From an uncultured virus (IMG/VR IMGVR_UViG_3300035208_003294) (Duplodnaviria; Heunggongvirae; Uroviricota; Caudoviricetes): a stretch of 64,000 bases of DNA. Of this stretch, positions 1 to 64,000 are shown piece by piece. Every line of letters begins with the position of its first letter. Position 1 is the stretch's first letter. Location: IMG/VR virus record IMGVR_UViG_3300035208_003294. The stretch is one strand, 5' to 3'. Below the pieces are notes generated by a model. That model did no database searches and was not told the origin of the DNA. It was given only the letters and a program-made list of their open reading frames with translations. Both the position numbers and the translations under genes were made by a program.

Positions 1-812
1 CCAATTAATGCTTTTTTGTTTTCTTCGAAACCTCGCGAAGCATTTATTGGGGGCCATACCAGATCGTCTCTGTTGTACTGGGGTTTGGTATCTATCTGGA
101 TCCTCTTCACTGGCTTGGTTATGCCATGCGCACGCTCATATGCCCCAACAACATCGTTGTATCCGCTCTCGCCCTCTACCCATTTGATGTAATCCTCGTC
201 AGACATGCCGTACTTCTTTGGCGGTTTGGCCTTCGGATGCATCTTCCTCATTAAGTCATAGTAACTTCTTCGCTTGGCCGAGCTCGGCCCATCAGGCTTC
301 TTAGCCTTCTTCGCTTTTGCTTGCTTCGGTGCCATTTTTCTTACCATTGATTCGTGCTCCTCGATCTTTTTTTGGAGTTCGTCAGGCAATCGTGTCACTC
401 CCTCGATCTTCAGAGTCCCCGCTACAAGACCTTCTTCAAGAACTTGTTTATCGATGTTGATAGTTGAACCATTAGAGAACTCTATAGTGTGACGCTCCTC
501 TGTCTCTATTCCGTCGTCACTCGGGATCTCGCCTTTTCCCTCGCAATCAACTCCTTCATCGAAAGACTCGTCTTCTTCCTCCGGCTCTTCCGGATCAGAA
601 CAAGCCCCGGCATGAATACGCCTGATAGCTATCACTTTAGTATCAGTCTCGTACAGCTCATACTCGCCGCGCTCCCTACACATTTTCTTGACGTCGTGAA
701 GCGCCACATCAGTCTGGTTCTTGTAATGGTCCCTTGAAAGCCCGACCAATGTTGGGATAAGGTTCTGCGCCAGCTTGCCCCTCACCCATGAACTGATATC
801 TTCAGAGTCCAT
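1..812 (-). CDS. Hypothetical protein, 3'-truncated at window edge (acidic middle, basic PKQAKAKK segment)
   Basis: Manual translation from ATG at 812 (MDSEDISSW...RGFEENKKALIG) stays open to position 1; missing from the ORF track because it has no stop in the window. Confidence 0.75.
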   Translation of the reverse strand, partial: MDSEDISSWVRGKLAQNLIPTLVGLSRDHYKNQTDVALHDVKKMCRERGEYELYETDTKVIAIRRIHAGACSDPEEPEEEDESFDEGVDCEGKGEIPSDDGIETEERHTIEFSNGSTINIDKQVLEEGLVAGTLKIEGVTRLPDELQKKIEEHESMVRKMAPKQAKAKKAKKPDGPSSAKRRSYYDLMRKMHPKAKPPKKYGMSDEDYIKWVEGESGYNDVVGAYERAHGITKPVKRIQIDTKPQYNRDDLVWPPINASRGFEENKKALI

Positions 813-814
813 CT

Positions 815-1042
815 TCAGGCCCCCTCTGCCAATATCGCTCCAAGAACGTTGATGACGCGTTCTAGTTCTATTAATTTAGTTGCTATGCGAGTTAGAGTAT
901 CAACATCTATTTCGCTCTTAAGCTCTTTTTGAAGAATTCTGATTCCCGAAAGTATCAGCTCTTCACGTTCCCCCCTGAAAATTGCTAATCGCTGATTTAT
1001 ATCCTTCAGCAGATGATCTTGGTAACTATTATTAGTTTCCAT
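815..1042 (-). CDS. Small helical protein, paralogous to the C-terminus of 1032..1541
   Basis: ELERVINVLGAILAE vs ELDRVINVLSASLTE. Confidence 0.7.
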   Translation of the reverse strand: METNNSYQDHLLKDINQRLAIFRGEREELILSGIRILQKELKSEIDVDTLTRIATKLIELERVINVLGAILAEGA

Positions 1043-1541
1043 TGTTGTTCCCCCATTCAGTTAAGCTAGCTGACAGGACGTTGATAACGCGATCAAGCTC
1101 GCAGAATTCCCTCACGGCGGCCATGTGCAGCTGGATATCTGATTCCGTTTTATTAGGATCGTTTAGAATTGCTTCCCTCTTGGTTTTTGCTTTTGCCTGG
1201 GCTTCTTTGAAAACCGATATCTTCCTCCGGATTATATCTGCCAGGGAATTTTGCTCATCATAACTCCTATTTGGCTCCCACGTTACTTTTTCAAATTCCT
1301 TGAAGAAAGAAAAGAAATCTTCGGTTGCTGCCTTCGCAGTAATGTAAGCCGCTTTGGTCCCGGCAATTATCGATTCATCGGCGGTCAGGAACAGTTCATT
1401 CTCGCGGAACTTCCTTGGTCCGTCAACGCGATATCTCTCTTCAACCACGTAAACCGTAGTTGCATCAAACTCAATGCCTTTGACCGTTCCTTCCCTTCCG
1501 TTAATAGTCCAAATCAAATCTCCGACCTTGTATTTTGTCAT
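1032..1541 (-). CDS. Hypothetical protein with N-terminal SH3-like KYKVGD module
   Basis: MTKYKVGDLIW..GTVKGI..YVVE pattern followed by a helical region. Confidence 0.7.
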   Translation of the reverse strand: MTKYKVGDLIWTINGREGTVKGIEFDATTVYVVEERYRVDGPRKFRENELFLTADESIIAGTKAAYITAKAATEDFFSFFKEFEKVTWEPNRSYDEQNSLADIIRRKISVFKEAQAKAKTKREAILNDPNKTESDIQLHMAAVREFCELDRVINVLSASLTEWGNNNGN

Positions 1542-2779
1542 CTGTTATCACCTGAAAATATGATCCGTAGTCTAATGCGCCCCCGTCCCCAATTTTCTAT
1601 AAGCTCAAACTATGATGTCGATACCGATTGATTTTGCTGCCCGAAAATATTTTGTATAGAACTAAAATTACTTCCAATATTGATAAGGATATTTGAGTAT
1701 AAAAAGCACCAAAGTCTTCACTCTAGTGCAAAGCTGTCAATTTTTGACTGGCCCCCCCGGCTAGCGTTCTGAAGAAAGGTTTTGTTCCAATCTGCTGCCG
1801 CAAGAGAAACAAGCCCATTTGGTGCCAACTGGCACATCAAATTCGTATAAGACCTCCCGGCTGAAAGGAACATCTCTGGCAAGTGCCAGGTTCTCCTGTC
1901 CTCGTGGCCCCGTAGGTTCCTTTAGGCAAAACGCGCCCATCTAACCGGCGGCCCAGAGTAGCCGCAAGAACAAGGCAAAGTCATCAGTTGAATACTTTCC
2001 CATCCCGGTATTAAAAGCCCTCAGTTCCCTTGGTCCAGGCCCGACACAAAAAAATTTTTTGCCCCCCCCCCAGCCCCAACGCTACCCCGTAGGCAATCAT
2101 GGCATAAAAACCCAACAAATGAATCCTTCCCTTGAATAATGTTCAAGGCTTTAGAAAATTGATCCCGCGCGGAAGAGGCACCCATTCCTTATTTATATAT
2201 AATCTTCTTTTTTTTATGGGGGGGGATACGTGTGTATACTCCCTCCCTCAGGGGTGGCGTCTTTTGTTGTGTATGCGTCATCCCTTGTGTGTGCTATGTG
2301 TCACCTGATAGAGATAGCGATTAGGTAGCGTCTTGTCCTTGTGTGCTGGTCGCGCCGCGCTGTGACATGCTCTTATATGAGGGGGTGGATGGCTTTTTAA
2401 GCCATGCCTGAAGGCACTTCTCCAAAACCATTTGACTACAGTCATCCTTTAGGACTTCTCTCCTTGAAGTATACTATTCTTCATTCAGTATTCCCCGGTT
2501 AACATACGGAAAACATTGTTAAAAAATTTAAAAATTTAAAATACCGAACAGGTATAGTAGGTATTTTATGTCACATCCGTGCCAGTTCTTTTTTTTAAAA
2601 AAAAGAAAGTCATTGACTCGTGGCTGGCTCCGGTGCGATGTGCTCCTTAAGAAGTGTCTCTTATCGGAGGCGTTCCATGTGACTCGGAAAGTTAAATTCG
2701 GGTTATTCGTTTGATACTCACCGCAACCGCTTTAAGACGCTTGTGCTTAACCTCCACTTTCCTATACAATAAAAGACAT

Positions 2780-3395
2780 TGTCAGGGGAACTGCTTGTTC
2801 CCCCTGATGGTCTAAAGACCATGCCCTTCGGGCAACCCCATAGCCAACGTTCGGTCGTTGGATCCCCGTGGTAGTCTGAATGAATTCCCAGAGGAATTCA
2901 TGAAGACAATAGGATGATAAGGATGCGATCCTATTCATCCTTTCATGCCTTTGTTAGAAACTAAATCCATGGGGAAAAAAAAGAACGTTCACCATGAGCG
3001 GTGAACGTCTTCGTGTGTGTAGCACTTCTTTAGAAGAGACTCGAAAGTCTCTGTTGTCTCGTTGTTCTCGTTCATGTCCATTGCCGTTGCAGGCAAGCAA
3101 ATTGGTGTTTCCATCACTAAGAGTGTGGAAACCCAATTTGCCGCAAATGAATCGTTCTAGTTCCTAGACCCTTTCATGCGGCGGTAAGAAGCACAAATGG
3201 ATTGGCGTCTTCCGGCCGACAGGGCTTAAGTCCCGACGAGGGACTTTATGCCCTGGCGCCTATGAACCCAATCCGCAACATAGGGCCTGACAGCAAGGGG
3301 TACTGGCTCCGACTCTGGAGGAGCCATACGCTCATGCAACGATCTGTCTTTGAGCCGCGTTCATGCAGGCCCATGGTCTTTTCGTTAAAGACCTT
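2780..3395 (+). ncRNA. Candidate large structured non-coding RNA
   Basis: Dense nested inverted repeats with no credible ORF, e.g. GCAAATTGG/CCAATTTGC, GGATTGG/CCAATCC, CAGGGC/GCCCTG, GGGCCTG/CAGGCCC; TTCG loops on + strand; strand tentative. Confidence 0.5.
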
Positions 3396-3551
3396 GATTC
3401 TTCTATATCATCTAATAAATATATCCGAATAGGCGTATGTGATTTAAAGAATGAAATCCTAAGTATTACTTGAAGTCCTATGAACGGATTTCACTTCCCG
3501 CCTCTCCAAATCCTCTTGAACTTCTGGGAGTTCAAGGGGGTTGGAAGGCTC

Positions 3552-3920
3552 TTATGATTTTCTTGGATCCCATTCAGACTCGTCCTTTGGAGTGGTTTTC
3601 TTGGGGGAGTCTGGTTTGTCTCCAGCAGATAAACTCTTGATGAGTATCCTTAGAGTTGAAGTATCTTCTGCTATCTCGTCGAGTTTTGAAAGCTTCTTCT
3701 CAATCGCGGCAAGACGTTCATCTTGTCCCTGGTTCATAGAACCTCCCTTTAAAGTATTATATATATCTGCAAGAATCTTCTCAACCTGATTGTCGCTTGT
3801 TATATCTGCAAGCTCCTGGGGCGTGAGAATCTCGACTTCGTCCCCGATCTTATAGTCCTTCCTTGAAAGGCTCAAGTGCAGGCCCCCTTGTCCATACGCT
3901 TTAACTGTATACTTTTTCAT
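3552..3920 (-). CDS. AbrB/DUF2080-like swapped-hairpin DNA-binding protein with coiled coil
   Basis: KKYTVKAYGQGGLHLSLSRKDYKIGDEVEIL; own TATA box upstream. Confidence 0.55.
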   Translation of the reverse strand: MKKYTVKAYGQGGLHLSLSRKDYKIGDEVEILTPQELADITSDNQVEKILADIYNTLKGGSMNQGQDERLAAIEKKLSKLDEIAEDTSTLRILIKSLSAGDKPDSPKKTTPKDESEWDPRKS

Positions 3921-3942
3921 AGTAATAATTAGATTTCTAAAC

Positions 3943-3950
3943 TATTTAAA
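3943..3950 (-). promoter_or_regulatory. Archaeal TATA box (TTTAAATA) for a probably leaderless transcript of 3552..3920
   Basis: TTTAAATA 23-30 nt upstream of the ATG at 3920. Confidence 0.55.
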
Positions 3951-4439
3951 TTAGATATCTAATTATTTCCTTACTAGATGTCTAATTAGACATAATGAGA
4001 AAAATAGTTAGATAAGTAGTAATCTAACAAGGACATAATAAGATTAATAATTAGATAGACGAGAAGGTTTCACACCCAAATTCACTTCGATCACACAAGG
4101 AATTTGAAAGATATCAGGGAAAAGAGACAACAACTCTAGGGGTAATCCTGCCCCTAAGACCCCAGGAATGGGGGCATGTAATCCCTGCCCCATTAAGCCC
4201 CATAGATAAGAGGTAGTCAATAAGACATCGATTGATTAAGCCCTATGAAGTACCCTAAATAAGACGTAGAATTTCAGTTATAGAATAAGATAGTTTAAGG
4301 CAATAGTAACAGGTTAATAGAAGCAATAGCAATAGAATAGAGTGAAAGCATAGATGAGTTGAAGTAGAAAGACGTAGCAGTAGACGATAAGAGATAGATA
4401 AGGTGAGGGTGGTAAATAAGACGAACAGACGGAAGGCAA

Positions 4440-4925
4440 CGGGGGACTGTGGGGAACGGCGTTCTGGTTCCGTGTGTAGTCTAGTGTGCCCTCGGGGCAT
4501 CTACGGATTTCGTATCCGTAAAGATGCCTGTAGGCATGAATAACACAACGTCGCGTTGGGGATAGACGACGACGTTCCGTATTAACGTTATACTCCTTAT
4601 GTTGTTTGCTTGGATGGACGTTGCTGTATAAGAAGGGGTTATCTATTTGTTGTGGTATCTTGTTCGTTTGGTACGGTCTTTATTCTGTTATCTTCGAAAG
4701 TCTTGTAGTTGTCGTGGCTTCTAGTTCTGAAGACTAGCCTTCGGGCTAGACCTGCCCTTGAAGGGCACCTAAATGGTTTTGCTTATCTTCTGATATGGCA
4801 GGTACCCGGGCCGATGCGAAGCATGCCACGCTGGCACTCTGGAGGCCCGGATCGCTCACAGGATTTCAACGACTTCATGCCCTTTATACTGGGCATCCTT
4901 TCGTTAAAGTCTTAGTCCTGGAATC
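4440..4925 (+). ncRNA. Second candidate structured non-coding RNA
   Basis: GGCATCT-ACGGAT/ATCCGT-AGATGCC, CTAGCC-TTCG-GGCTAG, CCGGGCC/GGCCCGG enclosing two hairpins, ATGCCC/GGGCAT. Confidence 0.4.
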
Positions 4926-4935
4926 GAACGTTCCA

Positions 4936-5313
4936 TTACAGGAACGTGATAGCACGCCCGATGGACTGGGCGTGCCGAATCGTAGATTCCGTTCCGCCTC
5001 TGCGGTCGGGGGCTGGGAGAGCGATGAGAACGTCGCAACCCTCAGCGATACGTTTGTTCCTGGCGTAGTAACGCTCACATAGTTCCTTATAAGGCAACGT
5101 AGAAGCGCCTACTAAATCAGGGTAATGAATCATGATAGGAATCTTATAGAGATACGCAAGGTACTCGGCAAAGTAATCAGCGCCTGAAGGACAGCCGCCC
5201 GAAACAAGTTGGATGTCTCCTTGTGTGTAGTGCCTACGCAGATGCTTATGGAGAATCTGAAAGTCTCTGTCGCTGGTGCGCTTGCGACTGCCGACGATGC
5301 CGATGCGAATCAT
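4936..5313 (-). CDS. SLOG superfamily (DprA/Smf/YspA-like) nucleotide-binding protein
   Basis: IGIVGSR, VSGGCPSGAD, RNKRIA, GGTESTI motifs. Confidence 0.85.
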   Translation of the reverse strand: MIRIGIVGSRKRTSDRDFQILHKHLRRHYTQGDIQLVSGGCPSGADYFAEYLAYLYKIPIMIHYPDLVGASTLPYKELCERYYARNKRIAEGCDVLIALPAPDRRGGTESTIRHAQSIGRAITFL

Positions 5314-5561
5314 TGTGAAACCTCACCAGAGTCCATAGTAGAGTGTGGCAATTTCCTTACTTGCTCAACAAGTGTAAGAGCCCTGCCCGTAGACTTGCGT
5401 GTGCAGAACGCCAAGATAGCGTTCCTCTCGTCCTGGTACGACTGACCATCGACGTACCTCTTTACTGCCCTTTGTGATGTGGTTGTTTTTTCCATGATTA
5501 ACATGAAAGGAAAAAACAAACACCACAAATGGATCGTCTTGATGCAGGCTAGACCATTCAT
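5310..5561 (-). CDS. Hypothetical protein (true start probably 5495)
   Basis: ORF coupled to the downstream gene by an ATGA overlap. Confidence 0.45.
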   Translation of the reverse strand: MNGLACIKTIHLWCLFFPFMLIMEKTTTSQRAVKRYVDGQSYQDERNAILAFCTRKSTGRALTLVEQVRKLPHSTMDSGEVSQ

Positions 5562-5584
5562 GCGTATCTCTCTAAAGACACAAA

Positions 5585-5655
5585 GCCCCGACCGGCTTAA
5601 GTGCCGATGCCCGCAGGCACCCGAAGGGCCGAGTCCGAAGGACGAGGTCGGGACT
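5585..5655 (-). ncRNA. Compact multi-hairpin RNA element with two C(UUCG)G tetraloops
   Basis: Minus strand CCCGACC...GGTCGGG closes GTCC-TTCG-GAC, CCC-TTCG-GG, TGCC-TGCG-GGCA. Confidence 0.45.
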
Positions 5656-6081
5656 TATGCCGGGAATGCGATTCAGCATTAGGGGCGACGCGTCATTAGG
5701 CTGGTTGCTCTATGGCTCCTTCTCCCTATAGATGTATTTCTTCTTGTCGCCTGTAGACCAGCGTAGACCACAATAAGACTTGTAATCGTTCAATGCGTCT
5801 ATCTGTGCGTCACGCTCGGCGTCCGATGTGTATGCCCTTACTCTATCGTAGAAAGTCATTGTAGTGGTAATGGTCTAATCACCGTAGAACTGAAGGACTG
5901 GAAACAGCCCTACGATGATTAGCCACGTTCTTGAATGCCCCTTGGGCGTTTTACTTGTGAGTTTCATTTTGAATGAATGGTTGATAAGGGGCGGGGGATT
6001 GCCCCGTTCTCCCTTATCTTCTCGCCGTGCTGAATACCTGCACTATGCCTATCAACAAGATAAAGCATAGTTCAAAGGGAA

Positions 6082-7467
6082 TCAAACACTCACCTCCATG
6101 TCTGCGTTATCTGCAAGACAGTTGACAGAGGAATCAACTTTCTTGCATGGGCTGTAGCCTATGGACTTGACTGGTGTCGTCGGTTTCGTTGGATGCTCTG
6201 ATGTAACGGGCGTCGCATTCGCTATCGTTATCTCGAACATGGGTTCGTCGAGAACGATGTCATGCTTTATCGCACCGTAGATGATGTCTTCGACTTGCTG
6301 TGCATATCCTTCGTCGTCCATGCTTAACGGGTTTGCTGGATAGTTCGGGTTGTCGTCGTGCTTGTCATTGATGAAAGCCCTTGTCTCCCGCTTGTGCGCC
6401 CTGCGTGTAAGGTGATGCGGTTCTTTCTGCGCCCTGTCCAAGTCGATGTCTTCGCTGTAGTAGTGACCGACTTTGCCCGCGTCTTCCTGTAGACTAAAGC
6501 GCTTGCTTTCAACGCTGTCGAGTATAGCGTTCTTCTCGTCGTCGGTGACGTCTATTCTGTGGACGCTGTCCATGGATACACTGATGCTATGATGCTCTAC
6601 GGCGTTGCTGTCTTCGTCGTTGCCTGTGGACATGATGAGTGTCGTCTGTATCTTCGAGCCTTCGCTGTCTGCTTGGATGCTCTTTAAGAGGTTATCCCTT
6701 CGGGCACCGCTCTTGGAGTAGACTGCGTAGTCGAGTCTCTCACGCTTTTCTCGTGCCTGTGGCAAGATGTATTTCGTCTTGACTATCCACGAGTGCGCTT
6801 GGCTCGTTGGTATCTCTTCAGGATAGTGTCTATCGCATGCGACGGTATAAGCGTAGATGCCGTATGCCTCTTTGTATGGGCATTGAATAGTTGCCGTTCC
6901 CGTAGACGATAGCACGGTGGTTTTCGCACCGCAACGTAGTTCTAATCGTCGAGTGGAGCCGTTCACGCTAGTATGTGGCGTTATGATTTCGCCACATTCG
7001 GGGCACTTGGGTTGGTTATAAACGCCCGCTTTAAGTAGTCGCTCGTCGAGTAGACGTAGCCCGTTCGAGTCCTTACGAACATAGGCGCATAACTGTCCCC
7101 TGTGTTGCCACAAAGTGCTCACGCCGTTGATGCGTGGTGAGAACATAAACTTGCCTTCGTCTACTTTTACGAGTCCTTCAATATTGAAATCCTCAAAGCG
7201 TTCGTAGTTCTTTGATTCCTTCGCTGGCTTGTAGCCTGTCGTCGGGAGTATGCGCTGATACTCCTGTAAAGCCGAACACCGTTTGGTGTCGGGCTTGTAG
7301 TCGTATTCAAGATTCTCGGTGACGCTTGAGGCATAGCCTAAAGCGTTCTTCACACACTCGCCCTGCTTGTTGCGGGCGTTTCCGTATCTATCCTTTTTCA
7401 TTTTTACAGCGTTGATGCAAACCCTTGGTTTGCTTGTTGATTTAGAAGAACTCGATTTGTGTTCCAT
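6082..7467 (-). CDS. Uncharacterised protein (~460 aa) with a Zn-ribbon-like CPECG motif
   Basis: Long ORF; start chosen at the TAAAATG junction (7467) rather than 7518. Confidence 0.75.
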   Translation of the reverse strand: MEHKSSSSKSTSKPRVCINAVKMKKDRYGNARNKQGECVKNALGYASSVTENLEYDYKPDTKRCSALQEYQRILPTTGYKPAKESKNYERFEDFNIEGLVKVDEGKFMFSPRINGVSTLWQHRGQLCAYVRKDSNGLRLLDERLLKAGVYNQPKCPECGEIITPHTSVNGSTRRLELRCGAKTTVLSSTGTATIQCPYKEAYGIYAYTVACDRHYPEEIPTSQAHSWIVKTKYILPQAREKRERLDYAVYSKSGARRDNLLKSIQADSEGSKIQTTLIMSTGNDEDSNAVEHHSISVSMDSVHRIDVTDDEKNAILDSVESKRFSLQEDAGKVGHYYSEDIDLDRAQKEPHHLTRRAHKRETRAFINDKHDDNPNYPANPLSMDDEGYAQQVEDIIYGAIKHDIVLDEPMFEITIANATPVTSEHPTKPTTPVKSIGYSPCKKVDSSVNCLADNADMEVSV

Positions 7468-7468
7468 T

Positions 7469-7627
7469 TTAATCGGTTCCGTAGTCCCGTTGCCAGATTG
7501 CTCGTTCATCATTCGCAAACTGTTTCATTCTCAACGACGCAACTTTAGCGTCATAACGTGGAACGCGAACAATGGTCTGCAACTCCACTACCTGTGTGCC
7601 CTCTCTGGCGGTCATCCTTTTTTCCAT
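7469..7627 (-). CDS. Small hypothetical protein (MEKRMTARE...)
   Basis: AAAATG start; its stop abuts the next start as TAAAATG. Confidence 0.55.
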   Translation of the reverse strand: MEKRMTAREGTQVVELQTIVRVPRYDAKVASLRMKQFANDERAIWQRDYGTD

Positions 7628-7648
7628 TTTCTTTGGCTGACGGATTTC

Positions 7649-7697
7649 CCCGGCTTCGGGCAGGGATGTTCTTTTTGCGCGTCTGCCCGAAGCCGGG
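7649..7697. repeat. Perfect 15-bp inverted repeat
   Basis: CCCGGCTTCGGGCAG (7649-7663) / CTGCCCGAAGCCGGG (7683-7697). Confidence 0.9.
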
Positions 7698-8443
7698 TTG
7701 CCCCTTAAATACGCCGGATTTACATGCTCTTTATGCAAGCGTATTTATGGGGCGAAATCCCTTATGTGTATGGAAAAAAGGATGTAAAATTCCATACCCA
7801 TTCTCAGCAGTGAGGTTCGGATGACTGATGTTATTCAGGTTATGGATGCGTTGGATCGTCTTGATGCGATCACAACGTAGAAGTCGTGGGACGGGGCAAC
7901 GTATTCTTTACGTTCTTTCAGATACCCCGTTCCCGATGATTAAGATTAACTCCGTTCCTTACGTCCGTAGATTACGTCCGTAGTATTCGGAAGGTCTGAA
8001 CCACAATGCAGTTGCTTGTATGGTTCCCTGATCCTTGAGATAATCTGAAAGCCTGGTAGCGGCTTCGTTGTAGCCCATTAATTTTAAGCGGTTAATTACG
8101 TCCGTAATCGTAGCTTCTGTTTTCATTTTCTTGGTTTATACTGGCTTCCCTTGATGCAACGATCGCAGTAGTTTACACACTCTCCTTCCGGTTCTATCGC
8201 TAGTGATAGAGAGATACATTTGAGACCCTCTTTATAACAGGTATTAGAAACCCTGTTTTGAATGTAGTCGTCCATTTTATAGAATTATGATTTCCTCTAC
8301 GTTGTCTCCAGTAAGATATTCAATTGTCGGTCTGTGATCTCCAATTGGAATAACTAAAGCGTGGATGTATTCTATTTCTCCACTCGTTTTCCTAATTGCA
8401 ATATCTATGTAGTCCATAGCAGAAAATTAGAAGGGCGCAATTC

Positions 8444-8821
8444 TTACGCCTTCTTCGCATACTTGGACTTGAATCCTGTCTTTGGTGCCTCGGCCTTGGG
8501 CGCCTCCTTGGCTGGCATGGGTTCACCGTCCATGACTATCTTCCCGATCTTGCCGGTCGATAGCTGAAGCTCTCCCTTGTAGTCCTTGCACCAGCCCTTG
8601 ACGAGCGTGAACTTGTCTCCGCATTTCAGCTTGTTTACGTCCGTATTCCAGAGCGTGAACGTGCACTCATTCTCTGCTGCGTCTGCGACTCGTAGGTTCT
8701 GCATCTGCCCTTCGCCTCTGAAGTTGGTGAAGGTCTTAACTTCATTCACTGCCAGGACAGTCAACGACATTTCATCAACTGCCTTGTTTCCCTCAATTCC
8801 GTCTAACGTTTGGTTTGCCAT
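8444..8821 (-). CDS. ssb: Single OB-fold ssDNA-binding protein (archaeal SSB/RPA-like)
   Basis: NLRVAD..CTFTLWN...GD....GW.K.YKGELQLSTGKIG, the archaeal SSB pattern. Confidence 0.85.
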   Translation of the reverse strand: MANQTLDGIEGNKAVDEMSLTVLAVNEVKTFTNFRGEGQMQNLRVADAAENECTFTLWNTDVNKLKCGDKFTLVKGWCKDYKGELQLSTGKIGKIVMDGEPMPAKEAPKAEAPKTGFKSKYAKKA

Positions 8822-9389
8822 TTTACTTATTGTATTTTATTTTGTTTGAATTGAAGAAATCTAATCGGGTTCATTAAGTATCCGTAAGTAATCCTGGTAC
8901 TTTGCCTGTAGTCGTTCTATCTCCTTAGGCGACTTTATTCTATGAGTTTTATGGTCTTTGAATCCTTCAAGCTTTTTCGTATAAGCTCTTTATATTCTTT
9001 CACTATCTCTGGAACTTCGAATTCAGAATCAATGGTGATCTGAACAGTTGAATATCCAAGACTGGAATGATGTTCCGTTCTTATTATCTCTTTCATTTTT
9101 AGATTAATCGAAAGCCACTCAGCTGATCAAGCTGGTGGCCGTCGCTCTTGTTAGCGGCTTCGTTGGCTCATCGGATTCATACGACGTCAGCAAGGCATTC
9201 GTCATCCTTTAAGTTTCCGCATCTAAAGGTCTCAGGATTTGTCTTGTACAAGAACTTGAGTTCTCTTGGTAGAAGACTTACCTTCCATGCTTTCCTGCAG
9301 GAATATGAATATTGGTCATGGCAGAGTTTGCATCTGCAACCTCCCAGTCAGAGCCTCTTCGGTTATACTGCCCGTCGACAGGCATAGCC

Positions 9390-10080
9390 CTAGTGCGCAC
9401 GTCGGGCTCTGGATGCGATTTGCATTCATTCCCCTTATCCGGTATTATCTGGAATGAACTCCGTCTATGCGGGCCGCTTCATGACCATATGAATATTTGG
9501 ACCCGTGCCTTTTGAGGGGCACCTGTAGTGTCTCTTTTAGGATACGCCTTCTCAGGCTTTCGGTGGCTGCGCTTGCCTCGATTCATCCAACTTGGTGTTA
9601 TCAACAGCGTTCACAATGGAACTGCGGGTCCGTATGAAAATCCTGGGGACTCGTGAGCGTAGATAGTTATCTGCGTCTATTTGCTCGGGGCTTTTTACTT
9701 GCTTCGCTTGCTCACTCGTCATGTCTGTGATCCAATTTCCAAATTTAGTTTAAGGGGTTAAGCTGGCCTAAGGTTAGATGCCCACGGCTCTACAGAGGTC
9801 TCTGCTCTAACCCTCTTAACCCCAGCTAGCTATGAGAGTTGGACTCATATCTCCGGTAACTTACCGTTCATCCAAACTAGCATAGAAGGCCCGACAGGAG
9901 TCCTAATGTGCCAACATTCGTATCCTGTCCGCGACCGTATTTATTCAAACCCAAAAGAAATCAATTGATTCCTTAAGGACTCTGCAAGTAAAAGATTAAC
10001 TCGTCACCTTTTACCAAATCTTCTTCATAGGCACAACGAATCACTTGATGGATTCTGTTTCTGTGCTCTGGTGCGCTCTT
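9390..10080. ncRNA. Candidate structured ncRNA or cluster of small multibranch RNAs
   Basis: GGGGTTAAG/CTTAACCCC enclosing GGTTAGA/TCTAACC and CAGAG/CTCTG; GCTAG/CTAGC enclosing TATGAG/CTCATA and CGGTAA/TTACCG; GACAGGA/TCCTGTC; GGACCCG/CGGGTCC. Confidence 0.5.
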
Positions 10081-10135
10081 GTAGATTTCCTTCATTCGAT
10101 ATCCGAATACCTTATCTGAAATCTCTTCTGTCATT

Positions 10136-11011
10136 TTACATCTTGTTCGCCAGGAGATTGCTTCTCTTAGCTACGAAGTCTTCCTTCCGCACCAGCTTCA
10201 CGCCCTTGAGCTTGGCCATGAACTCCGTAAGTCCGTTCTGGTCGAACTTGATGCAGAGCACGTCCTTCATGCTCCTGTCCGGGAGCGGGTCTATTCCTGC
10301 TGATTGGAGCGCAGTAACCAGTTCAGGGACTGCGTCGAACAGAACATCGACTTTCTCGTCCTGATAGAATGGTGCCAAGTCTAGGGGTGCGATGTGAAAA
10401 TCTACCTGGACATTGACTATCTCTGCCATTGGAGCCATAGGTGGCGCTGATTGGATGGGGGTGGACTTCACTACTGTTTTAGCTGGTGCCTCGGTCTTCG
10501 CTGGCGTAGCCTTCTTTGCCTCGGGTTTCTTAGGGTACTTGCTCTGATACGCCGGAGTGGGTTGTTCTTCTTCGGGCTCTTCTATTGCCTCGTCCGTGGC
10601 TTCCTCCGTAGCGGGTTCCTCTTTGGGCATCGGGAAATACGTTAGTATGGTTTCCCTTGGTTCTTTCTGGCTATCGCCTTTCTGTTTAGGAAAGCCCCAA
10701 AGGATGAGTATCTCTGTGCCGAAGAACTCGTTGATCTTTATCTCCTCGTTATTGCCCCTGCTTGGCTGACCTGTTAAGGCATTGATTAATGAACGAGTCA
10801 TCGAGTGATGCCCCTGGACATACGTGCCTTTCCTCTTGGATTCCTTGAACCACTTTGATACCGGCCTGTCTACTCCTTCGACGTCGAAGTCGAGTACCGC
10901 CTGTGGAAACTCGGTTTGAGAAGTCTTTTCTATTCGTCTTCCGCTGATGAGCGTAGCCCTTCGTATCTCTCCGTTCTCATATGCCCTGAAAATCATATCT
11001 TCCTGTGCCAT
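10136..11011 (-). CDS. Hypothetical protein, possibly a phage-type OB-fold ssDNA-binding N-domain plus acidic/Pro-Lys linker
   Basis: Beta-rich N-terminus ending ...SLINALTG...EFFGTEILI; low-complexity linker; CDS solid, function weak. Confidence 0.6.
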   Translation of the reverse strand: MAQEDMIFRAYENGEIRRATLISGRRIEKTSQTEFPQAVLDFDVEGVDRPVSKWFKESKRKGTYVQGHHSMTRSLINALTGQPSRGNNEEIKINEFFGTEILILWGFPKQKGDSQKEPRETILTYFPMPKEEPATEEATDEAIEEPEEEQPTPAYQSKYPKKPEAKKATPAKTEAPAKTVVKSTPIQSAPPMAPMAEIVNVQVDFHIAPLDLAPFYQDEKVDVLFDAVPELVTALQSAGIDPLPDRSMKDVLCIKFDQNGLTEFMAKLKGVKLVRKEDFVAKRSNLLANKM

Positions 11012-11014
11012 TTT

Positions 11015-11200
11015 TCAACCGTAGAAATTCCTTAATTTTGTTATTATTATATCTCGATCTCCAGGAGATAAAAATTCCCAGAATCTATATTCTACTTGGA
11101 AGATGACCTCATCACCAGTCTTGATGAGTATCTTATCTCTGGAGTCAATAAGGCTTCGTTCTATACTTATTGGATTCCCTAACTTGTCTTCGTCTTCCAT
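11015..11200 (-). CDS. Small hypothetical protein
   Basis: AAAATG start, tight packing. Confidence 0.6.
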   Translation of the reverse strand: MEDEDKLGNPISIERSLIDSRDKILIKTGDEVIFQVEYRFWEFLSPGDRDIIITKLRNFYG

Positions 11201-11201
11201 T

Positions 11202-11462
11202 TTATTTCTTTGGTAAACTCATGTTCTCCTTTGCTTTGCGCTCGGATTTGATAGTATCTCTAAGCCAATACTCAAAAGGACTCAATGCCGCCTGGAAGAT
11301 GATCTCTTCCTTCCTTGTTGGTGGCTCTCCTGCAAGGACAGTAGCCCATAGCTCGTCGGCATACCGTAAGTAGCCTATCATGTAGTCGTCGTATTGTTCC
11401 TTTGTTATCGGCTCGTTCCCCGAGCTAAAGGGGGAAGTCCATTTCACTATTGGTGATGTCAT
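11202..11462 (-). CDS. Hypothetical protein
   Basis: AAAATG start, tight packing. Confidence 0.65.
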   Translation of the reverse strand: MTSPIVKWTSPFSSGNEPITKEQYDDYMIGYLRYADELWATVLAGEPPTRKEEIIFQAALSPFEYWLRDTIKSERKAKENMSLPKK

Positions 11463-11469
11463 TTTATAT

Positions 11470-11823
11470 CTACTCCCTGGAGATAATCGATTGCAGTTCG
11501 TTTAAGAACTCTTCCGGTTCCATGGTAATGAATTGATTCATTCCTCCCGTAAAGTCTGTATAGCTGGTTGCAGTTCTGATGAGCATCTTGCTTTTGGACC
11601 ATCTAACGTCAGAGATAGAGAAATACCAGATGCGATCCTTTCTATCCTTGAAGAATCCAGAGATATAGAAGTGGCCCCTGTTAAATTTCGGGTCCTTGCA
11701 TCCGAGGACCTTCAATTCCTTCTTGAACTCTGACGTGAACTTGTTGTAGAAGTTCCTGAACTGTTCCGTTTCACTACACGACGATTGGAACGTCGTGCTC
11801 TTTAATAACTCAAGGGATTTCAT
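11470..11823 (-). CDS. Conserved viral hypothetical protein
   Basis: GHFYISGFF...YFSISDVRW...LIRTA...DFTGG.N pattern familiar from phage hypotheticals. Confidence 0.75.
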   Translation of the reverse strand: MKSLELLKSTTFQSSCSETEQFRNFYNKFTSEFKKELKVLGCKDPKFNRGHFYISGFFKDRKDRIWYFSISDVRWSKSKMLIRTATSYTDFTGGMNQFITMEPEEFLNELQSIISRE

Positions 11824-11831
11824 TTTTTAGA

Positions 11832-12248
11832 TTAAAATGTTGTATCGTTATATATTGGCACGCTTCCAAAATTCTTAAAACCGTTCATGAAAAATAGACC
11901 GCAGTGTCCAAACCCATCGCTTGTATTGACGTTTATTTCAGACGGAATAATTATATTTATTGATAGAGCCCCATAAAGCGGAAGAGTTTTAAAATCTTTC
12001 GTTGCTACATAGAAATCTCTGTCTAGTGGTCTATCATAATAATGTTGTGGCATCCCTCCCTTTTTTATGTAACCCTTTAACCATGCAATGTAGTCGGAAG
12101 GAAATGCTTTTCTTAATTTTGGTGCTAGTTCTGATCTGAACAATTCTCTTAACAATTCGTGATCCATTCCCCATAATGCTAAATTTCTTTTGAACTCTAT
12201 ATCATCCTGTTTTGTTTTGGTGATAAATTGTGCTATTATTTTGTTCAT
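11832..12248 (-). CDS. Hypothetical protein (AT-rich)
   Basis: AAAATG start, 138 aa. Confidence 0.7.
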   Translation of the reverse strand: MNKIIAQFITKTKQDDIEFKRNLALWGMDHELLRELFRSELAPKLRKAFPSDYIAWLKGYIKKGGMPQHYYDRPLDRDFYVATKDFKTLPLYGALSINIIIPSEINVNTSDGFGHCGLFFMNGFKNFGSVPIYNDTTF

Positions 12249-12444
12249 TTTAGATTAATTGATTATTTATTTCATCCATCACTTCTTTATGGATTCAACT
12301 ATGCGTTTCCATTAAGTTTCAGCTTCGGGCCTGTGAGAGACGGATACCAGTCAGAACTGAATTCTCTATGAAAGGTATGATCCGCCGGATTGGTAGAGCG
12401 GAAAACACCCACACACCCCTATATACTGCTCAAGGAAACAAGTT

Positions 12445-12654
12445 TCATCTTGAGTTTATCTCTGCTTTTACAATTCTTAGAAGTTCTTCTCCCAAAGTAA
12501 ATGAACATTTTCCATAGTCCTTGCTCCACATACCGCAGGAATCCCTTAGACAATACATTGTCATATCCGGAGTCATTCCAATTGGACAGAATACGTCCGG
12601 TGCTTCCCTTGGGGGATCCTCTGGTTTAGCTCCCCTGGCATCTAGTTTTTCCAT
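12445..12654 (-). CDS. Small Cys-rich protein
   Basis: CP...C...CGMW.....C. Confidence 0.65.
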   Translation of the reverse strand: MEKLDARGAKPEDPPREAPDVFCPIGMTPDMTMYCLRDSCGMWSKDYGKCSFTLGEELLRIVKAEINSR

Positions 12655-12655
12655 T

Positions 12656-13492
12656 TTATTTCGATTCTATTTTATAGTAGCGATTGATGATCATTCCTTC
12701 ACCTTTGATGTATGGAAGAACCAATTTACGGGTGCCTCGAAGATTCTTATAGAACGCTGAATTGAAATGCCTCCAGTGTCCGCGTACCCAATAGGCATGG
12801 CCCAATGGTTGACTTAGATGTCCTGAAGCCTTCATGGCGTTGACGTATTTCTTCAATGTTCCCTTGATGAGAATCCTCACTCCGCTAGGCATCGGGAATT
12901 TTCCTTGTCTGATTCTGCGTTCCCTGTTCTTCTCCGATCGTTTGACTTCAAGAATCTCTACGTCCGGCTGGTCAAGGAAGAACTGCAGGTTCGTGAGGAA
13001 CTTCATCAGGAATTTATAGCCAACGCTTTTCTTTTCGTCATTCAGAGCGTAGCTTGTAAGCATTACTTCTTTCTTTTCTAAATCCTCTACTGTTGCTATT
13101 ATCAGGATGGTCTTCTCAATATCCTCTGCCCATTCCTGTGACATATCGATATTGCTTACCTTTGCTGCTTCCAGTGCCTGATCTACTGTTAATCGTTTAA
13201 CGACTAAACCTCTACAGGTTCCGTCCGGGAAACCTTCTTCTTTAGTAAATGAAACATCCAAGAACATTTCATTAAAAGGAAGAATGAGCTCTCCAGGAGA
13301 AAGGACATCTGGTGGATCAGTTAATAGAAGCAGCTTCTTTGAAGCATCGTCTATCTCAAAAATCTTGAAATCCCTGACGAGTCCGCCTACAAGATGATAG
13401 CCCAATGCTCTATCGTTTTCTGTTTCTCCTTTCTGATTGAGCATATATGCCGTAGTTACAAAGGACTCAAAATTGGTTGGCATAAGAATCAA
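12656..13492 (-). CDS. Viral hypothetical protein with C-terminal HxxxVRGHWR motif
   Basis: HAYWVRGHWRHF...PYIKG, a recurrent phage motif. Confidence 0.75.
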   Translation of the reverse strand: MILMPTNFESFVTTAYMLNQKGETENDRALGYHLVGGLVRDFKIFEIDDASKKLLLLTDPPDVLSPGELILPFNEMFLDVSFTKEEGFPDGTCRGLVVKRLTVDQALEAAKVSNIDMSQEWAEDIEKTILIIATVEDLEKKEVMLTSYALNDEKKSVGYKFLMKFLTNLQFFLDQPDVEILEVKRSEKNRERRIRQGKFPMPSGVRILIKGTLKKYVNAMKASGHLSQPLGHAYWVRGHWRHFNSAFYKNLRGTRKLVLPYIKGEGMIINRYYKIESK

Positions 13493-13881
13493 GCCTTTGA
13501 AGATTTCGATTTCTTCTTTGTTGTTTTAACTTCAAACGATTCGTCCAAGACCGGTTTCCCGTTGATTATTTTATATACTCCGGGTTTCAAATCACTTGTA
13601 AGTGTGGCAATTATTTGATCTCCCGGGTTTCCAGTTGCTTTTAAAGTTATTGTTTTATCCTGATCCTTATTTAACTTCTTTCTTTGAATCCATTCTGGAT
13701 TTACTTTTTCAACATTTATATCTCCAAACGCGGTTGTAGCTGACGATGTATTTTCTATAGTGTCTGTTCGTGTATAAGTGTCTAACTTAAATGAAATTTC
13801 CACGTCCAGATACGCACGTATCGCTTCGATGTCATCCTTTATCTTCCGTATCCTTTCCAGCTCATGTATGTAGTCTTTCAT
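13489..13881 (-). CDS. Hypothetical protein
   Basis: AAAATG start, coupled. Confidence 0.7.
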   Translation of the reverse strand: MKDYIHELERIRKIKDDIEAIRAYLDVEISFKLDTYTRTDTIENTSSATTAFGDINVEKVNPEWIQRKKLNKDQDKTITLKATGNPGDQIIATLTSDLKPGVYKIINGKPVLDESFEVKTTKKKSKSSKA

Positions 13882-13887
13882 TTTTAT

Positions 13888-14073
13888 TTATTTAAAAAAA
13901 GCTCTGATTATATATTCTCCTGGTTTTGTTGGAGTGAATGAGAAACAACCATGTTTATTGATCACTCCGCTAGAAACCTTAAATTCTGCGTTGTCTTCTT
14001 TAAGATAAACACTTACGTGCGTGCCTTCTAAAGACGATTTGGTGCAATTACTTTCTTTATTCTTGTCTTTCAT
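13888..14073 (-). CDS. Small beta-rich hypothetical protein
   Basis: ATGA overlap; FSFTPTKPGEYII. Confidence 0.55.
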   Translation of the reverse strand: MKDKNKESNCTKSSLEGTHVSVYLKEDNAEFKVSSGVINKHGCFSFTPTKPGEYIIRAFFK

Positions 14074-14444
14074 TTGTTCACCTTCTTCCAGTCTGGAAGC
14101 ACTACGAATCTGCGTTGCTTCTTTGTGGAATAATATTCTATCAGCTTTAATAAATTAAAGCTCTCGACAATCGACTGCGAGCCTTCGAGGATTTCGTTGA
14201 ATTCCTTGTCGAGTTGCTCTTTGGAATGCGTCTTGGAACGGATGCAGTCTACGTCCGTAGCCACTTCGAACCTCATGCCTTCTCCATTAAGGGCCACATC
14301 GTTGAGCTTTAACGAAGGGGCTCCTTCGAGGAAGAGCTTAATCGCTTCTCTCATCAGGAAGAACTCATCCTCTACCTGCTTTTTTAGTAGTGGAGTTGTC
14401 ATTGCAACAAGACGCGGTTTGTAGTTCGAACTGTATATTATCAA
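14070..14444 (-). CDS. Hypothetical protein (start uncertain)
   Basis: ORF within the operon. Confidence 0.6.
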   Translation of the reverse strand: MIIYSSNYKPRLVAMTTPLLKKQVEDEFFLMREAIKLFLEGAPSLKLNDVALNGEGMRFEVATDVDCIRSKTHSKEQLDKEFNEILEGSQSIVESFNLLKLIEYYSTKKQRRFVVLPDWKKVNK

Positions 14445-14604
14445 GACCTTCCTCTGTAGCCTCTATGAAGGAATCCAGCAATCCGACTACATTCAAGATT
14501 TCTTCTTTGAGGCCATCACCCATGTCCTCGTCATAGGTAGCGATGTCATTCAGTGACTTCCTTTGTTTTATCAATTGAGGAATATCTATGTAGTGCTTTG
14601 ACAT
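14365..14604 (-). CDS. Hypothetical protein
   Basis: TAAAATG junction. Confidence 0.55.
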   Translation of the reverse strand: MSKHYIDIPQLIKQRKSLNDIATYDEDMGDGLKEEILNVVGLLDSFIEATEEGLDNIQFELQTASCCNDNSTTKKAGRG

Positions 14605-14605
14605 T

Positions 14606-14902
14606 TTATTCCTGAACTAAGATCACACCTCCCGTATGTATATTGAGGATGCGTTTATTTTGTTCCATTATCTTTTCCTTTGAAATCCTGTAGCCTTTCA
14701 ATGCCTGGAGATTCTCGGCCTCTATTTCCCTGCGCCTGCTTGGTTCCATTGAACCCCCACTTTGTTTCATTGAAGGCTCCACTGGTAGGGAACGCAAGGG
14801 AATTAATACTACGGCTTCGTAGTAATGGATTCCTGCATGGTCTACTATCCTGGAGTTCGTGGAGACTATCTCTCCTCTAAATTCATTGTAATGTTTTTGC
14901 AT
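14606..14902 (-). CDS. Hypothetical protein
   Basis: AAAATG start. Confidence 0.6.
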   Translation of the reverse strand: MQKHYNEFRGEIVSTNSRIVDHAGIHYYEAVVLIPLRSLPVEPSMKQSGGSMEPSRRREIEAENLQALKGYRISKEKIMEQNKRILNIHTGGVILVQE

Positions 14903-15087
14903 TTTATTTCTATTTCTTTAACTGATTCCCACGAAAGCTTTTCATTTAAGATTACAATTTCTCCCGCTATAAACGCTAGAAACCCATTTGTGAATTGACC
15001 TTCTATAAAGAAGAAAATTGATAATAACTCAAGAGCTAGTGGAGTATACGCTCTAGCCCAATCCGCAAGTAATTTGGGTAGTTTCAT
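14866..15087 (-). CDS. Small membrane protein
   Basis: Two hydrophobic stretches; ATGA overlap. Confidence 0.55.
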   Translation of the reverse strand: MKLPKLLADWARAYTPLALELLSIFFFIEGQFTNGFLAFIAGEIVILNEKLSWESVKEIEIKCKNITMNLEER

Positions 15088-16208
15088 TGGTCACAGTTCC
15101 CGACGTCCACGTCCTCTGCCTTGACCATGGTGAAGTCCTTCATCATTATCTTGTAGCCGATCTTCTCCATCTTTATCTGGCCCGCTATCGGGAAGCTCTT
15201 CGCTAAGTCCGTGACCGCGTTGCTTAAGCCCCAACGGGTGTCGTCCTTCTGTTCGATGAACTTGTTGAGAATTGAATCCCTCAACTGTTCAGAGAACTTA
15301 AAGGACGCGGAAACGTCGTTGACGTACTGGACTGGATTCTCTATCCTTTCATCCGCTGATCTCCTGGCATCATCGGCGTACTTGGCCAATAGGTCGCCGT
15401 TGAATATCTTAGAGATAATGTCTCTTACTTTCTTGTGGACCAGCTCGGACTCGCTTAACAAAGTGTCCTCTGAATACAAACCTTCTGCCTTATCACTGCC
15501 TAGATGTATCTCTCTGAAAGCCCCTTGACTGATAGCTCCGTTCGCGCACCAGAGACGCCAGTATAATGGCTCTATGGATAACGCTCCTGACCCTACCTCG
15601 CTGTTCTTTATCAGGATTCCCTGCTGGACAACGTCTCCTACCCTTACCTCCTGCGTAAGCCTTGGAGTGGTAGCCTTCAGGTAGATGTTCGTATCGTTGA
15701 TAAAAGCTTGCTGTATCTTGGCATCGTATTCTACGAGCTTCTCCATGGCCATGACCAAGGTATCGGCATTATCCAAAGCCCTGAAACGGCTTGAGACCAC
15801 GCCACGAATACGTCCGTCCAATGTCCGGAACAACTGCTTTCTCTTATTGACGCCTGTGACATTGCCCTGGCTGTCGTTGATAACTCCGTTGCTCCTTGGG
15901 AAGTACCTGTCTACGTTCTGCTTGAGCAGATCAGTAGCTCCGTCCTGGAGCATTCTATTATAGTACACCCTTGGTATCTTTGAAACTCCTGAGACTTGGG
16001 TATGCGCCCAATCCGTTAGGGGGAGCTGCCCAAGTTCGGGGAAGGAGAAAGTAAGCTCTCTGGAAGATGTCACCTTATCATCTAACCCTTTCTTATCCAC
16101 GTTCATCGTGCTTACCTGAATACAGGAAGCGTCAACGATGATATCCTTCTTGAACTCCTTGGCGTGATTAGCCGAATCAATCACGCTCTTCAAATCCATT
16201 GTTTGCAT
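15084..16208 (-). CDS. DUF932/DUF945-like protein
   Basis: RTLDGRIRGVVSSRFRALDN, GILIKNSEVGSGA, RLWCANG, RWGLSNAVT. Confidence 0.85.
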   Translation of the reverse strand: MQTMDLKSVIDSANHAKEFKKDIIVDASCIQVSTMNVDKKGLDDKVTSSRELTFSFPELGQLPLTDWAHTQVSGVSKIPRVYYNRMLQDGATDLLKQNVDRYFPRSNGVINDSQGNVTGVNKRKQLFRTLDGRIRGVVSSRFRALDNADTLVMAMEKLVEYDAKIQQAFINDTNIYLKATTPRLTQEVRVGDVVQQGILIKNSEVGSGALSIEPLYWRLWCANGAISQGAFREIHLGSDKAEGLYSEDTLLSESELVHKKVRDIISKIFNGDLLAKYADDARRSADERIENPVQYVNDVSASFKFSEQLRDSILNKFIEQKDDTRWGLSNAVTDLAKSFPIAGQIKMEKIGYKIMMKDFTMVKAEDVDVGNCDQ

Positions 16209-16210
16209 TT

Positions 16211-16456
16211 TTAATTTGTTTTAAAATCGTTACACTCCATACTCAGAGCGGCCAATTTACTAGCGAAGTTCACTATGTCTCTATAAGACTGAATGGTGAA
16301 TCTATGTCCAGCAAGATGTGTGCTTATTCTTATTACAAGTTCACCCCGCTCTTGGAAGTATAATTCAATATTCCCAAGAAACTCTAAGATGCCCTTGTCA
16401 TTATCGATAAAGCCGACGCATAGGAATTCATCCATTCGAAAAATCGATCCTCTCAT
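16211..16456 (-). CDS. Hypothetical protein
   Basis: Coupled ORF. Confidence 0.55.
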   Translation of the reverse strand: MRGSIFRMDEFLCVGFIDNDKGILEFLGNIELYFQERGELVIRISTHLAGHRFTIQSYRDIVNFASKLAALSMECNDFKTN

Positions 16457-16722
16457 CTTAGCTCACTCCTTATTTCATCCATCCATTCCTTCGCATTCAT
16501 CAAGGGACTCATCCCAAACAAGCAGATGTACAACGTGGAGTAGCTGGACTTGATAGTGTCTTCGACTTCCTTCCTGTCCTTGAAGTCATTGAGTCCGAAT
16601 CCGAATTCCCGGGCGAACTTCTTCTGCCCGGGCAGATCCGTGTAATTATGACTTCTCCAGTTCTGGTAATTGGACTGGATGGCTTCCTTGAGCTTGAGCA
16701 TGTACTCTCTTGAGGTTTCCAT
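16453..16722 (-). CDS. Hypothetical protein
   Basis: Coupled ORF. Confidence 0.65.
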   Translation of the reverse strand: METSREYMLKLKEAIQSNYQNWRSHNYTDLPGQKKFAREFGFGLNDFKDRKEVEDTIKSSYSTLYICLFGMSPLMNAKEWMDEIRSELR

Positions 16723-16723
16723 C

Positions 16724-17155
16724 TTAAAGATCAGGATTGACCAAGCTTACTATTTCCTGGAAATCCTTTATGTTGTCGGCCCTGTAATCGAATTGGAAGA
16801 CATGCCATCTGTCCTTGATTCTCTTCGAGAACGAGCAGTCCGCCGACTTAATCTCCTTTAAGGTGTTGAGCATGTCGATTACTGCATCATCCTTTTCGGT
16901 CAGGCAGATGTAGCCCTCAAGGTGAAGATTCGGTTTGACTCTCGCTATCAGCATATACTTGCCTCTCGTTGCCTGTATCTGCGAAGCGGTTGATTCCTCA
17001 ACGTTCCACTCGTTGAACTTCAGGACATTCACATACGTCCGTAAGGTCTTGGCGATGGCTTCGCTATGGGAGCCAAGAGAATCCTGCCACTTCTTTGTCT
17101 TGGTCAGCCATTCCTTGAACTCCTTAATGAGTTGCTGCGGATCCTCTTCTGCCAT
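16724..17155 (-). CDS. Hypothetical protein directly downstream of the Ubl candidate
   Basis: Coupled ORF, 143 aa. Confidence 0.7.
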   Translation of the reverse strand: MAEEDPQQLIKEFKEWLTKTKKWQDSLGSHSEAIAKTLRTYVNVLKFNEWNVEESTASQIQATRGKYMLIARVKPNLHLEGYICLTEKDDAVIDMLNTLKEIKSADCSFSKRIKDRWHVFQFDYRADNIKDFQEIVSLVNPDL

Positions 17156-17158
17156 AGT

Positions 17159-17719
17159 CTACCCTCCTTTGACCTTGCCAGTGACTGCTGCGGTCTTGAT
17201 ATCCTCTTCCTTTATCTGGCCCTCAATGACTGCCCCGCCTCCGCCGATGTTCTGCAGGAAGTCCGGAAGCTCTGCTCCTTTAGGCGCTTCTGCCTTTGGC
17301 GTTTCCTTTGGAACCTCTGCGTGTTTGCTTGGGGCCTCGGTGCATTTGAATACTCCGTTGCCTTCCTCGTATATCACGCCTTTGGCCTTCAGGTCCTTTA
17401 TCGCTTCGTCTACGTCTGATCTCTTGACATTGACCATATCTGCAAGGTCGTAGAGAGTGTCGAGCATGATAGCGCCTGCCTTGCTGGATGCGCATCTGGA
17501 TTCGATGATGGTAAGCACCTGTATCTTCTTGTCCTTCGGGGCAGTAGATACTATCTTATCCAGGTCGCTTGTCTTGTTCATTATCGCGCTCCCTTTGTCT
17601 GTGGCTACTGTCACGAAATTCTCTCCTCCTCCGAGGAATCCTGCCAATGCTTCCTTTGCCATGTCCTTTGGGACATCCTTCTCGTCGTGGCCGTTGGACG
17701 ACTCTATGTATGCTTTCAT
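17159..17719 (-). CDS. Putative ubiquitin-like protein ending in Gly-Gly, with an internal winged-helix-like segment
   Basis: N-terminal MKAYIESSNGHDEKDV beta-hairpin and helix; C-terminus ...AAVTGKVKGG-stop; internal DVDEAIKDLKAKGVIYEEGNGVFK wHTH-like; ThiF gene 1.2 kb away. Confidence 0.55.
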   Translation of the reverse strand: MKAYIESSNGHDEKDVPKDMAKEALAGFLGGGENFVTVATDKGSAIMNKTSDLDKIVSTAPKDKKIQVLTIIESRCASSKAGAIMLDTLYDLADMVNVKRSDVDEAIKDLKAKGVIYEEGNGVFKCTEAPSKHAEVPKETPKAEAPKGAELPDFLQNIGGGGAVIEGQIKEEDIKTAAVTGKVKGG

Positions 17720-17949
17720 TTTTTGTTATTTAACACGATAGTAAAACTATTTTTACAACGTGGACAAGTACAAGTAGTTATTAATTTTGATCTTCCCATA
17801 GATTCTTCCTCTACCTTTCTGACCTCATACCACGCAATTGATTGCTTCATATGGAAGAGTTCATCTTTCAATGAGTTTAGTTCGGTAGATGTTCTAACAA
17901 ATTCCGATAGTTTACATAACCCCAATCTTTTAAGAATGTTTTCTTTCAT
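17716..17949 (-). CDS. Small hypothetical protein with CxCPxC
   Basis: Coupled ORF. Confidence 0.6.
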   Translation of the reverse strand: MKENILKRLGLCKLSEFVRTSTELNSLKDELFHMKQSIAWYEVRKVEEESMGRSKLITTCTCPRCKNSFTIVLNNKK

Positions 17950-18121
17950 TTTAAAATCGATATTCGATAATTAAAGATTGTCAATCCTTTGGTTATTTCA
18001 TATCTCTCGGAGAATAATAAAGGTAGCTTCTTGAGGCTGCGGATATGGATGCCTGTTCCAAGGAACCTGATCCAGAAACACCTATTCTGCCAATTAAAAT
18101 AGATGTTCTTGATGCGAGCTT

Positions 18122-18634
18122 TCATATTATGATCCTCACCTTATCGCCCTTGATGAGATTACAAATACTGACTTCGTTCATTGCATTCTTGAAGATTGGT
18201 TCCTCTGAATCGAAGCCGACAACTGCCGCGTTATAGAAATCTATTCCTTGGTAGATGTTGGTGATTCTGCCGTTCTTACCTATATATAATTCTGCGTCAT
18301 CTGCTTCTTCATCTGAAACACAAGCAACAATCTTGACTCGCTTCCCTTTCAGGAATTCAGCGTTCTCCTTGTTTATCTCGTATGTGAGATCGTCATCTGT
18401 CTTCTTATGGAATAGGAATGCTTGAAACTTGAAATCCTTTCCTGGCTCGCTGACCTCCGCTACTCCGTCATCGAATCCTGTTATTTCGAGTCTGGTAACT
18501 TTACCGAACTTATGGTTGTTCAATCCTCCATAGACGTTGATGATGAAGGATAAGTCCTGTTCCTTATCGGTTATCTCTATGTGATAACCCCTGTCGATCT
18601 TCCTGATGGAAGGTCTGTAGATTGGATTGATCAT
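18122..18634 (-). CDS. Hypothetical protein
   Basis: TAAAATG junction, 170 aa. Confidence 0.7.
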   Translation of the reverse strand: MINPIYRPSIRKIDRGYHIEITDKEQDLSFIINVYGGLNNHKFGKVTRLEITGFDDGVAEVSEPGKDFKFQAFLFHKKTDDDLTYEINKENAEFLKGKRVKIVACVSDEEADDAELYIGKNGRITNIYQGIDFYNAAVVGFDSEEPIFKNAMNEVSICNLIKGDKVRIII

Positions 18635-18908
18635 TTTATCTGTCGCATGTGTATGAGAACTTGCATTTAGGGCACTTGTACTGCTTGATAATCATAGTGT
18701 CCAAGTCGATGCGTTTCATCCTTGCTCCGCACTTCTTGCATTTCATTTTGTTATTCCATTCAAAAGACAAAAGATAACTATTGCAAGGATAATTCCGGCC
18801 AATATGTAGTCTAGTGGAAATCCTTTTTGTCGCTCTTCGAAAACTGGATCTTCTCTGTCTGGTATCCATCCAGATACAACTACTTTTTCTCCATTGGTTT
18901 TTGCCATT

Positions 18909-19520
18909 TTAAATCGTTATAGACTGTATCTTGCCGTCTATTTTCTCACCTCTAAGAAAATCAACTATCAGTTGCGATCCTATCAGGGCGATTAACCTGT
19001 TGCCCTTCTGGATACGCCCGGACCTCTTATCCTCTTCGAGCTGGCATGAGCCGTGCTCCCTGTCATTAGGGTTCAAGTATGCGAGATTTTCTATGAGATT
19101 CCTGCCCTTAGTACAGTAGAAAACCTTTCTGCCCTCGCATCTGAGGTCTATGAAAGGCACATCTTGAGCCCAGCACTTGCGAATTATGATCTCCCTTACA
19201 GGATGGTTGTCTACGCACATCACTACAAGGTCATAACCCTTATCCCTTAACTTGGTTGACTTTTCGAAAACTCGTGTGATATCGTTTGCTTCTATGTTAC
19301 CCATTCTCAATTTAAGGGATAACATTTCAGCTTTGGTTTCTCCGGAATCTTTTATATCAAACCACTGATACATGGTCTGTTCGGGAGATATCGTATCAAA
19401 GTCTTGGATGGTTATCGCCAGCTCCTTCGGCGATATCATCTTCTGTTCCACGTCGAATATCAGCTCCCTGCACAGATGGCTTCCGATGCCTCCGGCCCCG
19501 ACGATAAGTATGTGTTTCAT
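18909..19520 (-). CDS. ThiF/MoeB/E1-family adenylyltransferase
   Basis: ILIVGAGGIGS, DFD.I, KAE, VVMCVDN...R, IDLR; GSCQ candidate catalytic Cys; no CxxC Zn pairs. Confidence 0.9.
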   Translation of the reverse strand: MKHILIVGAGGIGSHLCRELIFDVEQKMISPKELAITIQDFDTISPEQTMYQWFDIKDSGETKAEMLSLKLRMGNIEANDITRVFEKSTKLRDKGYDLVVMCVDNHPVREIIIRKCWAQDVPFIDLRCEGRKVFYCTKGRNLIENLAYLNPNDREHGSCQLEEDKRSGRIQKGNRLIALIGSQLIVDFLRGEKIDGKIQSITI

Positions 19521-19975
19521 TGTAATTTGATACTTCTTCCTTTTTGTATTATGCGAGGATCGTTGGGGTCTACTTCGACAACTCTGCCAAAATATTGTTG
19601 CTTATCTGGATTGACTTTTTTCCACAACCCCTTATGATCTGGTGCAACGAAGTCTCCAGTATCTAGTGGTGGATTAAGTTCATGTAACTGAAAAAAAGCT
19701 GTAACTGTTTCATTGATTGTCAAATATGCAATTACTTGCACTGATTTATCGTGCCAAATGAGTTCTGAATCGTATTCTGGATGTCCATGTATTGCCATCA
19801 TATCCTCAAAAGAATTCCAGAAAGACGTACTCTTTTTCTCAGTGCACCATCTGATAGCACAGGTTCCATCTGTGAATACGACTCCCTCGAATTGTGGTTC
19901 TTCAGGTGGATTGACTTGATTGCTGTTATGTGTTTTACTTAGATCTCCCTTACGGTACATTGTAAATCTTTTCAT
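19517..19975 (-). CDS. Conserved viral hypothetical protein
   Basis: FEGVVFTDGTCAIRW...IHGH motif. Confidence 0.7.
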   Translation of the reverse strand: MKRFTMYRKGDLSKTHNSNQVNPPEEPQFEGVVFTDGTCAIRWCTEKKSTSFWNSFEDMMAIHGHPEYDSELIWHDKSVQVIAYLTINETVTAFFQLHELNPPLDTGDFVAPDHKGLWKKVNPDKQQYFGRVVEVDPNDPRIIQKGRSIKLQ

Positions 19976-20208
19976 TTTTTGAAAATATTTTCGATAATTA
20001 AAATTATCATGCCACTTGTAAGATAGGCCATACTAAAGGAGAATGCAATTAACGCACATAACAAAACTCCATTTGTTGGCAAGGGATTTTGTTCTAAAGT
20101 AATTATCCATTGAATAATGAACAATATTAAAGTTAGATACATCTGGAGTTCTTGTTTCATTTTATATTCCACCATCCTCTGACTTCTTTCTCGTTGATTA
20201 CTGAACAA
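19972..20208 (-). CDS. Small 2-TM membrane protein (start probably 20160)
   Basis: Two hydrophobic helices. Confidence 0.55.
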   Translation of the reverse strand: MFSNQRERSQRMVEYKMKQELQMYLTLILFIIQWIITLEQNPLPTNGVLLCALIAFSFSMAYLTSGMIILIIENIFKK

Positions 20209-20369
20209 AGCTCACCAACCGCGTAATCGTCTTTAAGACATGCTCTTGCTCTTTGCTCTGCTTCTTCTTCTAGTTGCTTGCGTAGTTTTGGTGTGTCTTC
20301 CAAGTCTTCGACATTGAACCACCACTTGATATCGTGCTGGCAAGCCCTTAACGTGCCTTCGATTATCAT
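20157..20369 (-). CDS. Hypothetical protein
   Basis: AAAATG start; GELC...RGWW. Confidence 0.65.
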   Translation of the reverse strand: MIIEGTLRACQHDIKWWFNVEDLEDTPKLRKQLEEEAEQRARACLKDDYAVGELCSVINEKEVRGWWNIK

Positions 20370-20520
20370 TTTTCAGCCTTCTTAAGAATGCAATTCTCGT
20401 TGATGTTTATCCCAGGAAAGCCTTCACGTGTAGCGTTTATCTCTACGCAACAGACAATTACCCACGTTCCTTCTATCTTCCTTGTGGCCTTCGAAACCAG
20501 CTTGCCTTTATATTCCATGT

Positions 20521-20760
20521 CTATAACCTCGTTATTATGTTGAATTCTGGATTATCTTTGAAGAAGCAATTAGCTGCTTCTAAATCTTCGAATTGATGTA
20601 TGTACTTCGATCCATTATCTTTGTACTGCGACAAATACGTTGGGTACTTTGTAGTGCAAAGAACAACGTGTATTGTGTTGTACTCGGTTGATATGTTCAG
20701 AAACATATCATCATGCCGTATTTGAACTCCCTCGTTGTGGTCTAGTTTTAAGCTGCTCAT
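20521..20760 (-). CDS. Hypothetical protein
   Basis: ATGA overlap. Confidence 0.6.
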   Translation of the reverse strand: MSSLKLDHNEGVQIRHDDMFLNISTEYNTIHVVLCTTKYPTYLSQYKDNGSKYIHQFEDLEAANCFFKDNPEFNIITRL

Positions 20761-21065
20761 TTTAATGCTCTTCTTAAATCTTGAATCGTCGGGACTATCC
20801 CAATGAACAATATATCATCGTCCTTCGAAAGCAGTGCCGGGAAACAGGACACTTGCTTCATCAGGACATCGAGCATCTTATCAGGATCGTCGCAATTGAC
20901 GACCTCTACCCTGTCCGCGAGGCCATCTCCCAGGCTGGCCAGGAGCTTCTTAAAAGCCTCGCAATAAGGACAGTTCGAGATAGTGTAAAGCTTGAAAGGC
21001 TTATCCAAGGCAGCAACATCTTCCATTGTCGATTTCCTCCACGTCACCATCTTCGTCTTGTTCAT
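20757..21065 (-). CDS. Glutaredoxin/thioredoxin-fold protein
   Basis: LYTISNCPYC, V.CFPAL, FIG. Confidence 0.8.
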   Translation of the reverse strand: MNKTKMVTWRKSTMEDVAALDKPFKLYTISNCPYCEAFKKLLASLGDGLADRVEVVNCDDPDKMLDVLMKQVSCFPALLSKDDDILFIGIVPTIQDLRRALK

Positions 21066-23148
21066 CTACTGCTACGTCATTGACGAACTCTTCCTCGTCT
21101 TCCTCGTCGTTATTCGTATTCTGGTAACGAGTCGGATTGGAGTCGAGCTTCAGTGTGTGAATCTCTCCCGTAAGCATTGCGTCCTTGTGGACCGCGAGTA
21201 TTCTCTTAGCTATTGAATCCTTGATTTCAAACTCCTGGTCCAGACCGACGTTTAAATCGACGATGCAACGATAGTTCTTGACTATCTTATTGTCTTGGTC
21301 GCGCTCGAGTCTATAAACCTTGGCGGCTTTGTCGATGAAGTATCTCACCTTGGAGACAGAGGTTACTACGTAACCATCCTTAATAGTCTCTGTATTCGTT
21401 ATCTTGACTGCGTGCTTTATGAATTCCTCGGCCCTTTTAACGTTATCTTCCTGACGCTTCCTGTAGCCCTTTAGGTGCTTGATGAAATCGTCGTAGTCAA
21501 AACCCTTTAAGGAATCCTTAAGCACTGTGCAGAAGTGGACAACTGAAACGCATCTATCAGATGAGTAGTAACCCCTTCCTTGGTTCTGGACATCCAAGAA
21601 TCTTCTCAGAGCTGAGATATGATACTCCTTGCTTCCGATCTTGACATACATCTTGTTGTCCTTGTCTTCTCTGAAAGCCATGTGAGTAACGTATGTGCCT
21701 TCGAAGTTACCGCTGTAACCCTCTAGTTTGTCTATACCTAGCTTGATATCCAGGCCGGTACTCAGTACCTTCTGCGTTTCCAGAGGTATCTTGCCTGCCT
21801 TCTTGACAAACGCATCGAATTCTTCCTGGGACTTCATTCCAAGGGCTGCGATTATGACATCTGAATACTCTGTTCTTCTGATGTTCACACCATTGAGGAA
21901 GTACCTTCCCGTATCTCTGCGCTCGGCTACGATCTTTATGTTGTTTATCTGAAACTCCTTCTTGTCCTTGAACCTCACAACATAAGGAATGTAGTTCGTG
22001 TCGTATTGTAATACGTTGAATAAGAAGTTCCTTATGAACGGTTCAAAGTTCAATTCATTACTGAAAAGAACCTTAGCTCCACTTACATACTGCGTAATGA
22101 GATCGGATTTGATACTCTTGCCCCGGTAGCGTATCTCTCCCTTGCGTATCTTTATCCCTGAGATAGTGATGAACTTTCCGACATTGAACGCTTTCTGATG
22201 CTTCGAGCTGATCTTTTCCCTTGCAGTTTCTATCAACTGCTGCTTCTCCTTGTTCAACACATTGATATTTAGTCGCTCTGCGGCTCCATTATATAATTGT
22301 GCTGTGAGCAAGGTATGGTCAGGGAATATGTCATATAGTTCTTCGAGTTCTATGTATGTGAGCGTCTCGTTCAGCTCATCTGAGACTAGCATGGTCTTGA
22401 TGCACTCTCTTCCCTCGTCTATGTAATCGTATTCCTTGTCGGTATGTTTGTAGATGATGCCTGAATAATCCCTCGAGTGCACATGGACATGACACATCCC
22501 GTTATTGTATGTTTTGTTTGCACTCTCTTTCACTATCGCGCACCGGTAATTGTTATGCTCAAGGACTTTGATTATCCTTGGAACGTTGGCTCTAAGCTCA
22601 ACATCCTTCTTTACAATATCAACATCGTCTGCTTTAAAAAGCCAATAGACAGATGCGAGCATTCCCAATATCTTCTCCTGTTCTTTGTCTGCTTTATCGA
22701 ACTTCTTAAGGTTAACCGAATAGTAGAAAATCTGTCTTTTCTCTGAAAGCTTTCGTAATAATAGCTTCCTTAGATGGTCTTCCGAAGTGATTACTCCATC
22801 TATCTTCAGATCTACTTGATAAGACCTTAGAAGCACTCCAAGAGTAAATAGTTGTTCTGGAACAGTATCCATTCTGATAAGGTTGTTGAATAGGATCAAG
22901 TCCCCTATCTTCATGTCAACGTCTTTAGCCACTCTCAACTCCTTTCGTTCCTTGATGAAGTAAGTGTAATCATTCAACGAGAAACCGATTACTGCCTTCT
23001 TCTTTATCGCAAGGATCACATACCCGTGTGTGAAGTTGTTGCCGAACTTGTCCTTTGGATATCTGCCTTCCTTGATGGTTTTTAGTTCGGTTTCCGTCAG
23101 TCCAAGCTTTAGCCACTTGTCGTAAAATCTAAGAGTTTCGAAGTTCAT
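21001..23148 (-). CDS. Large uncharacterised protein (715 aa) with C-terminal RCIVD...D.IAKRILA..D motif and acidic tail
   Basis: Long ORF with AAAATG start; function unknown. Confidence 0.8.
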   Translation of the reverse strand: MNFETLRFYDKWLKLGLTETELKTIKEGRYPKDKFGNNFTHGYVILAIKKKAVIGFSLNDYTYFIKERKELRVAKDVDMKIGDLILFNNLIRMDTVPEQLFTLGVLLRSYQVDLKIDGVITSEDHLRKLLLRKLSEKRQIFYYSVNLKKFDKADKEQEKILGMLASVYWLFKADDVDIVKKDVELRANVPRIIKVLEHNNYRCAIVKESANKTYNNGMCHVHVHSRDYSGIIYKHTDKEYDYIDEGRECIKTMLVSDELNETLTYIELEELYDIFPDHTLLTAQLYNGAAERLNINVLNKEKQQLIETAREKISSKHQKAFNVGKFITISGIKIRKGEIRYRGKSIKSDLITQYVSGAKVLFSNELNFEPFIRNFLFNVLQYDTNYIPYVVRFKDKKEFQINNIKIVAERRDTGRYFLNGVNIRRTEYSDVIIAALGMKSQEEFDAFVKKAGKIPLETQKVLSTGLDIKLGIDKLEGYSGNFEGTYVTHMAFREDKDNKMYVKIGSKEYHISALRRFLDVQNQGRGYYSSDRCVSVVHFCTVLKDSLKGFDYDDFIKHLKGYRKRQEDNVKRAEEFIKHAVKITNTETIKDGYVVTSVSKVRYFIDKAAKVYRLERDQDNKIVKNYRCIVDLNVGLDQEFEIKDSIAKRILAVHKDAMLTGEIHTLKLDSNPTRYQNTNNDEEDEEEFVNDVAVDEQDEDGDVEEIDNGRCCCLG

Positions 23149-23153
23149 TTTGC

Positions 23154-23684
23154 TTATTGTATCTCCTGGAGAAGCTCTATTTCTTCATCGCTGAAAAGCC
23201 TTTCGACATTGAGCCACTCGTCCTTGACTCCTTTGTAAGTAGTCTCGGCTCTCCTGCTATCAGTATTGTACCCATACTCACTACAGAAATCTTCGAATGT
23301 TCCAGGATCGTACTTCTGCAAACAAGAGAACACTGTATAAGGCGTTGGCTCTTCGAATTCTTTGTTCTTAACGTAAAACGTTCCGAATCCCTGGAACGAG
23401 CTTCTAGCTCGCTTCAAACCCTCTTCAGTTAATAAATCTCCTTGTTTGTATTTCTTGTCATTTGACAAATAGACAACAATATACTTTCCAGAGTGAACGA
23501 TGGATTGCCCGAACCTGAAAATCCATTTACGGGTTCCTCTTGACAGCGCTATCTCGTAGATATCTCTCTTCTCTTTGTCATCTGGAAAGTATTTATCGTT
23601 CGATAACCATCTTGCCTGAAACATGGTTCCAGTCTTTTTGAGAAATTCCGAAGCCTGCTTATCGTATTCTGATTCTTCTTTCAT
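23154..23684 (-). CDS. Conserved viral/plasmid hypothetical protein
   Basis: PTPY.V.SCL.KYDPGTFEDFCSEYGY..DSR.A..TY. Confidence 0.8.
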   Translation of the reverse strand: MKEESEYDKQASEFLKKTGTMFQARWLSNDKYFPDDKEKRDIYEIALSRGTRKWIFRFGQSIVHSGKYIVVYLSNDKKYKQGDLLTEEGLKRARSSFQGFGTFYVKNKEFEEPTPYTVFSCLQKYDPGTFEDFCSEYGYNTDSRRAETTYKGVKDEWLNVERLFSDEEIELLQEIQ

Positions 23685-23718
23685 TGTTTATCCCTCAAAA
23701 GAAAAAAGAGATAACAAC

Positions 23719-24309
23719 TTATACCTGTATCTTGGTCGGTATGGTTGCTCTTGGCTCTTCGATTATCTCTACGAAATCTGGTTTGCTTTTCTCGTCTGCC
23801 TTTACTATCTTCTCGAAAGCAGTCTTGTCTAGACTTAGAGCAATTAGATGTTCCTTTGCCCAGGCCAATGCCCTGTCCTTCTCGTAGTTCAGGATGGTGA
23901 ACATCTTGATAGCAACACCACAGTCGAAGCTCTTCGTGCCGTTGGCCTTGAACTGCTCTACCGCATCCTGCCGTATGCTCGATTCCACTTCGTCTATCGT
24001 CGTAGCCGTAAGCTTGACAGTCTGAATCAGCTCGTCGTTGTCTCTATTAAACTCCTCCTGGAGTACTGCAAGGCGTTCCTTCATATGCGCCTGCTCTTCC
24101 CTTAAGCGCCCAAGGCGCAAAGTCTCTGTGTTTATGTCCATTTTATTGTTTATCAATCTTGTTGGGCTCCCAGCTAATACCCATCTACGTATCTTTTCTT
24201 TAGGTAGACAGCTAAGATTTTTAATAATTTCTTTCTGAAAAACAGGTAGTTTTATTCCGAGTACGTTTTCGAGGAACTCGGAATTATCTTCTACCTGGTT
24301 TATGTCCAT
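23719..24309 (-). CDS. Gam/Gp157-like coiled-coil protein (core probably starts at 24140)
   Basis: Coiled coil then K...GV.IK....L.YE...ALAWAKE...LDK..FEK. Confidence 0.55.
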   Translation of the reverse strand: MDINQVEDNSEFLENVLGIKLPVFQKEIIKNLSCLPKEKIRRWVLAGSPTRLINNKMDINTETLRLGRLREEQAHMKERLAVLQEEFNRDNDELIQTVKLTATTIDEVESSIRQDAVEQFKANGTKSFDCGVAIKMFTILNYEKDRALAWAKEHLIALSLDKTAFEKIVKADEKSKPDFVEIIEEPRATIPTKIQV

Positions 24310-24311
24310 TT

Positions 24312-24755
24312 TTATCTCAAACGAAATTCCTTAAAAAGATAACTCTTTAACATGTATTCTGTTCTTGGGTTTGCAATGATCACGTTCTCTGGAAGTAACA
24401 TATTCCTAAAAAATATCAAGTCTTCATTCCGATTTAATTTTAATTTTTCTTTATAGTCTTGCAATTGTAACGTTGTTCCAACAATCGTTAAAGCGTTCAT
24501 TAAATCATTTAATGTATGCATTGCGATCTGTTCTCCCATTTGCTCACTATTTGATAGTAATAGCATGCTCCTCGAAACATTTGTTTTATGTTGAAGCCTG
24601 AAAGTAAAGACTATATCTCTTCCTCCAAAGTCATTGGGAAGTATTTCTGGGTAAATCGCTTTCTTTAATAAGTCACTATTAAAAGAGTAGCGTTTTATTA
24701 TCTGTTCAACTATATTGTGTATGTCCATTTTATCTTTTATACTGGTAATTGCCAC
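24312..24755 (-). CDS. Hypothetical protein
   Basis: ORF in operon; start probably at MDIH. Confidence 0.65.
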   Translation of the reverse strand: MAITSIKDKMDIHNIVEQIIKRYSFNSDLLKKAIYPEILPNDFGGRDIVFTFRLQHKTNVSRSMLLLSNSEQMGEQIAMHTLNDLMNALTIVGTTLQLQDYKEKLKLNRNEDLIFFRNMLLPENVIIANPRTEYMLKSYLFKEFRLR

Positions 24756-24993
24756 AGTTGTCGCATCTGAGTACTTGTATTTTCTCCCCGAAAATATCTT
24801 TGACTGAACTAATGTTCATCTGCTCACTGTTGCAAGCACAACAGTTTTGTGTTTTATTTGCAGTCCAATCTTTTACAAGACTCTTTAGATGCTCACCTAC
24901 ACAGATTGCCCACTCAATTCCGCGAGTCTCTTCTGGTTCCTTTAGCAACCTCTGAAGTTTATCGCTCCAAATTATAAGTTCTTCTGTGTTCAT
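24730..24993 (-). CDS. Small Zn-ribbon protein
   Basis: CACN...RCDNCG. Confidence 0.6.
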   Translation of the reverse strand: MNTEELIIWSDKLQRLLKEPEETRGIEWAICVGEHLKSLVKDWTANKTQNCCACNSEQMNISSVKDIFGEKIQVLRCDNCGNYQYKR

Positions 24994-24994
24994 T

Positions 24995-25441
24995 TTATTG
25001 TTTATAGTTCTTGTCGAGCCACCCTCGTATCGCTTTTATCTTAAGATAAATGTGGTTGGGTTCCTCTGCGCCATCTATCTTTCCTTCTTCGTAGTGTTGC
25101 TTCTCGTTTTCTTCACTGTAATCAAGAAGCGTCACTACTCTGTCTAAGATCGTAGAGGGAACACTTATCTGCTTGACTTCTTCATCTATTAGGTCAAGTT
25201 CTACAAGAGGATAACCATCTAATTTCTCATTGATCCATATCTGCTCATCGTCTCCACTGAAATCCAGGTCAGAGAGCTTGACATTCTTCTTGATGATATT
25301 AATCTGTTGACGAGCCTTCAGAAACTCTTCGTCATCGTCGATATTCACGAGCTCTATAGTTCCCGCTCTTGTACGGTCGTTGACCGTCCAGTCACCATCG
25401 CTTCCCCAAACGTCAAGCGTCCACACATCGTACTTTTTCAT
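24995..25441 (-). CDS. Acidic hypothetical protein
   Basis: LDVWG...WTVND pattern; AAAATG start. Confidence 0.75.
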   Translation of the reverse strand: MKKYDVWTLDVWGSDGDWTVNDRTRAGTIELVNIDDDEEFLKARQQINIIKKNVKLSDLDFSGDDEQIWINEKLDGYPLVELDLIDEEVKQISVPSTILDRVVTLLDYSEENEKQHYEEGKIDGAEEPNHIYLKIKAIRGWLDKNYKQ

Positions 25442-25547
25442 TTTGAATGCAGGGCCGCTGCCGGGACCGGAATTTGCGCATGAGCTACTTAGAGCATGAA
25501 TGCTTGTTTATCCCGACTTTACTTTTTCCGCATAGCGGCCTTTCTGC

Positions 25548-25724
25548 TCAGTTGGTCTTCCTTGTTATGTTGATCGATATCCCTATATCTCCGTCGCTCT
25601 GGAAGCCTCCTGTCGTAGCCAGGATTCAAGTCTTTCCTGTTCTAGACCTCTGCGTGCTGTTAGGGTCATACTCAATAGTCACTGTGTGCTTTTCCTTGTC
25701 GTGCGTTACTTTGCCTAGTTTCAT
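25548..25724 (-). pseudogene. 58-codon ORF of the small 'S.SGKT..(I/V)AST.G' protein type interrupted by an in-frame TGA (25626-25628)
   Basis: MKLGKVTHDKEKHTVTIEYDPNSTQRSRTGKT*ILATTGGFQSDGDIGISINITRKTN*; AAAATG start. Confidence 0.6.
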
Positions 25725-25749
25725 TTTATATCAATGAAAAAAGGAGAAA

Positions 25750-26043
25750 TCAACTTCCTTCTTGTATGACTACTGAATAAAGTTTGTGATCCTTTGACAC
25801 CTTTTCTTTTAGATGATCGTTTAGTATCGCATTAAGCTCGGTGCTTGACGAATCTTCATTGTCTCCTGGATACTTGCCATTTATTGTGAGGTCTACAAGT
25901 CCTCTACTATCGAACTCTGCGAACACTCGTTTATTTTCGAAGTAGCTGCATGGCCACATTGCTCCTTCTTTGTGGGCCCAGTTGTATGTATCGCTTGCTG
26001 AAAGCCAAAGCTTTATGCAATCCGGAGTTATTGATATTCTCAT
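25750..26043 (-). CDS. Hypothetical protein
   Basis: LWLSA.DTY.WA....WPCS pattern; coupled. Confidence 0.7.
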   Translation of the reverse strand: MRISITPDCIKLWLSASDTYNWAHKEGAMWPCSYFENKRVFAEFDSRGLVDLTINGKYPGDNEDSSSTELNAILNDHLKEKVSKDHKLYSVVIQEGS

Positions 26044-26375
26044 TTTGAAAGTTTATTTATTATTTCTTTGAAATTATCTCTTGCCATCAGGTGCGATTTG
26101 TTGATGATCTTTACAAGACAAACGATTACATCGATTGCTTCATAACGAATCTCCGTTCCTCTATGCAAGGCTTCAAGTAGTTCTCCGAACTCTTCAAAGA
26201 GCTTGACTATCATGATGCTCTGATCGTCGCTCTTATGATTGTTCGCAAGGAAGCGCTCATTAACGGTTATCATGTTCAAGAGCAGTTCATTATCGAACTT
26301 GATTTCCTTACCGGTGTCTTTGATGATGACTATTCTTAAGCCGACGCCCATTGGACATTCTTCGTTGGAGCTCAT
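26040..26375 (-). CDS. MazG-like nucleotide pyrophosphohydrolase domain protein
   Basis: KLFEEFGELLEAL.....EAIDV. Confidence 0.6.
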   Translation of the reverse strand: MSSNEECPMGVGLRIVIIKDTGKEIKFDNELLLNMITVNERFLANNHKSDDQSIMIVKLFEEFGELLEALHRGTEIRYEAIDVIVCLVKIINKSHLMARDNFKEIINKLSK

Positions 26376-26376
26376 T

Positions 26377-27249
26377 TTAGGAGTATTCTAAATTTAATTC
26401 TTCTATGTCTTTCTTAGCCTTTGTAATTGCTTCGCTTACTGAACGTTTCCAGATTTTACTGCAAACCTGCTCATCTTTAAGCAACTTCTTGGCCTTTGAA
26501 ATATCCCAATGGTCTTCTACGGCATCCATGATAATTTCCTGTGCCGCAGACTCGTCTAATGCCTCCCATTGATACTTTCCAGGCGCTTCTGGTTGATCAG
26601 GGATATTATACTTATCTATGTGTTCTTTGTTAATTCCACAACGAATGTAAGTGAATGTTTTATCACACCATGAGTCTATGTCGCGCATGGCGTTTTCTGG
26701 GATTTCGAGACCTTTCGGATCGTAGTCCCCAAAATATAGGACGAATAATTCCTTGTCTCCAAATCGCTTACAATAATCTATCATTTCAGCGATTTTGTAT
26801 TTGAATGGAATACTAGCATCTCCTCCAAATGGACACATTGGTATTCTTAGATCCTCAAGCAAATACTTAAATTGACCAACCATTGCCTTTGCTTCAAAGC
26901 ATGCTATAACTAGCTCATCCTGGTGATGCCCTATTTCTAGTCTTGGTCTCTTGTCTAGCTGTGATTCAAACCATGACGTGGGGCTAGTATAACCTAGTCC
27001 GTATTCTCCTATGATTCCTCGCGTATCATCTGCGAACGTTTCTGGTGTCCAGTTCTTATAATAACCCTTACGGGCTTTACTCGTAACTCCTAGAAAACGT
27101 TTGTAGTCATCTTTCGTAAATCCTTTCTCCTGTACTAGACGATAGAAAACCCATCTCGCTGTTGGTTTGTATGGAATCCTAGCGATCCTGGTCTGTGCCC
27201 AATCGAGCCACGCTGCATTTTCCTGAGAAGGTTTGTATGTTGCTGTCAT
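26377..27249 (-). CDS. Topo VI-A/Spo11/JetD-like wHTH-Toprim protein
   Basis: T.RWVFYRLV (candidate catalytic Tyr), EAKAM, GG.AS, YFGDYDPKG, EALD. Confidence 0.75.
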   Translation of the reverse strand: MTATYKPSQENAAWLDWAQTRIARIPYKPTARWVFYRLVQEKGFTKDDYKRFLGVTSKARKGYYKNWTPETFADDTRGIIGEYGLGYTSPTSWFESQLDKRPRLEIGHHQDELVIACFEAKAMVGQFKYLLEDLRIPMCPFGGDASIPFKYKIAEMIDYCKRFGDKELFVLYFGDYDPKGLEIPENAMRDIDSWCDKTFTYIRCGINKEHIDKYNIPDQPEAPGKYQWEALDESAAQEIIMDAVEDHWDISKAKKLLKDEQVCSKIWKRSVSEAITKAKKDIEELNLEYS

Positions 27250-27421
27250 TTTATTTTATGTAACAATCGGCTTCATGCTCCGTGTAGATGTACTCGCATA
27301 GCTGATCTTCTGCATGATATGGTTCTGTAGCTCCGGGACCGTCATAATCATATGGGCTGTTTATTGTATTGAAATTGCCCCAACAATCCATGTCCGTAAC
27401 CCTGCCATGTTTTATCATTTT

Positions 27422-28150
27422 TTAGATATAATTCAGAATATCAGAGTAGACAACTTCTCCAATTCCATCCAGTTCCTTGACTTCCTTGAGCTTGTCGAAG
27501 AGCTCCTTGTCCTTTAGTTTGAGGATATCTGATAAAGACTTTATCTCGAAAGCCTCCATCAAGGTCTTGGCTCTTGTCGGGCCGATGCCCGGGATACGAC
27601 ATATCATCGAACAGACAATGTCTTCCTTTGTGTACTGCCTTCGGCCGTTAAAGACCGTGATGGGTTCAGGAACTTTACCGTCGTGAGACTTGAGGATAGC
27701 GCATAGCGCAGCCCAAGGTATCTCCCCGTCATTGCATACGAAGATAGGTCTTACCTTGTATCTGATGGCTATGCTTAATTGAGCCCCTATAATGGCATGA
27801 GGATGTAGCCCATTGTCATACGGGTCCCCGACAATAAGCATGAACTTATGCTCGAAGTTATCGTACATGTTCTGAAGCTGGACAAGCATGTGGTCATCTT
27901 CGTCTGTGATGGAAGTCCCGAAATCCTTCTTCTTACGCTCGATACAGACATCACCGCACACATAGTCGCCAATTGGAAGATTAGAATATTCTACTTCTAC
28001 GTCGTACATCCGGCCTTTGTACTTGTAGCCCTTCTCCTGGAACTCTTCCAGTTGGTGCCGTGCGTCCAAGTCCCGTTCCCTGTTGTCAACTTGTAATTTT
28101 ATCAGTTCCCTTGCCCTGCGCATGCGCTTCGGTTTAGGTTCTTCTTCCAT
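27422..28150 (-). CDS. ERCC4/XPF-family structure-specific nuclease with HhH
   Basis: VDNRE, GDY....CIERKK..D, IPGIGP, LDGIGE. Confidence 0.9.
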   Translation of the reverse strand: MEEEPKPKRMRRARELIKLQVDNRERDLDARHQLEEFQEKGYKYKGRMYDVEVEYSNLPIGDYVCGDVCIERKKKDFGTSITDEDDHMLVQLQNMYDNFEHKFMLIVGDPYDNGLHPHAIIGAQLSIAIRYKVRPIFVCNDGEIPWAALCAILKSHDGKVPEPITVFNGRRQYTKEDIVCSMICRIPGIGPTRAKTLMEAFEIKSLSDILKLKDKELFDKLKEVKELDGIGEVVYSDILNYI

Positions 28151-28478
28151 TTTGATTAAAAATTACCATTGAATATAAATATAACCGTGAAGGGATTTCC
28201 ATCGCAATTACATTGCTTCCCATTATAAACGATTGTTCCCGTCTCATCTATGCGAACGCGATACTTTTTTTTACACAAATCACATCTTACTAAACATGTT
28301 TTATTAATTGGCATTTCATTCATTTCTCTCATTTTTAGATTTACTTATTTACACGAAATTGTAAAATTTTATCTCTCTCGTCCTTCCGTATTCGTGTTTC
28401 TGCCCCGACTACAAGGTCTAATGAGGCTGAAAACCTGAATGGGGTTTACCTGCTGATGAAAGCGTTAAGCGTCCTAAA

Positions 28479-28952
28479 TCATATCATGGCATTAAACTCA
28501 TCTTCTTTCAGATATTCTGAGAGCTTAATTATTCGTTCTTTTATTTTCTCATAGCCCCGAACCTTTTTGAAGTCCGGCTTAGATTTCGATAGAAGTTCGT
28601 ATTCTGATACGGGAATTAAAACACAACCTGTTTTATTCTCTGCATATCTTCTAAGTATTTGAAAAGGCCGTTCTCCAGGGGAAAAAGAAGGCATCCATCT
28701 CACTTTTTTACTGTCATGGTCCATCATTAAGAGAACAAAATCCTTAGTCGGCCCCTCTACTTCTGAAATGTCTTTCAATGCCTTACCTATCTCTCGCATT
28801 TCAATCCGCCCATCCTCATCAAGCATAGGGTCTTTTGGGTCGTATTGAAGCTCTGCTTTTATCAGTTCAGCCGCCTCTTTCTTTGTCTCGGCCATGATAT
28901 AATATGCGTCTTTGTAATACGCTGAAAAGCGCCACACCTTATTATCCATCAT
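28479..28952 (-). CDS. Hypothetical protein
   Basis: 157 aa ORF. Confidence 0.7.
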   Translation of the reverse strand: MMDNKVWRFSAYYKDAYYIMAETKKEAAELIKAELQYDPKDPMLDEDGRIEMREIGKALKDISEVEGPTKDFVLLMMDHDSKKVRWMPSFSPGERPFQILRRYAENKTGCVLIPVSEYELLSKSKPDFKKVRGYEKIKERIIKLSEYLKEDEFNAMI

Positions 28953-29269
28953 TCGTCCTCCTCTTTACTTCCTGTCTCTTTTGCTTCGGTGTCAATGAGT
29001 TTCATAATGTCTTTGTTCACAAGACCAATAGGGACATAAATATAGTCATCGTTTGCTGGATTCCCAACATTATTTTCAAGAAAGTCCGACAAGTTCCTTA
29101 TCCTGCTTTTATCATCAACGCACACATAAAGCGTGTCCATAAACCAATAAACCATTCCTTTAATTAAAACCATTTCATTCCTCCATCTTCTTTTTACATC
29201 GACCACAAATAGCGTATTTTTCCTCCCAGTTAAAAGCCTCCCCGGCCTTTTTACATCCTTTATAGACAC
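28949..29269 (-). CDS. Hypothetical cassette gene ending ETGSKEEDE
   Basis: C-terminus encoded by the junction repeat. Confidence 0.6.
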   Translation of the reverse strand: MSIKDVKRPGRLLTGRKNTLFVVDVKRRWRNEMVLIKGMVYWFMDTLYVCVDDKSRIRNLSDFLENNVGNPANDDYIYVPIGLVNKDIMKLIDTEAKETGSKEEDE

Positions 29270-29350
29270 TATGCGACTTTTTACAATTTTCCCAGTTCTT
29301 CTTTCCCTGAATCCTCAAAGGATCATCTGGAAACGTATCAAAATAGGCCA

Positions 29351-29662
29351 TTATCCTTTATCCTCTTGGGGTTCTGTAATAATTGTCCATAGGTCTGCTT
29401 GTAGGTTAATAGACTCTCCTTTGCATAGCCATCGATTATGTATCTTGTCATACCTTACAAGTTGTTTGACATTTCCTTGGTTTGTATTGCATACTAAAAT
29501 CTCTTTTCCGTCATGAGGAATAGAGTTTATAGGCATCCAAACGGTCTTTATATTCCTTATATCCCTTTCTAATTCTTCTCGTTCCTTTCTTTCAACGCCT
29601 TCAAATCCTCGATGTATCTGCTCTTTAAGACTTTTTCCAAGAGCGTTTATTTTACGTGTCAT
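29351..29662 (-). CDS. DUF551-like small phage protein
   Basis: WMPINSIPHDGKEILV...W....P. Confidence 0.6.
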   Translation of the reverse strand: MTRKINALGKSLKEQIHRGFEGVERKEREELERDIRNIKTVWMPINSIPHDGKEILVCNTNQGNVKQLVRYDKIHNRWLCKGESINLQADLWTIITEPQEDKG

Positions 29663-29698
29663 TTTGAATCCTATTCGTTATCCTCTTTACTTCCTGTC

Positions 29699-30016
29699 TC
29701 AAATGCCCGCAGTATTCTCTTGTTCTGGTTTTGATTCCTTGATGCTTACAATTATATCCATTCCAAGAGCCTCCTTTAATGCTTGCTCGACATTATCTTT
29801 TATTTCTGCCGTTATCAAAGCGTCTGGGACCTTTTCTTTTGGAACCACCCATTTAGCCTCTAGTCGTGGTCTTTCAAATATCTTATCTGGAAGGTCTACC
29901 TCTATTTTCATGCTTATTTCCCCCGCCTTACAGCTAGGATTTGCTCCAAGCTTCGCGATTATATGATTCTGTTTGCGATTATCCTTTTTAAAAATCATAA
30001 AGCCCCTGTATATCAT
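29699..30016 (-). CDS. Hypothetical cassette gene
   Basis: Stop codon overlaps the junction repeat. Confidence 0.7.
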   Translation of the reverse strand: MIYRGFMIFKKDNRKQNHIIAKLGANPSCKAGEISMKIEVDLPDKIFERPRLEAKWVVPKEKVPDALITAEIKDNVEQALKEALGMDIIVSIKESKPEQENTAGI

Positions 30017-30252
30017 TTTCGGCCCTCAACAATTATTCCAGCATCTTTTAGAAGAATCTTTAAGTCCTTCCCAGAGCTAGCATTATCCATAAGGATATAA
30101 CCCCCTCTATCGTAGCTATCGCCTTCTGGCTCCTTTTTAACGATGTCTGCAAAAGCATCCATGATACTCGCTTCCATAGCGACCTGCTTTTCATATAACG
30201 CCTTTAAACCTTCAAGTTGAAGGTACTCCATATAAGTAATCTTTGTAGCCAT
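30013..30252 (-). CDS. Hypothetical cassette gene
   Basis: AAAATG start right after a junction repeat. Confidence 0.7.
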   Translation of the reverse strand: MATKITYMEYLQLEGLKALYEKQVAMEASIMDAFADIVKKEPEGDSYDRGGYILMDNASSGKDLKILLKDAGIIVEGRK

Positions 30253-30340
30253 TTTGAACTTTATTTAATCGCCTCTTGTCTTTCTGTCTCAATCGTAGTC
30301 ATTGTTCAACGTGTTATATCCCCCCTGATGAAAGCGTTAA

Positions 30341-30425
30341 TGGTTATGGCTGGGAATCGAACCCAGCACATCTTGATAGACAGCGACCTTTTAAGGAAGC
30401 TCCGTTACCCATTCGGCACATAACC
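30341..30425 (-). tRNA. tRNA-like element, Leu(TAA)-like, atypical or degenerate
   Basis: GGTTATG/CATAACC acceptor, CCG-AATGGGTAA-CGG D arm, CTTAAAA loop, long variable arm, GCTGGG-TTCGATT-CCCAGC T arm; anticodon stem pairs poorly. Confidence 0.55.
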
Positions 30426-30454
30426 ATGCAAATCATTCGTATTTGATGAAAGCG

Positions 30455-30733
30455 TTATCCTTTATCCTCTTTATGCCCGTCGAGGGCACCTACTGGGCTT
30501 CCTGACTCTTTTGCTTTCTTCCAGTCGTGATACATAGAGCAGTCGGAGCAATCAAGATAACAAAGTTTCTCGCACTCCTGCTTTATTATCTTACAGATTC
30601 GGACCCGCTTAATAGTCCACATACGGGGCCCTCTTAATCCATGCTTTACCGCCCACTTCTCATCGTCCATGTTACTCTTTACTTCCTGTCTCAAGGGTTC
30701 CCCATTGTGAGGCCATAGCCTCGGCGATCCCAT
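30455..30733 (-). CDS. Small Cys-rich cassette gene (start probably 30670) ending KEDKG
   Basis: C..LC..DCSDC. Confidence 0.55.
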   Translation of the reverse strand: MGSPRLWPHNGEPLRQEVKSNMDDEKWAVKHGLRGPRMWTIKRVRICKIIKQECEKLCYLDCSDCSMYHDWKKAKESGSPVGALDGHKEDKG

Positions 30734-31244
30734 GGTAAGTTCTTGCCCGGTCCCTTGCCCGGTTCGGTCCGGGCGCCATTCTATGTACTCGATGTTCCCG
30801 GCCTTGAACTATGTTTGTCGGTGTGAGTAATGGAAGTCCTTTAAGCCATAGGCAGGTCGCTTTAGTCTCTCCATGCCCAAACATCCAAGGCTGAATAATC
30901 TGGTCGGGTTTCCGGTATATACGGGACATGATACCTATCGGATTTTCTATAAACATCTTAGGAATGGGGGCCTTTGTTATCTTTAGGAATGTTTCAATTG
31001 CGGCCTTCTGCTCTTCCTGCTTATATTTGAACCAACGAGCCCCCGAAACTGCAAGATGCGTACATTCCGGAAAGAAACCGCCTAAATCATACTTCTCTGC
31101 ATAAAGTATATCGAAAATATCTCCTTGATAATGCTTTCCGGGCTTCTCTGTCGGCAGGAGATCACACGAAATAACATCGTGTCCCATTCTCGTAAAGGCA
31201 TCCCTGCATTCTCCCGAACATTCAAACCCAAAGATTATTTTCAT
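30672..31244 (-). CDS. Phage-type C5 cytosine DNA methyltransferase-like protein
   Basis: FECSG..RDAF, SCDLLP, P.CTHLAVSGARW, IENP, GIAEAMASQW. Confidence 0.85.
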   Translation of the reverse strand: MKIIFGFECSGECRDAFTRMGHDVISCDLLPTEKPGKHYQGDIFDILYAEKYDLGGFFPECTHLAVSGARWFKYKQEEQKAAIETFLKITKAPIPKMFIENPIGIMSRIYRKPDQIIQPWMFGHGETKATCLWLKGLPLLTPTNIVQGREHRVHRMAPGPNRARDRARTYHGIAEAMASQWGTLETGSKE

Positions 31245-31247
31245 ACG

Positions 31248-31631
31248 TTAGCCCTCATCCTCTTGTCTTTTTGTCTCTTCTGACTTTAGCTTTTCTCGTA
31301 GTAGTCGGCAGGTTTCCATCAAATCAACAATCTTGGCGGCCTTCTCCACATTCATAAGTTTCAACTCCGATATTCTTTCAACAAGTTGCTTGTCCAATGC
31401 ACCCATACTCGTAATCGTTGATTCTCTCGCTTCTAAAGTCTCTTTTAGGTTTGCTATTTCCACATCTTGTTCTTTGTGGTCCGGGAAATAGTAGTTTTCC
31501 ATGCAGGACATAGAACAGAATATTTCTGTGTTTGGACCGTCTTCTTCTGGGGGTTCCCGGACTACGACCGTATCAACAGTAGAGCATATCCCCTTGCATT
31601 CTTTGCATTGAGAAATATACATGTTATCCAT
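31248..31631 (-). CDS. Zn-finger plus coiled-coil cassette gene ending ETKRQEDEG
   Basis: CKEC...FCSMSC. Confidence 0.7.
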   Translation of the reverse strand: MDNMYISQCKECKGICSTVDTVVVREPPEEDGPNTEIFCSMSCMENYYFPDHKEQDVEIANLKETLEARESTITSMGALDKQLVERISELKLMNVEKAAKIVDLMETCRLLREKLKSEETKRQEDEG

Positions 31632-31670
31632 TTTATTGAATCCTATTCTTTATCCTCTTGTCTTTCTGTC

Positions 31671-31949
31671 TCAAACGATTAGTTTTAAAACCCGTTCTCC
31701 TTTTGGAATTAGTACTCCTTCCATGTAACCAGTCGCTCTGTCTGCGCTATTTCTTAAGAACGATCCATAAATCGGATGAACTTTGCTTGAATATAGAACA
31801 ACACACGCAATACAGGGCAGAGCTTCCTCGCTTCCAGTAAGATAGTGTATGCCTGTTTGCTCCATAACCCTACGTATCTCTTGGACTATCCGTAACTGTT
31901 CTCTTTGTTCTTTGTTGAACCAACCCGTATAATCAATCCTAAAATTCAT
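31671..31949 (-). CDS. Hypothetical cassette gene (start MNFRID after AAGGAGG)
   Basis: Shine-Dalgarno-containing repeat upstream; stop overlaps the junction repeat. Confidence 0.65.
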   Translation of the reverse strand: MNFRIDYTGWFNKEQREQLRIVQEIRRVMEQTGIHYLTGSEEALPCIACVVLYSSKVHPIYGSFLRNSADRATGYMEGVLIPKGERVLKLIV

Positions 31950-32123
31950 CGTTTCATTCCCTCCTTTTTTCTTTTGATTTCTTGTTGTATTTGTTGAACG
32001 AACATTTCTCACAGCGATTAAGACACATTGGTTTCCCATCAGGGCTTAATCGAGTTCCACATCCCATTCTTTTAAACTTTTCGGTCATCGTTTATCAGCC
32101 TCTTTTCTTTCTGTCTCTTTCGA

Positions 32124-32435
32124 TTATCTCAACAATTCTGTAAGTTCGTCTGCTTCCTTGCACTGCCAAGAACGCAATTCATCTCTTCTTCTTTCAATCT
32201 TTTTCTTAAGTTCCTCATACTTACGAACTGTCGAATTTAATCCCGCTATCTCCTGGTCCTTCTCTTTGATTATACGCTCGTGTTTCTCATACGTTAATCC
32301 GATTATTACTGCACCATCATCCAGCAATCCCTTCCAGTTCTTTGCCTCGCCAAATATTACAGTACAAACCGGCTTTACAGAGTATCTAGGATTCTTTTCC
32401 TGGATAATGTCGTCCCCCTCTAGCTCTTTACTCAT
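32124..32435 (-). CDS. Hypothetical cassette gene with coiled coil
   Basis: AAAGGAGGGAATGAACGATG start context. Confidence 0.7.
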   Translation of the reverse strand: MSKELEGDDIIQEKNPRYSVKPVCTVIFGEAKNWKGLLDDGAVIIGLTYEKHERIIKEKDQEIAGLNSTVRKYEELKKKIERRRDELRSWQCKEADELTELLR

Positions 32436-32564
32436 CGTTCATTCCCTCCTTTATGCCCCTAATGTATTCACATCCACATAGACGACATTTTCCATTAATG
32501 TGTTCTACTTCTAAATGTCCGCAATTATCACAGTATTCCTGACCGTTTTTCCAGTAAGTCCTAG

Positions 32565-32747
32565 TCATCCTTTACCCTCTGTCTCATTTGATTCTTTTAT
32601 TTCCTTGAGAACTCTGCGACTGATCCATCTTTCTGAAATAATCACTTCTTTATTTATCTGTGAAGATTCCGCAGTATCCTTATCGACACAAATAGCATGT
32701 TCTTTTAAGACCTTCTCTATTGCCGCTTTAACCTGTTCTTCATCCAT
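32565..32747 (-). CDS. Small cassette gene ending ETEGKG
   Basis: Same start repeat; degenerate junction repeat at the 3' end. Confidence 0.6.
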   Translation of the reverse strand: MDEEQVKAAIEKVLKEHAICVDKDTAESSQINKEVIISERWISRRVLKEIKESNETEGKG

Positions 32748-32772
32748 CGTTCATTCCCTCCTTTTTGCCTCT

Positions 32773-33102
32773 TTACCACGATATGATACATAGCTCTATA
32801 TGTTCGAACTCAAAGAATGATACGTCTTTTACTCGTCTTTGTATTCGTTCCATTGTCTCTAAGTTCTCAATCTCAACAAACAAAGGATCGCTTTCTCGCC
32901 AAGATTTTAACTTCTTAAGTCGTTCTTCGCCATGCAATAAACGTCTAACTGTGTTGCTCTTTATTCCTGATTTTTCCTTTAGAAAGTAACCGGGCCAACT
33001 CTTAAAACGAACAATAGGTTTTTCAGGGGGCAAGCCGCCGCACTCTAAGCAACTTCCAGTTATTACGTCAACAACCCTACCATGCTTCCAACAAGTTTCC
33101 AT
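32773..33102 (-). CDS. ASCH/PUA-like (DUF3850-like) protein
   Basis: FKSWPGYF....SGIKSNTVR. Confidence 0.55.
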   Translation of the reverse strand: METCWKHGRVVDVITGSCLECGGLPPEKPIVRFKSWPGYFLKEKSGIKSNTVRRLLHGEERLKKLKSWRESDPLFVEIENLETMERIQRRVKDVSFFEFEHIELCIISW

Positions 33103-33154
33103 TTTTGAATCTTATTTAATCTTCTCTTTGCAATCTGTCTCAAATGTAAATAGA

Positions 33155-33256
33155 TGACGCCGCCCCGATTTGAACGGGGGCCTCGAGGAACTCGGCAATC
33201 GTAGAATGACAAACAATTACTTTTGCCTCGATACTACCCGACTATACTACGGCATC
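33155..33256 (-). tRNA. tRNA-like element with an expanded anticodon arm (possible intron; identity unresolved)
   Basis: GATGCCG/CGGCGTC acceptor plus A73, TA-GTAT-AGTCGGGTA-GTAT D arm, CCCCG-TTCAAAT-CGGGG T arm; 35 nt between the anticodon-stem strands. Confidence 0.65.
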
Positions 33257-33257
33257 G

Positions 33258-33545
33258 TTAATATCCTTTTCTTCCGTGAATTGCCCTATCAAATTTGACA
33301 TCTGAGCAATCCTTTATTGCGGATAGAATCCTATTAAATGCTGCCCATCCCCTTGTGTAACAATCGTTCATGCTCATGTCCTTCGTCTCGAAAACCACAA
33401 GGTGTTTGTAGATTGATGTTCCTCTATCTGCACCAGGGTTTTGCGTGATCTCAAACAACACACTACAACCGTCTGAGTGTTCGCACATCTCTACATAGTA
33501 GAGCTTTTCGAAGGCATCGAATTGCCTGCTTTTAAGAATTGTCAT
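33258..33545 (-). CDS. Hypothetical protein
   Basis: AAAATG start. Confidence 0.65.
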   Translation of the reverse strand: MTILKSRQFDAFEKLYYVEMCEHSDGCSVLFEITQNPGADRGTSIYKHLVVFETKDMSMNDCYTRGWAAFNRILSAIKDCSDVKFDRAIHGRKGY

Positions 33546-33563
33546 TTTATTTTATAGAATTTT

Positions 33564-33854
33564 TTATAGCCAGATTGGCCATTGTGATTTGAATCCTGCA
33601 ACATAAGAGGCTATAAATGGAAGCTCGGGAATTACTTCCTTTCTTCCGAATAGCTGAGCATAGAGTTCAAAGCATTTGGCGTACATCCACATTGACTGCA
33701 TCTTATATACATTGTCTGATGCCAATTCATTTAAGGAACGCATTTCATCAATGTATGTCTTTGGACTCCAAATCTTGAATTGCTTTTCCATCTTAAATCT
33801 CTCCATTCTCGAAAGCCTTTTTATGCTCTTCGCAGAAGTGTCGGTTGTTCTCAT
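33564..33854 (-). CDS. Hypothetical protein (start probably 33791)
   Basis: ORF in operon. Confidence 0.55.
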   Translation of the reverse strand: MRTTDTSAKSIKRLSRMERFKMEKQFKIWSPKTYIDEMRSLNELASDNVYKMQSMWMYAKCFELYAQLFGRKEVIPELPFIASYVAGFKSQWPIWL

Positions 33855-33984
33855 CTGTCGGCTCTTCTAGATTGGCGCATGCTTTCTTATAGTGATAACT
33901 CCCATCTGGAGTGACTCTCCATCTGTACCATAGGCGTTGGAAGTTCACTACTGCCGCTTTATCGCACTTATCGCATTTGATCAT
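33793..33984 (-). CDS. Small Zn-finger protein
   Basis: CDKC...FCEEH. Confidence 0.65.
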   Translation of the reverse strand: MIKCDKCDKAAVVNFQRLWYRWRVTPDGSYHYKKACANLEEPTDENNRHFCEEHKKAFENGEI

Positions 33985-34018
33985 CTTATATCAAAAAAGA
34001 AAAAAGAAGGCAAATGCC

Positions 34019-35581
34019 TTATATCTCCATCCCCGGCGGTATCTTACCAGCTATCGAGGTTCTGCTTAGCATCTCCTTGACCATCTCGTCCTTCTTCTTG
34101 GAAGTCAGTGGTCCGGTGTCGAGCTTGCCTGGGAGCTCCTTAAGCTGCGGCATCGTGTAGAGGTCAAGGTACTTGGCATCTATGCTGTAGTCCTTCGTCA
34201 TGTCTACGTTTATGTCCTTCGCCAGAAGCTCCAGTTCATCGACTGTCAATTCAGACATCTTGAACTTAAGCTCTTCTTCTCTCAAGGCAAAGAGCTTGTT
34301 CGCAGGAAGTTCCATAAGCACTTTGAAAAGTGACTTATTGCTGGAATTCTCTGCGATTTTCGTCTTAACTTCAGAGGCCCTCGTGGCACCGCTTGACTTT
34401 ATGATGTTAAAGACGCTCAAGACCTCTCGTGCGTGGAGATACTCCGTATCCCACTTGTCGCTCTTTGACCTGCAGATACCCAGAAGAATCGGTGCCTTGT
34501 ATTCCTTTATCCTAACCAGGAGCTTCTTATCAGCTTCCTCTTTGGTCATCTCCTTCTTCTCGGCTTTGCCTTCCTTGGAAGCCGGATCAGTTGGAGCTTT
34601 ATCGTCTTTCTTGGAACTATCTGCTGTCTTAGCCGGAGCTGTTTTGTCCTTTAGCTTGAAGAAAGTCTGATGGCACACTCCGCCGACGATCTTCATCTCG
34701 AGTGCATACTTGGCTCCGTTAGCCATCATGTCCTGCCTTGCTGCTTGTATCTCGCTTGGCTGCAGGACATCGTAATCCTGAACCTTCAGTTCGGACCGGT
34801 CATCGACTGCTATGACGTTGATGCCCTTTAGACCTGCTTTGATGGCATTGATCGCTGCGACCTGCTTCTTGATGAAACATGGGGCGTTAAAGCACTTACC
34901 CTTTACTCCGTCAAGAGTGGCTTGCTTTCCGCCGTTATCCTTGCAGGATTCGCACTCGTCCTTCTTGAACATGGCATTCGCCAGTTCAATGCTGCCTTCC
35001 TTGACTCTATATTGAAGCTCAGAAACGCTCATGCCTTCCTTGACCGCTTTGTCAAGTAGTTCGAGCTTCTTCTTTGGATCAGAGACTTCTATTAGCGCAA
35101 GGCCATGACCTAGCTTTATCTTGTCAGACCTCACAGCTTCTACGACTTCCGGACCGGCCTGGAGCAGCGTAAGCCTGCGCTCTACCCAATCGACGTCCTT
35201 TGAGAGTTCATTGGCTATCCTCTTTGTGGTCCACTTGTATTCGTCGATGTATTTCTTGCATGCTTCCGCTTCATCAACGGGATTCATGTCTTCCCTTTGG
35301 ATGTTCTCTATCAGCTGCAGAGTGAGGATCTTGGCTGCGTCTCTTTCCTGGGTGTCCGTTATCTTTATCTCGGACCTTCCAAGAGCCTTTAAAGCCCGGT
35401 ATCTGCGCTCTCCCTTGACAAGACGGAATCGTCCATTCTCCAACGGAATGACCGTTACCGCGTCCTGCTGGCCGTGGAGCTTGATGGATTCCGCCATCTC
35501 GTTCTGTCCTTTCTCGTCGAACTGCTTCCTCGGGTTATAGACTACGTCTATTAACCCAATGTCAACCACTTGTTCTGTCAT
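34019..35581 (-). CDS. parB: ParB/Spo0J-family protein with PRTRC-type Cys cluster
   Basis: NPRK.F, GERRYRA, LIENIQREDMNPVDEA, HTH, then C..C..N...Q..L....KCFN..CF..K. Confidence 0.9.
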   Translation of the reverse strand: MTEQVVDIGLIDVVYNPRKQFDEKGQNEMAESIKLHGQQDAVTVIPLENGRFRLVKGERRYRALKALGRSEIKITDTQERDAAKILTLQLIENIQREDMNPVDEAEACKKYIDEYKWTTKRIANELSKDVDWVERRLTLLQAGPEVVEAVRSDKIKLGHGLALIEVSDPKKKLELLDKAVKEGMSVSELQYRVKEGSIELANAMFKKDECESCKDNGGKQATLDGVKGKCFNAPCFIKKQVAAINAIKAGLKGINVIAVDDRSELKVQDYDVLQPSEIQAARQDMMANGAKYALEMKIVGGVCHQTFFKLKDKTAPAKTADSSKKDDKAPTDPASKEGKAEKKEMTKEEADKKLLVRIKEYKAPILLGICRSKSDKWDTEYLHAREVLSVFNIIKSSGATRASEVKTKIAENSSNKSLFKVLMELPANKLFALREEELKFKMSELTVDELELLAKDINVDMTKDYSIDAKYLDLYTMPQLKELPGKLDTGPLTSKKKDEMVKEMLSRTSIAGKIPPGMEI

Positions 35582-35586
35582 TTTAT

Positions 35587-35835
35587 TTATTCCTCAATTG
35601 AGTCGGATTCTATATGAAAATCGTTTGGATTCCTTGGCGTATAAATGCTTTGCTTCTTACGATCTCCAACATTGATACAACTGCCATAGATTCTTTTTGA
35701 CTTATGTTCAAAGGAATCCATTGGAAGCAGATAATAAGTGATCTGCAGATACTTTCCGTGCTTCAAGCTTATTGAATCGGAAAGTAATATCCCATCATCC
35801 GGGGCTATCTCCAACGGTGAATCCAAGCCCTGCAT
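35587..35835 (-). CDS. Hypothetical protein
   Basis: Coupled ORF. Confidence 0.55.
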   Translation of the reverse strand: MQGLDSPLEIAPDDGILLSDSISLKHGKYLQITYYLLPMDSFEHKSKRIYGSCINVGDRKKQSIYTPRNPNDFHIESDSIEE

Positions 35836-35836
35836 A

Positions 35837-36076
35837 TCATAACCTCTTGTTGAGCTTTCCGCATGAATGCTTACGCATAGCGCGAACCTTATCCCTTGTG
35901 TGAGTGATTAAGTCGCCCAAGAGAACCCATTCATCGTCGGATAAACTCCTCGATCTTATCTCGTTGTTTATTCTCTGAAAACCAGCCTCTACAAGAGCTA
36001 TCGATTCAGGTAAAGTATCTGTCATCTTAACCTCTCTCCAAGATCGATCCTTATTATCGGAGTATCCTTGCTCCAA
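35837..36076 (-). CDS. Hypothetical protein (start probably 36025)
   Basis: Coupled ORF. Confidence 0.5.
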   Translation of the reverse strand: MEQGYSDNKDRSWREVKMTDTLPESIALVEAGFQRINNEIRSRSLSDDEWVLLGDLITHTRDKVRAMRKHSCGKLNKRL

Positions 36077-36273
36077 GGAATCTCCTTGTGCTTTCTTTTA
36101 AGCGCATGTATCTGTCCGTCGCTCAAAGTGTTGATCCTCTCTATCTTGAATGCAGCTACCCGTCCATTCTCATCTACAAGTTCAAAGTCTTCCAATTGAC
36201 GGAACTCGCATTTCTTCTTTCCTGATAAGACATCATCCAAGTAATTGGATTTAATCTTTGCTGAAAGTCTCAT
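36022..36273 (-). CDS. ASCH/PUA-like domain protein
   Basis: KIKSNYLDDVLSGKKKCEFR. Confidence 0.7.
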   Translation of the reverse strand: MRLSAKIKSNYLDDVLSGKKKCEFRQLEDFELVDENGRVAAFKIERINTLSDGQIHALKRKHKEIPWSKDTPIIRIDLGERLR

Positions 36274-36274
36274 T

Positions 36275-36535
36275 TTAATCGGTACTAATAATACGATCAG
36301 TATTCCACTCTTGGGGTTTCTTATATTTTGCTCTTTCTGAATCTTCTTCTATCTCCAACATTATAAACACTTTACACCCCTTCGTTGGACAATGATAATG
36401 TGCTAGAGATCCTCCTACGGTTCCTCCATGAAATGTTGAAGATGCATACCTACGCAATTGTACTTTATGCTCTTCACAAAAAACGAATGCGTCCCTTGGT
36501 TGACCTTTTAAACCATTAACATTTGAGCGATTCAT
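36275..36535 (-). CDS. Small Zn-binding protein
   Basis: CEEH...CPTKGC. Confidence 0.6.
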   Translation of the reverse strand: MNRSNVNGLKGQPRDAFVFCEEHKVQLRRYASSTFHGGTVGGSLAHYHCPTKGCKVFIMLEIEEDSERAKYKKPQEWNTDRIISTD

Positions 36536-36807
36536 TTTCTTTGGTAAAATCCTTTAAAATCCTCATCTGAATCGAGTCCTTTCGATGACTTATAGCAACT
36601 CACTTCTGAGTCGATAATGTTGATTATCTCTTCTCTTGTAAGTTCCTTTCCACAAATATTGCACACGCCTTGATCATTACTGCATCTACCACATATCTTT
36701 TGTAGACAACTTCCTGCGTCTTTGCTTCCACATTGTGTACACTTAAATTCGCAAAGAAGTGAACTTCTTGGTCCTTTTTGACAACCGCATTCTAAATCAG
36801 GTTTCAT
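36532..36807 (-). CDS. Cys-rich Zn-finger protein
   Basis: Three CxxC pairs. Confidence 0.65.
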   Translation of the reverse strand: MKPDLECGCQKGPRSSLLCEFKCTQCGSKDAGSCLQKICGRCSNDQGVCNICGKELTREEIINIIDSEVSCYKSSKGLDSDEDFKGFYQRK

Positions 36808-36940
36808 TTTCGTTCCTCAAGCTTTACTTCATACTGGCAGACCTTGCATCTGCCTCTCCAATCCTGTGTGGACTCGTAAACTTGTTTACCGCAACGGGTG
36901 CATGATCGAACCAAGTCGATACAAATTCTTTTATCTCCTT

Positions 36941-37843
36941 TCATCGTAGCAATTCAAGTTGTTCCATCACTTCCTTGTACTCAGGAGTCTCAGTTCCATT
37001 GTGATAACCAGTCCTGTAGTAATTGGCTTTATTTTCCCAGTAGAGCTTCTGCCACTCATTGTCGTTCCACAAGGACAATGCTTCTTCGTACTGCACTACA
37101 AGAACGACAATTCTATCAAGAACATTCGCTCGTATCTTCACTATGTTCTTGTGGTAGTAGTCCAGCAGTTCTTTCCTTGTTGGGGCGTCTCTGATGGTCA
37201 ACCTTATTCGTGCATTATCGTCATGCACTTTCCAACCACACGCTTTATCGAGCTTTGTTAAGTTGTCAGGGAATATGGTTTTGCCTGCGATAATCAGAGA
37301 AAACTTATTAATCGGTTTATCGTTCTCTATGACGAAAGCGCATATCTTAGCGTACTTATCATCTCTAAGAATGTTGAAAGGCTCGATGTAGTGTTTGATC
37401 TTCTCGGTCATGGGCCAGTTACCATTTGCATCCTTATAGTTTCTGACCTCTTTGCCTTCGGCATCAAGAGGATAACCATACGTGTAAATACCAAATACGA
37501 GATTTCTATCCTCCCTCCTGGAGATATCGAATAATTTAAAGAGTAAATTTGCTTCCTCACTCACGGACTTTGAATAAGTCCTAGCGTTCTCGAACTCCAA
37601 GAGTTTTGCTTCTTTGATCTTTTTGAGTTCTGTTAAAGCAGCATACTTCGCATCAATGATGGCGCGTTCTTTATTCCTGAAATCATCTTCACGCCTGTCA
37701 TAAGCTGCTATGAAGCCCTTAAGCCATTCTTCTTCTTCGGCGTATTTTGCGTCAATGTTTGCCTTCGCTTCCATGTAATCTTTTGCGGTTATCATTTTTC
37801 CTCCATGTAAAAATTCCATATACTGCAAAGACAGAATTGACAA
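36941..37843 (-). CDS. Hypothetical protein with N-terminal coiled coil (start probably at MITAK)
   Basis: About 285 aa ORF. Confidence 0.75.
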   Translation of the reverse strand: MSILSLQYMEFLHGGKMITAKDYMEAKANIDAKYAEEEEWLKGFIAAYDRREDDFRNKERAIIDAKYAALTELKKIKEAKLLEFENARTYSKSVSEEANLLFKLFDISRREDRNLVFGIYTYGYPLDAEGKEVRNYKDANGNWPMTEKIKHYIEPFNILRDDKYAKICAFVIENDKPINKFSLIIAGKTIFPDNLTKLDKACGWKVHDDNARIRLTIRDAPTRKELLDYYHKNIVKIRANVLDRIVVLVVQYEEALSLWNDNEWQKLYWENKANYYRTGYHNGTETPEYKEVMEQLELLR

Positions 37844-37997
37844 TTGCTATAAGAAAAACATAAAGCTGTCCGGAGAAGCCAGAATAGAGAAGCATGCAGA
37901 CATTGGCAAGAAGCCAGAAATAGAATCCTTCAATCTTCTGTTGAGCGTTCAAGAAACTTCCAACGATCGTCGTAAATAGGGCAAGTAAGCTAAGCAT
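37752..37997 (-). CDS. Small PnuC-like membrane protein
   Basis: G..LNA....GFYFWL.AN...A.YG...W. Confidence 0.65.
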   Translation of the reverse strand: MLSLLALFTTIVGSFLNAQQKIEGFYFWLLANVCMLLYSGFSGQLYVFLIAIVNSVFAVYGIFTWRKNDNRKRLHGSEGKH

Positions 37998-38040
37998 GTT
38001 GTATCACCTGACATTCTGGGGCGGAAAGGCAGCTATTAAA

Positions 38041-41000
38041 CTACTGCCACTCCATGCCAGTCACTTTCGGGTTCTGCGTTGATACAGCGCCTTTGACTAT
38101 ATTCCAACCGCTCGGAGTCACAAAGGTCTCCGTAGAGGTTCCTGTGGTAGTCGTAGTTGCCGTCTCCCCCCTGCTTGCCGCGGCTTCAGTTCCCGCGACC
38201 TTCAGGAGAATAGGCGACAACTCCTTAATCTGGCCCTCGACCAATTCAAAGGTAGTTGAAAAATCAACGTATCCCGTTTTTTGTAGGATTAAAGTATAGA
38301 CGCCAGGGTTTAAATCTATTTCTTTCACGGCTGTAGTGACGCCGTAATCATTGCCGTTCAATAGAATCGTGCAACCAGTGGGTTTTGTACTTAAAAGCTT
38401 CAGCTTTGCCATTCCTTCCTTGAAAGTCTTGGCCTGTAGGGTGAACGCAACCGATGTCTTTTCCTCCGCTACAATGTCTACAGTCTGCGGGCCCTCCAAT
38501 GGTTCATAGCCCTGCTTCTCGACGGTGACTTCATACGTTCCCGGGTCGAGCTTCATCGTGGACCTTGTAACCTTGCCGGTATCCTCTCCATCTACCTTTA
38601 TCTTCGCATAGGAAGGATACGAGATGACTTCGAGACTGCCCATCATGGCATTGGTTACGTCCGTCATCTTCTTGAGCTCTACGGCTACCTTGGTCTCCTT
38701 GCCTGCTTCGACCATATCCGCCCTCGAGGCGCTCATGTAGTCCGTCTTGTTGGCGTTCACTGTGTAGAATCCTGGTTCCAAGCCCGTGATCGTTTTCGGA
38801 GTGACTCCCTGGTAGACGACCTTTGACTTGGAACTGACTACGATGTTAGCATAAGTCGGAGTGCTAAGTACAGTTAGGCTTCCTGTATTGAGAGTGGTCT
38901 GCTCTTCAATATTCGTTAAAGTCAGATTGACATAGCTAGCTTCGCCCGCTTTCAAGATAACAACTCTATCAACGTCTGTATACCCTGGCTTCGTGCACTT
39001 TACTGTGTACGTCTCCGGCGGGATCAAAGTTATCGTCTTTGGGGTAAGTCCGTATTCTACTCCGTTTTCAGTTCCCTGTTTCGTGAGCGTTATCGTAGCT
39101 CCGCTTGGAATAGACGAAACGTTCAGAATAGCCGTTGTTACTTCCTGCGTCTTCGTCGTAGAGACTAAGGTAAAGGAAATCTCCTTAGTCTTACCGGCTT
39201 CCACTATTACGCCCTGCTGCTCGGGATCAGTATAGCCATCCTTCTTGACGATTACGTTGTAGCTTCCGGGGGCCATCTCCGACATAGACTGTGGAGTTAC
39301 TCCCTGGTAGACAAGTTCTTCTCCTGTCTTGCCTGCGTATATCCGGCCCATGGTTGGATAGGACAATACCTGCAGGGTTCCTGTCGTAGCAAGAGTCTTC
39401 TTGAACTCTCCGAAAATCTGCTTCGTTGTATTGCGTTCTATGTCAACGGAGAAAGGCAAGTCGAGATAACCCTCCTGTTTTAAGACTATCTGAACCACCC
39501 CCTCTGCGAGCTGGGTGATTGTGTAGTCCGTTAAGTTGCCCGTATCCTTGCCATTGAGATAAATCCTTGCGTTCTTCGGCATGGACATGACTTTGACTGC
39601 TCCCTTGGTAGCATCAGCTTCAAACAAGACATAAAGGCTTGTGGTCTCTCCGTCCTTGGTCTTTATCTGGTTGAAGCGCTGTTCCGCATAGGTTACGTCC
39701 GTACCTATGTAAGAAGCAGTAAAGTCAAACGGAGCATCTGCAGCTACTGCAAATGTGCATGGAGTGTTCTGTTCCTTGCCCGTCGTCACGTTGAGTATCT
39801 TGGCTGGCTTGTTTGCGGTGAACCTGACGCTTCCCTTTAAGTCCGTGATACCTGGAAGCGTGATGGCGAGATAGTTTGTCTTGCCTGCTTCGACAAGAGT
39901 TGTTTTATCCTGCTTTGTGTATCCAAGTTTCCAGGCCTTTATTCCATACGTCCCAGGTTCAAGACTCTCTATGGCCTTTGGAGTAACTCCGTATGATTCT
40001 TCAGATCCGTCCTTCTTTATCAGCGTTATCTCCGCACCCGTTGGGTTAGAGGTAACATAAAGAACCCCCGTAGTTGACGTGGTTCCTGGTACGAGCTTCT
40101 CTAAATCAAAGAAAGCCTCATACGTCTTACCGGCCTGAATTAGAACTGATTGCTGCTCAGGGTCCTTGTAGAGACTTCTCTTAACATAGACGTTATACGT
40201 TCCTGGAGTCAAATCAGTCATGACTTGTGGCGTGACTCCGATATACGTAGCGCTTTGTTGGCCTGGCATCTGAACGAAGGCAGATGCCATAGTGGGATAG
40301 CTCAAGACATTCAAGGTTCCGACCTTGCTATCCTCATCCTTGAATACGACATAGATTTGTCTAGTCTCTCCAGGATTGACATATTGACTGATCGGCTCGG
40401 AATCCTTATAGCCATCCAGCTTAAGGACTGCGTTATAAACACCCGCACCGAGATTGGCAATAGTTGCAGGAGTGAACTGTCCGGAGTCTTCTCCATTCAG
40501 GAAAATCTTAGCCTTGGACGGCAACGATTCTATCCTCAACGAACCTGTCGTCTGTGTGCCCTCAAAGAACGCGGCCCTTGAGATAGTCTCGCCTGCAGGC
40601 ACGCTCAACCCTGTAAATGGTTGGGTCGTATAAGCCTTGTCTGTTTCCTTGCATTCCACAAGAAAATTGTACTCCGCAGGATACGCATCGACTTTGAAGG
40701 AACAAGGAGTGTCCTGTACTTCGTCCGTCATCTCGTTCGTTACCTTCGCCGCCTTGTTCGACGAGAACTTAATAACCCCTGTCTGAGAAGCATTCGAAGT
40801 TAGGAGTATCTCCTTTGAGTCGTTGGTCTCCAGGTCTATCTCTTGCGGAATGATAACCTTGCCTTCCAGCTCTCCGGAGACAACATAGTGTCCTCTAGGA
40901 AGCTCGAAAGTCGCCAAGGTGTACTTGTAGGTGTTACGTCCGTTCAAGTAAACAAGAACATTGGCTACGTCCGATTTAACCTTCAATGTGCCGATACCTC

Positions 41001-44000
41001 CGGACCACTTGCCCAAACCTTTAGACTTCGCTAAAGTCTCGGCTGCCGTATATTTAGGATAGGAAATAATTGCACTTGGACCGAACATGTTGTAAACGTC
41101 TGAATTGCCAAGGGAGACAGATAATTCTCCGACGTCCGTAAAGTTCCCGAAGATCTCTGGGTCCGGCAGTTCTACCTTGCCCAATATACGTGCGTCCCTT
41201 TCATCTCTCTTGACCGTCTTCTGGTTCTGCGTTTCCGTATATTCTGCTTTGCTTGGCTCCGTCGAAATCCTGACATCTCTTCCAGATATCAGCGTACTAA
41301 GCCACATGCTGGACTCAGATGCCCAAAACTCTGCAGGCAGATATTGTGTAAGATTGTTTGCATCTTTGTAACTATGGGCTAGTTCCGGGGCATTGATTCC
41401 TATTATGCGGACCGTGTCCGTTACCCAAGTATCATCTTCTATCTGGATTTTGACTTCTATTGTATCTCCATCAGCTATTCTTCTCACCCAAGCGTAGAAA
41501 GGCTCTTCACCTATGACCTTAACTCCTCCGGCCCCTACAGTTGTTCCTGTGCCTGTACCTGTGCCTGTTCCAGTTCCACTCCCCAGAGTTCCAGAACCTC
41601 CATAATTCGACATGAACTCTTCAGGGTTCTCGGTATAAAAAACACCCATCTCATAAATCGAATAACCCGCTCCATTGAAAATCACAAGATTTTCTTTGTT
41701 TAATCCTCTAGAAATACATTGGAGTTTTATGAAACGATACTGTTTTATCTCAGCAAATGGCACGAATTCAACTGTTCCTAGACCACCCGTTTTTGTGAAC
41801 AATAACGTCCAATTTGTCCCATCGTTAGATGCAAGAATTTTGTATTCTTTAGCGTACGCTTCCTCCCAGAAAATCCTAATGATATTGAATTTCTGAACGC
41901 TGCGCATGTCGAATGAAATCCATTGATCATCTGTATATTCTGATTCCCAACGAGTAGTGGTATCGCCATCTATTGCATTTTTTGCCGGTTGCTTTTCAGA
42001 AGAAGCTGTAACTATCGCTCCCTGCAATAAATTCGTTAAACTCTCTAGTCCGCTTGTTCCTTTTACTTCTAAGGTGGAGTAATCCAAATCTACTCGTGAA
42101 GGATAGCCTAAGGAAGTTAATTTGTCGTCGTTAAGCTTTAGCTGATAAAGGAAGCTATTCATTCGCTTATCAAATATTTCTCCTAAAATTTGCCCGGTCT
42201 TGACAACCCGTACATATTGACTGTTTAACCATGGAACTTCATTTTTAGCGTAATCCAAAGCCAATCGAGCATTTGCGTAGTCTCTGATAGTCATGAATTT
42301 CTGATAGCCCGCCTCCAGAGCGCCTATGATGTTGTCTATCATTCCCCAAGTTGCTATTCCCGCGGTCTCATATAAAGTAAATAGACCAATGGCTGCGAAC
42401 TTCCAATGTCTTCGCATGACTGTTAAAGGATTAAGTGAATATTCTCTAGCTCTAAGGTAATCGTCGAAATATTTTATCGATTCAGTGGATCCAGTGATCT
42501 TCTGTTTAAATGCAGCGCCATCTGATAGCGACATCTTGTCTTTAACAACAAGCCTATCAACACGCCTTATTAATTCGTCTTGCGTAACTCCCTTGCTACT
42601 CAGACGTCTGCTTAGATCGGCAAATGTTTCTTTGACTCCCTGTTGTTTTGCTGTGTCCCAAAACGTCAGCGTGTCATCATAATAATTATAAGCACGATTT
42701 TCTATAATTTTTGAAAGCTTTCTGATTTTTTCTATTGGAACACCAGGGAAAAAGGAAGCAGTTCTCTGGATTACTTCCTCACCGGTGCCTCCAAATTCTG
42801 CAGATTTAATGGTAGTTATGAATTCATCAAACTCATTTGAGAGAGTAAATCCATCAGCTAGAACGTCCTTGGTTTTGAATTCCGCCAGTCCATCTACGCC
42901 AACTTGAAGGGCCTTGAGTTGTGGATCAACAGTATCGAAGATGTTATCGTATTTGACGGCATCTGCTAAATTATCCAGAATATCATCGTATTGAATAGTT
43001 GATGCATCATCAAACGCGTTGCTTATCGACCAGACGATCTCCTTCTCTGTCTGTTGATTTAAGATTTCGTCTGGTATGGCATTTACTATCTTTGCTCCAT
43101 TCTCTTCCATTGAAGTCTTCACTTCTGAGAAAGCACCGTCTATATCGGAAGAAATTTCTGCTTTTGCTGCTTTTGCCTTGGAAGAACATGAAGTTGCCTG
43201 GTCTGCAAAGCTCTTTCTTTGCCGCAAAGCCATGCGGAATTTTTCCTCAAATTGAGGTTTTGTTAAGGCACTGCCTTCAAAAGCATCCAAATATCTGTCT
43301 ATTGATTTTGTGGACCAACGTATCCCCTGTGTAATAGAACTAAGTAAGTCAATTGCTGGTCTCTCTCTTATGAAAACTGTTCCCTCAGATGTTACGATCC
43401 AACCCGAGTGATTTCGTAACTGGAACACGAGCTGAGACAAATCCTTTGCTATCAAAGATGCGTAGTCTCCAGCACTTGCGTTCAGTCCTTGCTTAAGTGC
43501 TACTTCATAATTCGTATTATTGACACGAATTCTCTCTATTAAGGTTCTTGTCCAGGTAGACTTAAATGCAATATTGTCTAAGAACTTCATCAAGTCCGTA
43601 AGCATTGTTTTATCTGCGATCCCTAAGGATTTCGCGAACAAACCATGTAACTCCTCTGCTTCCGTTCTAGTGATTCCAAAGACTTTCTTCATGATTTCGT
43701 CTACCCACTCCGTCTTTGAAATCATTGAAAATTCTTTTCCGGCAACATTTGCCATAGCCTTTATCTGTGCCGAAGTAACTTCCGCCCCTAATTGAATTGG
43801 ATCGGTTGAAAGGGCTTTTCGTATTGTTGGCATTTCTTTAAGCGTCTTAGCCGCTTCTGCTTTAAGGGCATCGGCTGTTATGCTAGTTACTTTAGCCACT
43901 TGAGCCCAGTTCTCTAGGACCTTCTTATCAGCGCCCAAAGCGACTTCGTTGAACCAAGCACTTATAACATTCACTGGTTTGCCCCAAGCTTCAGCTAATA

Positions 44001-47000
44001 TCTTGTTTCTAATTGGCCACGATTCTTCGAACTTGGCTTTGAAACTCTGTGCTCCAAGTATGTCGGGGTCTGCCTTAATTCCATAATGCATACCCTGTTC
44101 AAGACTCTCTAAAGCGTCTGAAGCATAACGAAGTTTATCCTTGGGATCAACACTCTTCAAAGAAAGCTGGTAGAACGATTCTGCATTTTCATTTGCTAGC
44201 TTCCACGCAGAATTCAAAGAATTAACTCCTCCTGCTTTATCAAAGGATAGCATCTTATTTAGTCTGTAACTGATGCTATCAAAATAAGGAATCAGTTCTG
44301 TGTTTCCTTTTTGCGTTGCAAGCTTCTTTGCACTGACGATATAACTCTCAAACTCTTTGAAATATGTTTCAGGACTCGATTGAATATATGGGAGCATGCT
44401 ACGCATTTCTTCTTTAATTAATTTTGCTGCTCCTTCGGTTGGAAGGGTTTCAAGATTTGATAAAAAGTAGTTCACACCGCTGTTATCAGTGATTACTCTT
44501 TTCAAAAGGAGTGACAATCCTGCCCCATATTCTGGGTTATTGAATATGGCTAGCCATCTGTTAACTATTGCTAGCCCTTCTGGTAAAACTTTCGAACCGG
44601 CCTTTGCAAAAAGTTTAGGAATACCCAAAGTGAACGCATCACAAGCTACTGAAAAGTAATCCCAAAACCCTGCTGACGCTGCAGAACCGTCTGTATTCTT
44701 CCCTAAAAGCAATCTAGTCCATGCCCCAACAGTTCCTTCTACAATGCTGGCAACCGCTTCTATTCCCCACAAAGCAGTCAAGTCTAATAGCCTCTCGCCG
44801 AATGATATCTGCGCCGTGCCGAGATAGTAGTAGTAGTTCTCTTTTTCAGTAATGAATTGGGTGCCAATGGCCCCCATAAACTGAAAAAGTTTAGCCTGGA
44901 GCTCTCCGGTCAGATCGTCTATGGGATTACCGCTTCCGCGACGAATCGTAACCGTGCCGTCCCATCTATCAAGCTGACCGCTTGCACGTATCTCTCCGGT
45001 GCTCTTCTTGTATTTCCACCAGTTAGTAGAGTGCGCAACTTCGTTGACATCCGGAGCCAGATAATCCCTGGAGATCCTTCCGACATAATTGATATCTCCT
45101 TTTGTTGTTGCTGGAATATCTGTGAAATTGAATGCCAGATTAGTAAAAGTCATGCCCTTGGAGATTTTTATTACATACCAATCAGAGTCGGTGACTGGAG
45201 TAGTGAGCAATGAAAACCCAACTGCGACCAATGCTTCATCACCTGGATTATAAATGGATGCCGATAGCGGCATTTGCACGGTGGCATTAGCTGCAAATAG
45301 CGGCGATCTTTCAATTTCTACGCTTACAAATCTTGGCGTAGTAGACGGAGTTAAGCCTGTTGGCGTAAGCTTAGCATCTAAAAATGTTATCAGTTTACCT
45401 GTATCGTCGTACATTGGAAACGTCAGGTTTAGTGTCAAACCATTATATGCCTTGTTGGAAGCAGTATCTGAGCTATCATTTATTGCACATACCACATTGC
45501 CTTTAGGTATTCCAGTAAAAACTACATTACCCAACGAATCAGTGTTAAGAGTTTTGGAATACCCAGTAGCCGACATCACTACCTTAACATTAGGAACATC
45601 TTTATCTGATGTTGAGTCTACGACGTTTAAAGTTAGGTCGTAATTAGAAGGTACTACTGTTCCTTTTACTTCGAAAGTCAATGTGCTCAAGTAGACATTC
45701 GGAGTAGTGAGACTTCCTGTTCCCGGTTTGTAATAATCCGCTTCCGGAGTTCCTGGCGTATAATTCTTTGTAGCCCTTAAAGACGCAGTATATGTACCAG
45801 AGACCGCAGTAGAAGGAATGTCTATCCTTAAACGTCCGCCATAGATAGTAGAGTTCTTGGCTACTGTATATACCTTCCAATAACCGTTTATTGGGGTTGG
45901 ACTTGTAACTGAAGTTCCAACCGCGATAGTCTGATCAGTTGTCGTCGAGGAGTTCTTCAAGTCGAACTCTATGAACACATACTCCCCCGCGTTCGTTAAT
46001 GTAGTAGGAGTCTTCCTAACATTAAGGACCTCTATCCCGCTTGGATCAACTGGTGGAGTAGTTGATTCCTTTTCAAGATAAACGGAATCAGTTATAGTTG
46101 CTCCGGGAGAAAAGACATTCGCATAGTATCTCAAATTTTCTGCAAGAAATCCCCCTTCCTTTATTGTTGTAACATCCGTGTCTAATGCTTTAAGATCTGT
46201 GAAAGTGATCTTTCCATCAGCTCCGCTGACTTTTTCTTTGGAGTAACCACTCTGAGTGCAAGTAGCAAATACGCCAACCTGTGGTTGATTTGTAGAACCG
46301 TCATAGAACGTAATGACCAATGTTGCCGTAGCTGTAGTTTGTCCTGAAACGTTTACTACAAAATCCTCTGTCGATATAGGAGTTCCGGAAGGAATGTTAT
46401 CGGCTATCTTAGGAAAAACCTCAAGTCTAACTTGTGAAGCCGATGTTGTATTCGAAGGAATAAGCATGGCAAACACCGACTGTTTATCATCATTGGCTTC
46501 GATAACGACATCGGTGACAACGACCGTTGGATTAGGCAACGAATTAAGCGTAGCTTGAATCCCATAATGTTGAGCTATTCCAGAAGTGTTAAGCGTTTTA
46601 ACTACAAAATCATAGCTCTTACCTACAATAGCTTGTGTTGATGCTGAAAAAGAACTGCGAACAATGTGCCCAACAGGACTTTTATTTGGGACTGAAGAGA
46701 GAACATTTCCTGGTCCTTTCTTAACATCTGTTCTTCTTGCGTCGAAGTATCTTCCAATGATATCTTTTCCATTGACCTGAAGAGTATCTATTGAAAGCTT
46801 CTCGCTGTAGATGCTAGTTCTCTTCATCTGAAGATCATAGTTGCCATCTTCGAGCCATGCATATCCATAGCCTTTGGAATTAATATCGAAGGAAGCATCG
46901 TTCCCATTAATGTCTTTAGCGCGTTCTGTTTTCGATCCTGACTTGAAAACCTTGATTACTCCTTCAGCTAGAGCTTCTCCGCTTGTGGAATCGGTTATTA

Positions 47001-48204
47001 TGAATTCAACAAATCTCCACTTTTTTACCGTTGGCAATGCTGGAGGTACATCTGCAGCCCACTCATTGATTGCCGCTACAACTTCTGTTATTGTAGCTTT
47101 GTTATCTGCCCACCTATTTATCAATGAGACAATCTGAGCTAGCGTTGGCGGATGCGAAAGAGTCGTATCTGTCGATTCAGCTCCAACGAAATCCATTAAT
47201 TTGGAATTGCTTCCACCGGTTTCCTTTAGAAGTTGCACTTGGTTTTGAGTTTCTTCAGCAACCAAGTTTAGTACAATGTTTGCAGTTACGTTAGATGTTG
47301 ATAGAACAATTGTTTGCGTAACTGATGTATATCCTGATTTAGCAAATGTTAATGTCCAAGTGCCAATTGATAAAATTGAAAGAGAATAACTTCCATTGAC
47401 CACTCGAACAAAACCACTTCCCCCCATTCCGCTATAATTTATAACGGCATCCGATATTAAATTTCCTGAAGAATCTTTAACTGTACCAGAAATTGTGCCC
47501 GGAGTAGTCGGTACTGTTATTGGAAAGAATTGCCAACCGCACTCATATTGTTTAACTTCCGAAACAGTAATAGAAACCGATCCTGGATTCATTCCAGACA
47601 TGGATAAAGCTACGTTGTAAGTCCCAAATGGAAGATCAGAGAAATAACCATTGCCAGAGGAATCTGTAGTCAATGACTTGTTTATTCCATTTCCACTTAA
47701 CACAGCGTTTGCTATAGCCGCTCCCGTACTAGTCCAGGTTCTTACATGGATAACTCCAACATTCGTTGGTGTAGGGGTGGGAGTAGGAGTTGGAGTAGGT
47801 GTAGGCGTCGGAGTAGGAGTCGGTGTCGGCGTTGGTGTTGGTGTATTGGATATCAATACGAAATTCTGTTCCGTGTTTGAAGTTGATGAATGATCAAAGA
47901 CTCTTGTTTGTGAAACATATCCTGTTTTTGTTACAACAAATGTCCACGATCCACCAGGTTCAGCTATTGAATAAGATCCATTAACTTCCATTGTTCCAGG
48001 ATCTACTCCAGACATTGCAGTTCTTGTAATTAGAACTCCTGAAAGGGGATTTCCAGACGAGTCCTTTACTGTACCATAGATTACAGGTCTAACATCAGCG
48101 AACAATGCATTATTTTTAGAAGTACCCAGGACCCTCTTCGAGTCCTGGGAAGTGGTTGGTTGAATCTTTTTCTTGCTATCCTTAACGTCTTTCTTTGCTG
48201 GCAT
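38041..48204 (-). CDS. Giant 3387-aa multidomain protein: carboxypeptidase-regulatory/Ig-like repeats, Pro-Thr linker, helical core, F5/8 type C (discoidin), thermonuclease (SNase), multiple PEGA domains
   Basis: GTVKDSSGN repeats; (TP)n; NAIDGDTTTRWES...WISFD...YKI..S.DG..W; RIADGDT...VRIIGINAPE...R.LG...AK..GLGKW; repeated L.V.S.P..A.I...G.TP...L.PG.Y...K.GY. Confidence 0.9.
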   Translation of the reverse strand: MPAKKDVKDSKKKIQPTTSQDSKRVLGTSKNNALFADVRPVIYGTVKDSSGNPLSGVLITRTAMSGVDPGTMEVNGSYSIAEPGGSWTFVVTKTGYVSQTRVFDHSSTSNTEQNFVLISNTPTPTPTPTPTPTPTPTPTPTPTPTPTNVGVIHVRTWTSTGAAIANAVLSGNGINKSLTTDSSGNGYFSDLPFGTYNVALSMSGMNPGSVSITVSEVKQYECGWQFFPITVPTTPGTISGTVKDSSGNLISDAVINYSGMGGSGFVRVVNGSYSLSILSIGTWTLTFAKSGYTSVTQTIVLSTSNVTANIVLNLVAEETQNQVQLLKETGGSNSKLMDFVGAESTDTTLSHPPTLAQIVSLINRWADNKATITEVVAAINEWAADVPPALPTVKKWRFVEFIITDSTSGEALAEGVIKVFKSGSKTERAKDINGNDASFDINSKGYGYAWLEDGNYDLQMKRTSIYSEKLSIDTLQVNGKDIIGRYFDARRTDVKKGPGNVLSSVPNKSPVGHIVRSSFSASTQAIVGKSYDFVVKTLNTSGIAQHYGIQATLNSLPNPTVVVTDVVIEANDDKQSVFAMLIPSNTTSASQVRLEVFPKIADNIPSGTPISTEDFVVNVSGQTTATATLVITFYDGSTNQPQVGVFATCTQSGYSKEKVSGADGKITFTDLKALDTDVTTIKEGGFLAENLRYYANVFSPGATITDSVYLEKESTTPPVDPSGIEVLNVRKTPTTLTNAGEYVFIEFDLKNSSTTTDQTIAVGTSVTSPTPINGYWKVYTVAKNSTIYGGRLRIDIPSTAVSGTYTASLRATKNYTPGTPEADYYKPGTGSLTTPNVYLSTLTFEVKGTVVPSNYDLTLNVVDSTSDKDVPNVKVVMSATGYSKTLNTDSLGNVVFTGIPKGNVVCAINDSSDTASNKAYNGLTLNLTFPMYDDTGKLITFLDAKLTPTGLTPSTTPRFVSVEIERSPLFAANATVQMPLSASIYNPGDEALVAVGFSLLTTPVTDSDWYVIKISKGMTFTNLAFNFTDIPATTKGDINYVGRISRDYLAPDVNEVAHSTNWWKYKKSTGEIRASGQLDRWDGTVTIRRGSGNPIDDLTGELQAKLFQFMGAIGTQFITEKENYYYYLGTAQISFGERLLDLTALWGIEAVASIVEGTVGAWTRLLLGKNTDGSAASAGFWDYFSVACDAFTLGIPKLFAKAGSKVLPEGLAIVNRWLAIFNNPEYGAGLSLLLKRVITDNSGVNYFLSNLETLPTEGAAKLIKEEMRSMLPYIQSSPETYFKEFESYIVSAKKLATQKGNTELIPYFDSISYRLNKMLSFDKAGGVNSLNSAWKLANENAESFYQLSLKSVDPKDKLRYASDALESLEQGMHYGIKADPDILGAQSFKAKFEESWPIRNKILAEAWGKPVNVISAWFNEVALGADKKVLENWAQVAKVTSITADALKAEAAKTLKEMPTIRKALSTDPIQLGAEVTSAQIKAMANVAGKEFSMISKTEWVDEIMKKVFGITRTEAEELHGLFAKSLGIADKTMLTDLMKFLDNIAFKSTWTRTLIERIRVNNTNYEVALKQGLNASAGDYASLIAKDLSQLVFQLRNHSGWIVTSEGTVFIRERPAIDLLSSITQGIRWSTKSIDRYLDAFEGSALTKPQFEEKFRMALRQRKSFADQATSCSSKAKAAKAEISSDIDGAFSEVKTSMEENGAKIVNAIPDEILNQQTEKEIVWSISNAFDDASTIQYDDILDNLADAVKYDNIFDTVDPQLKALQVGVDGLAEFKTKDVLADGFTLSNEFDEFITTIKSAEFGGTGEEVIQRTASFFPGVPIEKIRKLSKIIENRAYNYYDDTLTFWDTAKQQGVKETFADLSRRLSSKGVTQDELIRRVDRLVVKDKMSLSDGAAFKQKITGSTESIKYFDDYLRAREYSLNPLTVMRRHWKFAAIGLFTLYETAGIATWGMIDNIIGALEAGYQKFMTIRDYANARLALDYAKNEVPWLNSQYVRVVKTGQILGEIFDKRMNSFLYQLKLNDDKLTSLGYPSRVDLDYSTLEVKGTSGLESLTNLLQGAIVTASSEKQPAKNAIDGDTTTRWESEYTDDQWISFDMRSVQKFNIIRIFWEEAYAKEYKILASNDGTNWTLLFTKTGGLGTVEFVPFAEIKQYRFIKLQCISRGLNKENLVIFNGAGYSIYEMGVFYTENPEEFMSNYGGSGTLGSGTGTGTGTGTGTTVGAGGVKVIGEEPFYAWVRRIADGDTIEVKIQIEDDTWVTDTVRIIGINAPELAHSYKDANNLTQYLPAEFWASESSMWLSTLISGRDVRISTEPSKAEYTETQNQKTVKRDERDARILGKVELPDPEIFGNFTDVGELSVSLGNSDVYNMFGPSAIISYPKYTAAETLAKSKGLGKWSGGIGTLKVKSDVANVLVYLNGRNTYKYTLATFELPRGHYVVSGELEGKVIIPQEIDLETNDSKEILLTSNASQTGVIKFSSNKAAKVTNEMTDEVQDTPCSFKVDAYPAEYNFLVECKETDKAYTTQPFTGLSVPAGETISRAAFFEGTQTTGSLRIESLPSKAKIFLNGEDSGQFTPATIANLGAGVYNAVLKLDGYKDSEPISQYVNPGETRQIYVVFKDEDSKVGTLNVLSYPTMASAFVQMPGQQSATYIGVTPQVMTDLTPGTYNVYVKRSLYKDPEQQSVLIQAGKTYEAFFDLEKLVPGTTSTTGVLYVTSNPTGAEITLIKKDGSEESYGVTPKAIESLEPGTYGIKAWKLGYTKQDKTTLVEAGKTNYLAITLPGITDLKGSVRFTANKPAKILNVTTGKEQNTPCTFAVAADAPFDFTASYIGTDVTYAEQRFNQIKTKDGETTSLYVLFEADATKGAVKVMSMPKNARIYLNGKDTGNLTDYTITQLAEGVVQIVLKQEGYLDLPFSVDIERNTTKQIFGEFKKTLATTGTLQVLSYPTMGRIYAGKTGEELVYQGVTPQSMSEMAPGSYNVIVKKDGYTDPEQQGVIVEAGKTKEISFTLVSTTKTQEVTTAILNVSSIPSGATITLTKQGTENGVEYGLTPKTITLIPPETYTVKCTKPGYTDVDRVVILKAGEASYVNLTLTNIEEQTTLNTGSLTVLSTPTYANIVVSSKSKVVYQGVTPKTITGLEPGFYTVNANKTDYMSASRADMVEAGKETKVAVELKKMTDVTNAMMGSLEVISYPSYAKIKVDGEDTGKVTRSTMKLDPGTYEVTVEKQGYEPLEGPQTVDIVAEEKTSVAFTLQAKTFKEGMAKLKLLSTKPTGCTILLNGNDYGVTTAVKEIDLNPGVYTLILQKTGYVDFSTTFELVEGQIKELSPILLKVAGTEAAASRGETATTTTTGTSTETFVTPSGWNIVKGAVSTQNPKVTGMEWQ
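47766..47845 (-). repeat. Coding Thr-Pro tandem repeat linker
   Basis: Hexamer repeat encoding TPTPTP... Confidence 0.9.
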
Positions 48205-48210
48205 CTTCTT

Positions 48211-51200
48211 TTAGATTCGCTTCATGTTCTGAATAGAATCGCTCCCTTCTTTTTTGCTGAATAAGAATGTTCCCTTGAAATCCTTTCCTTCCAGCTTGAT
48301 AATCGACTTCGCTTTATCAAGCCATCTGAACGGGCCCCCGTCGATATCTTCGATCTCCGAGTGCGTAGCCTTGGTAGGATTAAGTTCCGTCTTAACTGGA
48401 ACTACACCCGCCGCGTTCCACTCATCCTTTGTCGTTGATTGGAACTTGCCGGTATCTGGAAGCTCGTTATCTGAAACGAACTCCTGAAATCCCTGCTTGT
48501 TCTTCAGGATCAAGTGGTACATGATACGGCTTGGGCCTGTGCGGATAACTATCGGACCTCTGAAGATCTGCTTCTTCAGTTTGAACTGCCCCGATACAGA
48601 ATCAGTAACAAGACTCGACTTCATCGATTCGACATAAGAGTCCCTCAACTTAAGCCGATCCTTTTCCTTTGCTATCCACCACCGGCTGACGGCAGGAACT
48701 TTGTTCCTGTACTCCCTGGGCAGAGCCGAGAAACCGTGCTCGGGTATCCATCCCTTTTTAACGGCCCTTCTGGTAATAACATAAGGTATCTCTGTCTTCG
48801 TCTTGAAGAACATCCATGTCATGATGCCTTCGTCCGTCTTCTCCCATTCGGCCTTATTCTCTATCTTGACTGCTACGATACGGCCATTGAATATCTTACC
48901 ATTCACGAAGTATTCGTGATAGTCGGGTTTGTTCGAGTTGTGTGTTTTTATTGGCGTATAAATCGTATTGTCTTCTGTTTCTAGATTATACACTACTTGA
49001 TTTTCCTTTTTTGTATGAACTGAATTTATTCTTAGATATACGAAATCTTCATCTTCTAAGTAGTTTACGTGTTTGTGTTTTCTACTTGCCTTACTCCCCC
49101 CTAACAAATCAAGTATATCCTGAAGCCAACACAATTTATAACATTTAGATCGTTTAGAAGTACCTCCTGGAACACACCCAAGTTTTATTAACGCTAAGCA
49201 TGTTAATTTCTGTACATCTGGATTCACAGCTGCTAGTTCCAACTGTCGTTTTTCTGATACTGCTTTTCTTCCATCAGCATCGTAGTATCCATGCAAAAAA
49301 TTAAATAGAATTTCTTTTTTAGCGAACAACATATCAATAGGGAATGTTTTTTTCCTATTCGCATCATAGAGTTCTTTGCGCAAAAAAACCTGCAGTTCTG
49401 TTGAGTAAAAATTTAGACTCCAACACCCACGACATTTAGTAATTCTATAATAAAGACCCAACTTATCTTTTATTATTTTAGTTGCTCTGTCAAGAATATA
49501 TTTTTGCGTGTATGCTACTTTTATTTCAATCTGTGGTTTTGAGTCAGCAACATGTCCATCTCCCATTATCAAACCATACAACCACGCTATATCCTCATCG
49601 ATGAGCAAATTTGTTTCTAGTCGATTCTTTTGATTCTTAATATTCCAGTACAAATCCACTTCTGTTTTAATCTTGGGTACGGCCACCATATCTCCATGTT
49701 TAAGATTCCCTGATTGAATCCAACCAGGTGTAGATTTATGGTTTTTTAAACACCGAACCTTTTGTCTATCGATGGCATAAACTCTGTGATTTGGAGTCAG
49801 ATTCAGTTCTCCCATGCCCCTTATCTTTAGGGTTGTTACACTATCCGCATCACGTTGAAACGTTTGTAAAACTCTTACCCACTTATTTTTATCTCCTAAC
49901 AAATAATCTCCCGTATGTACGTCTTCGATGTTTAGAAGTCCTGACTGTGTCAAGACTTTTTCTCCTTTAGGAAAACATCCGAACTGTACCTGGAACTCGT
50001 CAATGATGACAAGAAAGCCTTCATTGTTCTTGGTAGCGCCAACACCGCCCTTTTCTACTTCAGATTCGAATGATGCCCATTCAATAGGCTCTAAAAGTTT
50101 AGTCGTGCCGTTAAACTTCTTCAAAGGATTCGCAAGTGTTTCTTTGATTAATGGAACAATCTCCCGATTAACGAGGTCTTTTGCGTCGGAGATACTCGTG
50201 GCCGCCCTAGAAAGACCTTTAGGGATGAACAATGTCCATCCAGATAGTTCAGAATCCGAAATTTGTAAACGTAAATCCAAATGGACACTGGTTCCACGAA
50301 TATGCAGATGTGCCATTCCCTTCCATATCTTCGTTTCTGAGGGTACGAAATTATATTGGTCGACATCATTGACAAGATATCTCTTTGGGAATGTCTTCTC
50401 TGCTACGCTTCCCTTTGAAGCTACCACAAGTTCTTCAGCTGTCTGTACGCTATCCGCCTTGCCTGATTCCTTCTTGGCGATAACTGCGGGGGCCCAGAAA
50501 TTATACCAGGACTTGCCGGTCTTGGGATCAGTATACTTCGACAAGTTCATGAAGTCTACTGTGATGACATCACCAACTTCCGCCTTTATGCCCGTGTTGA
50601 ATGTATTGCCTGAAGGCGTACCATCCTCCAAGGTTGTGAGATAGTTCCATGTACTATCCGAACCCTCTACTGCGTGGACCTTGACTACCTTTACGTCTAT
50701 CTGCCTGGTGCGCTTATACTTGATGTTCTCAAGAGTCGCCCCGTCTAGCTCATACTTAAAAGACAAGAGCTTCATATAAGCGCCTTCAGAACCTTCCTTA
50801 TCTGCTGCGCTCTTTATCTCCCGGGCTAGGTCTTGTTCAGTATGAACTACTACCTGCTCTAGTTTCTTGAAATTCTTTCCTATCGGCAGGCCCCTCGGCG
50901 CATTAAGTCTCGTCAGGTAATCTGATAGATGGATGTCTCTATCCCAGTAGACACAATCATAATAGGTGAAAACCACATCTGGTTCGTTCTCTGGAACTAC
51001 ATTCTTATGAATTAAACCAATCGTTCCCTGCCTAGGCACATGCTTGTCTCCTTCGTAGAGTTCAAGCTCCCCTATCAGAATTGATGGGGTACGTACCTTT
51101 CTAAGAAGGGATACCAACGTCGGGAGTTTGGAAGTTATGTCGCCCCCATCCTCGGTGGCAATGAAAACCTTTCCTTCCCCATCAGTATGACATTGAATAG

Positions 51201-52065
51201 CTACTCCGTCAAGTTTCCTAGCGACACTAATACCGGTCTGATACCAATCAGTCTTCCTGGACTTGACGACTTCTAAGACGCTCTCGACAGTGTACGCTTC
51301 ACCGTGGAACTTGCCCTTCATCGGCTTAAGCTGCTTGAACCAGGTAAAAGGCTTGACAAGTTCATCTGCGCTATCATAGAACCTATCTGCGTAATCCGGT
51401 TCATTCACTTGAGTTATAGAGAGCTTGTCTTTAGGAACAAGAACAAGGTCATATAAAGGCACATACGAAGTGTTCGGTCCGTAGGCTGAAGGACTGTACT
51501 GGACTGGCGCATTCTTTTCCCCCTTGAAAATCTCATCCAAGATTCTCGTAAGCTTGACATTCAAAGAAGCATCTACCCTAACGAACATATTCTGGTCCTT
51601 TGAATCGGCCCTGACAATTATATCCCTGTCATTTGGCTCTCTACCTTTAGCGTAAAGGGTCGATCCGGCCAAGGAAATGAAATCGGGAATCCAAACGATA
51701 GAAGGAAAGTCCGTAGCCTTAATGGCCGGCATCTGCGGCGCGTTGTCATTGCAAACAATGAACTTCTGCTTGCCTTCAGAAAGCTTCCTAAAGGTGAGAT
51801 TGAAGAGCTGCTTGGAGTCCTTCTTCATGGTCTTCGTATTGAACTCCATCTTCATCTCCCCGGATGCGACCCTCTGCGAGATCTCTCCGAGGATCTTCTC
51901 AGCTATGTTGAGCACCGTATCCATTGGATACTTGAAATCCTTTCCGAGCCTCTTAGCATCCGAATACCAGGAGCATGCAAGACTCCAATCGAAAGTCAGC
52001 TCATCGTTTGGTATCTTCCTTGGATTGAAATGCTCCACGTCCGAGATGTCGTTTATTACGCTCAT
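48211..52065 (-). CDS. Fusion protein: Pol-beta-type nucleotidyltransferase-like domain + ATP-dependent ligase + LigD-like 3'-phosphoesterase domain interrupted by an intein
   Basis: LAGS...NDRDII; RKLDG, LIGELE, YYDCVY, EGAYMK, IKYK; HLHIRGTSVHLDLRL...GWTL and HEYFVNG..FNGR. Confidence 0.85.
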   Translation of the reverse strand: MSVINDISDVEHFNPRKIPNDELTFDWSLACSWYSDAKRLGKDFKYPMDTVLNIAEKILGEISQRVASGEMKMEFNTKTMKKDSKQLFNLTFRKLSEGKQKFIVCNDNAPQMPAIKATDFPSIVWIPDFISLAGSTLYAKGREPNDRDIIVRADSKDQNMFVRVDASLNVKLTRILDEIFKGEKNAPVQYSPSAYGPNTSYVPLYDLVLVPKDKLSITQVNEPDYADRFYDSADELVKPFTWFKQLKPMKGKFHGEAYTVESVLEVVKSRKTDWYQTGISVARKLDGVAIQCHTDGEGKVFIATEDGGDITSKLPTLVSLLRKVRTPSILIGELELYEGDKHVPRQGTIGLIHKNVVPENEPDVVFTYYDCVYWDRDIHLSDYLTRLNAPRGLPIGKNFKKLEQVVVHTEQDLAREIKSAADKEGSEGAYMKLLSFKYELDGATLENIKYKRTRQIDVKVVKVHAVEGSDSTWNYLTTLEDGTPSGNTFNTGIKAEVGDVITVDFMNLSKYTDPKTGKSWYNFWAPAVIAKKESGKADSVQTAEELVVASKGSVAEKTFPKRYLVNDVDQYNFVPSETKIWKGMAHLHIRGTSVHLDLRLQISDSELSGWTLFIPKGLSRAATSISDAKDLVNREIVPLIKETLANPLKKFNGTTKLLEPIEWASFESEVEKGGVGATKNNEGFLVIIDEFQVQFGCFPKGEKVLTQSGLLNIEDVHTGDYLLGDKNKWVRVLQTFQRDADSVTTLKIRGMGELNLTPNHRVYAIDRQKVRCLKNHKSTPGWIQSGNLKHGDMVAVPKIKTEVDLYWNIKNQKNRLETNLLIDEDIAWLYGLIMGDGHVADSKPQIEIKVAYTQKYILDRATKIIKDKLGLYYRITKCRGCWSLNFYSTELQVFLRKELYDANRKKTFPIDMLFAKKEILFNFLHGYYDADGRKAVSEKRQLELAAVNPDVQKLTCLALIKLGCVPGGTSKRSKCYKLCWLQDILDLLGGSKASRKHKHVNYLEDEDFVYLRINSVHTKKENQVVYNLETEDNTIYTPIKTHNSNKPDYHEYFVNGKIFNGRIVAVKIENKAEWEKTDEGIMTWMFFKTKTEIPYVITRRAVKKGWIPEHGFSALPREYRNKVPAVSRWWIAKEKDRLKLRDSYVESMKSSLVTDSVSGQFKLKKQIFRGPIVIRTGPSRIMYHLILKNKQGFQEFVSDNELPDTGKFQSTTKDEWNAAGVVPVKTELNPTKATHSEIEDIDGGPFRWLDKAKSIIKLEGKDFKGTFLFSKKEGSDSIQNMKRI
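48937..49977 (-). mobile_element. 347-aa intein with LAGLIDADG homing endonuclease
   Basis: G|CFPKGEKV, LTPNHRV, LYGLIMGDG and FLHGYYDADG, VYNLE...KTHN|S; visibly more AT-rich than its flanks. Confidence 0.93.
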
Positions 52066-53505
52066 TGTGAGGTAGCAGAATTAGCGGCCGTTGACTCCAA
52101 TGGCGTCTCAGTAGCTATCGGTCCTTTGTTCTTGAACGGAACTGTTTTAGGGACTTCCGTGGTCCTTGTCGATGTAGCTGATTCTGTTGATGCAGTCTTA
52201 TTGTAAGACTCGTTCTTTGCATATCCTCCGGATTTAAGAACATCCGAATATTGCAGGCCCGTGTTCTTACTGCCCGAAATCGCGTATAGTCCTGGGGTCT
52301 TTGCGACAGAGTTCTCTAATTCCGTCTGCTGAAGCCTTGACGATAGTGCCTTCAGGTAGATCGTCTTAGCCGCTTCATATGGGCTGCCCTGCTGTGAGAA
52401 CCAACGTATTTCGTATGGAACATTATCTAACATCCCCGATTTGATGAATCTTGCGAAAATCTTCTCCAGTACCGGTGTAATGAAAGAAACCTGGTAAGTG
52501 AAAAGGTACTGTTCATAGTTCGACGAGCNNNNNNNNNNTTACTTGAGGTAGAAGAACAGATACAGGAATCCTCGTAGCAGCGGAGATTTGCTTGATGATT
52601 ACCTCATAAGAAGCTCTTACATCATATGAAATCCTGCTAGGTGCAAGGTCTTTCGCGTCCCATCCTGGCGGGAACACCGCTCTCGTCTTCGACGAGATGT
52701 TATCCAAGGCGGTCAAGACCGCGTCTGCGTCTGCGGACGTCGCGCCCTTTGGAGCAAAGACACAGAGGAAACCACTGGCCCCCCTCCAAAGTTCCTGGCC
52801 AATACTCCAATGGGCATGGTCCTGAATAGTAAGAAGGTCCCAAACCGGTGCCAATACGGATTTGCCTAAAAGGTCGTATCCGATTCCTTCATTCTCCAAA
52901 TGAATGAATCTGTCCGGATGAACTGCCAAGGATTCATCATCCTTGAATTTGACGCCTATCTTTTGAATTCTCCTTGGTATGTATTCGGTTAACGTTGTTT
53001 CAACAAGATTAGAATCCAAAGGGAACAGATATTCAATATTAGGCATAGTAACCATGCCCGGGAGTTCTGTTATTGGCGACTCCAATAACATATTCTCACC
53101 CTCTTTATAGTGCACATAAAGGAATGAATGCCCCCTCAAACGGCACATTTTGATAGCCTTCAAGAATGGACGGAAGACATACGTACTGTATATCTTCTGA
53201 AATTCGGTATCGAGCTTCTGGTCAGTTGGATCGTTGACGTTGTAAATGAAGAAACCATTTCTCAAAGCATCTTCAGGAACGTCGTCGATTATGACCTTTA
53301 CCAAAGGATTCCTCTCATATCTATGGTCTAGTTCCGCATCGGTGATCAGTTCGGGGAACAGCTTATTCAGTCCTGATTGGGCCTTGTCCAACGTCGGCGT
53401 CCACCAGGGAAACCTATCATAACTCGTATAAGAACTAAGAGAAACAGAACCGTCGTTTACAAGAGCTGCCTGAGACTTTGAAACCGGGACTAAAGAGTGG
53501 ACCAT
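52062..53505 (-). CDS. Portal protein (DUF1073-type), split by an assembly gap
   Basis: YERNPLVKVIIDDVPEDALR, RLRG, VHPDRFI, GKSVL, ISAATRIPVSVL; after the Ns the 52062 frame continues SSNYEQYLFTYQ..ITPVLEKIF; next to TerL. Confidence 0.85.
52529..52538. other. Scaffold gap (10 N)
   Basis: Run of n. Confidence 1.
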
Positions 53506-53552
53506 GGTAATAAATAGATATTTTGTATAATTGTCTATTTATATTAAAAACC

Positions 53553-53789
53553 TTATTCATCCCATAGTTCTATTAAATAAATTAATACTCCACAAATTGA
53601 TAATCCCCAAAAGAATGCGGTAATGAAGAGTTCAGGCCACATCTCTCCAAAATTGTTTATGGCAACCCAGGATTTATCATTAGGCGAAAACATACTTACG
53701 AACCATACATATTGTAAAAGTGATGCAAGTCCAAAAGTCCATATCAACGTTATCAGTTTTATTACCTGTTTAAGTTTTGCTCTTTTCAT
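53553..53789 (-). CDS. Small 2-TM membrane protein
   Basis: Two hydrophobic helices flanking NNFGEMWPE. Confidence 0.7.
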   Translation of the reverse strand: MKRAKLKQVIKLITLIWTFGLASLLQYVWFVSMFSPNDKSWVAINNFGEMWPELFITAFFWGLSICGVLIYLIELWDE

Positions 53790-53790
53790 C

Positions 53791-55260
53791 TTATCCCATC
53801 CTTGGCTTCCAAAAACTGTAGCTGTCCTCCTGAGAATTCCCTATACATGAAAGAGCCAAGGAATCGGCGAAGTCTGGGCTTCTTTCCCCTGGCCAGTTCA
53901 TCTGAAGTAGTTCCTTCTCTGTTAGACCGACCTCATAACTCCCCAACTGATTTATCAGTTGAGGATGCGCCGGTATCTGAATCAAAGGAATCTTAGAGTT
54001 GAACTTTGCAGCCAAATCCATGAAAATCTCCGCCTTCATGTTCTTGAATCTGCGGGCCTTTATAACCTCGTCATTGGGGCCGAGTTCATCCTTCTCTATC
54101 GTTGGAAGCCATGAACCCTTGATTCCCTGGACCTTGTCCTTTAACTTGAGATTATTGGCGCAGATACCCATGATGCCTTCACCTATACCAATCCAGTCCA
54201 CGACGAATCTCTTGATGGTCGGATACTTCTGCAGGTAGAGAAGCATGTTGCCGACCGTCGTGGCAGGATCATCCTTTCTCCAAGACTCTATCTCAAGCAC
54301 CTTGCGCATATCTCCTGCATGCGCGGTTCTTGTAAAGACAGTTAAATCCTCTCCGCCAGAGGCCGGGTCTATTCCAACCACCTGATGCCCCTCGGGCATC
54401 TGAAGGTTGTTCTTCGTAGCGGCATCTATTGCCGTCCAGGGAATGACTTGATTCTTGCCTTCATCCGGGGGCTTGCATTCGTAGAAAGCAGAGAACTCCA
54501 AAGGCGTTAAGATCCTCTGCTGCTCCTGGACGAACTTTAAGTCCATCCTACCTTCCTTGACGGCTCTCCAACAGTCTGCGATTATCTTGTGATAATTCGG
54601 ATCATTGATGGTATCGTAGAACAAACCTCGTCTGTGCGGGGTTCCAACTTCTACCATGATCTTCTTTATCCCATCCTCTTCTGCGGACCCGAGCATCCTG
54701 CGGATATACTTCCTATATATCTCGTCCTTAATTGATGCTCTTTCGTCTATTACGAGAATGGTAGCCGTGAATCCGAGCATCCCTTCTCCTGGGGGGCTAC
54801 CGGCTTCAGCAGATAGAATCCTTAAAACGTTATTTCTCTTCCACGAAATCTCTTCCCTGTTCAGTCTCGCGACAGTCTTCATTGAAGGATCATCGGAGAA
54901 CGCCAATAAGGAGCTTCCTATAACTGGGTGATCGAATAGGTGCTCTTTTACATATTGAAATATGACCGTTGCCTGCTTATTCGATGCAGAAATATTTACA
55001 ATCCTTTCGTGCTGGGAGATAACAGAGCTGGCCAAAAGAGCCAAAGCAATTGAGATGCTCTTACCTGCCTGGGTAGAGCACATGACGGCTACACGAGAAT
55101 GCTCTTTGTATAAGATAGCAGAGACAATCTCTTCTTGATATTTCGATAGATTGACTGGCTTCCCATTAATCTTGAACAGATATGCACACAAAGCCGCTGG
55201 ATCGTCTACGAGTTCCAGGACACTCTCAAGATCGCAGTTTTCCTGCTTCTGGAACACCAT
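53791..55260 (-). CDS. terL: Terminase large subunit
   Basis: Walker A STQAGKS, Walker B LVIDE, GTP coupling motif, RNase H-like VGIDPASGGED and SPDFADSLAL. Confidence 0.93.
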   Translation of the reverse strand: MVFQKQENCDLESVLELVDDPAALCAYLFKINGKPVNLSKYQEEIVSAILYKEHSRVAVMCSTQAGKSISIALALLASSVISQHERIVNISASNKQATVIFQYVKEHLFDHPVIGSSLLAFSDDPSMKTVARLNREEISWKRNNVLRILSAEAGSPPGEGMLGFTATILVIDERASIKDEIYRKYIRRMLGSAEEDGIKKIMVEVGTPHRRGLFYDTINDPNYHKIIADCWRAVKEGRMDLKFVQEQQRILTPLEFSAFYECKPPDEGKNQVIPWTAIDAATKNNLQMPEGHQVVGIDPASGGEDLTVFTRTAHAGDMRKVLEIESWRKDDPATTVGNMLLYLQKYPTIKRFVVDWIGIGEGIMGICANNLKLKDKVQGIKGSWLPTIEKDELGPNDEVIKARRFKNMKAEIFMDLAAKFNSKIPLIQIPAHPQLINQLGSYEVGLTEKELLQMNWPGERSPDFADSLALSCIGNSQEDSYSFWKPRMG

Positions 55261-55343
55261 TCTTTAGAATTGTAGTTAGGATAATTTTTTGAAACTCTAG
55301 AAGTTTGATACCCAACACCGTTTCTAAGAATTCCACTGGCTCT

Positions 55344-55940
55344 TCAATTAGTTGCTGTGTTTTGTGTGTCATTCTCTTTCTCCGCTTCTATTATCCTCGC
55401 TTCCCTGCGCTTTCGGGCAATATCTAAAGCCTCCCCCATCTTGTCGACATCGACTACTCCGATAGCCATACCAACGTTGTTAGTAGTCTCTCCATCGATT
55501 AGACGCTGTAATTGAACTCCCTTATCTATGGCATTAATGGCATCCCTTGCCATACCAACTCCGCGATTCTCAAAGAATTCAGTTCCCCGGTCCTGCATAA
55601 GAACTGCGGCCTTCAATTGACGGGCCTTACGCTCAGCCAGAACCTCAATAGAACGTTCCTGTGTTTTCTCTATAGCCTTTGCTCTCCTATCGTCGAGACG
55701 AGTCTGCCAATTCCATTTCTTACGCCAAGTGATAATGGTGCTATAATTATATCCTAGCTCCTTCGAAAGTTCAAGGAGGTTAGGCTTCTTCATCCTCGCC
55801 CATCTTTCAAAGGCATCTGAAATGTATTGCGGCTCTACTGTGTTTTTCTGGCATTGCATTTTGAATAGAAAATAAGCTGCCGCCCGGTGTCTTGAGGAAA
55901 CCGGTACGGCAGCCGAATGTTGGCAATTTGTTCGAAGCAT
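55344..55940 (-). CDS. terS: Probable terminase small subunit (N-terminal HTH; start probably 55858)
   Basis: LLELSKELGYNYSTIITWRKKWNW; directly upstream of TerL. Confidence 0.7.
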   Translation of the reverse strand: MLRTNCQHSAAVPVSSRHRAAAYFLFKMQCQKNTVEPQYISDAFERWARMKKPNLLELSKELGYNYSTIITWRKKWNWQTRLDDRRAKAIEKTQERSIEVLAERKARQLKAAVLMQDRGTEFFENRGVGMARDAINAIDKGVQLQRLIDGETTNNVGMAIGVVDVDKMGEALDIARKRREARIIEAEKENDTQNTATN

Positions 55941-55957
55941 TAAGTTATTATGCCCGT

Positions 55958-56248
55958 CTAGTATTTAACGAGCTTGTAATGCGTGACGAAAGATTCCATC
56001 GTCATCGTCGTTCTCTTTCCGCCATGTGCCTCGAGTGTGATAGGATACTTGTACCTTTTCTCGTCAAGTCTCTCGTGGACCTTCTTGACTGAATGGGGCT
56101 TGTTCTTGTATTCGACAAGCGATCCGACTTTAGCATCCCTGACTGTCTTCGCAGGAACTATGTTCTCTTCTTCTGGTGTAAACACCAATTTCTTAAACTT
56201 CCCGTTCACGAGTTCAATGAACCCGCGCACCTTAATTATCGATGTCAT
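55958..56248 (-). CDS. Hypothetical basic protein
   Basis: TAAAATG junction. Confidence 0.7.
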   Translation of the reverse strand: MTSIIKVRGFIELVNGKFKKLVFTPEEENIVPAKTVRDAKVGSLVEYKNKPHSVKKVHERLDEKRYKYPITLEAHGGKRTTMTMESFVTHYKLVKY

Positions 56249-56249
56249 T

Positions 56250-56687
56250 TTATTTTGCTTTTCGAAACTCTATAAAGCTCTCATGCAACGGCCTGTTAGA
56301 GACAGACAATTCGAGTAGCTTCCTATGCGCTTCGGGAAATGTGTCATAGTCATATAACTTGACGTGTTCCTGTCCCTCTGTCCTGTATTCTGCTGAGCTA
56401 TCGCATCGAAGACATTTGAACTTCTGTGCCTCTGTGACTCTTAACGCTCCACAGATAGGACATTGGCAGCACTTCCAGCGCTTGAAAGTCTTCTGCGCCG
56501 GAACAGGAACTTTGAGGAAATCTCCCATCAGCGTCTGCGGCTTTTCTTTAGCTTCATGTTGTTGTAATGGTTTCAGGACTATCTTCTTCACTCCGCCGCA
56601 TTTGCAGCGATATTCGACGTAGCCTGGGAGATGCTTCTCGTCTACTTCATCACAGCTCGCGCAATGAAACTTATAGTTCTCTTCCAT
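56250..56687 (-). CDS. Double Zn-ribbon protein
   Basis: CASC..CKC and CPICG..KCLRC; start reassigned to TAAAATG at 56687. Confidence 0.7.
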   Translation of the reverse strand: MEENYKFHCASCDEVDEKHLPGYVEYRCKCGGVKKIVLKPLQQHEAKEKPQTLMGDFLKVPVPAQKTFKRWKCCQCPICGALRVTEAQKFKCLRCDSSAEYRTEGQEHVKLYDYDTFPEAHRKLLELSVSNRPLHESFIEFRKAK

Positions 56688-56688
56688 T

Positions 56689-56805
56689 TTAATCCTTGCA
56701 TTGATAACAGACTTTCCTACCCTTCTTGTTGAGGAAGAGCTTGTCTGTCTGACAATTACATTCCTCACATCTGAGGATCTCGAATGTTGATTCGGGTTCA
56801 TCCAT
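56689..56805 (-). CDS. 38-aa Zn-finger micro-protein (below ORF-track cutoff)
   Basis: MDEPESTFEILRCEECNCQTDKLFLNKKGRKVCYQCKD with TAAAATG junctions on both sides. Confidence 0.6.
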   Translation of the reverse strand: MDEPESTFEILRCEECNCQTDKLFLNKKGRKVCYQCKD

Positions 56806-56806
56806 T

Positions 56807-57073
56807 TTACTTCTTCATGAGTTCCTTCATGTACTTCATTCGCTCTTCCTCTGGAATCAACTTGAAGTTTGGGGGAAGAATAACTGCGGCTTTGCATAAA
56901 GGGGATAGGAATTCCGCAAGTTCTTGAACCTGTCCAACTGTAACCCCCGGCTTCGTTTCTATGATGACGACCTCATCGTTCTTCCTGAAACTCTTTAGCA
57001 TTAGCCTAAGGCGGTTGCTGTTCTTGAACTTCGCTATGAATCCAAGTTCAAATCTTGCCATTTCAGATCTCAC
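56807..57073 (-). CDS. Hypothetical protein
   Basis: Coupled ORF. Confidence 0.65.
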   Translation of the reverse strand: MRSEMARFELGFIAKFKNSNRLRLMLKSFRKNDEVVIIETKPGVTVGQVQELAEFLSPLCKAAVILPPNFKLIPEEERMKYMKELMKK

Positions 57074-57356
57074 CTATGCCAAGATCATCCCAAGGAGTAT
57101 CTTTTTCAGGTTTGATAATTTCCAGAACCTTCCGTGCCCATTCCCTATCAGATTCCTTTTCCTTCTCTGAAAGCTGTTCGTAAGGTGTATCTATCTGGCG
57201 CTTCCATCGTAAGACGTCCTTCTCCGTCTCTTCCGCTGATTGAGTAGCTACTTTCTCAAGCATATACTTTGTCCAATGTGACCAAGCTAGATGTTGAAAA
57301 GCCGCTACCTTTTCCAAGAGTTCATTGTTTTCCATTTTGAGAAAAAAAGAGACCAA
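57063..57356 (-). CDS. RyR-domain-like phage protein
   Basis: H..W..W...RW.RQ..TPYEQLSEKEKESDR. Confidence 0.7.
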   Translation of the reverse strand: MVSFFLKMENNELLEKVAAFQHLAWSHWTKYMLEKVATQSAEETEKDVLRWKRQIDTPYEQLSEKEKESDREWARKVLEIIKPEKDTPWDDLGIGEI

Positions 57357-57455
57357 TTATTTGGTCTTCTTAACGCCGGATTTCTTCTTCGCCATTGCTG
57401 GGTTAGGATAGGCTCCGGCTTTGCCTGCCTTCTTACCTGGTTTGCATGCTGCCAT
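57357..57455 (-). CDS. 32-aa Lys-rich micro-protein
   Basis: MAACKPGKKAGKAGAYPNPAMAKKKSGVKKTK with AAAATG start. Confidence 0.5.
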   Translation of the reverse strand: MAACKPGKKAGKAGAYPNPAMAKKKSGVKKTK

Positions 57456-57458
57456 TTT

Positions 57459-57902
57459 TTATTGCGGTTTATAATTAGTCATGAACTGCTCAAGGACTTC
57501 CTTTGGCTTTCTTCCGAGCTTCATGCATCGCTCCTCAAAAGTCCTGTACTTCGTCTTATCGACGTTCAACGTCTGCTTCACCCTGGAAGCGACGTAATTG
57601 TAATCGTATTTATCCTTGTCCCTTTCCGAGAATCTGAAATGGTCTACGACCTGGTTTCCGGATACCACTACTATAATCGGGTCCACTTCCAAAAGTTTGA
57701 GCTCTTCCTCATAGAAGATCAGCTTGCGCCGGTAGAGCTTCTTTGGAAGATATTTGGTAAGCTTCTCCGAGATGAACGTAGAGAATCTGAACCCCATACC
57801 TTTACCGCTCCCGGCAATGAACTCCCTTTCCAGCTTGTCTTTCCTTGAAATCCAGTCGATAGCGACGCGATCTGTTTCATTCATCTTAGTTACTCCACTC
57901 AC
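57459..57902 (-). CDS. Hypothetical protein, first gene of the terminase operon
   Basis: 147 aa; divergent from the protease gene. Confidence 0.7.
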   Translation of the reverse strand: MSGVTKMNETDRVAIDWISRKDKLEREFIAGSGKGMGFRFSTFISEKLTKYLPKKLYRRKLIFYEEELKLLEVDPIIVVVSGNQVVDHFRFSERDKDKYDYNYVASRVKQTLNVDKTKYRTFEERCMKLGRKPKEVLEQFMTNYKPQ

Positions 57903-57953
57903 TACTACAGTATATACTTGAGTATTTAAGTATAAAAAGCTATCATCTTAAAC
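57903..57953. promoter_or_regulatory. Divergent archaeal promoter region
   Basis: AT-rich 51 bp with TTTAAGTATAAAAA (+) and TTAAATA (-). Confidence 0.5.
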
Positions 57954-59417
57954 ATGGCAACTCTTGAAGAGATGAAACAGGAACTAAGCGTTCACAAGGA
58001 AGAATGGAAGACGAAATACAAAGTGACTGATATAAGCATCGGGCTAAAGGAATCTGGCGGGATCCTTACAAACGAACTATGCTATCAGTTCTGGGTGAAC
58101 GAGAAGAAAGTCCTCGAAGCAATGAGCGCAGATGAAGTCATCCCTAAAACCCTCTTCGAGAAGAAAACCGATGTTTGGGTAGAGAAGAAATGGTACTCTC
58201 AAGACATCGTTCCAGGGACGATCCCCATGGACATCCCAACAAACGTCCGCGTCCGGCCTATACAACCAGGGTGCGGAGTCGGGAATGAGAAGATAACCCA
58301 AGGAACTCCTGGTGCCCTCTATAAAATACCTGGACTAAACAAGAAATTCCTGCTGTCCAACGGGCACGTACTTGCTGCAGACCCATTCAACTACATCAAG
58401 AACCAATCGAGCGTTGCCTGCCTGCAGCCCGGGCCCTATGGTGGCGGAAGCAACCCTGCTGATTACATCGGAAATCTGCGGTTCATGATGCTATTGAACG
58501 ATCAAACCGATGGTGCCGTTCCTCCGGTGTATTCAATAGGGTGTATTGAGGACGAGATAAACTACGTTGCAGACGGTCAGAGATTCGTTATGAACACATA
58601 TAATGATGGAACAATCTCTTCCCAAGGAGCTGCCCCCAACACTGCTGATTGTGCCCTATGTGAGCTGGCCGATGGAGTGGACATGATTCCAACACCCATA
58701 GATGAGAAGGATTCCCCAAAGACACCGTCTTGCATCCTTCAACCAGGCCAGAAAGTCAAGCTCACAAGCTGGCGCATGAACGGAACAACCTGCGGAGTTG
58801 TCACCTCTGTTGGAAAGAGCGCCCAAGTAAACTATAGTAATAACAAAGTAGCCAACTACGTAGACCTGATAGTGACTACCAAGATAGGGGAGCCCGGGAC
58901 ATCCGGATCCGGAGTCATAACTGACGACGAAGCCCAGGCATTCGGCGGATTGAACTTCGCAGGAGACGGTTCAATGAATCTTGTCTGCTCTATTCAGCAC
59001 ATCAACGCCGCCTTTGGAGGAAGCGTAGTCTGTGTCGACGGTTCAACCGATCCGATAGAACCCCCGCCTCAGCCCCCGGAGAATGAGATATGGGATATCC
59101 ATGGCCTCATCGTTGACGAAGACATGAATCCCATAGAAGGCGCAGAAGTAGTAACGCTATCCGACCTCGGAGTAAAGACCGACCAAACCGGTGCTTATCG
59201 TATCGAGTACGTCGTAGCTCCTGGAACCCCAAAAATCGTAGACTGGATCGAAGTCTATAAACCAGGATACTACCAAACACAACAGATCGCAAGCATCGAA
59301 GGCAAGACACAGATGAATCCGATAGTGCTGACAAAAATAAAGAAGGAAAGAAAGTTCATTGGAAATTTGAACTTCTTCGGTATACAGATGCCGATAACCG
59401 GCGTCTTAACCGACTGA
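57954..59417 (+). CDS. Trypsin-like (S1/Nal1-like) serine protease with pro-domain and C-terminal carboxypeptidase-regulatory-like domain
   Basis: RVRPIQPG..VG....GT.G, LSNGHVL (His), DCAL (Asp), GTSGS (Ser), GLNFAG. Confidence 0.85.
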   Translation: MATLEEMKQELSVHKEEWKTKYKVTDISIGLKESGGILTNELCYQFWVNEKKVLEAMSADEVIPKTLFEKKTDVWVEKKWYSQDIVPGTIPMDIPTNVRVRPIQPGCGVGNEKITQGTPGALYKIPGLNKKFLLSNGHVLAADPFNYIKNQSSVACLQPGPYGGGSNPADYIGNLRFMMLLNDQTDGAVPPVYSIGCIEDEINYVADGQRFVMNTYNDGTISSQGAAPNTADCALCELADGVDMIPTPIDEKDSPKTPSCILQPGQKVKLTSWRMNGTTCGVVTSVGKSAQVNYSNNKVANYVDLIVTTKIGEPGTSGSGVITDDEAQAFGGLNFAGDGSMNLVCSIQHINAAFGGSVVCVDGSTDPIEPPPQPPENEIWDIHGLIVDEDMNPIEGAEVVTLSDLGVKTDQTGAYRIEYVVAPGTPKIVDWIEVYKPGYYQTQQIASIEGKTQMNPIVLTKIKKERKFIGNLNFFGIQMPITGVLTD

Positions 59418-59741
59418 TTTCTTTACTTGCTCAAGGGCAAGTCTTTTTTCTTCTATTTTCTTTTTCTCGAAAATCTGTTTGTATAGCGTCATCAGGTTTG
59501 TTTGCAGGAACACGATCAATGCGAAGTAAGTCGTTATCTGATCCCAAATCCCGGCTTCCGTTATCACCTGGTTCTGAAGATACATGACGAGTCCGATCAT
59601 CGCTCCGAAAGCTATCGTGATCCCGAACTTCACCCAGTCAAAGGACTCAGGAGATTCGCTTGCTTTCTTTTTGACCCAGAAAGTCCCCGCGTATACCATT
59701 GCTGCTATTATTGCATATAGCATAGTTAAAGTTGGTTCCAT
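59406..59741 (-). CDS. 3-TM membrane protein, holin-like
   Basis: Three hydrophobic helices, FDWVKF..T motif, basic C-terminal tail. Confidence 0.65.
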   Translation of the reverse strand: MEPTLTMLYAIIAAMVYAGTFWVKKKASESPESFDWVKFGITIAFGAMIGLVMYLQNQVITEAGIWDQITTYFALIVFLQTNLMTLYKQIFEKKKIEEKRLALEQVKKSVG

Positions 59742-59763
59742 AGTTAACCCATTAGAATGAAGG

Positions 59764-59776
59764 TTTAAAAGCCTTT
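59764..59776 (-). promoter_or_regulatory. BRE-TATA (AAAGGC-TTTTAAA) for 59406..59741
   Basis: TTTTAAA 23-29 nt upstream of the ATG, preceded by purines. Confidence 0.55.
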
Positions 59777-59785
59777 GCTTCAGTA

Positions 59786-60217
59786 TCAGCCCAAAGGAAC
59801 GTTTATCCTTGGGATTAATGGAAGAATCTTATCTTCCCTTCCCTGGCTTTTTTTTGAACTTAAACATTTCATATAATGCAGTCTAGCAGTCTCGCATTCA
59901 TCGTCATCATGGTCTGATTTTCCCATACGATTAGCCGACCAGCTAAGCAAATTCTCCAAAGTCAAATCAGACAGGAAACCCATTACTGCGGTTAATGCAA
60001 GGTTTGGCTGGATCGCGCCAAATGCGCCATAGAAGAAAGGATCTCTCATAAGGAATCCAACAAAACCGCCCATGGCTATGTCGGAGAACAATCCTAAAAA
60101 GAAATAGCCTCTTTGTTTATCAAAGAAGGGAGCGTACAACTTACCTTTATGGGATCTCAATGATTTTATCAAACCTCCCAAGGCCCCCGCGATAACACAC
60201 TCAAAAGTAAATATCAT
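59786..60217 (-). CDS. DUF4257-like membrane protein
   Basis: GALGGLI......GKL..P......LG..SDI..G. Confidence 0.65.
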   Translation of the reverse strand: MIFTFECVIAGALGGLIKSLRSHKGKLYAPFFDKQRGYFFLGLFSDIAMGGFVGFLMRDPFFYGAFGAIQPNLALTAVMGFLSDLTLENLLSWSANRMGKSDHDDDECETARLHYMKCLSSKKSQGREDKILPLIPRINVPLG

Positions 60218-60405
60218 TATTTAAACCCTATGATTAGATATTTTATTCAATCCCATATAAAAACTAAGATGTTGTCTCTATCGTTCTCGACACCTTTGAA
60301 ATTGTAGGTCTTTCAATCGATGGGGTGATTGATTCTATTATTGGCTGCTCCGGTGCGAACACCGGTTGCCAAACCGTTCCTCCTTCTCCTCCTGGCATTT
60401 TCTTT

Positions 60406-63400
60406 TTACCTCGTGTACGTTGTCCAGTTTATCTTGAAACTCTGGCTCAAGTTTGGTGGATTGTAGTAATCAGCCCAGAGCCATATCATCTGCGAGCCTC
60501 CGATACTGATGTTATTGTATACTGTGTACCTGGTGTTCTCTGTGAAGTTCACCGCCATAGAAACATCTGAACTGTTCCCCCATTTTAAGGTGACATTCTG
60601 AATGGATCGGTTGACCCACAGAACTGCAGCCAAAACATCAGTATAATTGTTGCTGAAATTCAGTGCGCCAATGGTGGCAGACTGGCCGCTAATATTGACG
60701 TTCTTCTCACTCCTATGCCTCGGGAAGAAATATATGTTGCTTATTCCAGAGGACTTACCTATTCGGGCATCATATTGACTCTCATAGGTAAGGTTCGAAA
60801 GGTCGAAAATCAAATTCCCTCCCCAGATGCTTGAAACAGAAATGTTGTACTGACAAGTACCAGACCAGGAATAATTGGAACAATTGTTCAAGGGGAACGT
60901 TATTGCCACCGGGCCCGGGAACGAACCATTCTGAGAATAGAAATTTGCTACTGTGCAGGATCCGCTAGATAGATTGATACTCACATTCTCTGGTGCCGGT
61001 GTCGTATTGCTTACCCAAACCGTCTGATTGACGAAATACGCATTACAAGGGGCCGAAATATTAAACGATGATCTAGTGCTGTTTATAGTTTCATTAAATC
61101 CTACCACGTCTACATAGTAGAATCCTGAAGCATTTGAATTTCTGCAGATCACGTTGAATCTGTTATAGCCCAGGTTCGATAAAGTAGTCATCTCCTTTGA
61201 AGCGCTTATTGTTGAATTCACGAAAGTATCGTAGACATCGTTCACGTAGACGCTGGCGTTACAGGTCCCTATACCAAAGTAGAGTTCGGGAGTCCTATCA
61301 CTGAAAAACGTTCCATTAGTCGTGAGGTTCACGTCCTGGTTGGAATAAGTGAAAGTCTCGCTTATGTTGCTGAACCCCCCAACATCGTACTCAGTTACGT
61401 TGAAATAATAAACCTCTGAAAAAAGATCTCCAATTATTGCCGAACAAAGGTTTGCAGAGCAGTTCATTACATATTGCGTTCCTGACCAGCTTAAGTTCGC
61501 GCTACTAAAGTTCACGTCTGAATATGAAGCGTTAATGAATACAGACCTGTTGAAAGCCTCAACAAAGTTATTTGTTGGACTCACAATAGAAACGCTCTGA
61601 GGCCTATTAAGAGTGAAAGAGACATTAGAGCTGTTCACCACATTTCCTGCAGTATCGACACAAGAAACATAAGCGCTATGCAGACCATCATCATAAGTAT
61701 TCGCTACATTGTGTGTGTATTCCACATTACTTGGGATTGAAGATAAAAGCCACCAAACAGCTTCTTCACCAAAATCTATTCCTCCCACATAATTCCAAAT
61801 TGGATACCAAGAGGTTGTTCCATTTTGGCAGCTTAAGTTTTGTGTGTTCCACATATTGAAATATGATTTTAGGCGTAGGTTTAGCGTGGTTCCATATTCA
61901 AAACAAGAGGAAGGTATGGTCTCATTGTATAACCAATAACTGCTTCTTCCATAATATATTTTTGATGAATTTTGAGTATTTATGGGCTTGGTATAATTCA
62001 CATAAAAATAACTTGTGTCGCTCGTTCCATAACCACCTGTACTAAAAATTCCGTCGTAGTATTTTGTAGCTGGGTATGTCCCCGAGAAAGTGCCAGTATA
62101 ATTATAGGTCCCTGTATTCAGTCCCCCACATGTAGTGGCTACGTTTGCAGTTTCCTGGTAACACCATTCGGATTCCGATTCAGAATCCTTTACCCCGTCT
62201 ATAAATAAAGAGCAATTATAAGCATCTTCCGGACCCGATACTGTGTAATTAATATTTGGTTGTGAGGTAAATGATGCATTGAGTGACGAGTTCAACACGA
62301 CAACAGTTCCACACGACGACGACCCATTTTGACATGATGACCCATCAAAATAGCATTGTTTACCATTTCCAGCACCGGTACCAGTATATCGTGATTCACA
62401 ATCTGAAGGATTGGTTTCCAAAGTGCAGGATGAAATATACGTTCCGGTACAGGCTAATGTGGTGGTGGTGGTCGTCGTTGTTGTCGTAGTGGTTGTAGTT
62501 GTCGTAGTGGTTGTAGTTGTCGTGGTCGTGGTTACGTTGACTGTGAAGTATTGGCTTACCTGCGCTAGGTTTCCAGCTGTGTCGTTCGCGTAGACGGTCA
62601 CAGAGTAATTGCTATTTGACAGGTTCAACGTGATATTTTGGCAGGCTGATAAACTGATTGAGGCCGTGCTGTTGACTGAGTACCAGCATTGTTGAAGGTT
62701 CGTGTCTTGGGCAGTATAGTTCAAACTGATGTTCGCAATGCTATAAGTCGTATTCGCAGGAGATTGGATGGTGATGTTCGGAAGAATCGTATCAACTGTC
62801 AAAGTCCTGGTCTCGCTTGTTCCGTTGTTTCCTGACGAATCATTAGCCCAGCCATAGTATGAATACGTGCCAGAAGAGAGATTAGACATGTTCGCGTAGA
62901 ACCTCCATTCCGTGCTGTTATACTGGTTCCAAGTCCACACATTGGCCAACCGGTATACTGGGAATAAGTAAGAGGAATTCATACTTGAGAAGTTATTGTA
63001 TACTTCTGTTGTATTCTGATACGTTGTGTAGATTTGAGATTCCGCAGAACCACTACAGCAGCGAAACCCGAGGTAGCCGGTCACGGCCGAAGGCGCGGCG
63101 GCCAGGCTGGCGCAGAACACGCCCGCAGCGGCCCCATGGAGCCAGGTGCCGCCCCGGAGAACCGCACGCCCGCTGGTCGTGTCGCCGTAGAAGTATACGT
63201 CGTCCATGCCGTATCTCCCGTCGTCGGCTGCGCTCGTCGTAGACCAGTTGCCGCTCGTTGTATTGATATAATACCACCCGCTCGTAGGACCCGGCGCAAT
63301 GGTTGTAACCGATTCGTTAACCCACTCCCATAGGTTCCCGACCAGGTCGTATACGCCTTCCGTTGAGCGGCAATTCGTCCTGGAACCAGTCAAACATACC

Positions 63401-64000
63401 CGGTTGTCAGCGTATGAGCCGTTAATCTGGCAGAAATAATTTGTATTACAATTCAACGAGGTATCGCTGTCGTCTCCCGGAATATAATGCCCTGATTCTC
63501 CGGTAGGCAGATAATAGACGGTTCCAAGAACGTTCGCCGCAGCAAGCCACTCATCCGAGGTGCAAAGGTGCTTTCCTGTGTTGGCGCACATCTGCCGAGC
63601 CTGCTTCTGCGAAACCCCGGCCAAAGGCACTACGTTGGGTCTACTTGTAGCATTAACGCTTGTCCCAGTATCGCTATCTATGCCTCCGAACACTCCGCTT
63701 ACGGGAACGCACAAGGACGCATTACAATACCCCTCAGACGTGTAGCTGGCGCAATTACTGCCCGGAGAGCCGTCGCATCCCGGAACACTCGCCTCATACT
63801 GGTCGATGCAGTACCCGCCCAACGCATCGATATACGACATGTTCCCGCTGCAATTCACCGCATGGAAAGTAGTGTTGGTCTCATTCCAGTTGAACTTGAA
63901 GGTGTCCAGGTTCTCCTCCTCTATTGAGATATTAACTTCTATCCAGTTCCTACCAATGATGCTTTGATTAGCTTCGGTAGGGGGCTGGAAGGAAAGATTA
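60406..64000 (-). CDS. Large surface/virion glycoprotein, 5'-truncated: Ig-like repeats, FGE-sulfatase (CLec-fold) domain, poly-Thr linker
   Basis: Frame stays open from 63858 to the window end; YCIDQYEAS, KHLCTSDEW, GVYDLVGNLWEW, LRGG.W, GFRCC; very many N-x-S/T sequons. Confidence 0.88.
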   Translation of the reverse strand, partial: NLSFQPPTEANQSIIGRNWIEVNISIEEENLDTFKFNWNETNTTFHAVNCSGNMSYIDALGGYCIDQYEASVPGCDGSPGSNCASYTSEGYCNASLCVPVSGVFGGIDSDTGTSVNATSRPNVVPLAGVSQKQARQMCANTGKHLCTSDEWLAAANVLGTVYYLPTGESGHYIPGDDSDTSLNCNTNYFCQINGSYADNRVCLTGSRTNCRSTEGVYDLVGNLWEWVNESVTTIAPGPTSGWYYINTTSGNWSTTSAADDGRYGMDDVYFYGDTTSGRAVLRGGTWLHGAAAGVFCASLAAAPSAVTGYLGFRCCSGSAESQIYTTYQNTTEVYNNFSSMNSSYLFPVYRLANVWTWNQYNSTEWRFYANMSNLSSGTYSYYGWANDSSGNNGTSETRTLTVDTILPNITIQSPANTTYSIANISLNYTAQDTNLQQCWYSVNSTASISLSACQNITLNLSNSNYSVTVYANDTAGNLAQVSQYFTVNVTTTTTTTTTTTTTTTTTTTTTTTTTLACTGTYISSCTLETNPSDCESRYTGTGAGNGKQCYFDGSSCQNGSSSCGTVVVLNSSLNASFTSQPNINYTVSGPEDAYNCSLFIDGVKDSESESEWCYQETANVATTCGGLNTGTYNYTGTFSGTYPATKYYDGIFSTGGYGTSDTSYFYVNYTKPINTQNSSKIYYGRSSYWLYNETIPSSCFEYGTTLNLRLKSYFNMWNTQNLSCQNGTTSWYPIWNYVGGIDFGEEAVWWLLSSIPSNVEYTHNVANTYDDGLHSAYVSCVDTAGNVVNSSNVSFTLNRPQSVSIVSPTNNFVEAFNRSVFINASYSDVNFSSANLSWSGTQYVMNCSANLCSAIIGDLFSEVYYFNVTEYDVGGFSNISETFTYSNQDVNLTTNGTFFSDRTPELYFGIGTCNASVYVNDVYDTFVNSTISASKEMTTLSNLGYNRFNVICRNSNASGFYYVDVVGFNETINSTRSSFNISAPCNAYFVNQTVWVSNTTPAPENVSINLSSGSCTVANFYSQNGSFPGPVAITFPLNNCSNYSWSGTCQYNISVSSIWGGNLIFDLSNLTYESQYDARIGKSSGISNIYFFPRHRSEKNVNISGQSATIGALNFSNNYTDVLAAVLWVNRSIQNVTLKWGNSSDVSMAVNFTENTRYTVYNNISIGGSQMIWLWADYYNPPNLSQSFKINWTTYTR
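62457..62535 (-). repeat. Coding poly-Thr tract
   Basis: ACN codon run. Confidence 0.9.

What the first reader, a model, noticed from the sequence alone, without database searches (positions are those of the whole stretch)
28949..33256. Cassette-like array of small genes separated by a conserved 19-bp junction repeat
Seen: a same-orientation motif (minus strand GAGACAG(G/A)AAG(T/A)(A/C)AAGAGG, often extended as ..TAGGATTCAAAATG or ..TAAATAA..TTCAAAATG into the next start) recurs 7 times nearly intact and about 4 times partially. Copies are 300-700 bp apart, always at a gene 3' end, and I saw none elsewhere in the window. It is read into unrelated proteins, giving shared tails (ETGSKEEDE, ETGSKE, ETKRQEDEG, ETEGKG, EDKG). 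Cargo is heterogeneous: a methyltransferase, ASCH, DUF551, Zn fingers and tRNA-like elements. Inference: an integron-like or homology-driven gene-shuffling locus in an archaeal virus. The repeat is not an attC-type palindrome and no recombinase is in the window, so the mechanism may be undescribed.
Basis: partly seen in the sequence, partly recalled or inferred. Interest (0 to 1): 0.85.

Follow-up and report, generated by a model that had tools for sequence, protein, structure and literature searches.

The report
Gene-shuffling junction repeats in uncultured virus
An uncultured tailed virus, probably of archaea, joins about eighteen unrelated small genes with a few short repeated junction sequences, and related viruses differ exactly at those junctions, so the repeats look like crossover points for swapping whole genes, a variant of what is known for T4-type phages.

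Summary
The minus-strand motif GAGACAGRAAGWMAAGAGG occurs 7 times in 28960-32117, against 0.02-0.28 expected by chance. Two degenerate copies lie at 32585 and 33141, and there are none elsewhere in the window. Every copy starts 17-41 nt upstream of the next start codon. It is one of four stereotyped junction types (A-D) that occupy 16 of 18 consecutive gene boundaries.

The junctions have no hairpin, no sigma-70 or TATA pattern and no attC-like symmetry. The window encodes no recombinase. So "integron-like" is not supported.

Gene shuffling at the repeats is supported:
- Short metagenome contigs from related viruses share only 21-43-nt islands of 95-100% identity with the window, in unrelated flanks.
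- The one shared gene, a methyltransferase, has different neighbours, and its homology ends 8 nt before the motif.
- A 392-nt two-gene module is identical in two co-occurring genomes, which diverge inside junction copies.
- A 26-29-nt intragenic island marks crossover points in mosaic proteins.

Best reading: these are boundary ("linker") sequences that couple translation of adjacent genes and serve as homologous-recombination sites. The closest knowns are T4 PeSLs and the motif reported for halovirus HGTV-1. I rate it a new variant of a known kind, of moderate interest.

The parts
28960..28978 (-). Junction A copy. Read in frame as the ETGSKEEDE tail of a 74-aa ORF. The stop overlaps the next start (ATGA).
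29682..29700 (-). Junction A copy, long form, extended to the start codon at 29662. It holds the TGA stop of the upstream 105-aa ORF.
30272..30290 (-). Junction A copy, long form, following the tRNA-like element. 41 of 43 nt are identical to L104 and 38 of 39 to L109.
30674..30692 (-). Junction A copy (1 mismatch). It adds the tail TLETGSKE to the methyltransferase.
31259..31277 (-). Junction A copy (1 mismatch), read as the ETKRQEDEG tail. It precedes the methyltransferase start.
31654..31672 (-). Junction A copy, long form. It holds the TGA stop of the upstream 92-aa ORF.
32099..32117 (-). Junction A copy. The upstream gene stops 2 codons before it, in the same frame. 27 of 27 nt are identical to L039 741-767.
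32567..32585 (-). Degenerate junction A copy (GAGACAGAGGGTAAAGGAT), read as the ETEGKG tail, with an ATGA stop/start overlap.
33123..33141 (-). Degenerate junction A copy, long form, following the tRNA-like element. 35 of 36 nt are identical to L039 264-299.
32745..32764 (-). Junction B (AAAGGAGGGAATGAACGATG). 22 of 22 nt (window 32745-32766) are identical to L110. The 20-nt core also matches L006 and L039 exactly.
32432..32452 (-). Junction B copy. It is read in a different frame (KEGMNDE tail) than in relatives (KGGNER).
31947..31967 (-). Junction B copy with one extra A, read in a third frame (RRE tail).
29351..29367 (-). Junction C (AAGAGGATAAAGGATAA), giving the EDKG tail. It is the upper edge of the module shared with a second genome.
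30455..30471 (-). Junction C copy, giving the EDKG tail.
30443..30458 (-). Junction D (core TAACGCTTTCATCA), upstream flank of the tRNA-like element.
30325..30340 (-). Junction D copy, downstream flank of the tRNA-like element.
28453..28468 (-). Junction D copy after the 157-aa ORF. Contigs from three runs join it to 28961.
32245..32273 (-). Intragenic island ATAATCAAAGAGAAGGACCAGGAGATAGC (encodes IIKEKDQEIA). It is 100% identical over 25-29 nt in L006, L039 and L109, and is the hinge of the mosaic proteins.
28976..29367 (-). Two-gene module (58-aa and 74-aa ORFs) carried identically by two co-occurring genomes.
   Evidence: X2 record 11, depth 21.1 against 12.4 and 9.17 for the flanking records
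30672..31244 (-). Small DNA methyltransferase-like gene, the only cargo gene shared with a relative (L039, 83.7% nt identity).
33155..33256 (-). tRNA-like element with a 30-nt insert in the anticodon arm. Its 3' end and the following junction A are conserved in L039 (32 of 33 nt).
30342..30425 (-). tRNA-like element with a long variable arm and a UAA-type loop. It scores below the thresholds.
34019..35581 (-). ParB-like gene at the upstream edge of the array, followed by a hairpin plus T-tract (34007-34020).
27422..28150 (-). ERCC4/Hef-like nuclease gene with HhH motifs, at the downstream edge of the array.

Best explanation
Window 28.4-33.3 kb is the hyperplastic accessory-gene region of a tailed virus of about 77.8 kb that assembles as a circle. 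The host is probably archaeal.

The small unrelated genes are chained by four stereotyped junction sequences. It usually supplies the last codons and the stop of the upstream gene, and it ends a few bases before, or overlapping, the start codon of the next gene. I read it as a translational-coupling junction inside one long same-strand operon.

The same 20-40-nt sequences recur at many boundaries and in related co-circulating viruses. They therefore act as short conserved boundary ('linker') sequences where homologous recombination inserts, deletes and swaps whole genes. At one intragenic island, recombination swaps protein halves.

Shown here: the repeats, their fixed place at gene boundaries, the lack of structure, the identity islands in unrelated flanks, the breakpoints at the junctions and the mosaic proteins.

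Inferred: that the exchange is homologous recombination (the enzymes are unknown), that the junctions drive translation of the downstream gene, and that the array is one transcript.
For: 1. Enrichment. There are 7 copies against 0.02-0.28 expected by chance, all on one strand, within 3.2 kb.

2. Position. I catalogued 22 copies: 9 in the window and 13 in L039, L104, L109, L110, L006 and L106. In 21 of them a start codon of an ORF of at least 30 codons lies 17-57 nt after the first base of the motif.

3. Junction coverage. By my reading, 16 of 18 consecutive junctions between 33260 and 28450 carry type A (9), B (3, plus one B-like), C (2) or D (3). Some boundaries carry two types.

4. Stop/start geometry. 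Stops and starts overlap (ATGA) or lie within 10 nt of each other at these junctions.

5. Nucleotide-level signal.
- Junction B is read in three frames: KEGMNDE, KGGNER and RRE.
- GAGACA is invariant in all 22 type-A copies, while the following codons change amino acid.
- Two copies hold the upstream TGA in another frame, and three follow tRNA-like elements rather than an ORF.

6. Identity islands. There are 12 island pairs of 21-43 nt at 95-100% identity between the window and relatives. The flanking 40 nt are 17-40% identical, with one exception at 55%. Only the methyltransferase is shared at protein level.

7. Breakpoints at junctions.
- L039 keeps the tRNA-like 3' end plus junction A, and the methyltransferase (83.7% identity over 551 nt). 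It has four different genes between them.
- Homology to the window stops 8 nt before the motif.
- Close methyltransferase relatives end at SQWG, without the tail.

8. Shared module. In run X2, a 392-nt contig (28976-29367, 0 differences) has depth 21.1. The flanking main-genome contigs have 12.4 and 12.1, and a variant contig has 9.17. The joints 28468>28961 and 29367>30665 recur in X2, X3 and X4.

9. Mosaic proteins at the 26-29-nt island.
- P0251 equals P0247 residues 1-34 (34 of 34 identical) plus P0244 residues 83-143 (55 of 61).
- P0253 matches the P0245 N-terminus (43 of 49) and the P0242 C-terminus (44 of 51).
- P0242 and P0243 share 54 of 63 residues before the hinge and 5 of 40 after it.
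- P0250 and P0252 share 53 of 57 before and 3 of 35 after.

10. Hybrid A/B junctions exist at L039 749 and L006 3731.

11. One-operon reading. Only two T5 runs lie on the coding strand between the terminator after ParB and 28.5 kb.
Against: - No recombination event was observed. All evidence is comparative and rests on short metagenome contigs of 1-4 kb. Their membership of the same virus lineage is inferred from shared islands and one gene.
- The tool itself warns that contig joints at under 95% likeness or with sides under 30 nt can come from repeats. Several joints have sides of only 20-28 nt.
- X1 and X2 may both be the source sample, so they are not independent support.
- The expression role is untested, because no RNA run was available.
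- Outside the array, 61 of 79 genes lack a Shine-Dalgarno-like sequence. So the GAGG or GGAGG in the junctions may not act as a ribosome site in this host.
- The invariant GAGACAG core has no assigned function.
- 16 of 19 copies next to an upstream ORF keep that ORF in one frame. Pure recombination does not predict this. It hints at selection on the tail peptide or at common descent of the 3' ends.
- About 13.8 kb of the genome lies outside the window and was not examined.
Confidence: 0.6

Rival explanations
1. The motif is first of all an expression signal for one temporal class of genes. It could be a promoter for a virus-specific or modified polymerase, an RNA processing site, or the operator of a translational regulator. 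Gene shuffling at it would be incidental, or merely apparent.
For: - The copies have a fixed orientation and a fixed place just upstream of starts, and they are confined to one genome region.
- Conservation is at nucleotide level and independent of reading frame.
- Repeated motifs before each gene are promoters in T4-type phages (PMC2839356, abstract and section 13). A TATA-like motif is reported before many HGTV-1 ORFs (passage in PMC3950731).
Against: - There is no TATA-like or conserved A/T-rich element in the 20 nt upstream of the 22 copies.
- Only 1 of 9 copies is picked up by the sigma-70 scan. Promoter-like sites are not enriched (21 found against 16.8 +/- 4.2 in shuffles).
- In four copies the motif ends 0-10 nt from the start codon, which leaves no room for a leader.
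- There is no hairpin and no Rfam family.
- This reading does not explain the intragenic island or the mosaic proteins.
Confidence: 0.2
2. A dedicated site-specific system, integron-like in function, is at work. A virus-encoded recombinase or nuclease recognises the GAGACAG core and cuts or exchanges cassettes there.
For: - The 7-nt core is invariant in all 22 copies, all in the same orientation.
- The array is flanked by a ParB-family protein and a Hef/XPF-like nuclease.
- The relative L039 has a tyrosine recombinase gene right after the methyltransferase (Phage_integrase, 35.8 bits against a cut-off of 27.1).
Against: - The motif has no dyad symmetry and no attC-like fold. Junction folds are weaker than shuffles in 8 of 9 cases.
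- 0 of 92 window ORFs hit a recombinase family.
- The L039 fragment scores 27.6 bits against a cut-off of 265 on the integron-integrase model. Its best match is the archaeal XerA type, at 45.5 bits against a cut-off of 220.
- Crossovers also occur at three other, unrelated junction sequences and at an intragenic island. That fits homology better than one recognition site.
Confidence: 0.08
3. The repeat is kept for the peptide it encodes. A charged C-terminal tag, (K)ESKETERKE or ETGSKE, would be shared by many small proteins, for example for targeting, packaging or turnover.
For: - 14 of 22 copies are read in one frame as gene tails. In 2 more, the upstream gene is in that frame but stops 1-2 codons earlier.
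- 6 of 13 representatives of the IKEKDQEI family end in KET-type tails.
Against: - The E and T codons are always GAG and ACA, while the next residues vary: G, E, K or D, then S, R, G or C, then K, Q or P.
- Two copies are used out of frame and three are non-coding.
- Methyltransferase relatives work without the tail.
- Junction B is read in three frames.
Confidence: 0.05
4. The array is an assembly or adapter artefact, or a chance effect of the purine-rich composition.
For: - The region is strongly purine-rich on the coding strand.
- Two unrelated chance loci, L096 and L100, show what I recall as transposase-adapter letters in front of a GAGACAG match.
Against: - Local-composition controls give 0.02-0.06 expected copies against 7 observed.
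- The same arrangement is found in a second assembly, with 8873 of 8873 nt identical, and in an 18-kb contig of run X1 with 0 differences over 11 kb.
- ORFs run through the copies, and the letters after the core are conserved too.
- 49 genome hits and 110 other metagenome or viral hits are single copies.
Confidence: 0.01

Closest known systems
PeSLs (promoter-early stem-loops) of T4-type phages (Arbiol et al. 2010, PMC2839356: abstract and section 13 read; Comeau et al. 2014, PMC4122927: abstract read)
   Same: These are short repeated cassettes at gene boundaries in hyperplastic regions full of ORFans. They span the upstream stop to the downstream start. Recombination between copies explains insertions, deletions and replacements between relatives.
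   Different: PeSLs are sigma-70 promoters plus a stem-loop terminator in non-coding DNA. Here there is no promoter pattern and no stem-loop. The repeat is purine-rich and mostly translated as the tail of the upstream gene. There are four junction types plus an intragenic island. The host is probably archaeal. Mini-circles were not tested.
Conserved motif before most left-arm ORFs of halovirus HGTV-1 (Sencilo et al. 2013, known to me only through a passage in the review PMC3950731)
   Same: It is an archaeal tailed virus. HGTV-1 gives the best large-terminase match to this virus (22% identity). A repeated motif precedes many ORFs and has been proposed to regulate transcription and to shuffle genes as PeSLs do.
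   Different: The HGTV-1 motif is described as a TATA-like box plus an inverted repeat. The motif here has neither. I did not locate the HGTV-1 motif myself: the 30-kb stretch fetched was the structural module.
Short conserved boundary (linker) sequences in the modular theory of phage evolution (as summarised in PMC3029335, two passages read)
   Same: Homologous recombination at short sequences shared between otherwise unrelated modules.
   Different: That paper notes that such sequences cannot be found at most mosaic boundaries. Here they sit at 16 of 18 consecutive boundaries and are 95-100% conserved between genomes.
Integron gene cassettes (attC sites and the IntI integrase; features recalled from general knowledge)
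   Same: A same-orientation array of promoterless, unrelated small genes, each with a repeat at its 3' end.
   Different: There is no attC-like imperfect palindrome, no IntI, and no attI or Pc. Crossovers occur at several unrelated sequences.
Junction-repeat mini-gene arrays noted earlier in this scan (e1-7845151, e1-6341262 and others; unchecked AI notes)
   Same: A stop / ribosome-site / start junction is repeated between tiny genes, and relatives differ at the junction.
   Different: Those are other genomes, and several have paralogous cargo. Here the cargo is unrelated and an intragenic crossover island is also seen.

Membership tests
Integron | An IntI-type tyrosine recombinase next to the array | tested here: not met
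   0 of 92 window ORFs hit a recombinase family. The L039 recombinase fragment scores 27.6 bits against a cut-off of 265 on the integron-integrase model. About 13.8 kb of the genome lies outside the window and was not examined.
Integron | attC: an imperfect inverted repeat that folds into a hairpin at each cassette's 3' end | tested here: not met
   There is no inverted repeat at any junction. Nine junction folds have z-scores of -0.40 to +1.13, and 8 of 9 fold more weakly than the shuffle mean.
Integron | A same-orientation array of mostly promoterless, unrelated cassettes | tested here: met
   All genes lie on the minus strand. No pair among 19 proteins is paralogous. Promoter-like sites are not enriched.
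PeSL-type regulatory cassette | A strong host-type early promoter in each repeat | tested here: not met
   The sigma-70 scan finds 21 sites against 16.8 +/- 4.2 in shuffles, and only the 31672 copy is flagged. There is no conserved TATA-like element upstream of the 22 copies. Promoters of unknown type cannot be excluded.
PeSL-type regulatory cassette | A stem-loop terminator or attenuator in each repeat | tested here: not met
PeSL-type regulatory cassette | Lies between ORFans in a hyperplastic region and spans the upstream stop to the downstream start | tested here: met
PeSL-type regulatory cassette | Differences between relatives have their breakpoints in the repeats | tested here: met
   L039 against the window. 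The shared 392-nt module and the recurring joints in X2-X4. The relatives are short contigs, so the support is partial.
PeSL-type regulatory cassette | Circular excision products (mini-circles) formed between neighbouring repeats | not testable with these tools
   Only assembled contigs were available. Raw reads or PCR would be needed.
Boundary-sequence (linker) recombination | Short stretches of near-identity flanked by unrelated sequence in different genomes | tested here: met
   12 pairs of 21-43 nt at 95-100% identity, with flanks at 17-40% and one at 55%.
Boundary-sequence (linker) recombination | Recombinant products whose two sides match different parents | tested here: met
   P0251, P0253, P0242/P0243 and P0250/P0252. 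Hybrid A/B junctions.

The most novel reading that the evidence does not exclude
The invariant GAGACAG core and the other purine-rich islands may not be passive homology patches. They could be recognition or nicking sites for a virus-encoded enzyme. The Hef/XPF-like nuclease or the PRTRC-type ParB protein, which bracket the array, are candidates. This virus lineage would then run a programmed, integrase-free cassette-exchange system that also shuffles protein halves at an in-gene site.
Probability: 0.1. Interest if true: 0.85.

Novelty: new variant of a known kind. Interest (0 to 1): 0.5.

Why it matters
Phage and virus genomes are mosaics, but the sequences at which modules are exchanged are rarely visible. 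One paper notes that conserved boundary sequences cannot be found at most mosaic joints (PMC3029335, passage read).

Here almost every boundary in a 5-kb accessory region carries such a sequence. The same sequences are near-identical in several related uncultured viruses whose genes are otherwise unrelated. One of them lies inside a gene and marks where protein halves were swapped.

This gives a concrete, testable example of linker-guided gene and domain shuffling outside the T4 group, probably in an archaeal virus, and without the promoter and terminator content of PeSLs. It does not reveal a new class of recombination machinery.

Tried and rejected
- Whole genome: none is held for this window.
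- IMG/VR. The motif gave 5 single, chance-like hits. The ParB and ERCC4 proteins gave no relatives. The intragenic island and junction B gave 0 hits.
- GTDB genomes. The motif gave 49 single hits in unrelated bacteria and 2 archaeal MAGs. None had further junction features, so I found no provirus and no host.
- Phage records. At DNA level only pieces of the methyltransferase match.
- Protein searches. ParB has no close relative: the next best is 37% identical over 35% of its length. The 103-aa array protein found only itself in the word-indexed search.
So I could not count how many other contigs carry each cargo protein.
- RNA evidence: no RNA holder was listed among the sequencing runs. Expression and transcript ends are therefore untested.
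- Rfam: nothing at gathering score in the window, and only a sub-threshold tRNA-Sec-like match in the region.
- Protein atlas on the 715-aa protein: no usable hit.
- HGTV-1: the 30-kb stretch I fetched was the structural module, so I did not see its motif. A 2026 paper on the HGTV-1 host does not mention it (0 occurrences of five terms).
- Adapter artefact: considered and rejected. The conserved letters go beyond the shared 7-9 nt, and independent assemblies agree.
- Antisense partner: the full motif does not occur on the plus strand of the window.
- A joint 29693>32113 with three letters between recurs in X2-X4 (table 5c). Its side lengths are not given, so I use it only as a hint.

Full report
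**The observation.** On the minus strand, GAGACAGRAAGWMAAGAGG occurs 7 times with at most 1 mismatch, between 28960 and 32117. Whole-window shuffles give 0.28 matches on average, and 0 of 100 reach 7. The coding strand here is very purine-rich, so I repeated the control with local composition. In 300 Markov-1 simulations and 300 triplet shuffles of 28401-33300, the means were 0.02 and 0.06 and the maximum was 1. A looser core adds a copy at 33141, and a degenerate copy lies at 32585. No copy lies on the plus strand or outside 28.9-33.2 kb. A scan of the near-identical 77,715-nt metagenome contig found exact copies only in the same array. Spacing is 395-722 nt. The shared tails ETGSKEEDE, ETGSKE, ETKRQEDEG and ETEGKG are real.

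- Every copy starts 17-41 nt upstream of the start codon of the next ORF.
- The motif is one of four repeated junction types:
  - A is the motif itself. It has a long form that runs on to ...TTCAAAATG.
  - B is AAAGGAGGGAATGAACGATG, at 3 boundaries.
  - C is AAGAGGATAAAGGATAA, at 2 boundaries. It is the source of the 'EDKG' tails.
  - D is TAACGCTTTCATCA, in 3 copies. Two of them flank a tRNA-like element.
- By my reading, 16 of 18 consecutive boundaries between 33260 and 28450 carry one of these.
- Stops and starts overlap (ATGA) or lie within 10 nt of each other.

**Genomic context.** The window belongs to a tailed virus. PHROGs finds a large terminase and a portal protein. The best terminase match among phage records is the haloarchaeal virus HGTV-1 (22% identity over 97% of the protein, E 2e-11).

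A second assembly of the same genome is circularly permuted relative to the window:
- 8873 of 8873 nt are identical on one side and 99.94% on the other.
- The contig break falls at window 29187-29245.
- The two contigs are 77,715 and 77,908 nt long, so the genome is about 77.8 kb and probably circular or permuted.

The array lies between a ParB-family gene, which is followed by a hairpin and T-tract, and a Hef/XPF-like nuclease gene.

An archaeal host is plausible but not shown. In favour:
- the terminase match;
- the Hef-type nuclease;
- archaeal structural neighbours of that nuclease;
- a tRNA-like gene with a 30-nt insert.

Against: the nearest ParB relatives are bacterial.

Outside the array, 61 of 79 genes have no Shine-Dalgarno-like sequence and start in a TAAAATG-type context. 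The G-rich junctions are therefore unusual for this genome.

**What the junction is not.**
- It has no inverted repeat.
- Nine 91-nt junction RNAs fold no better than shuffles. Z-scores run from -0.40 to +1.13, and 8 of 9 are positive.
- Sigma-70-like sites are not enriched (21 found against 16.8 +/- 4.2). Only one copy is flagged.
- No TATA-like element is conserved in the 20 nt before the 22 copies.
- No Rfam family matches.
- None of the 92 window ORFs scanned hits a recombinase family. About 20 short plus-strand ORFs from my rough gene list were not scanned.

So neither an attC/IntI integron nor a PeSL in the strict sense is present.

**Nucleotide signal or peptide?** I catalogued 22 type-A copies: 9 in the window and 13 in related contigs.
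- 14 are read in one frame as the tail of an upstream ORF of at least 45 codons.
- 1 lies inside a small ORF in that frame.
- In 2, the upstream gene is in that frame but stops 1-2 codons earlier.
- 2 hold the upstream gene's TGA in another frame.
- 3 follow tRNA-like elements.

GAGACA never varies, not even synonymously, while the following codons change amino acid. Junction B is read in three different frames. Close relatives of the methyltransferase end at ...SQWG, without the tail TLETGSKE that the window's copy has. The conserved unit is therefore nucleotide sequence. The strong preference for one frame remains unexplained.

**Relatives.** The metagenome scan gave 115 stretches with an exact match, almost all of them single chance-like hits. 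The exceptions:
- the window's own genome;
- three contigs from the sister data set and one more from the window's own data set (L006, L039, L104, L106);
- one contig from another project (L109 and L110), with at least five copies in 1.25 kb.

These contigs share with the window only islands of 21-43 nt at 95-100% identity. The flanking 40 nt are 17-40% identical in 22 of 23 flanks and 55% in one. At protein level only the methyltransferase is shared.

L039 is the clearest case:
- It begins with the same tRNA-like 3' end and junction A as the window (32 of 33 nt).
- It has four different small genes where the window has seven.
- Then comes the methyltransferase, at 83.7% identity over 551 nt.
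- Homology stops 8 nt before the window's motif.
- After that, L039 carries a tyrosine recombinase gene instead.

Hybrid A/B junctions occur at L039 749 and L006 3731.

**Contigs of public runs.**
- Run X1 holds the whole 11-kb stretch in one contig with 0 differences. X1 and X2 may both be the source sample, so this is not independent support.
- In X2 the assembly splits exactly around 28976-29367. That 392-nt piece has depth 21.1. The main-genome contigs on either side have 12.4 and 12.1, and a 3.8-kb variant contig has 9.17. Two genomes therefore share this two-gene module letter for letter. They part inside a type-A copy (28960-28978) and at the end of a type-C copy (29351-29367).
- The same variant recurs in X3 and X4, with 2 differences in 407 nt. 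Its joints are 28468>28961, which skips the 157-aa gene and runs from a type-D copy to a type-A copy, and 29367>30665.
- Other joints also fall at junctions: 31250>32099 and 32452>33112.
- Several joints have sides of only 20-28 nt. The tool warns that such joints can arise from repeats, so I rely mainly on the shared-module case and on L039.

**An intragenic island.** Inside the 103-aa ORF (32124-32435), the stretch at 32245-32273 is 100% identical over 25-29 nt in L006, L039 and L109. The rest of those genes cannot be aligned at DNA level. A profile of these four proteins found 13 representatives in 1.84 billion proteins. They are mosaics hinged at this island, which encodes IKEKDQEI:
- P0251 has the first 34 residues of P0247 (34 of 34 identical). 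It then matches P0244 residues 83-143 (55 of 61).
- P0253 combines the N-terminus of P0245 (43 of 49) with the C-terminus of P0242 (44 of 51).
- P0242 and P0243 share 54 of 63 residues before the hinge and 5 of 40 after it.
- P0250 and P0252 share 53 of 57 before and 3 of 35 after.

Six of the 13 end in type-A tails and two in type-B tails.

**Interpretation.** The simplest account is that these are short conserved boundary sequences. They have a job in gene expression, most likely coupling termination of one gene to initiation of the next in a long operon. Only two T5 runs interrupt the coding strand between the ParB terminator and 28.5 kb. Because the sequences are repeated and shared, they also act as sites of homologous recombination among co-infecting relatives.

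This is what PeSLs do in T4-type phages (PMC2839356, abstract and section 13; PMC4122927, abstract). It has been proposed for a TATA-plus-inverted-repeat motif in HGTV-1 (passage in PMC3950731). It is also the old 'boundary sequence' model of mosaicism, which is said to lack visible sequences at most joints (passages in PMC3029335).

The present case differs in four ways:
- the repeat has no promoter or terminator content;
- it is mostly translated;
- it comes in four types;
- it is joined by an in-gene crossover island.

I found no printed description of such stop/start junction linkers in my searches, but these were few and keyword-based. Earlier unchecked notes of this scan describe similar junction arrays in other phages and in one marine archaeal virus. 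The pattern may therefore be common.

**What remains open.**
- The function of the invariant GAGACAG core.
- Why one reading frame dominates.
- Whether any enzyme acts specifically on the junctions.
- The host.
- Whether the array is one transcript.

No RNA data and no long reads were available, and 13.8 kb of the genome lies outside the window.

**Verdict.** The reading as a gene-shuffling locus is supported. 'Integron-like, undescribed mechanism' is not. I rate it a new variant of a known kind, with interest 0.5.

Noticed in passing
window 30325-30458 and 28453-28468; L039 1583-2063: The tRNA-like element at 30342-30425 is flanked by direct repeats of TAACGCTTTCATCA, and a third copy lies at 28453-28468. 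In the relative L039 a similar sequence after the methyltransferase is followed by a tyrosine recombinase gene (Phage_integrase, 35.8 bits; best NCBIfam match archaeal XerA type). This could be an integration or attachment module.
   Followed up: partly
window 33155-33256: ARAGORN finds this tRNA-like gene only when introns are allowed. It has a 30-nt insert in the anticodon arm and a non-canonical loop (anticodon read as AAA). Its 3' end is conserved in L039. It starts at the ATG position of a B-like junction (AACGATG).
   Followed up: partly
whole window, minus-strand gene starts: 61 of 79 genes outside the array have no Shine-Dalgarno-like sequence. They start in an A-rich TAAAATG-type context, often with the upstream stop 1-4 nt away. 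This suggests a host with SD-poor initiation.
   Followed up: partly
window 48211-52065: A 1284-aa ORF has an ATP-dependent DNA ligase domain interrupted by intein-splicing and LAGLIDADG domains.
   Followed up: no
window 38041-48204: A 3387-aa ORF has 8 PEGA repeats plus CarboxypepD_reg and F5/8 type C domains. It is probably a giant surface or fibre protein of the virion.
   Followed up: no
L039 1038-1586: The methyltransferase of the relative has an in-frame TAA where the window has CAA. A 95%-identical intact protein (P0121, 182 aa) exists elsewhere. This is either a pseudogene or a sequencing error.
   Followed up: no
window 29187-29245: The second assembly of this genome (77,715 nt) breaks here and is permuted relative to the window's contig (77,908 nt). 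This implies a circular or circularly permuted genome of about 77.8 kb.
   Followed up: partly
L096 and L100 (chance hits of the metagenome scan): In these two unrelated contigs the GAGACAG match is preceded by agatgtgtataa. I recall this as the end of a transposase sequencing adapter. The viral motif shares only its 7-9-nt core with it, and I judge it not to be an artefact.
   Followed up: partly
window 34007-34020 and 33993-34005: A hairpin followed by two T6 runs lies directly after the ParB-like gene. It is the only clear terminator-like site next to the array.
   Followed up: no
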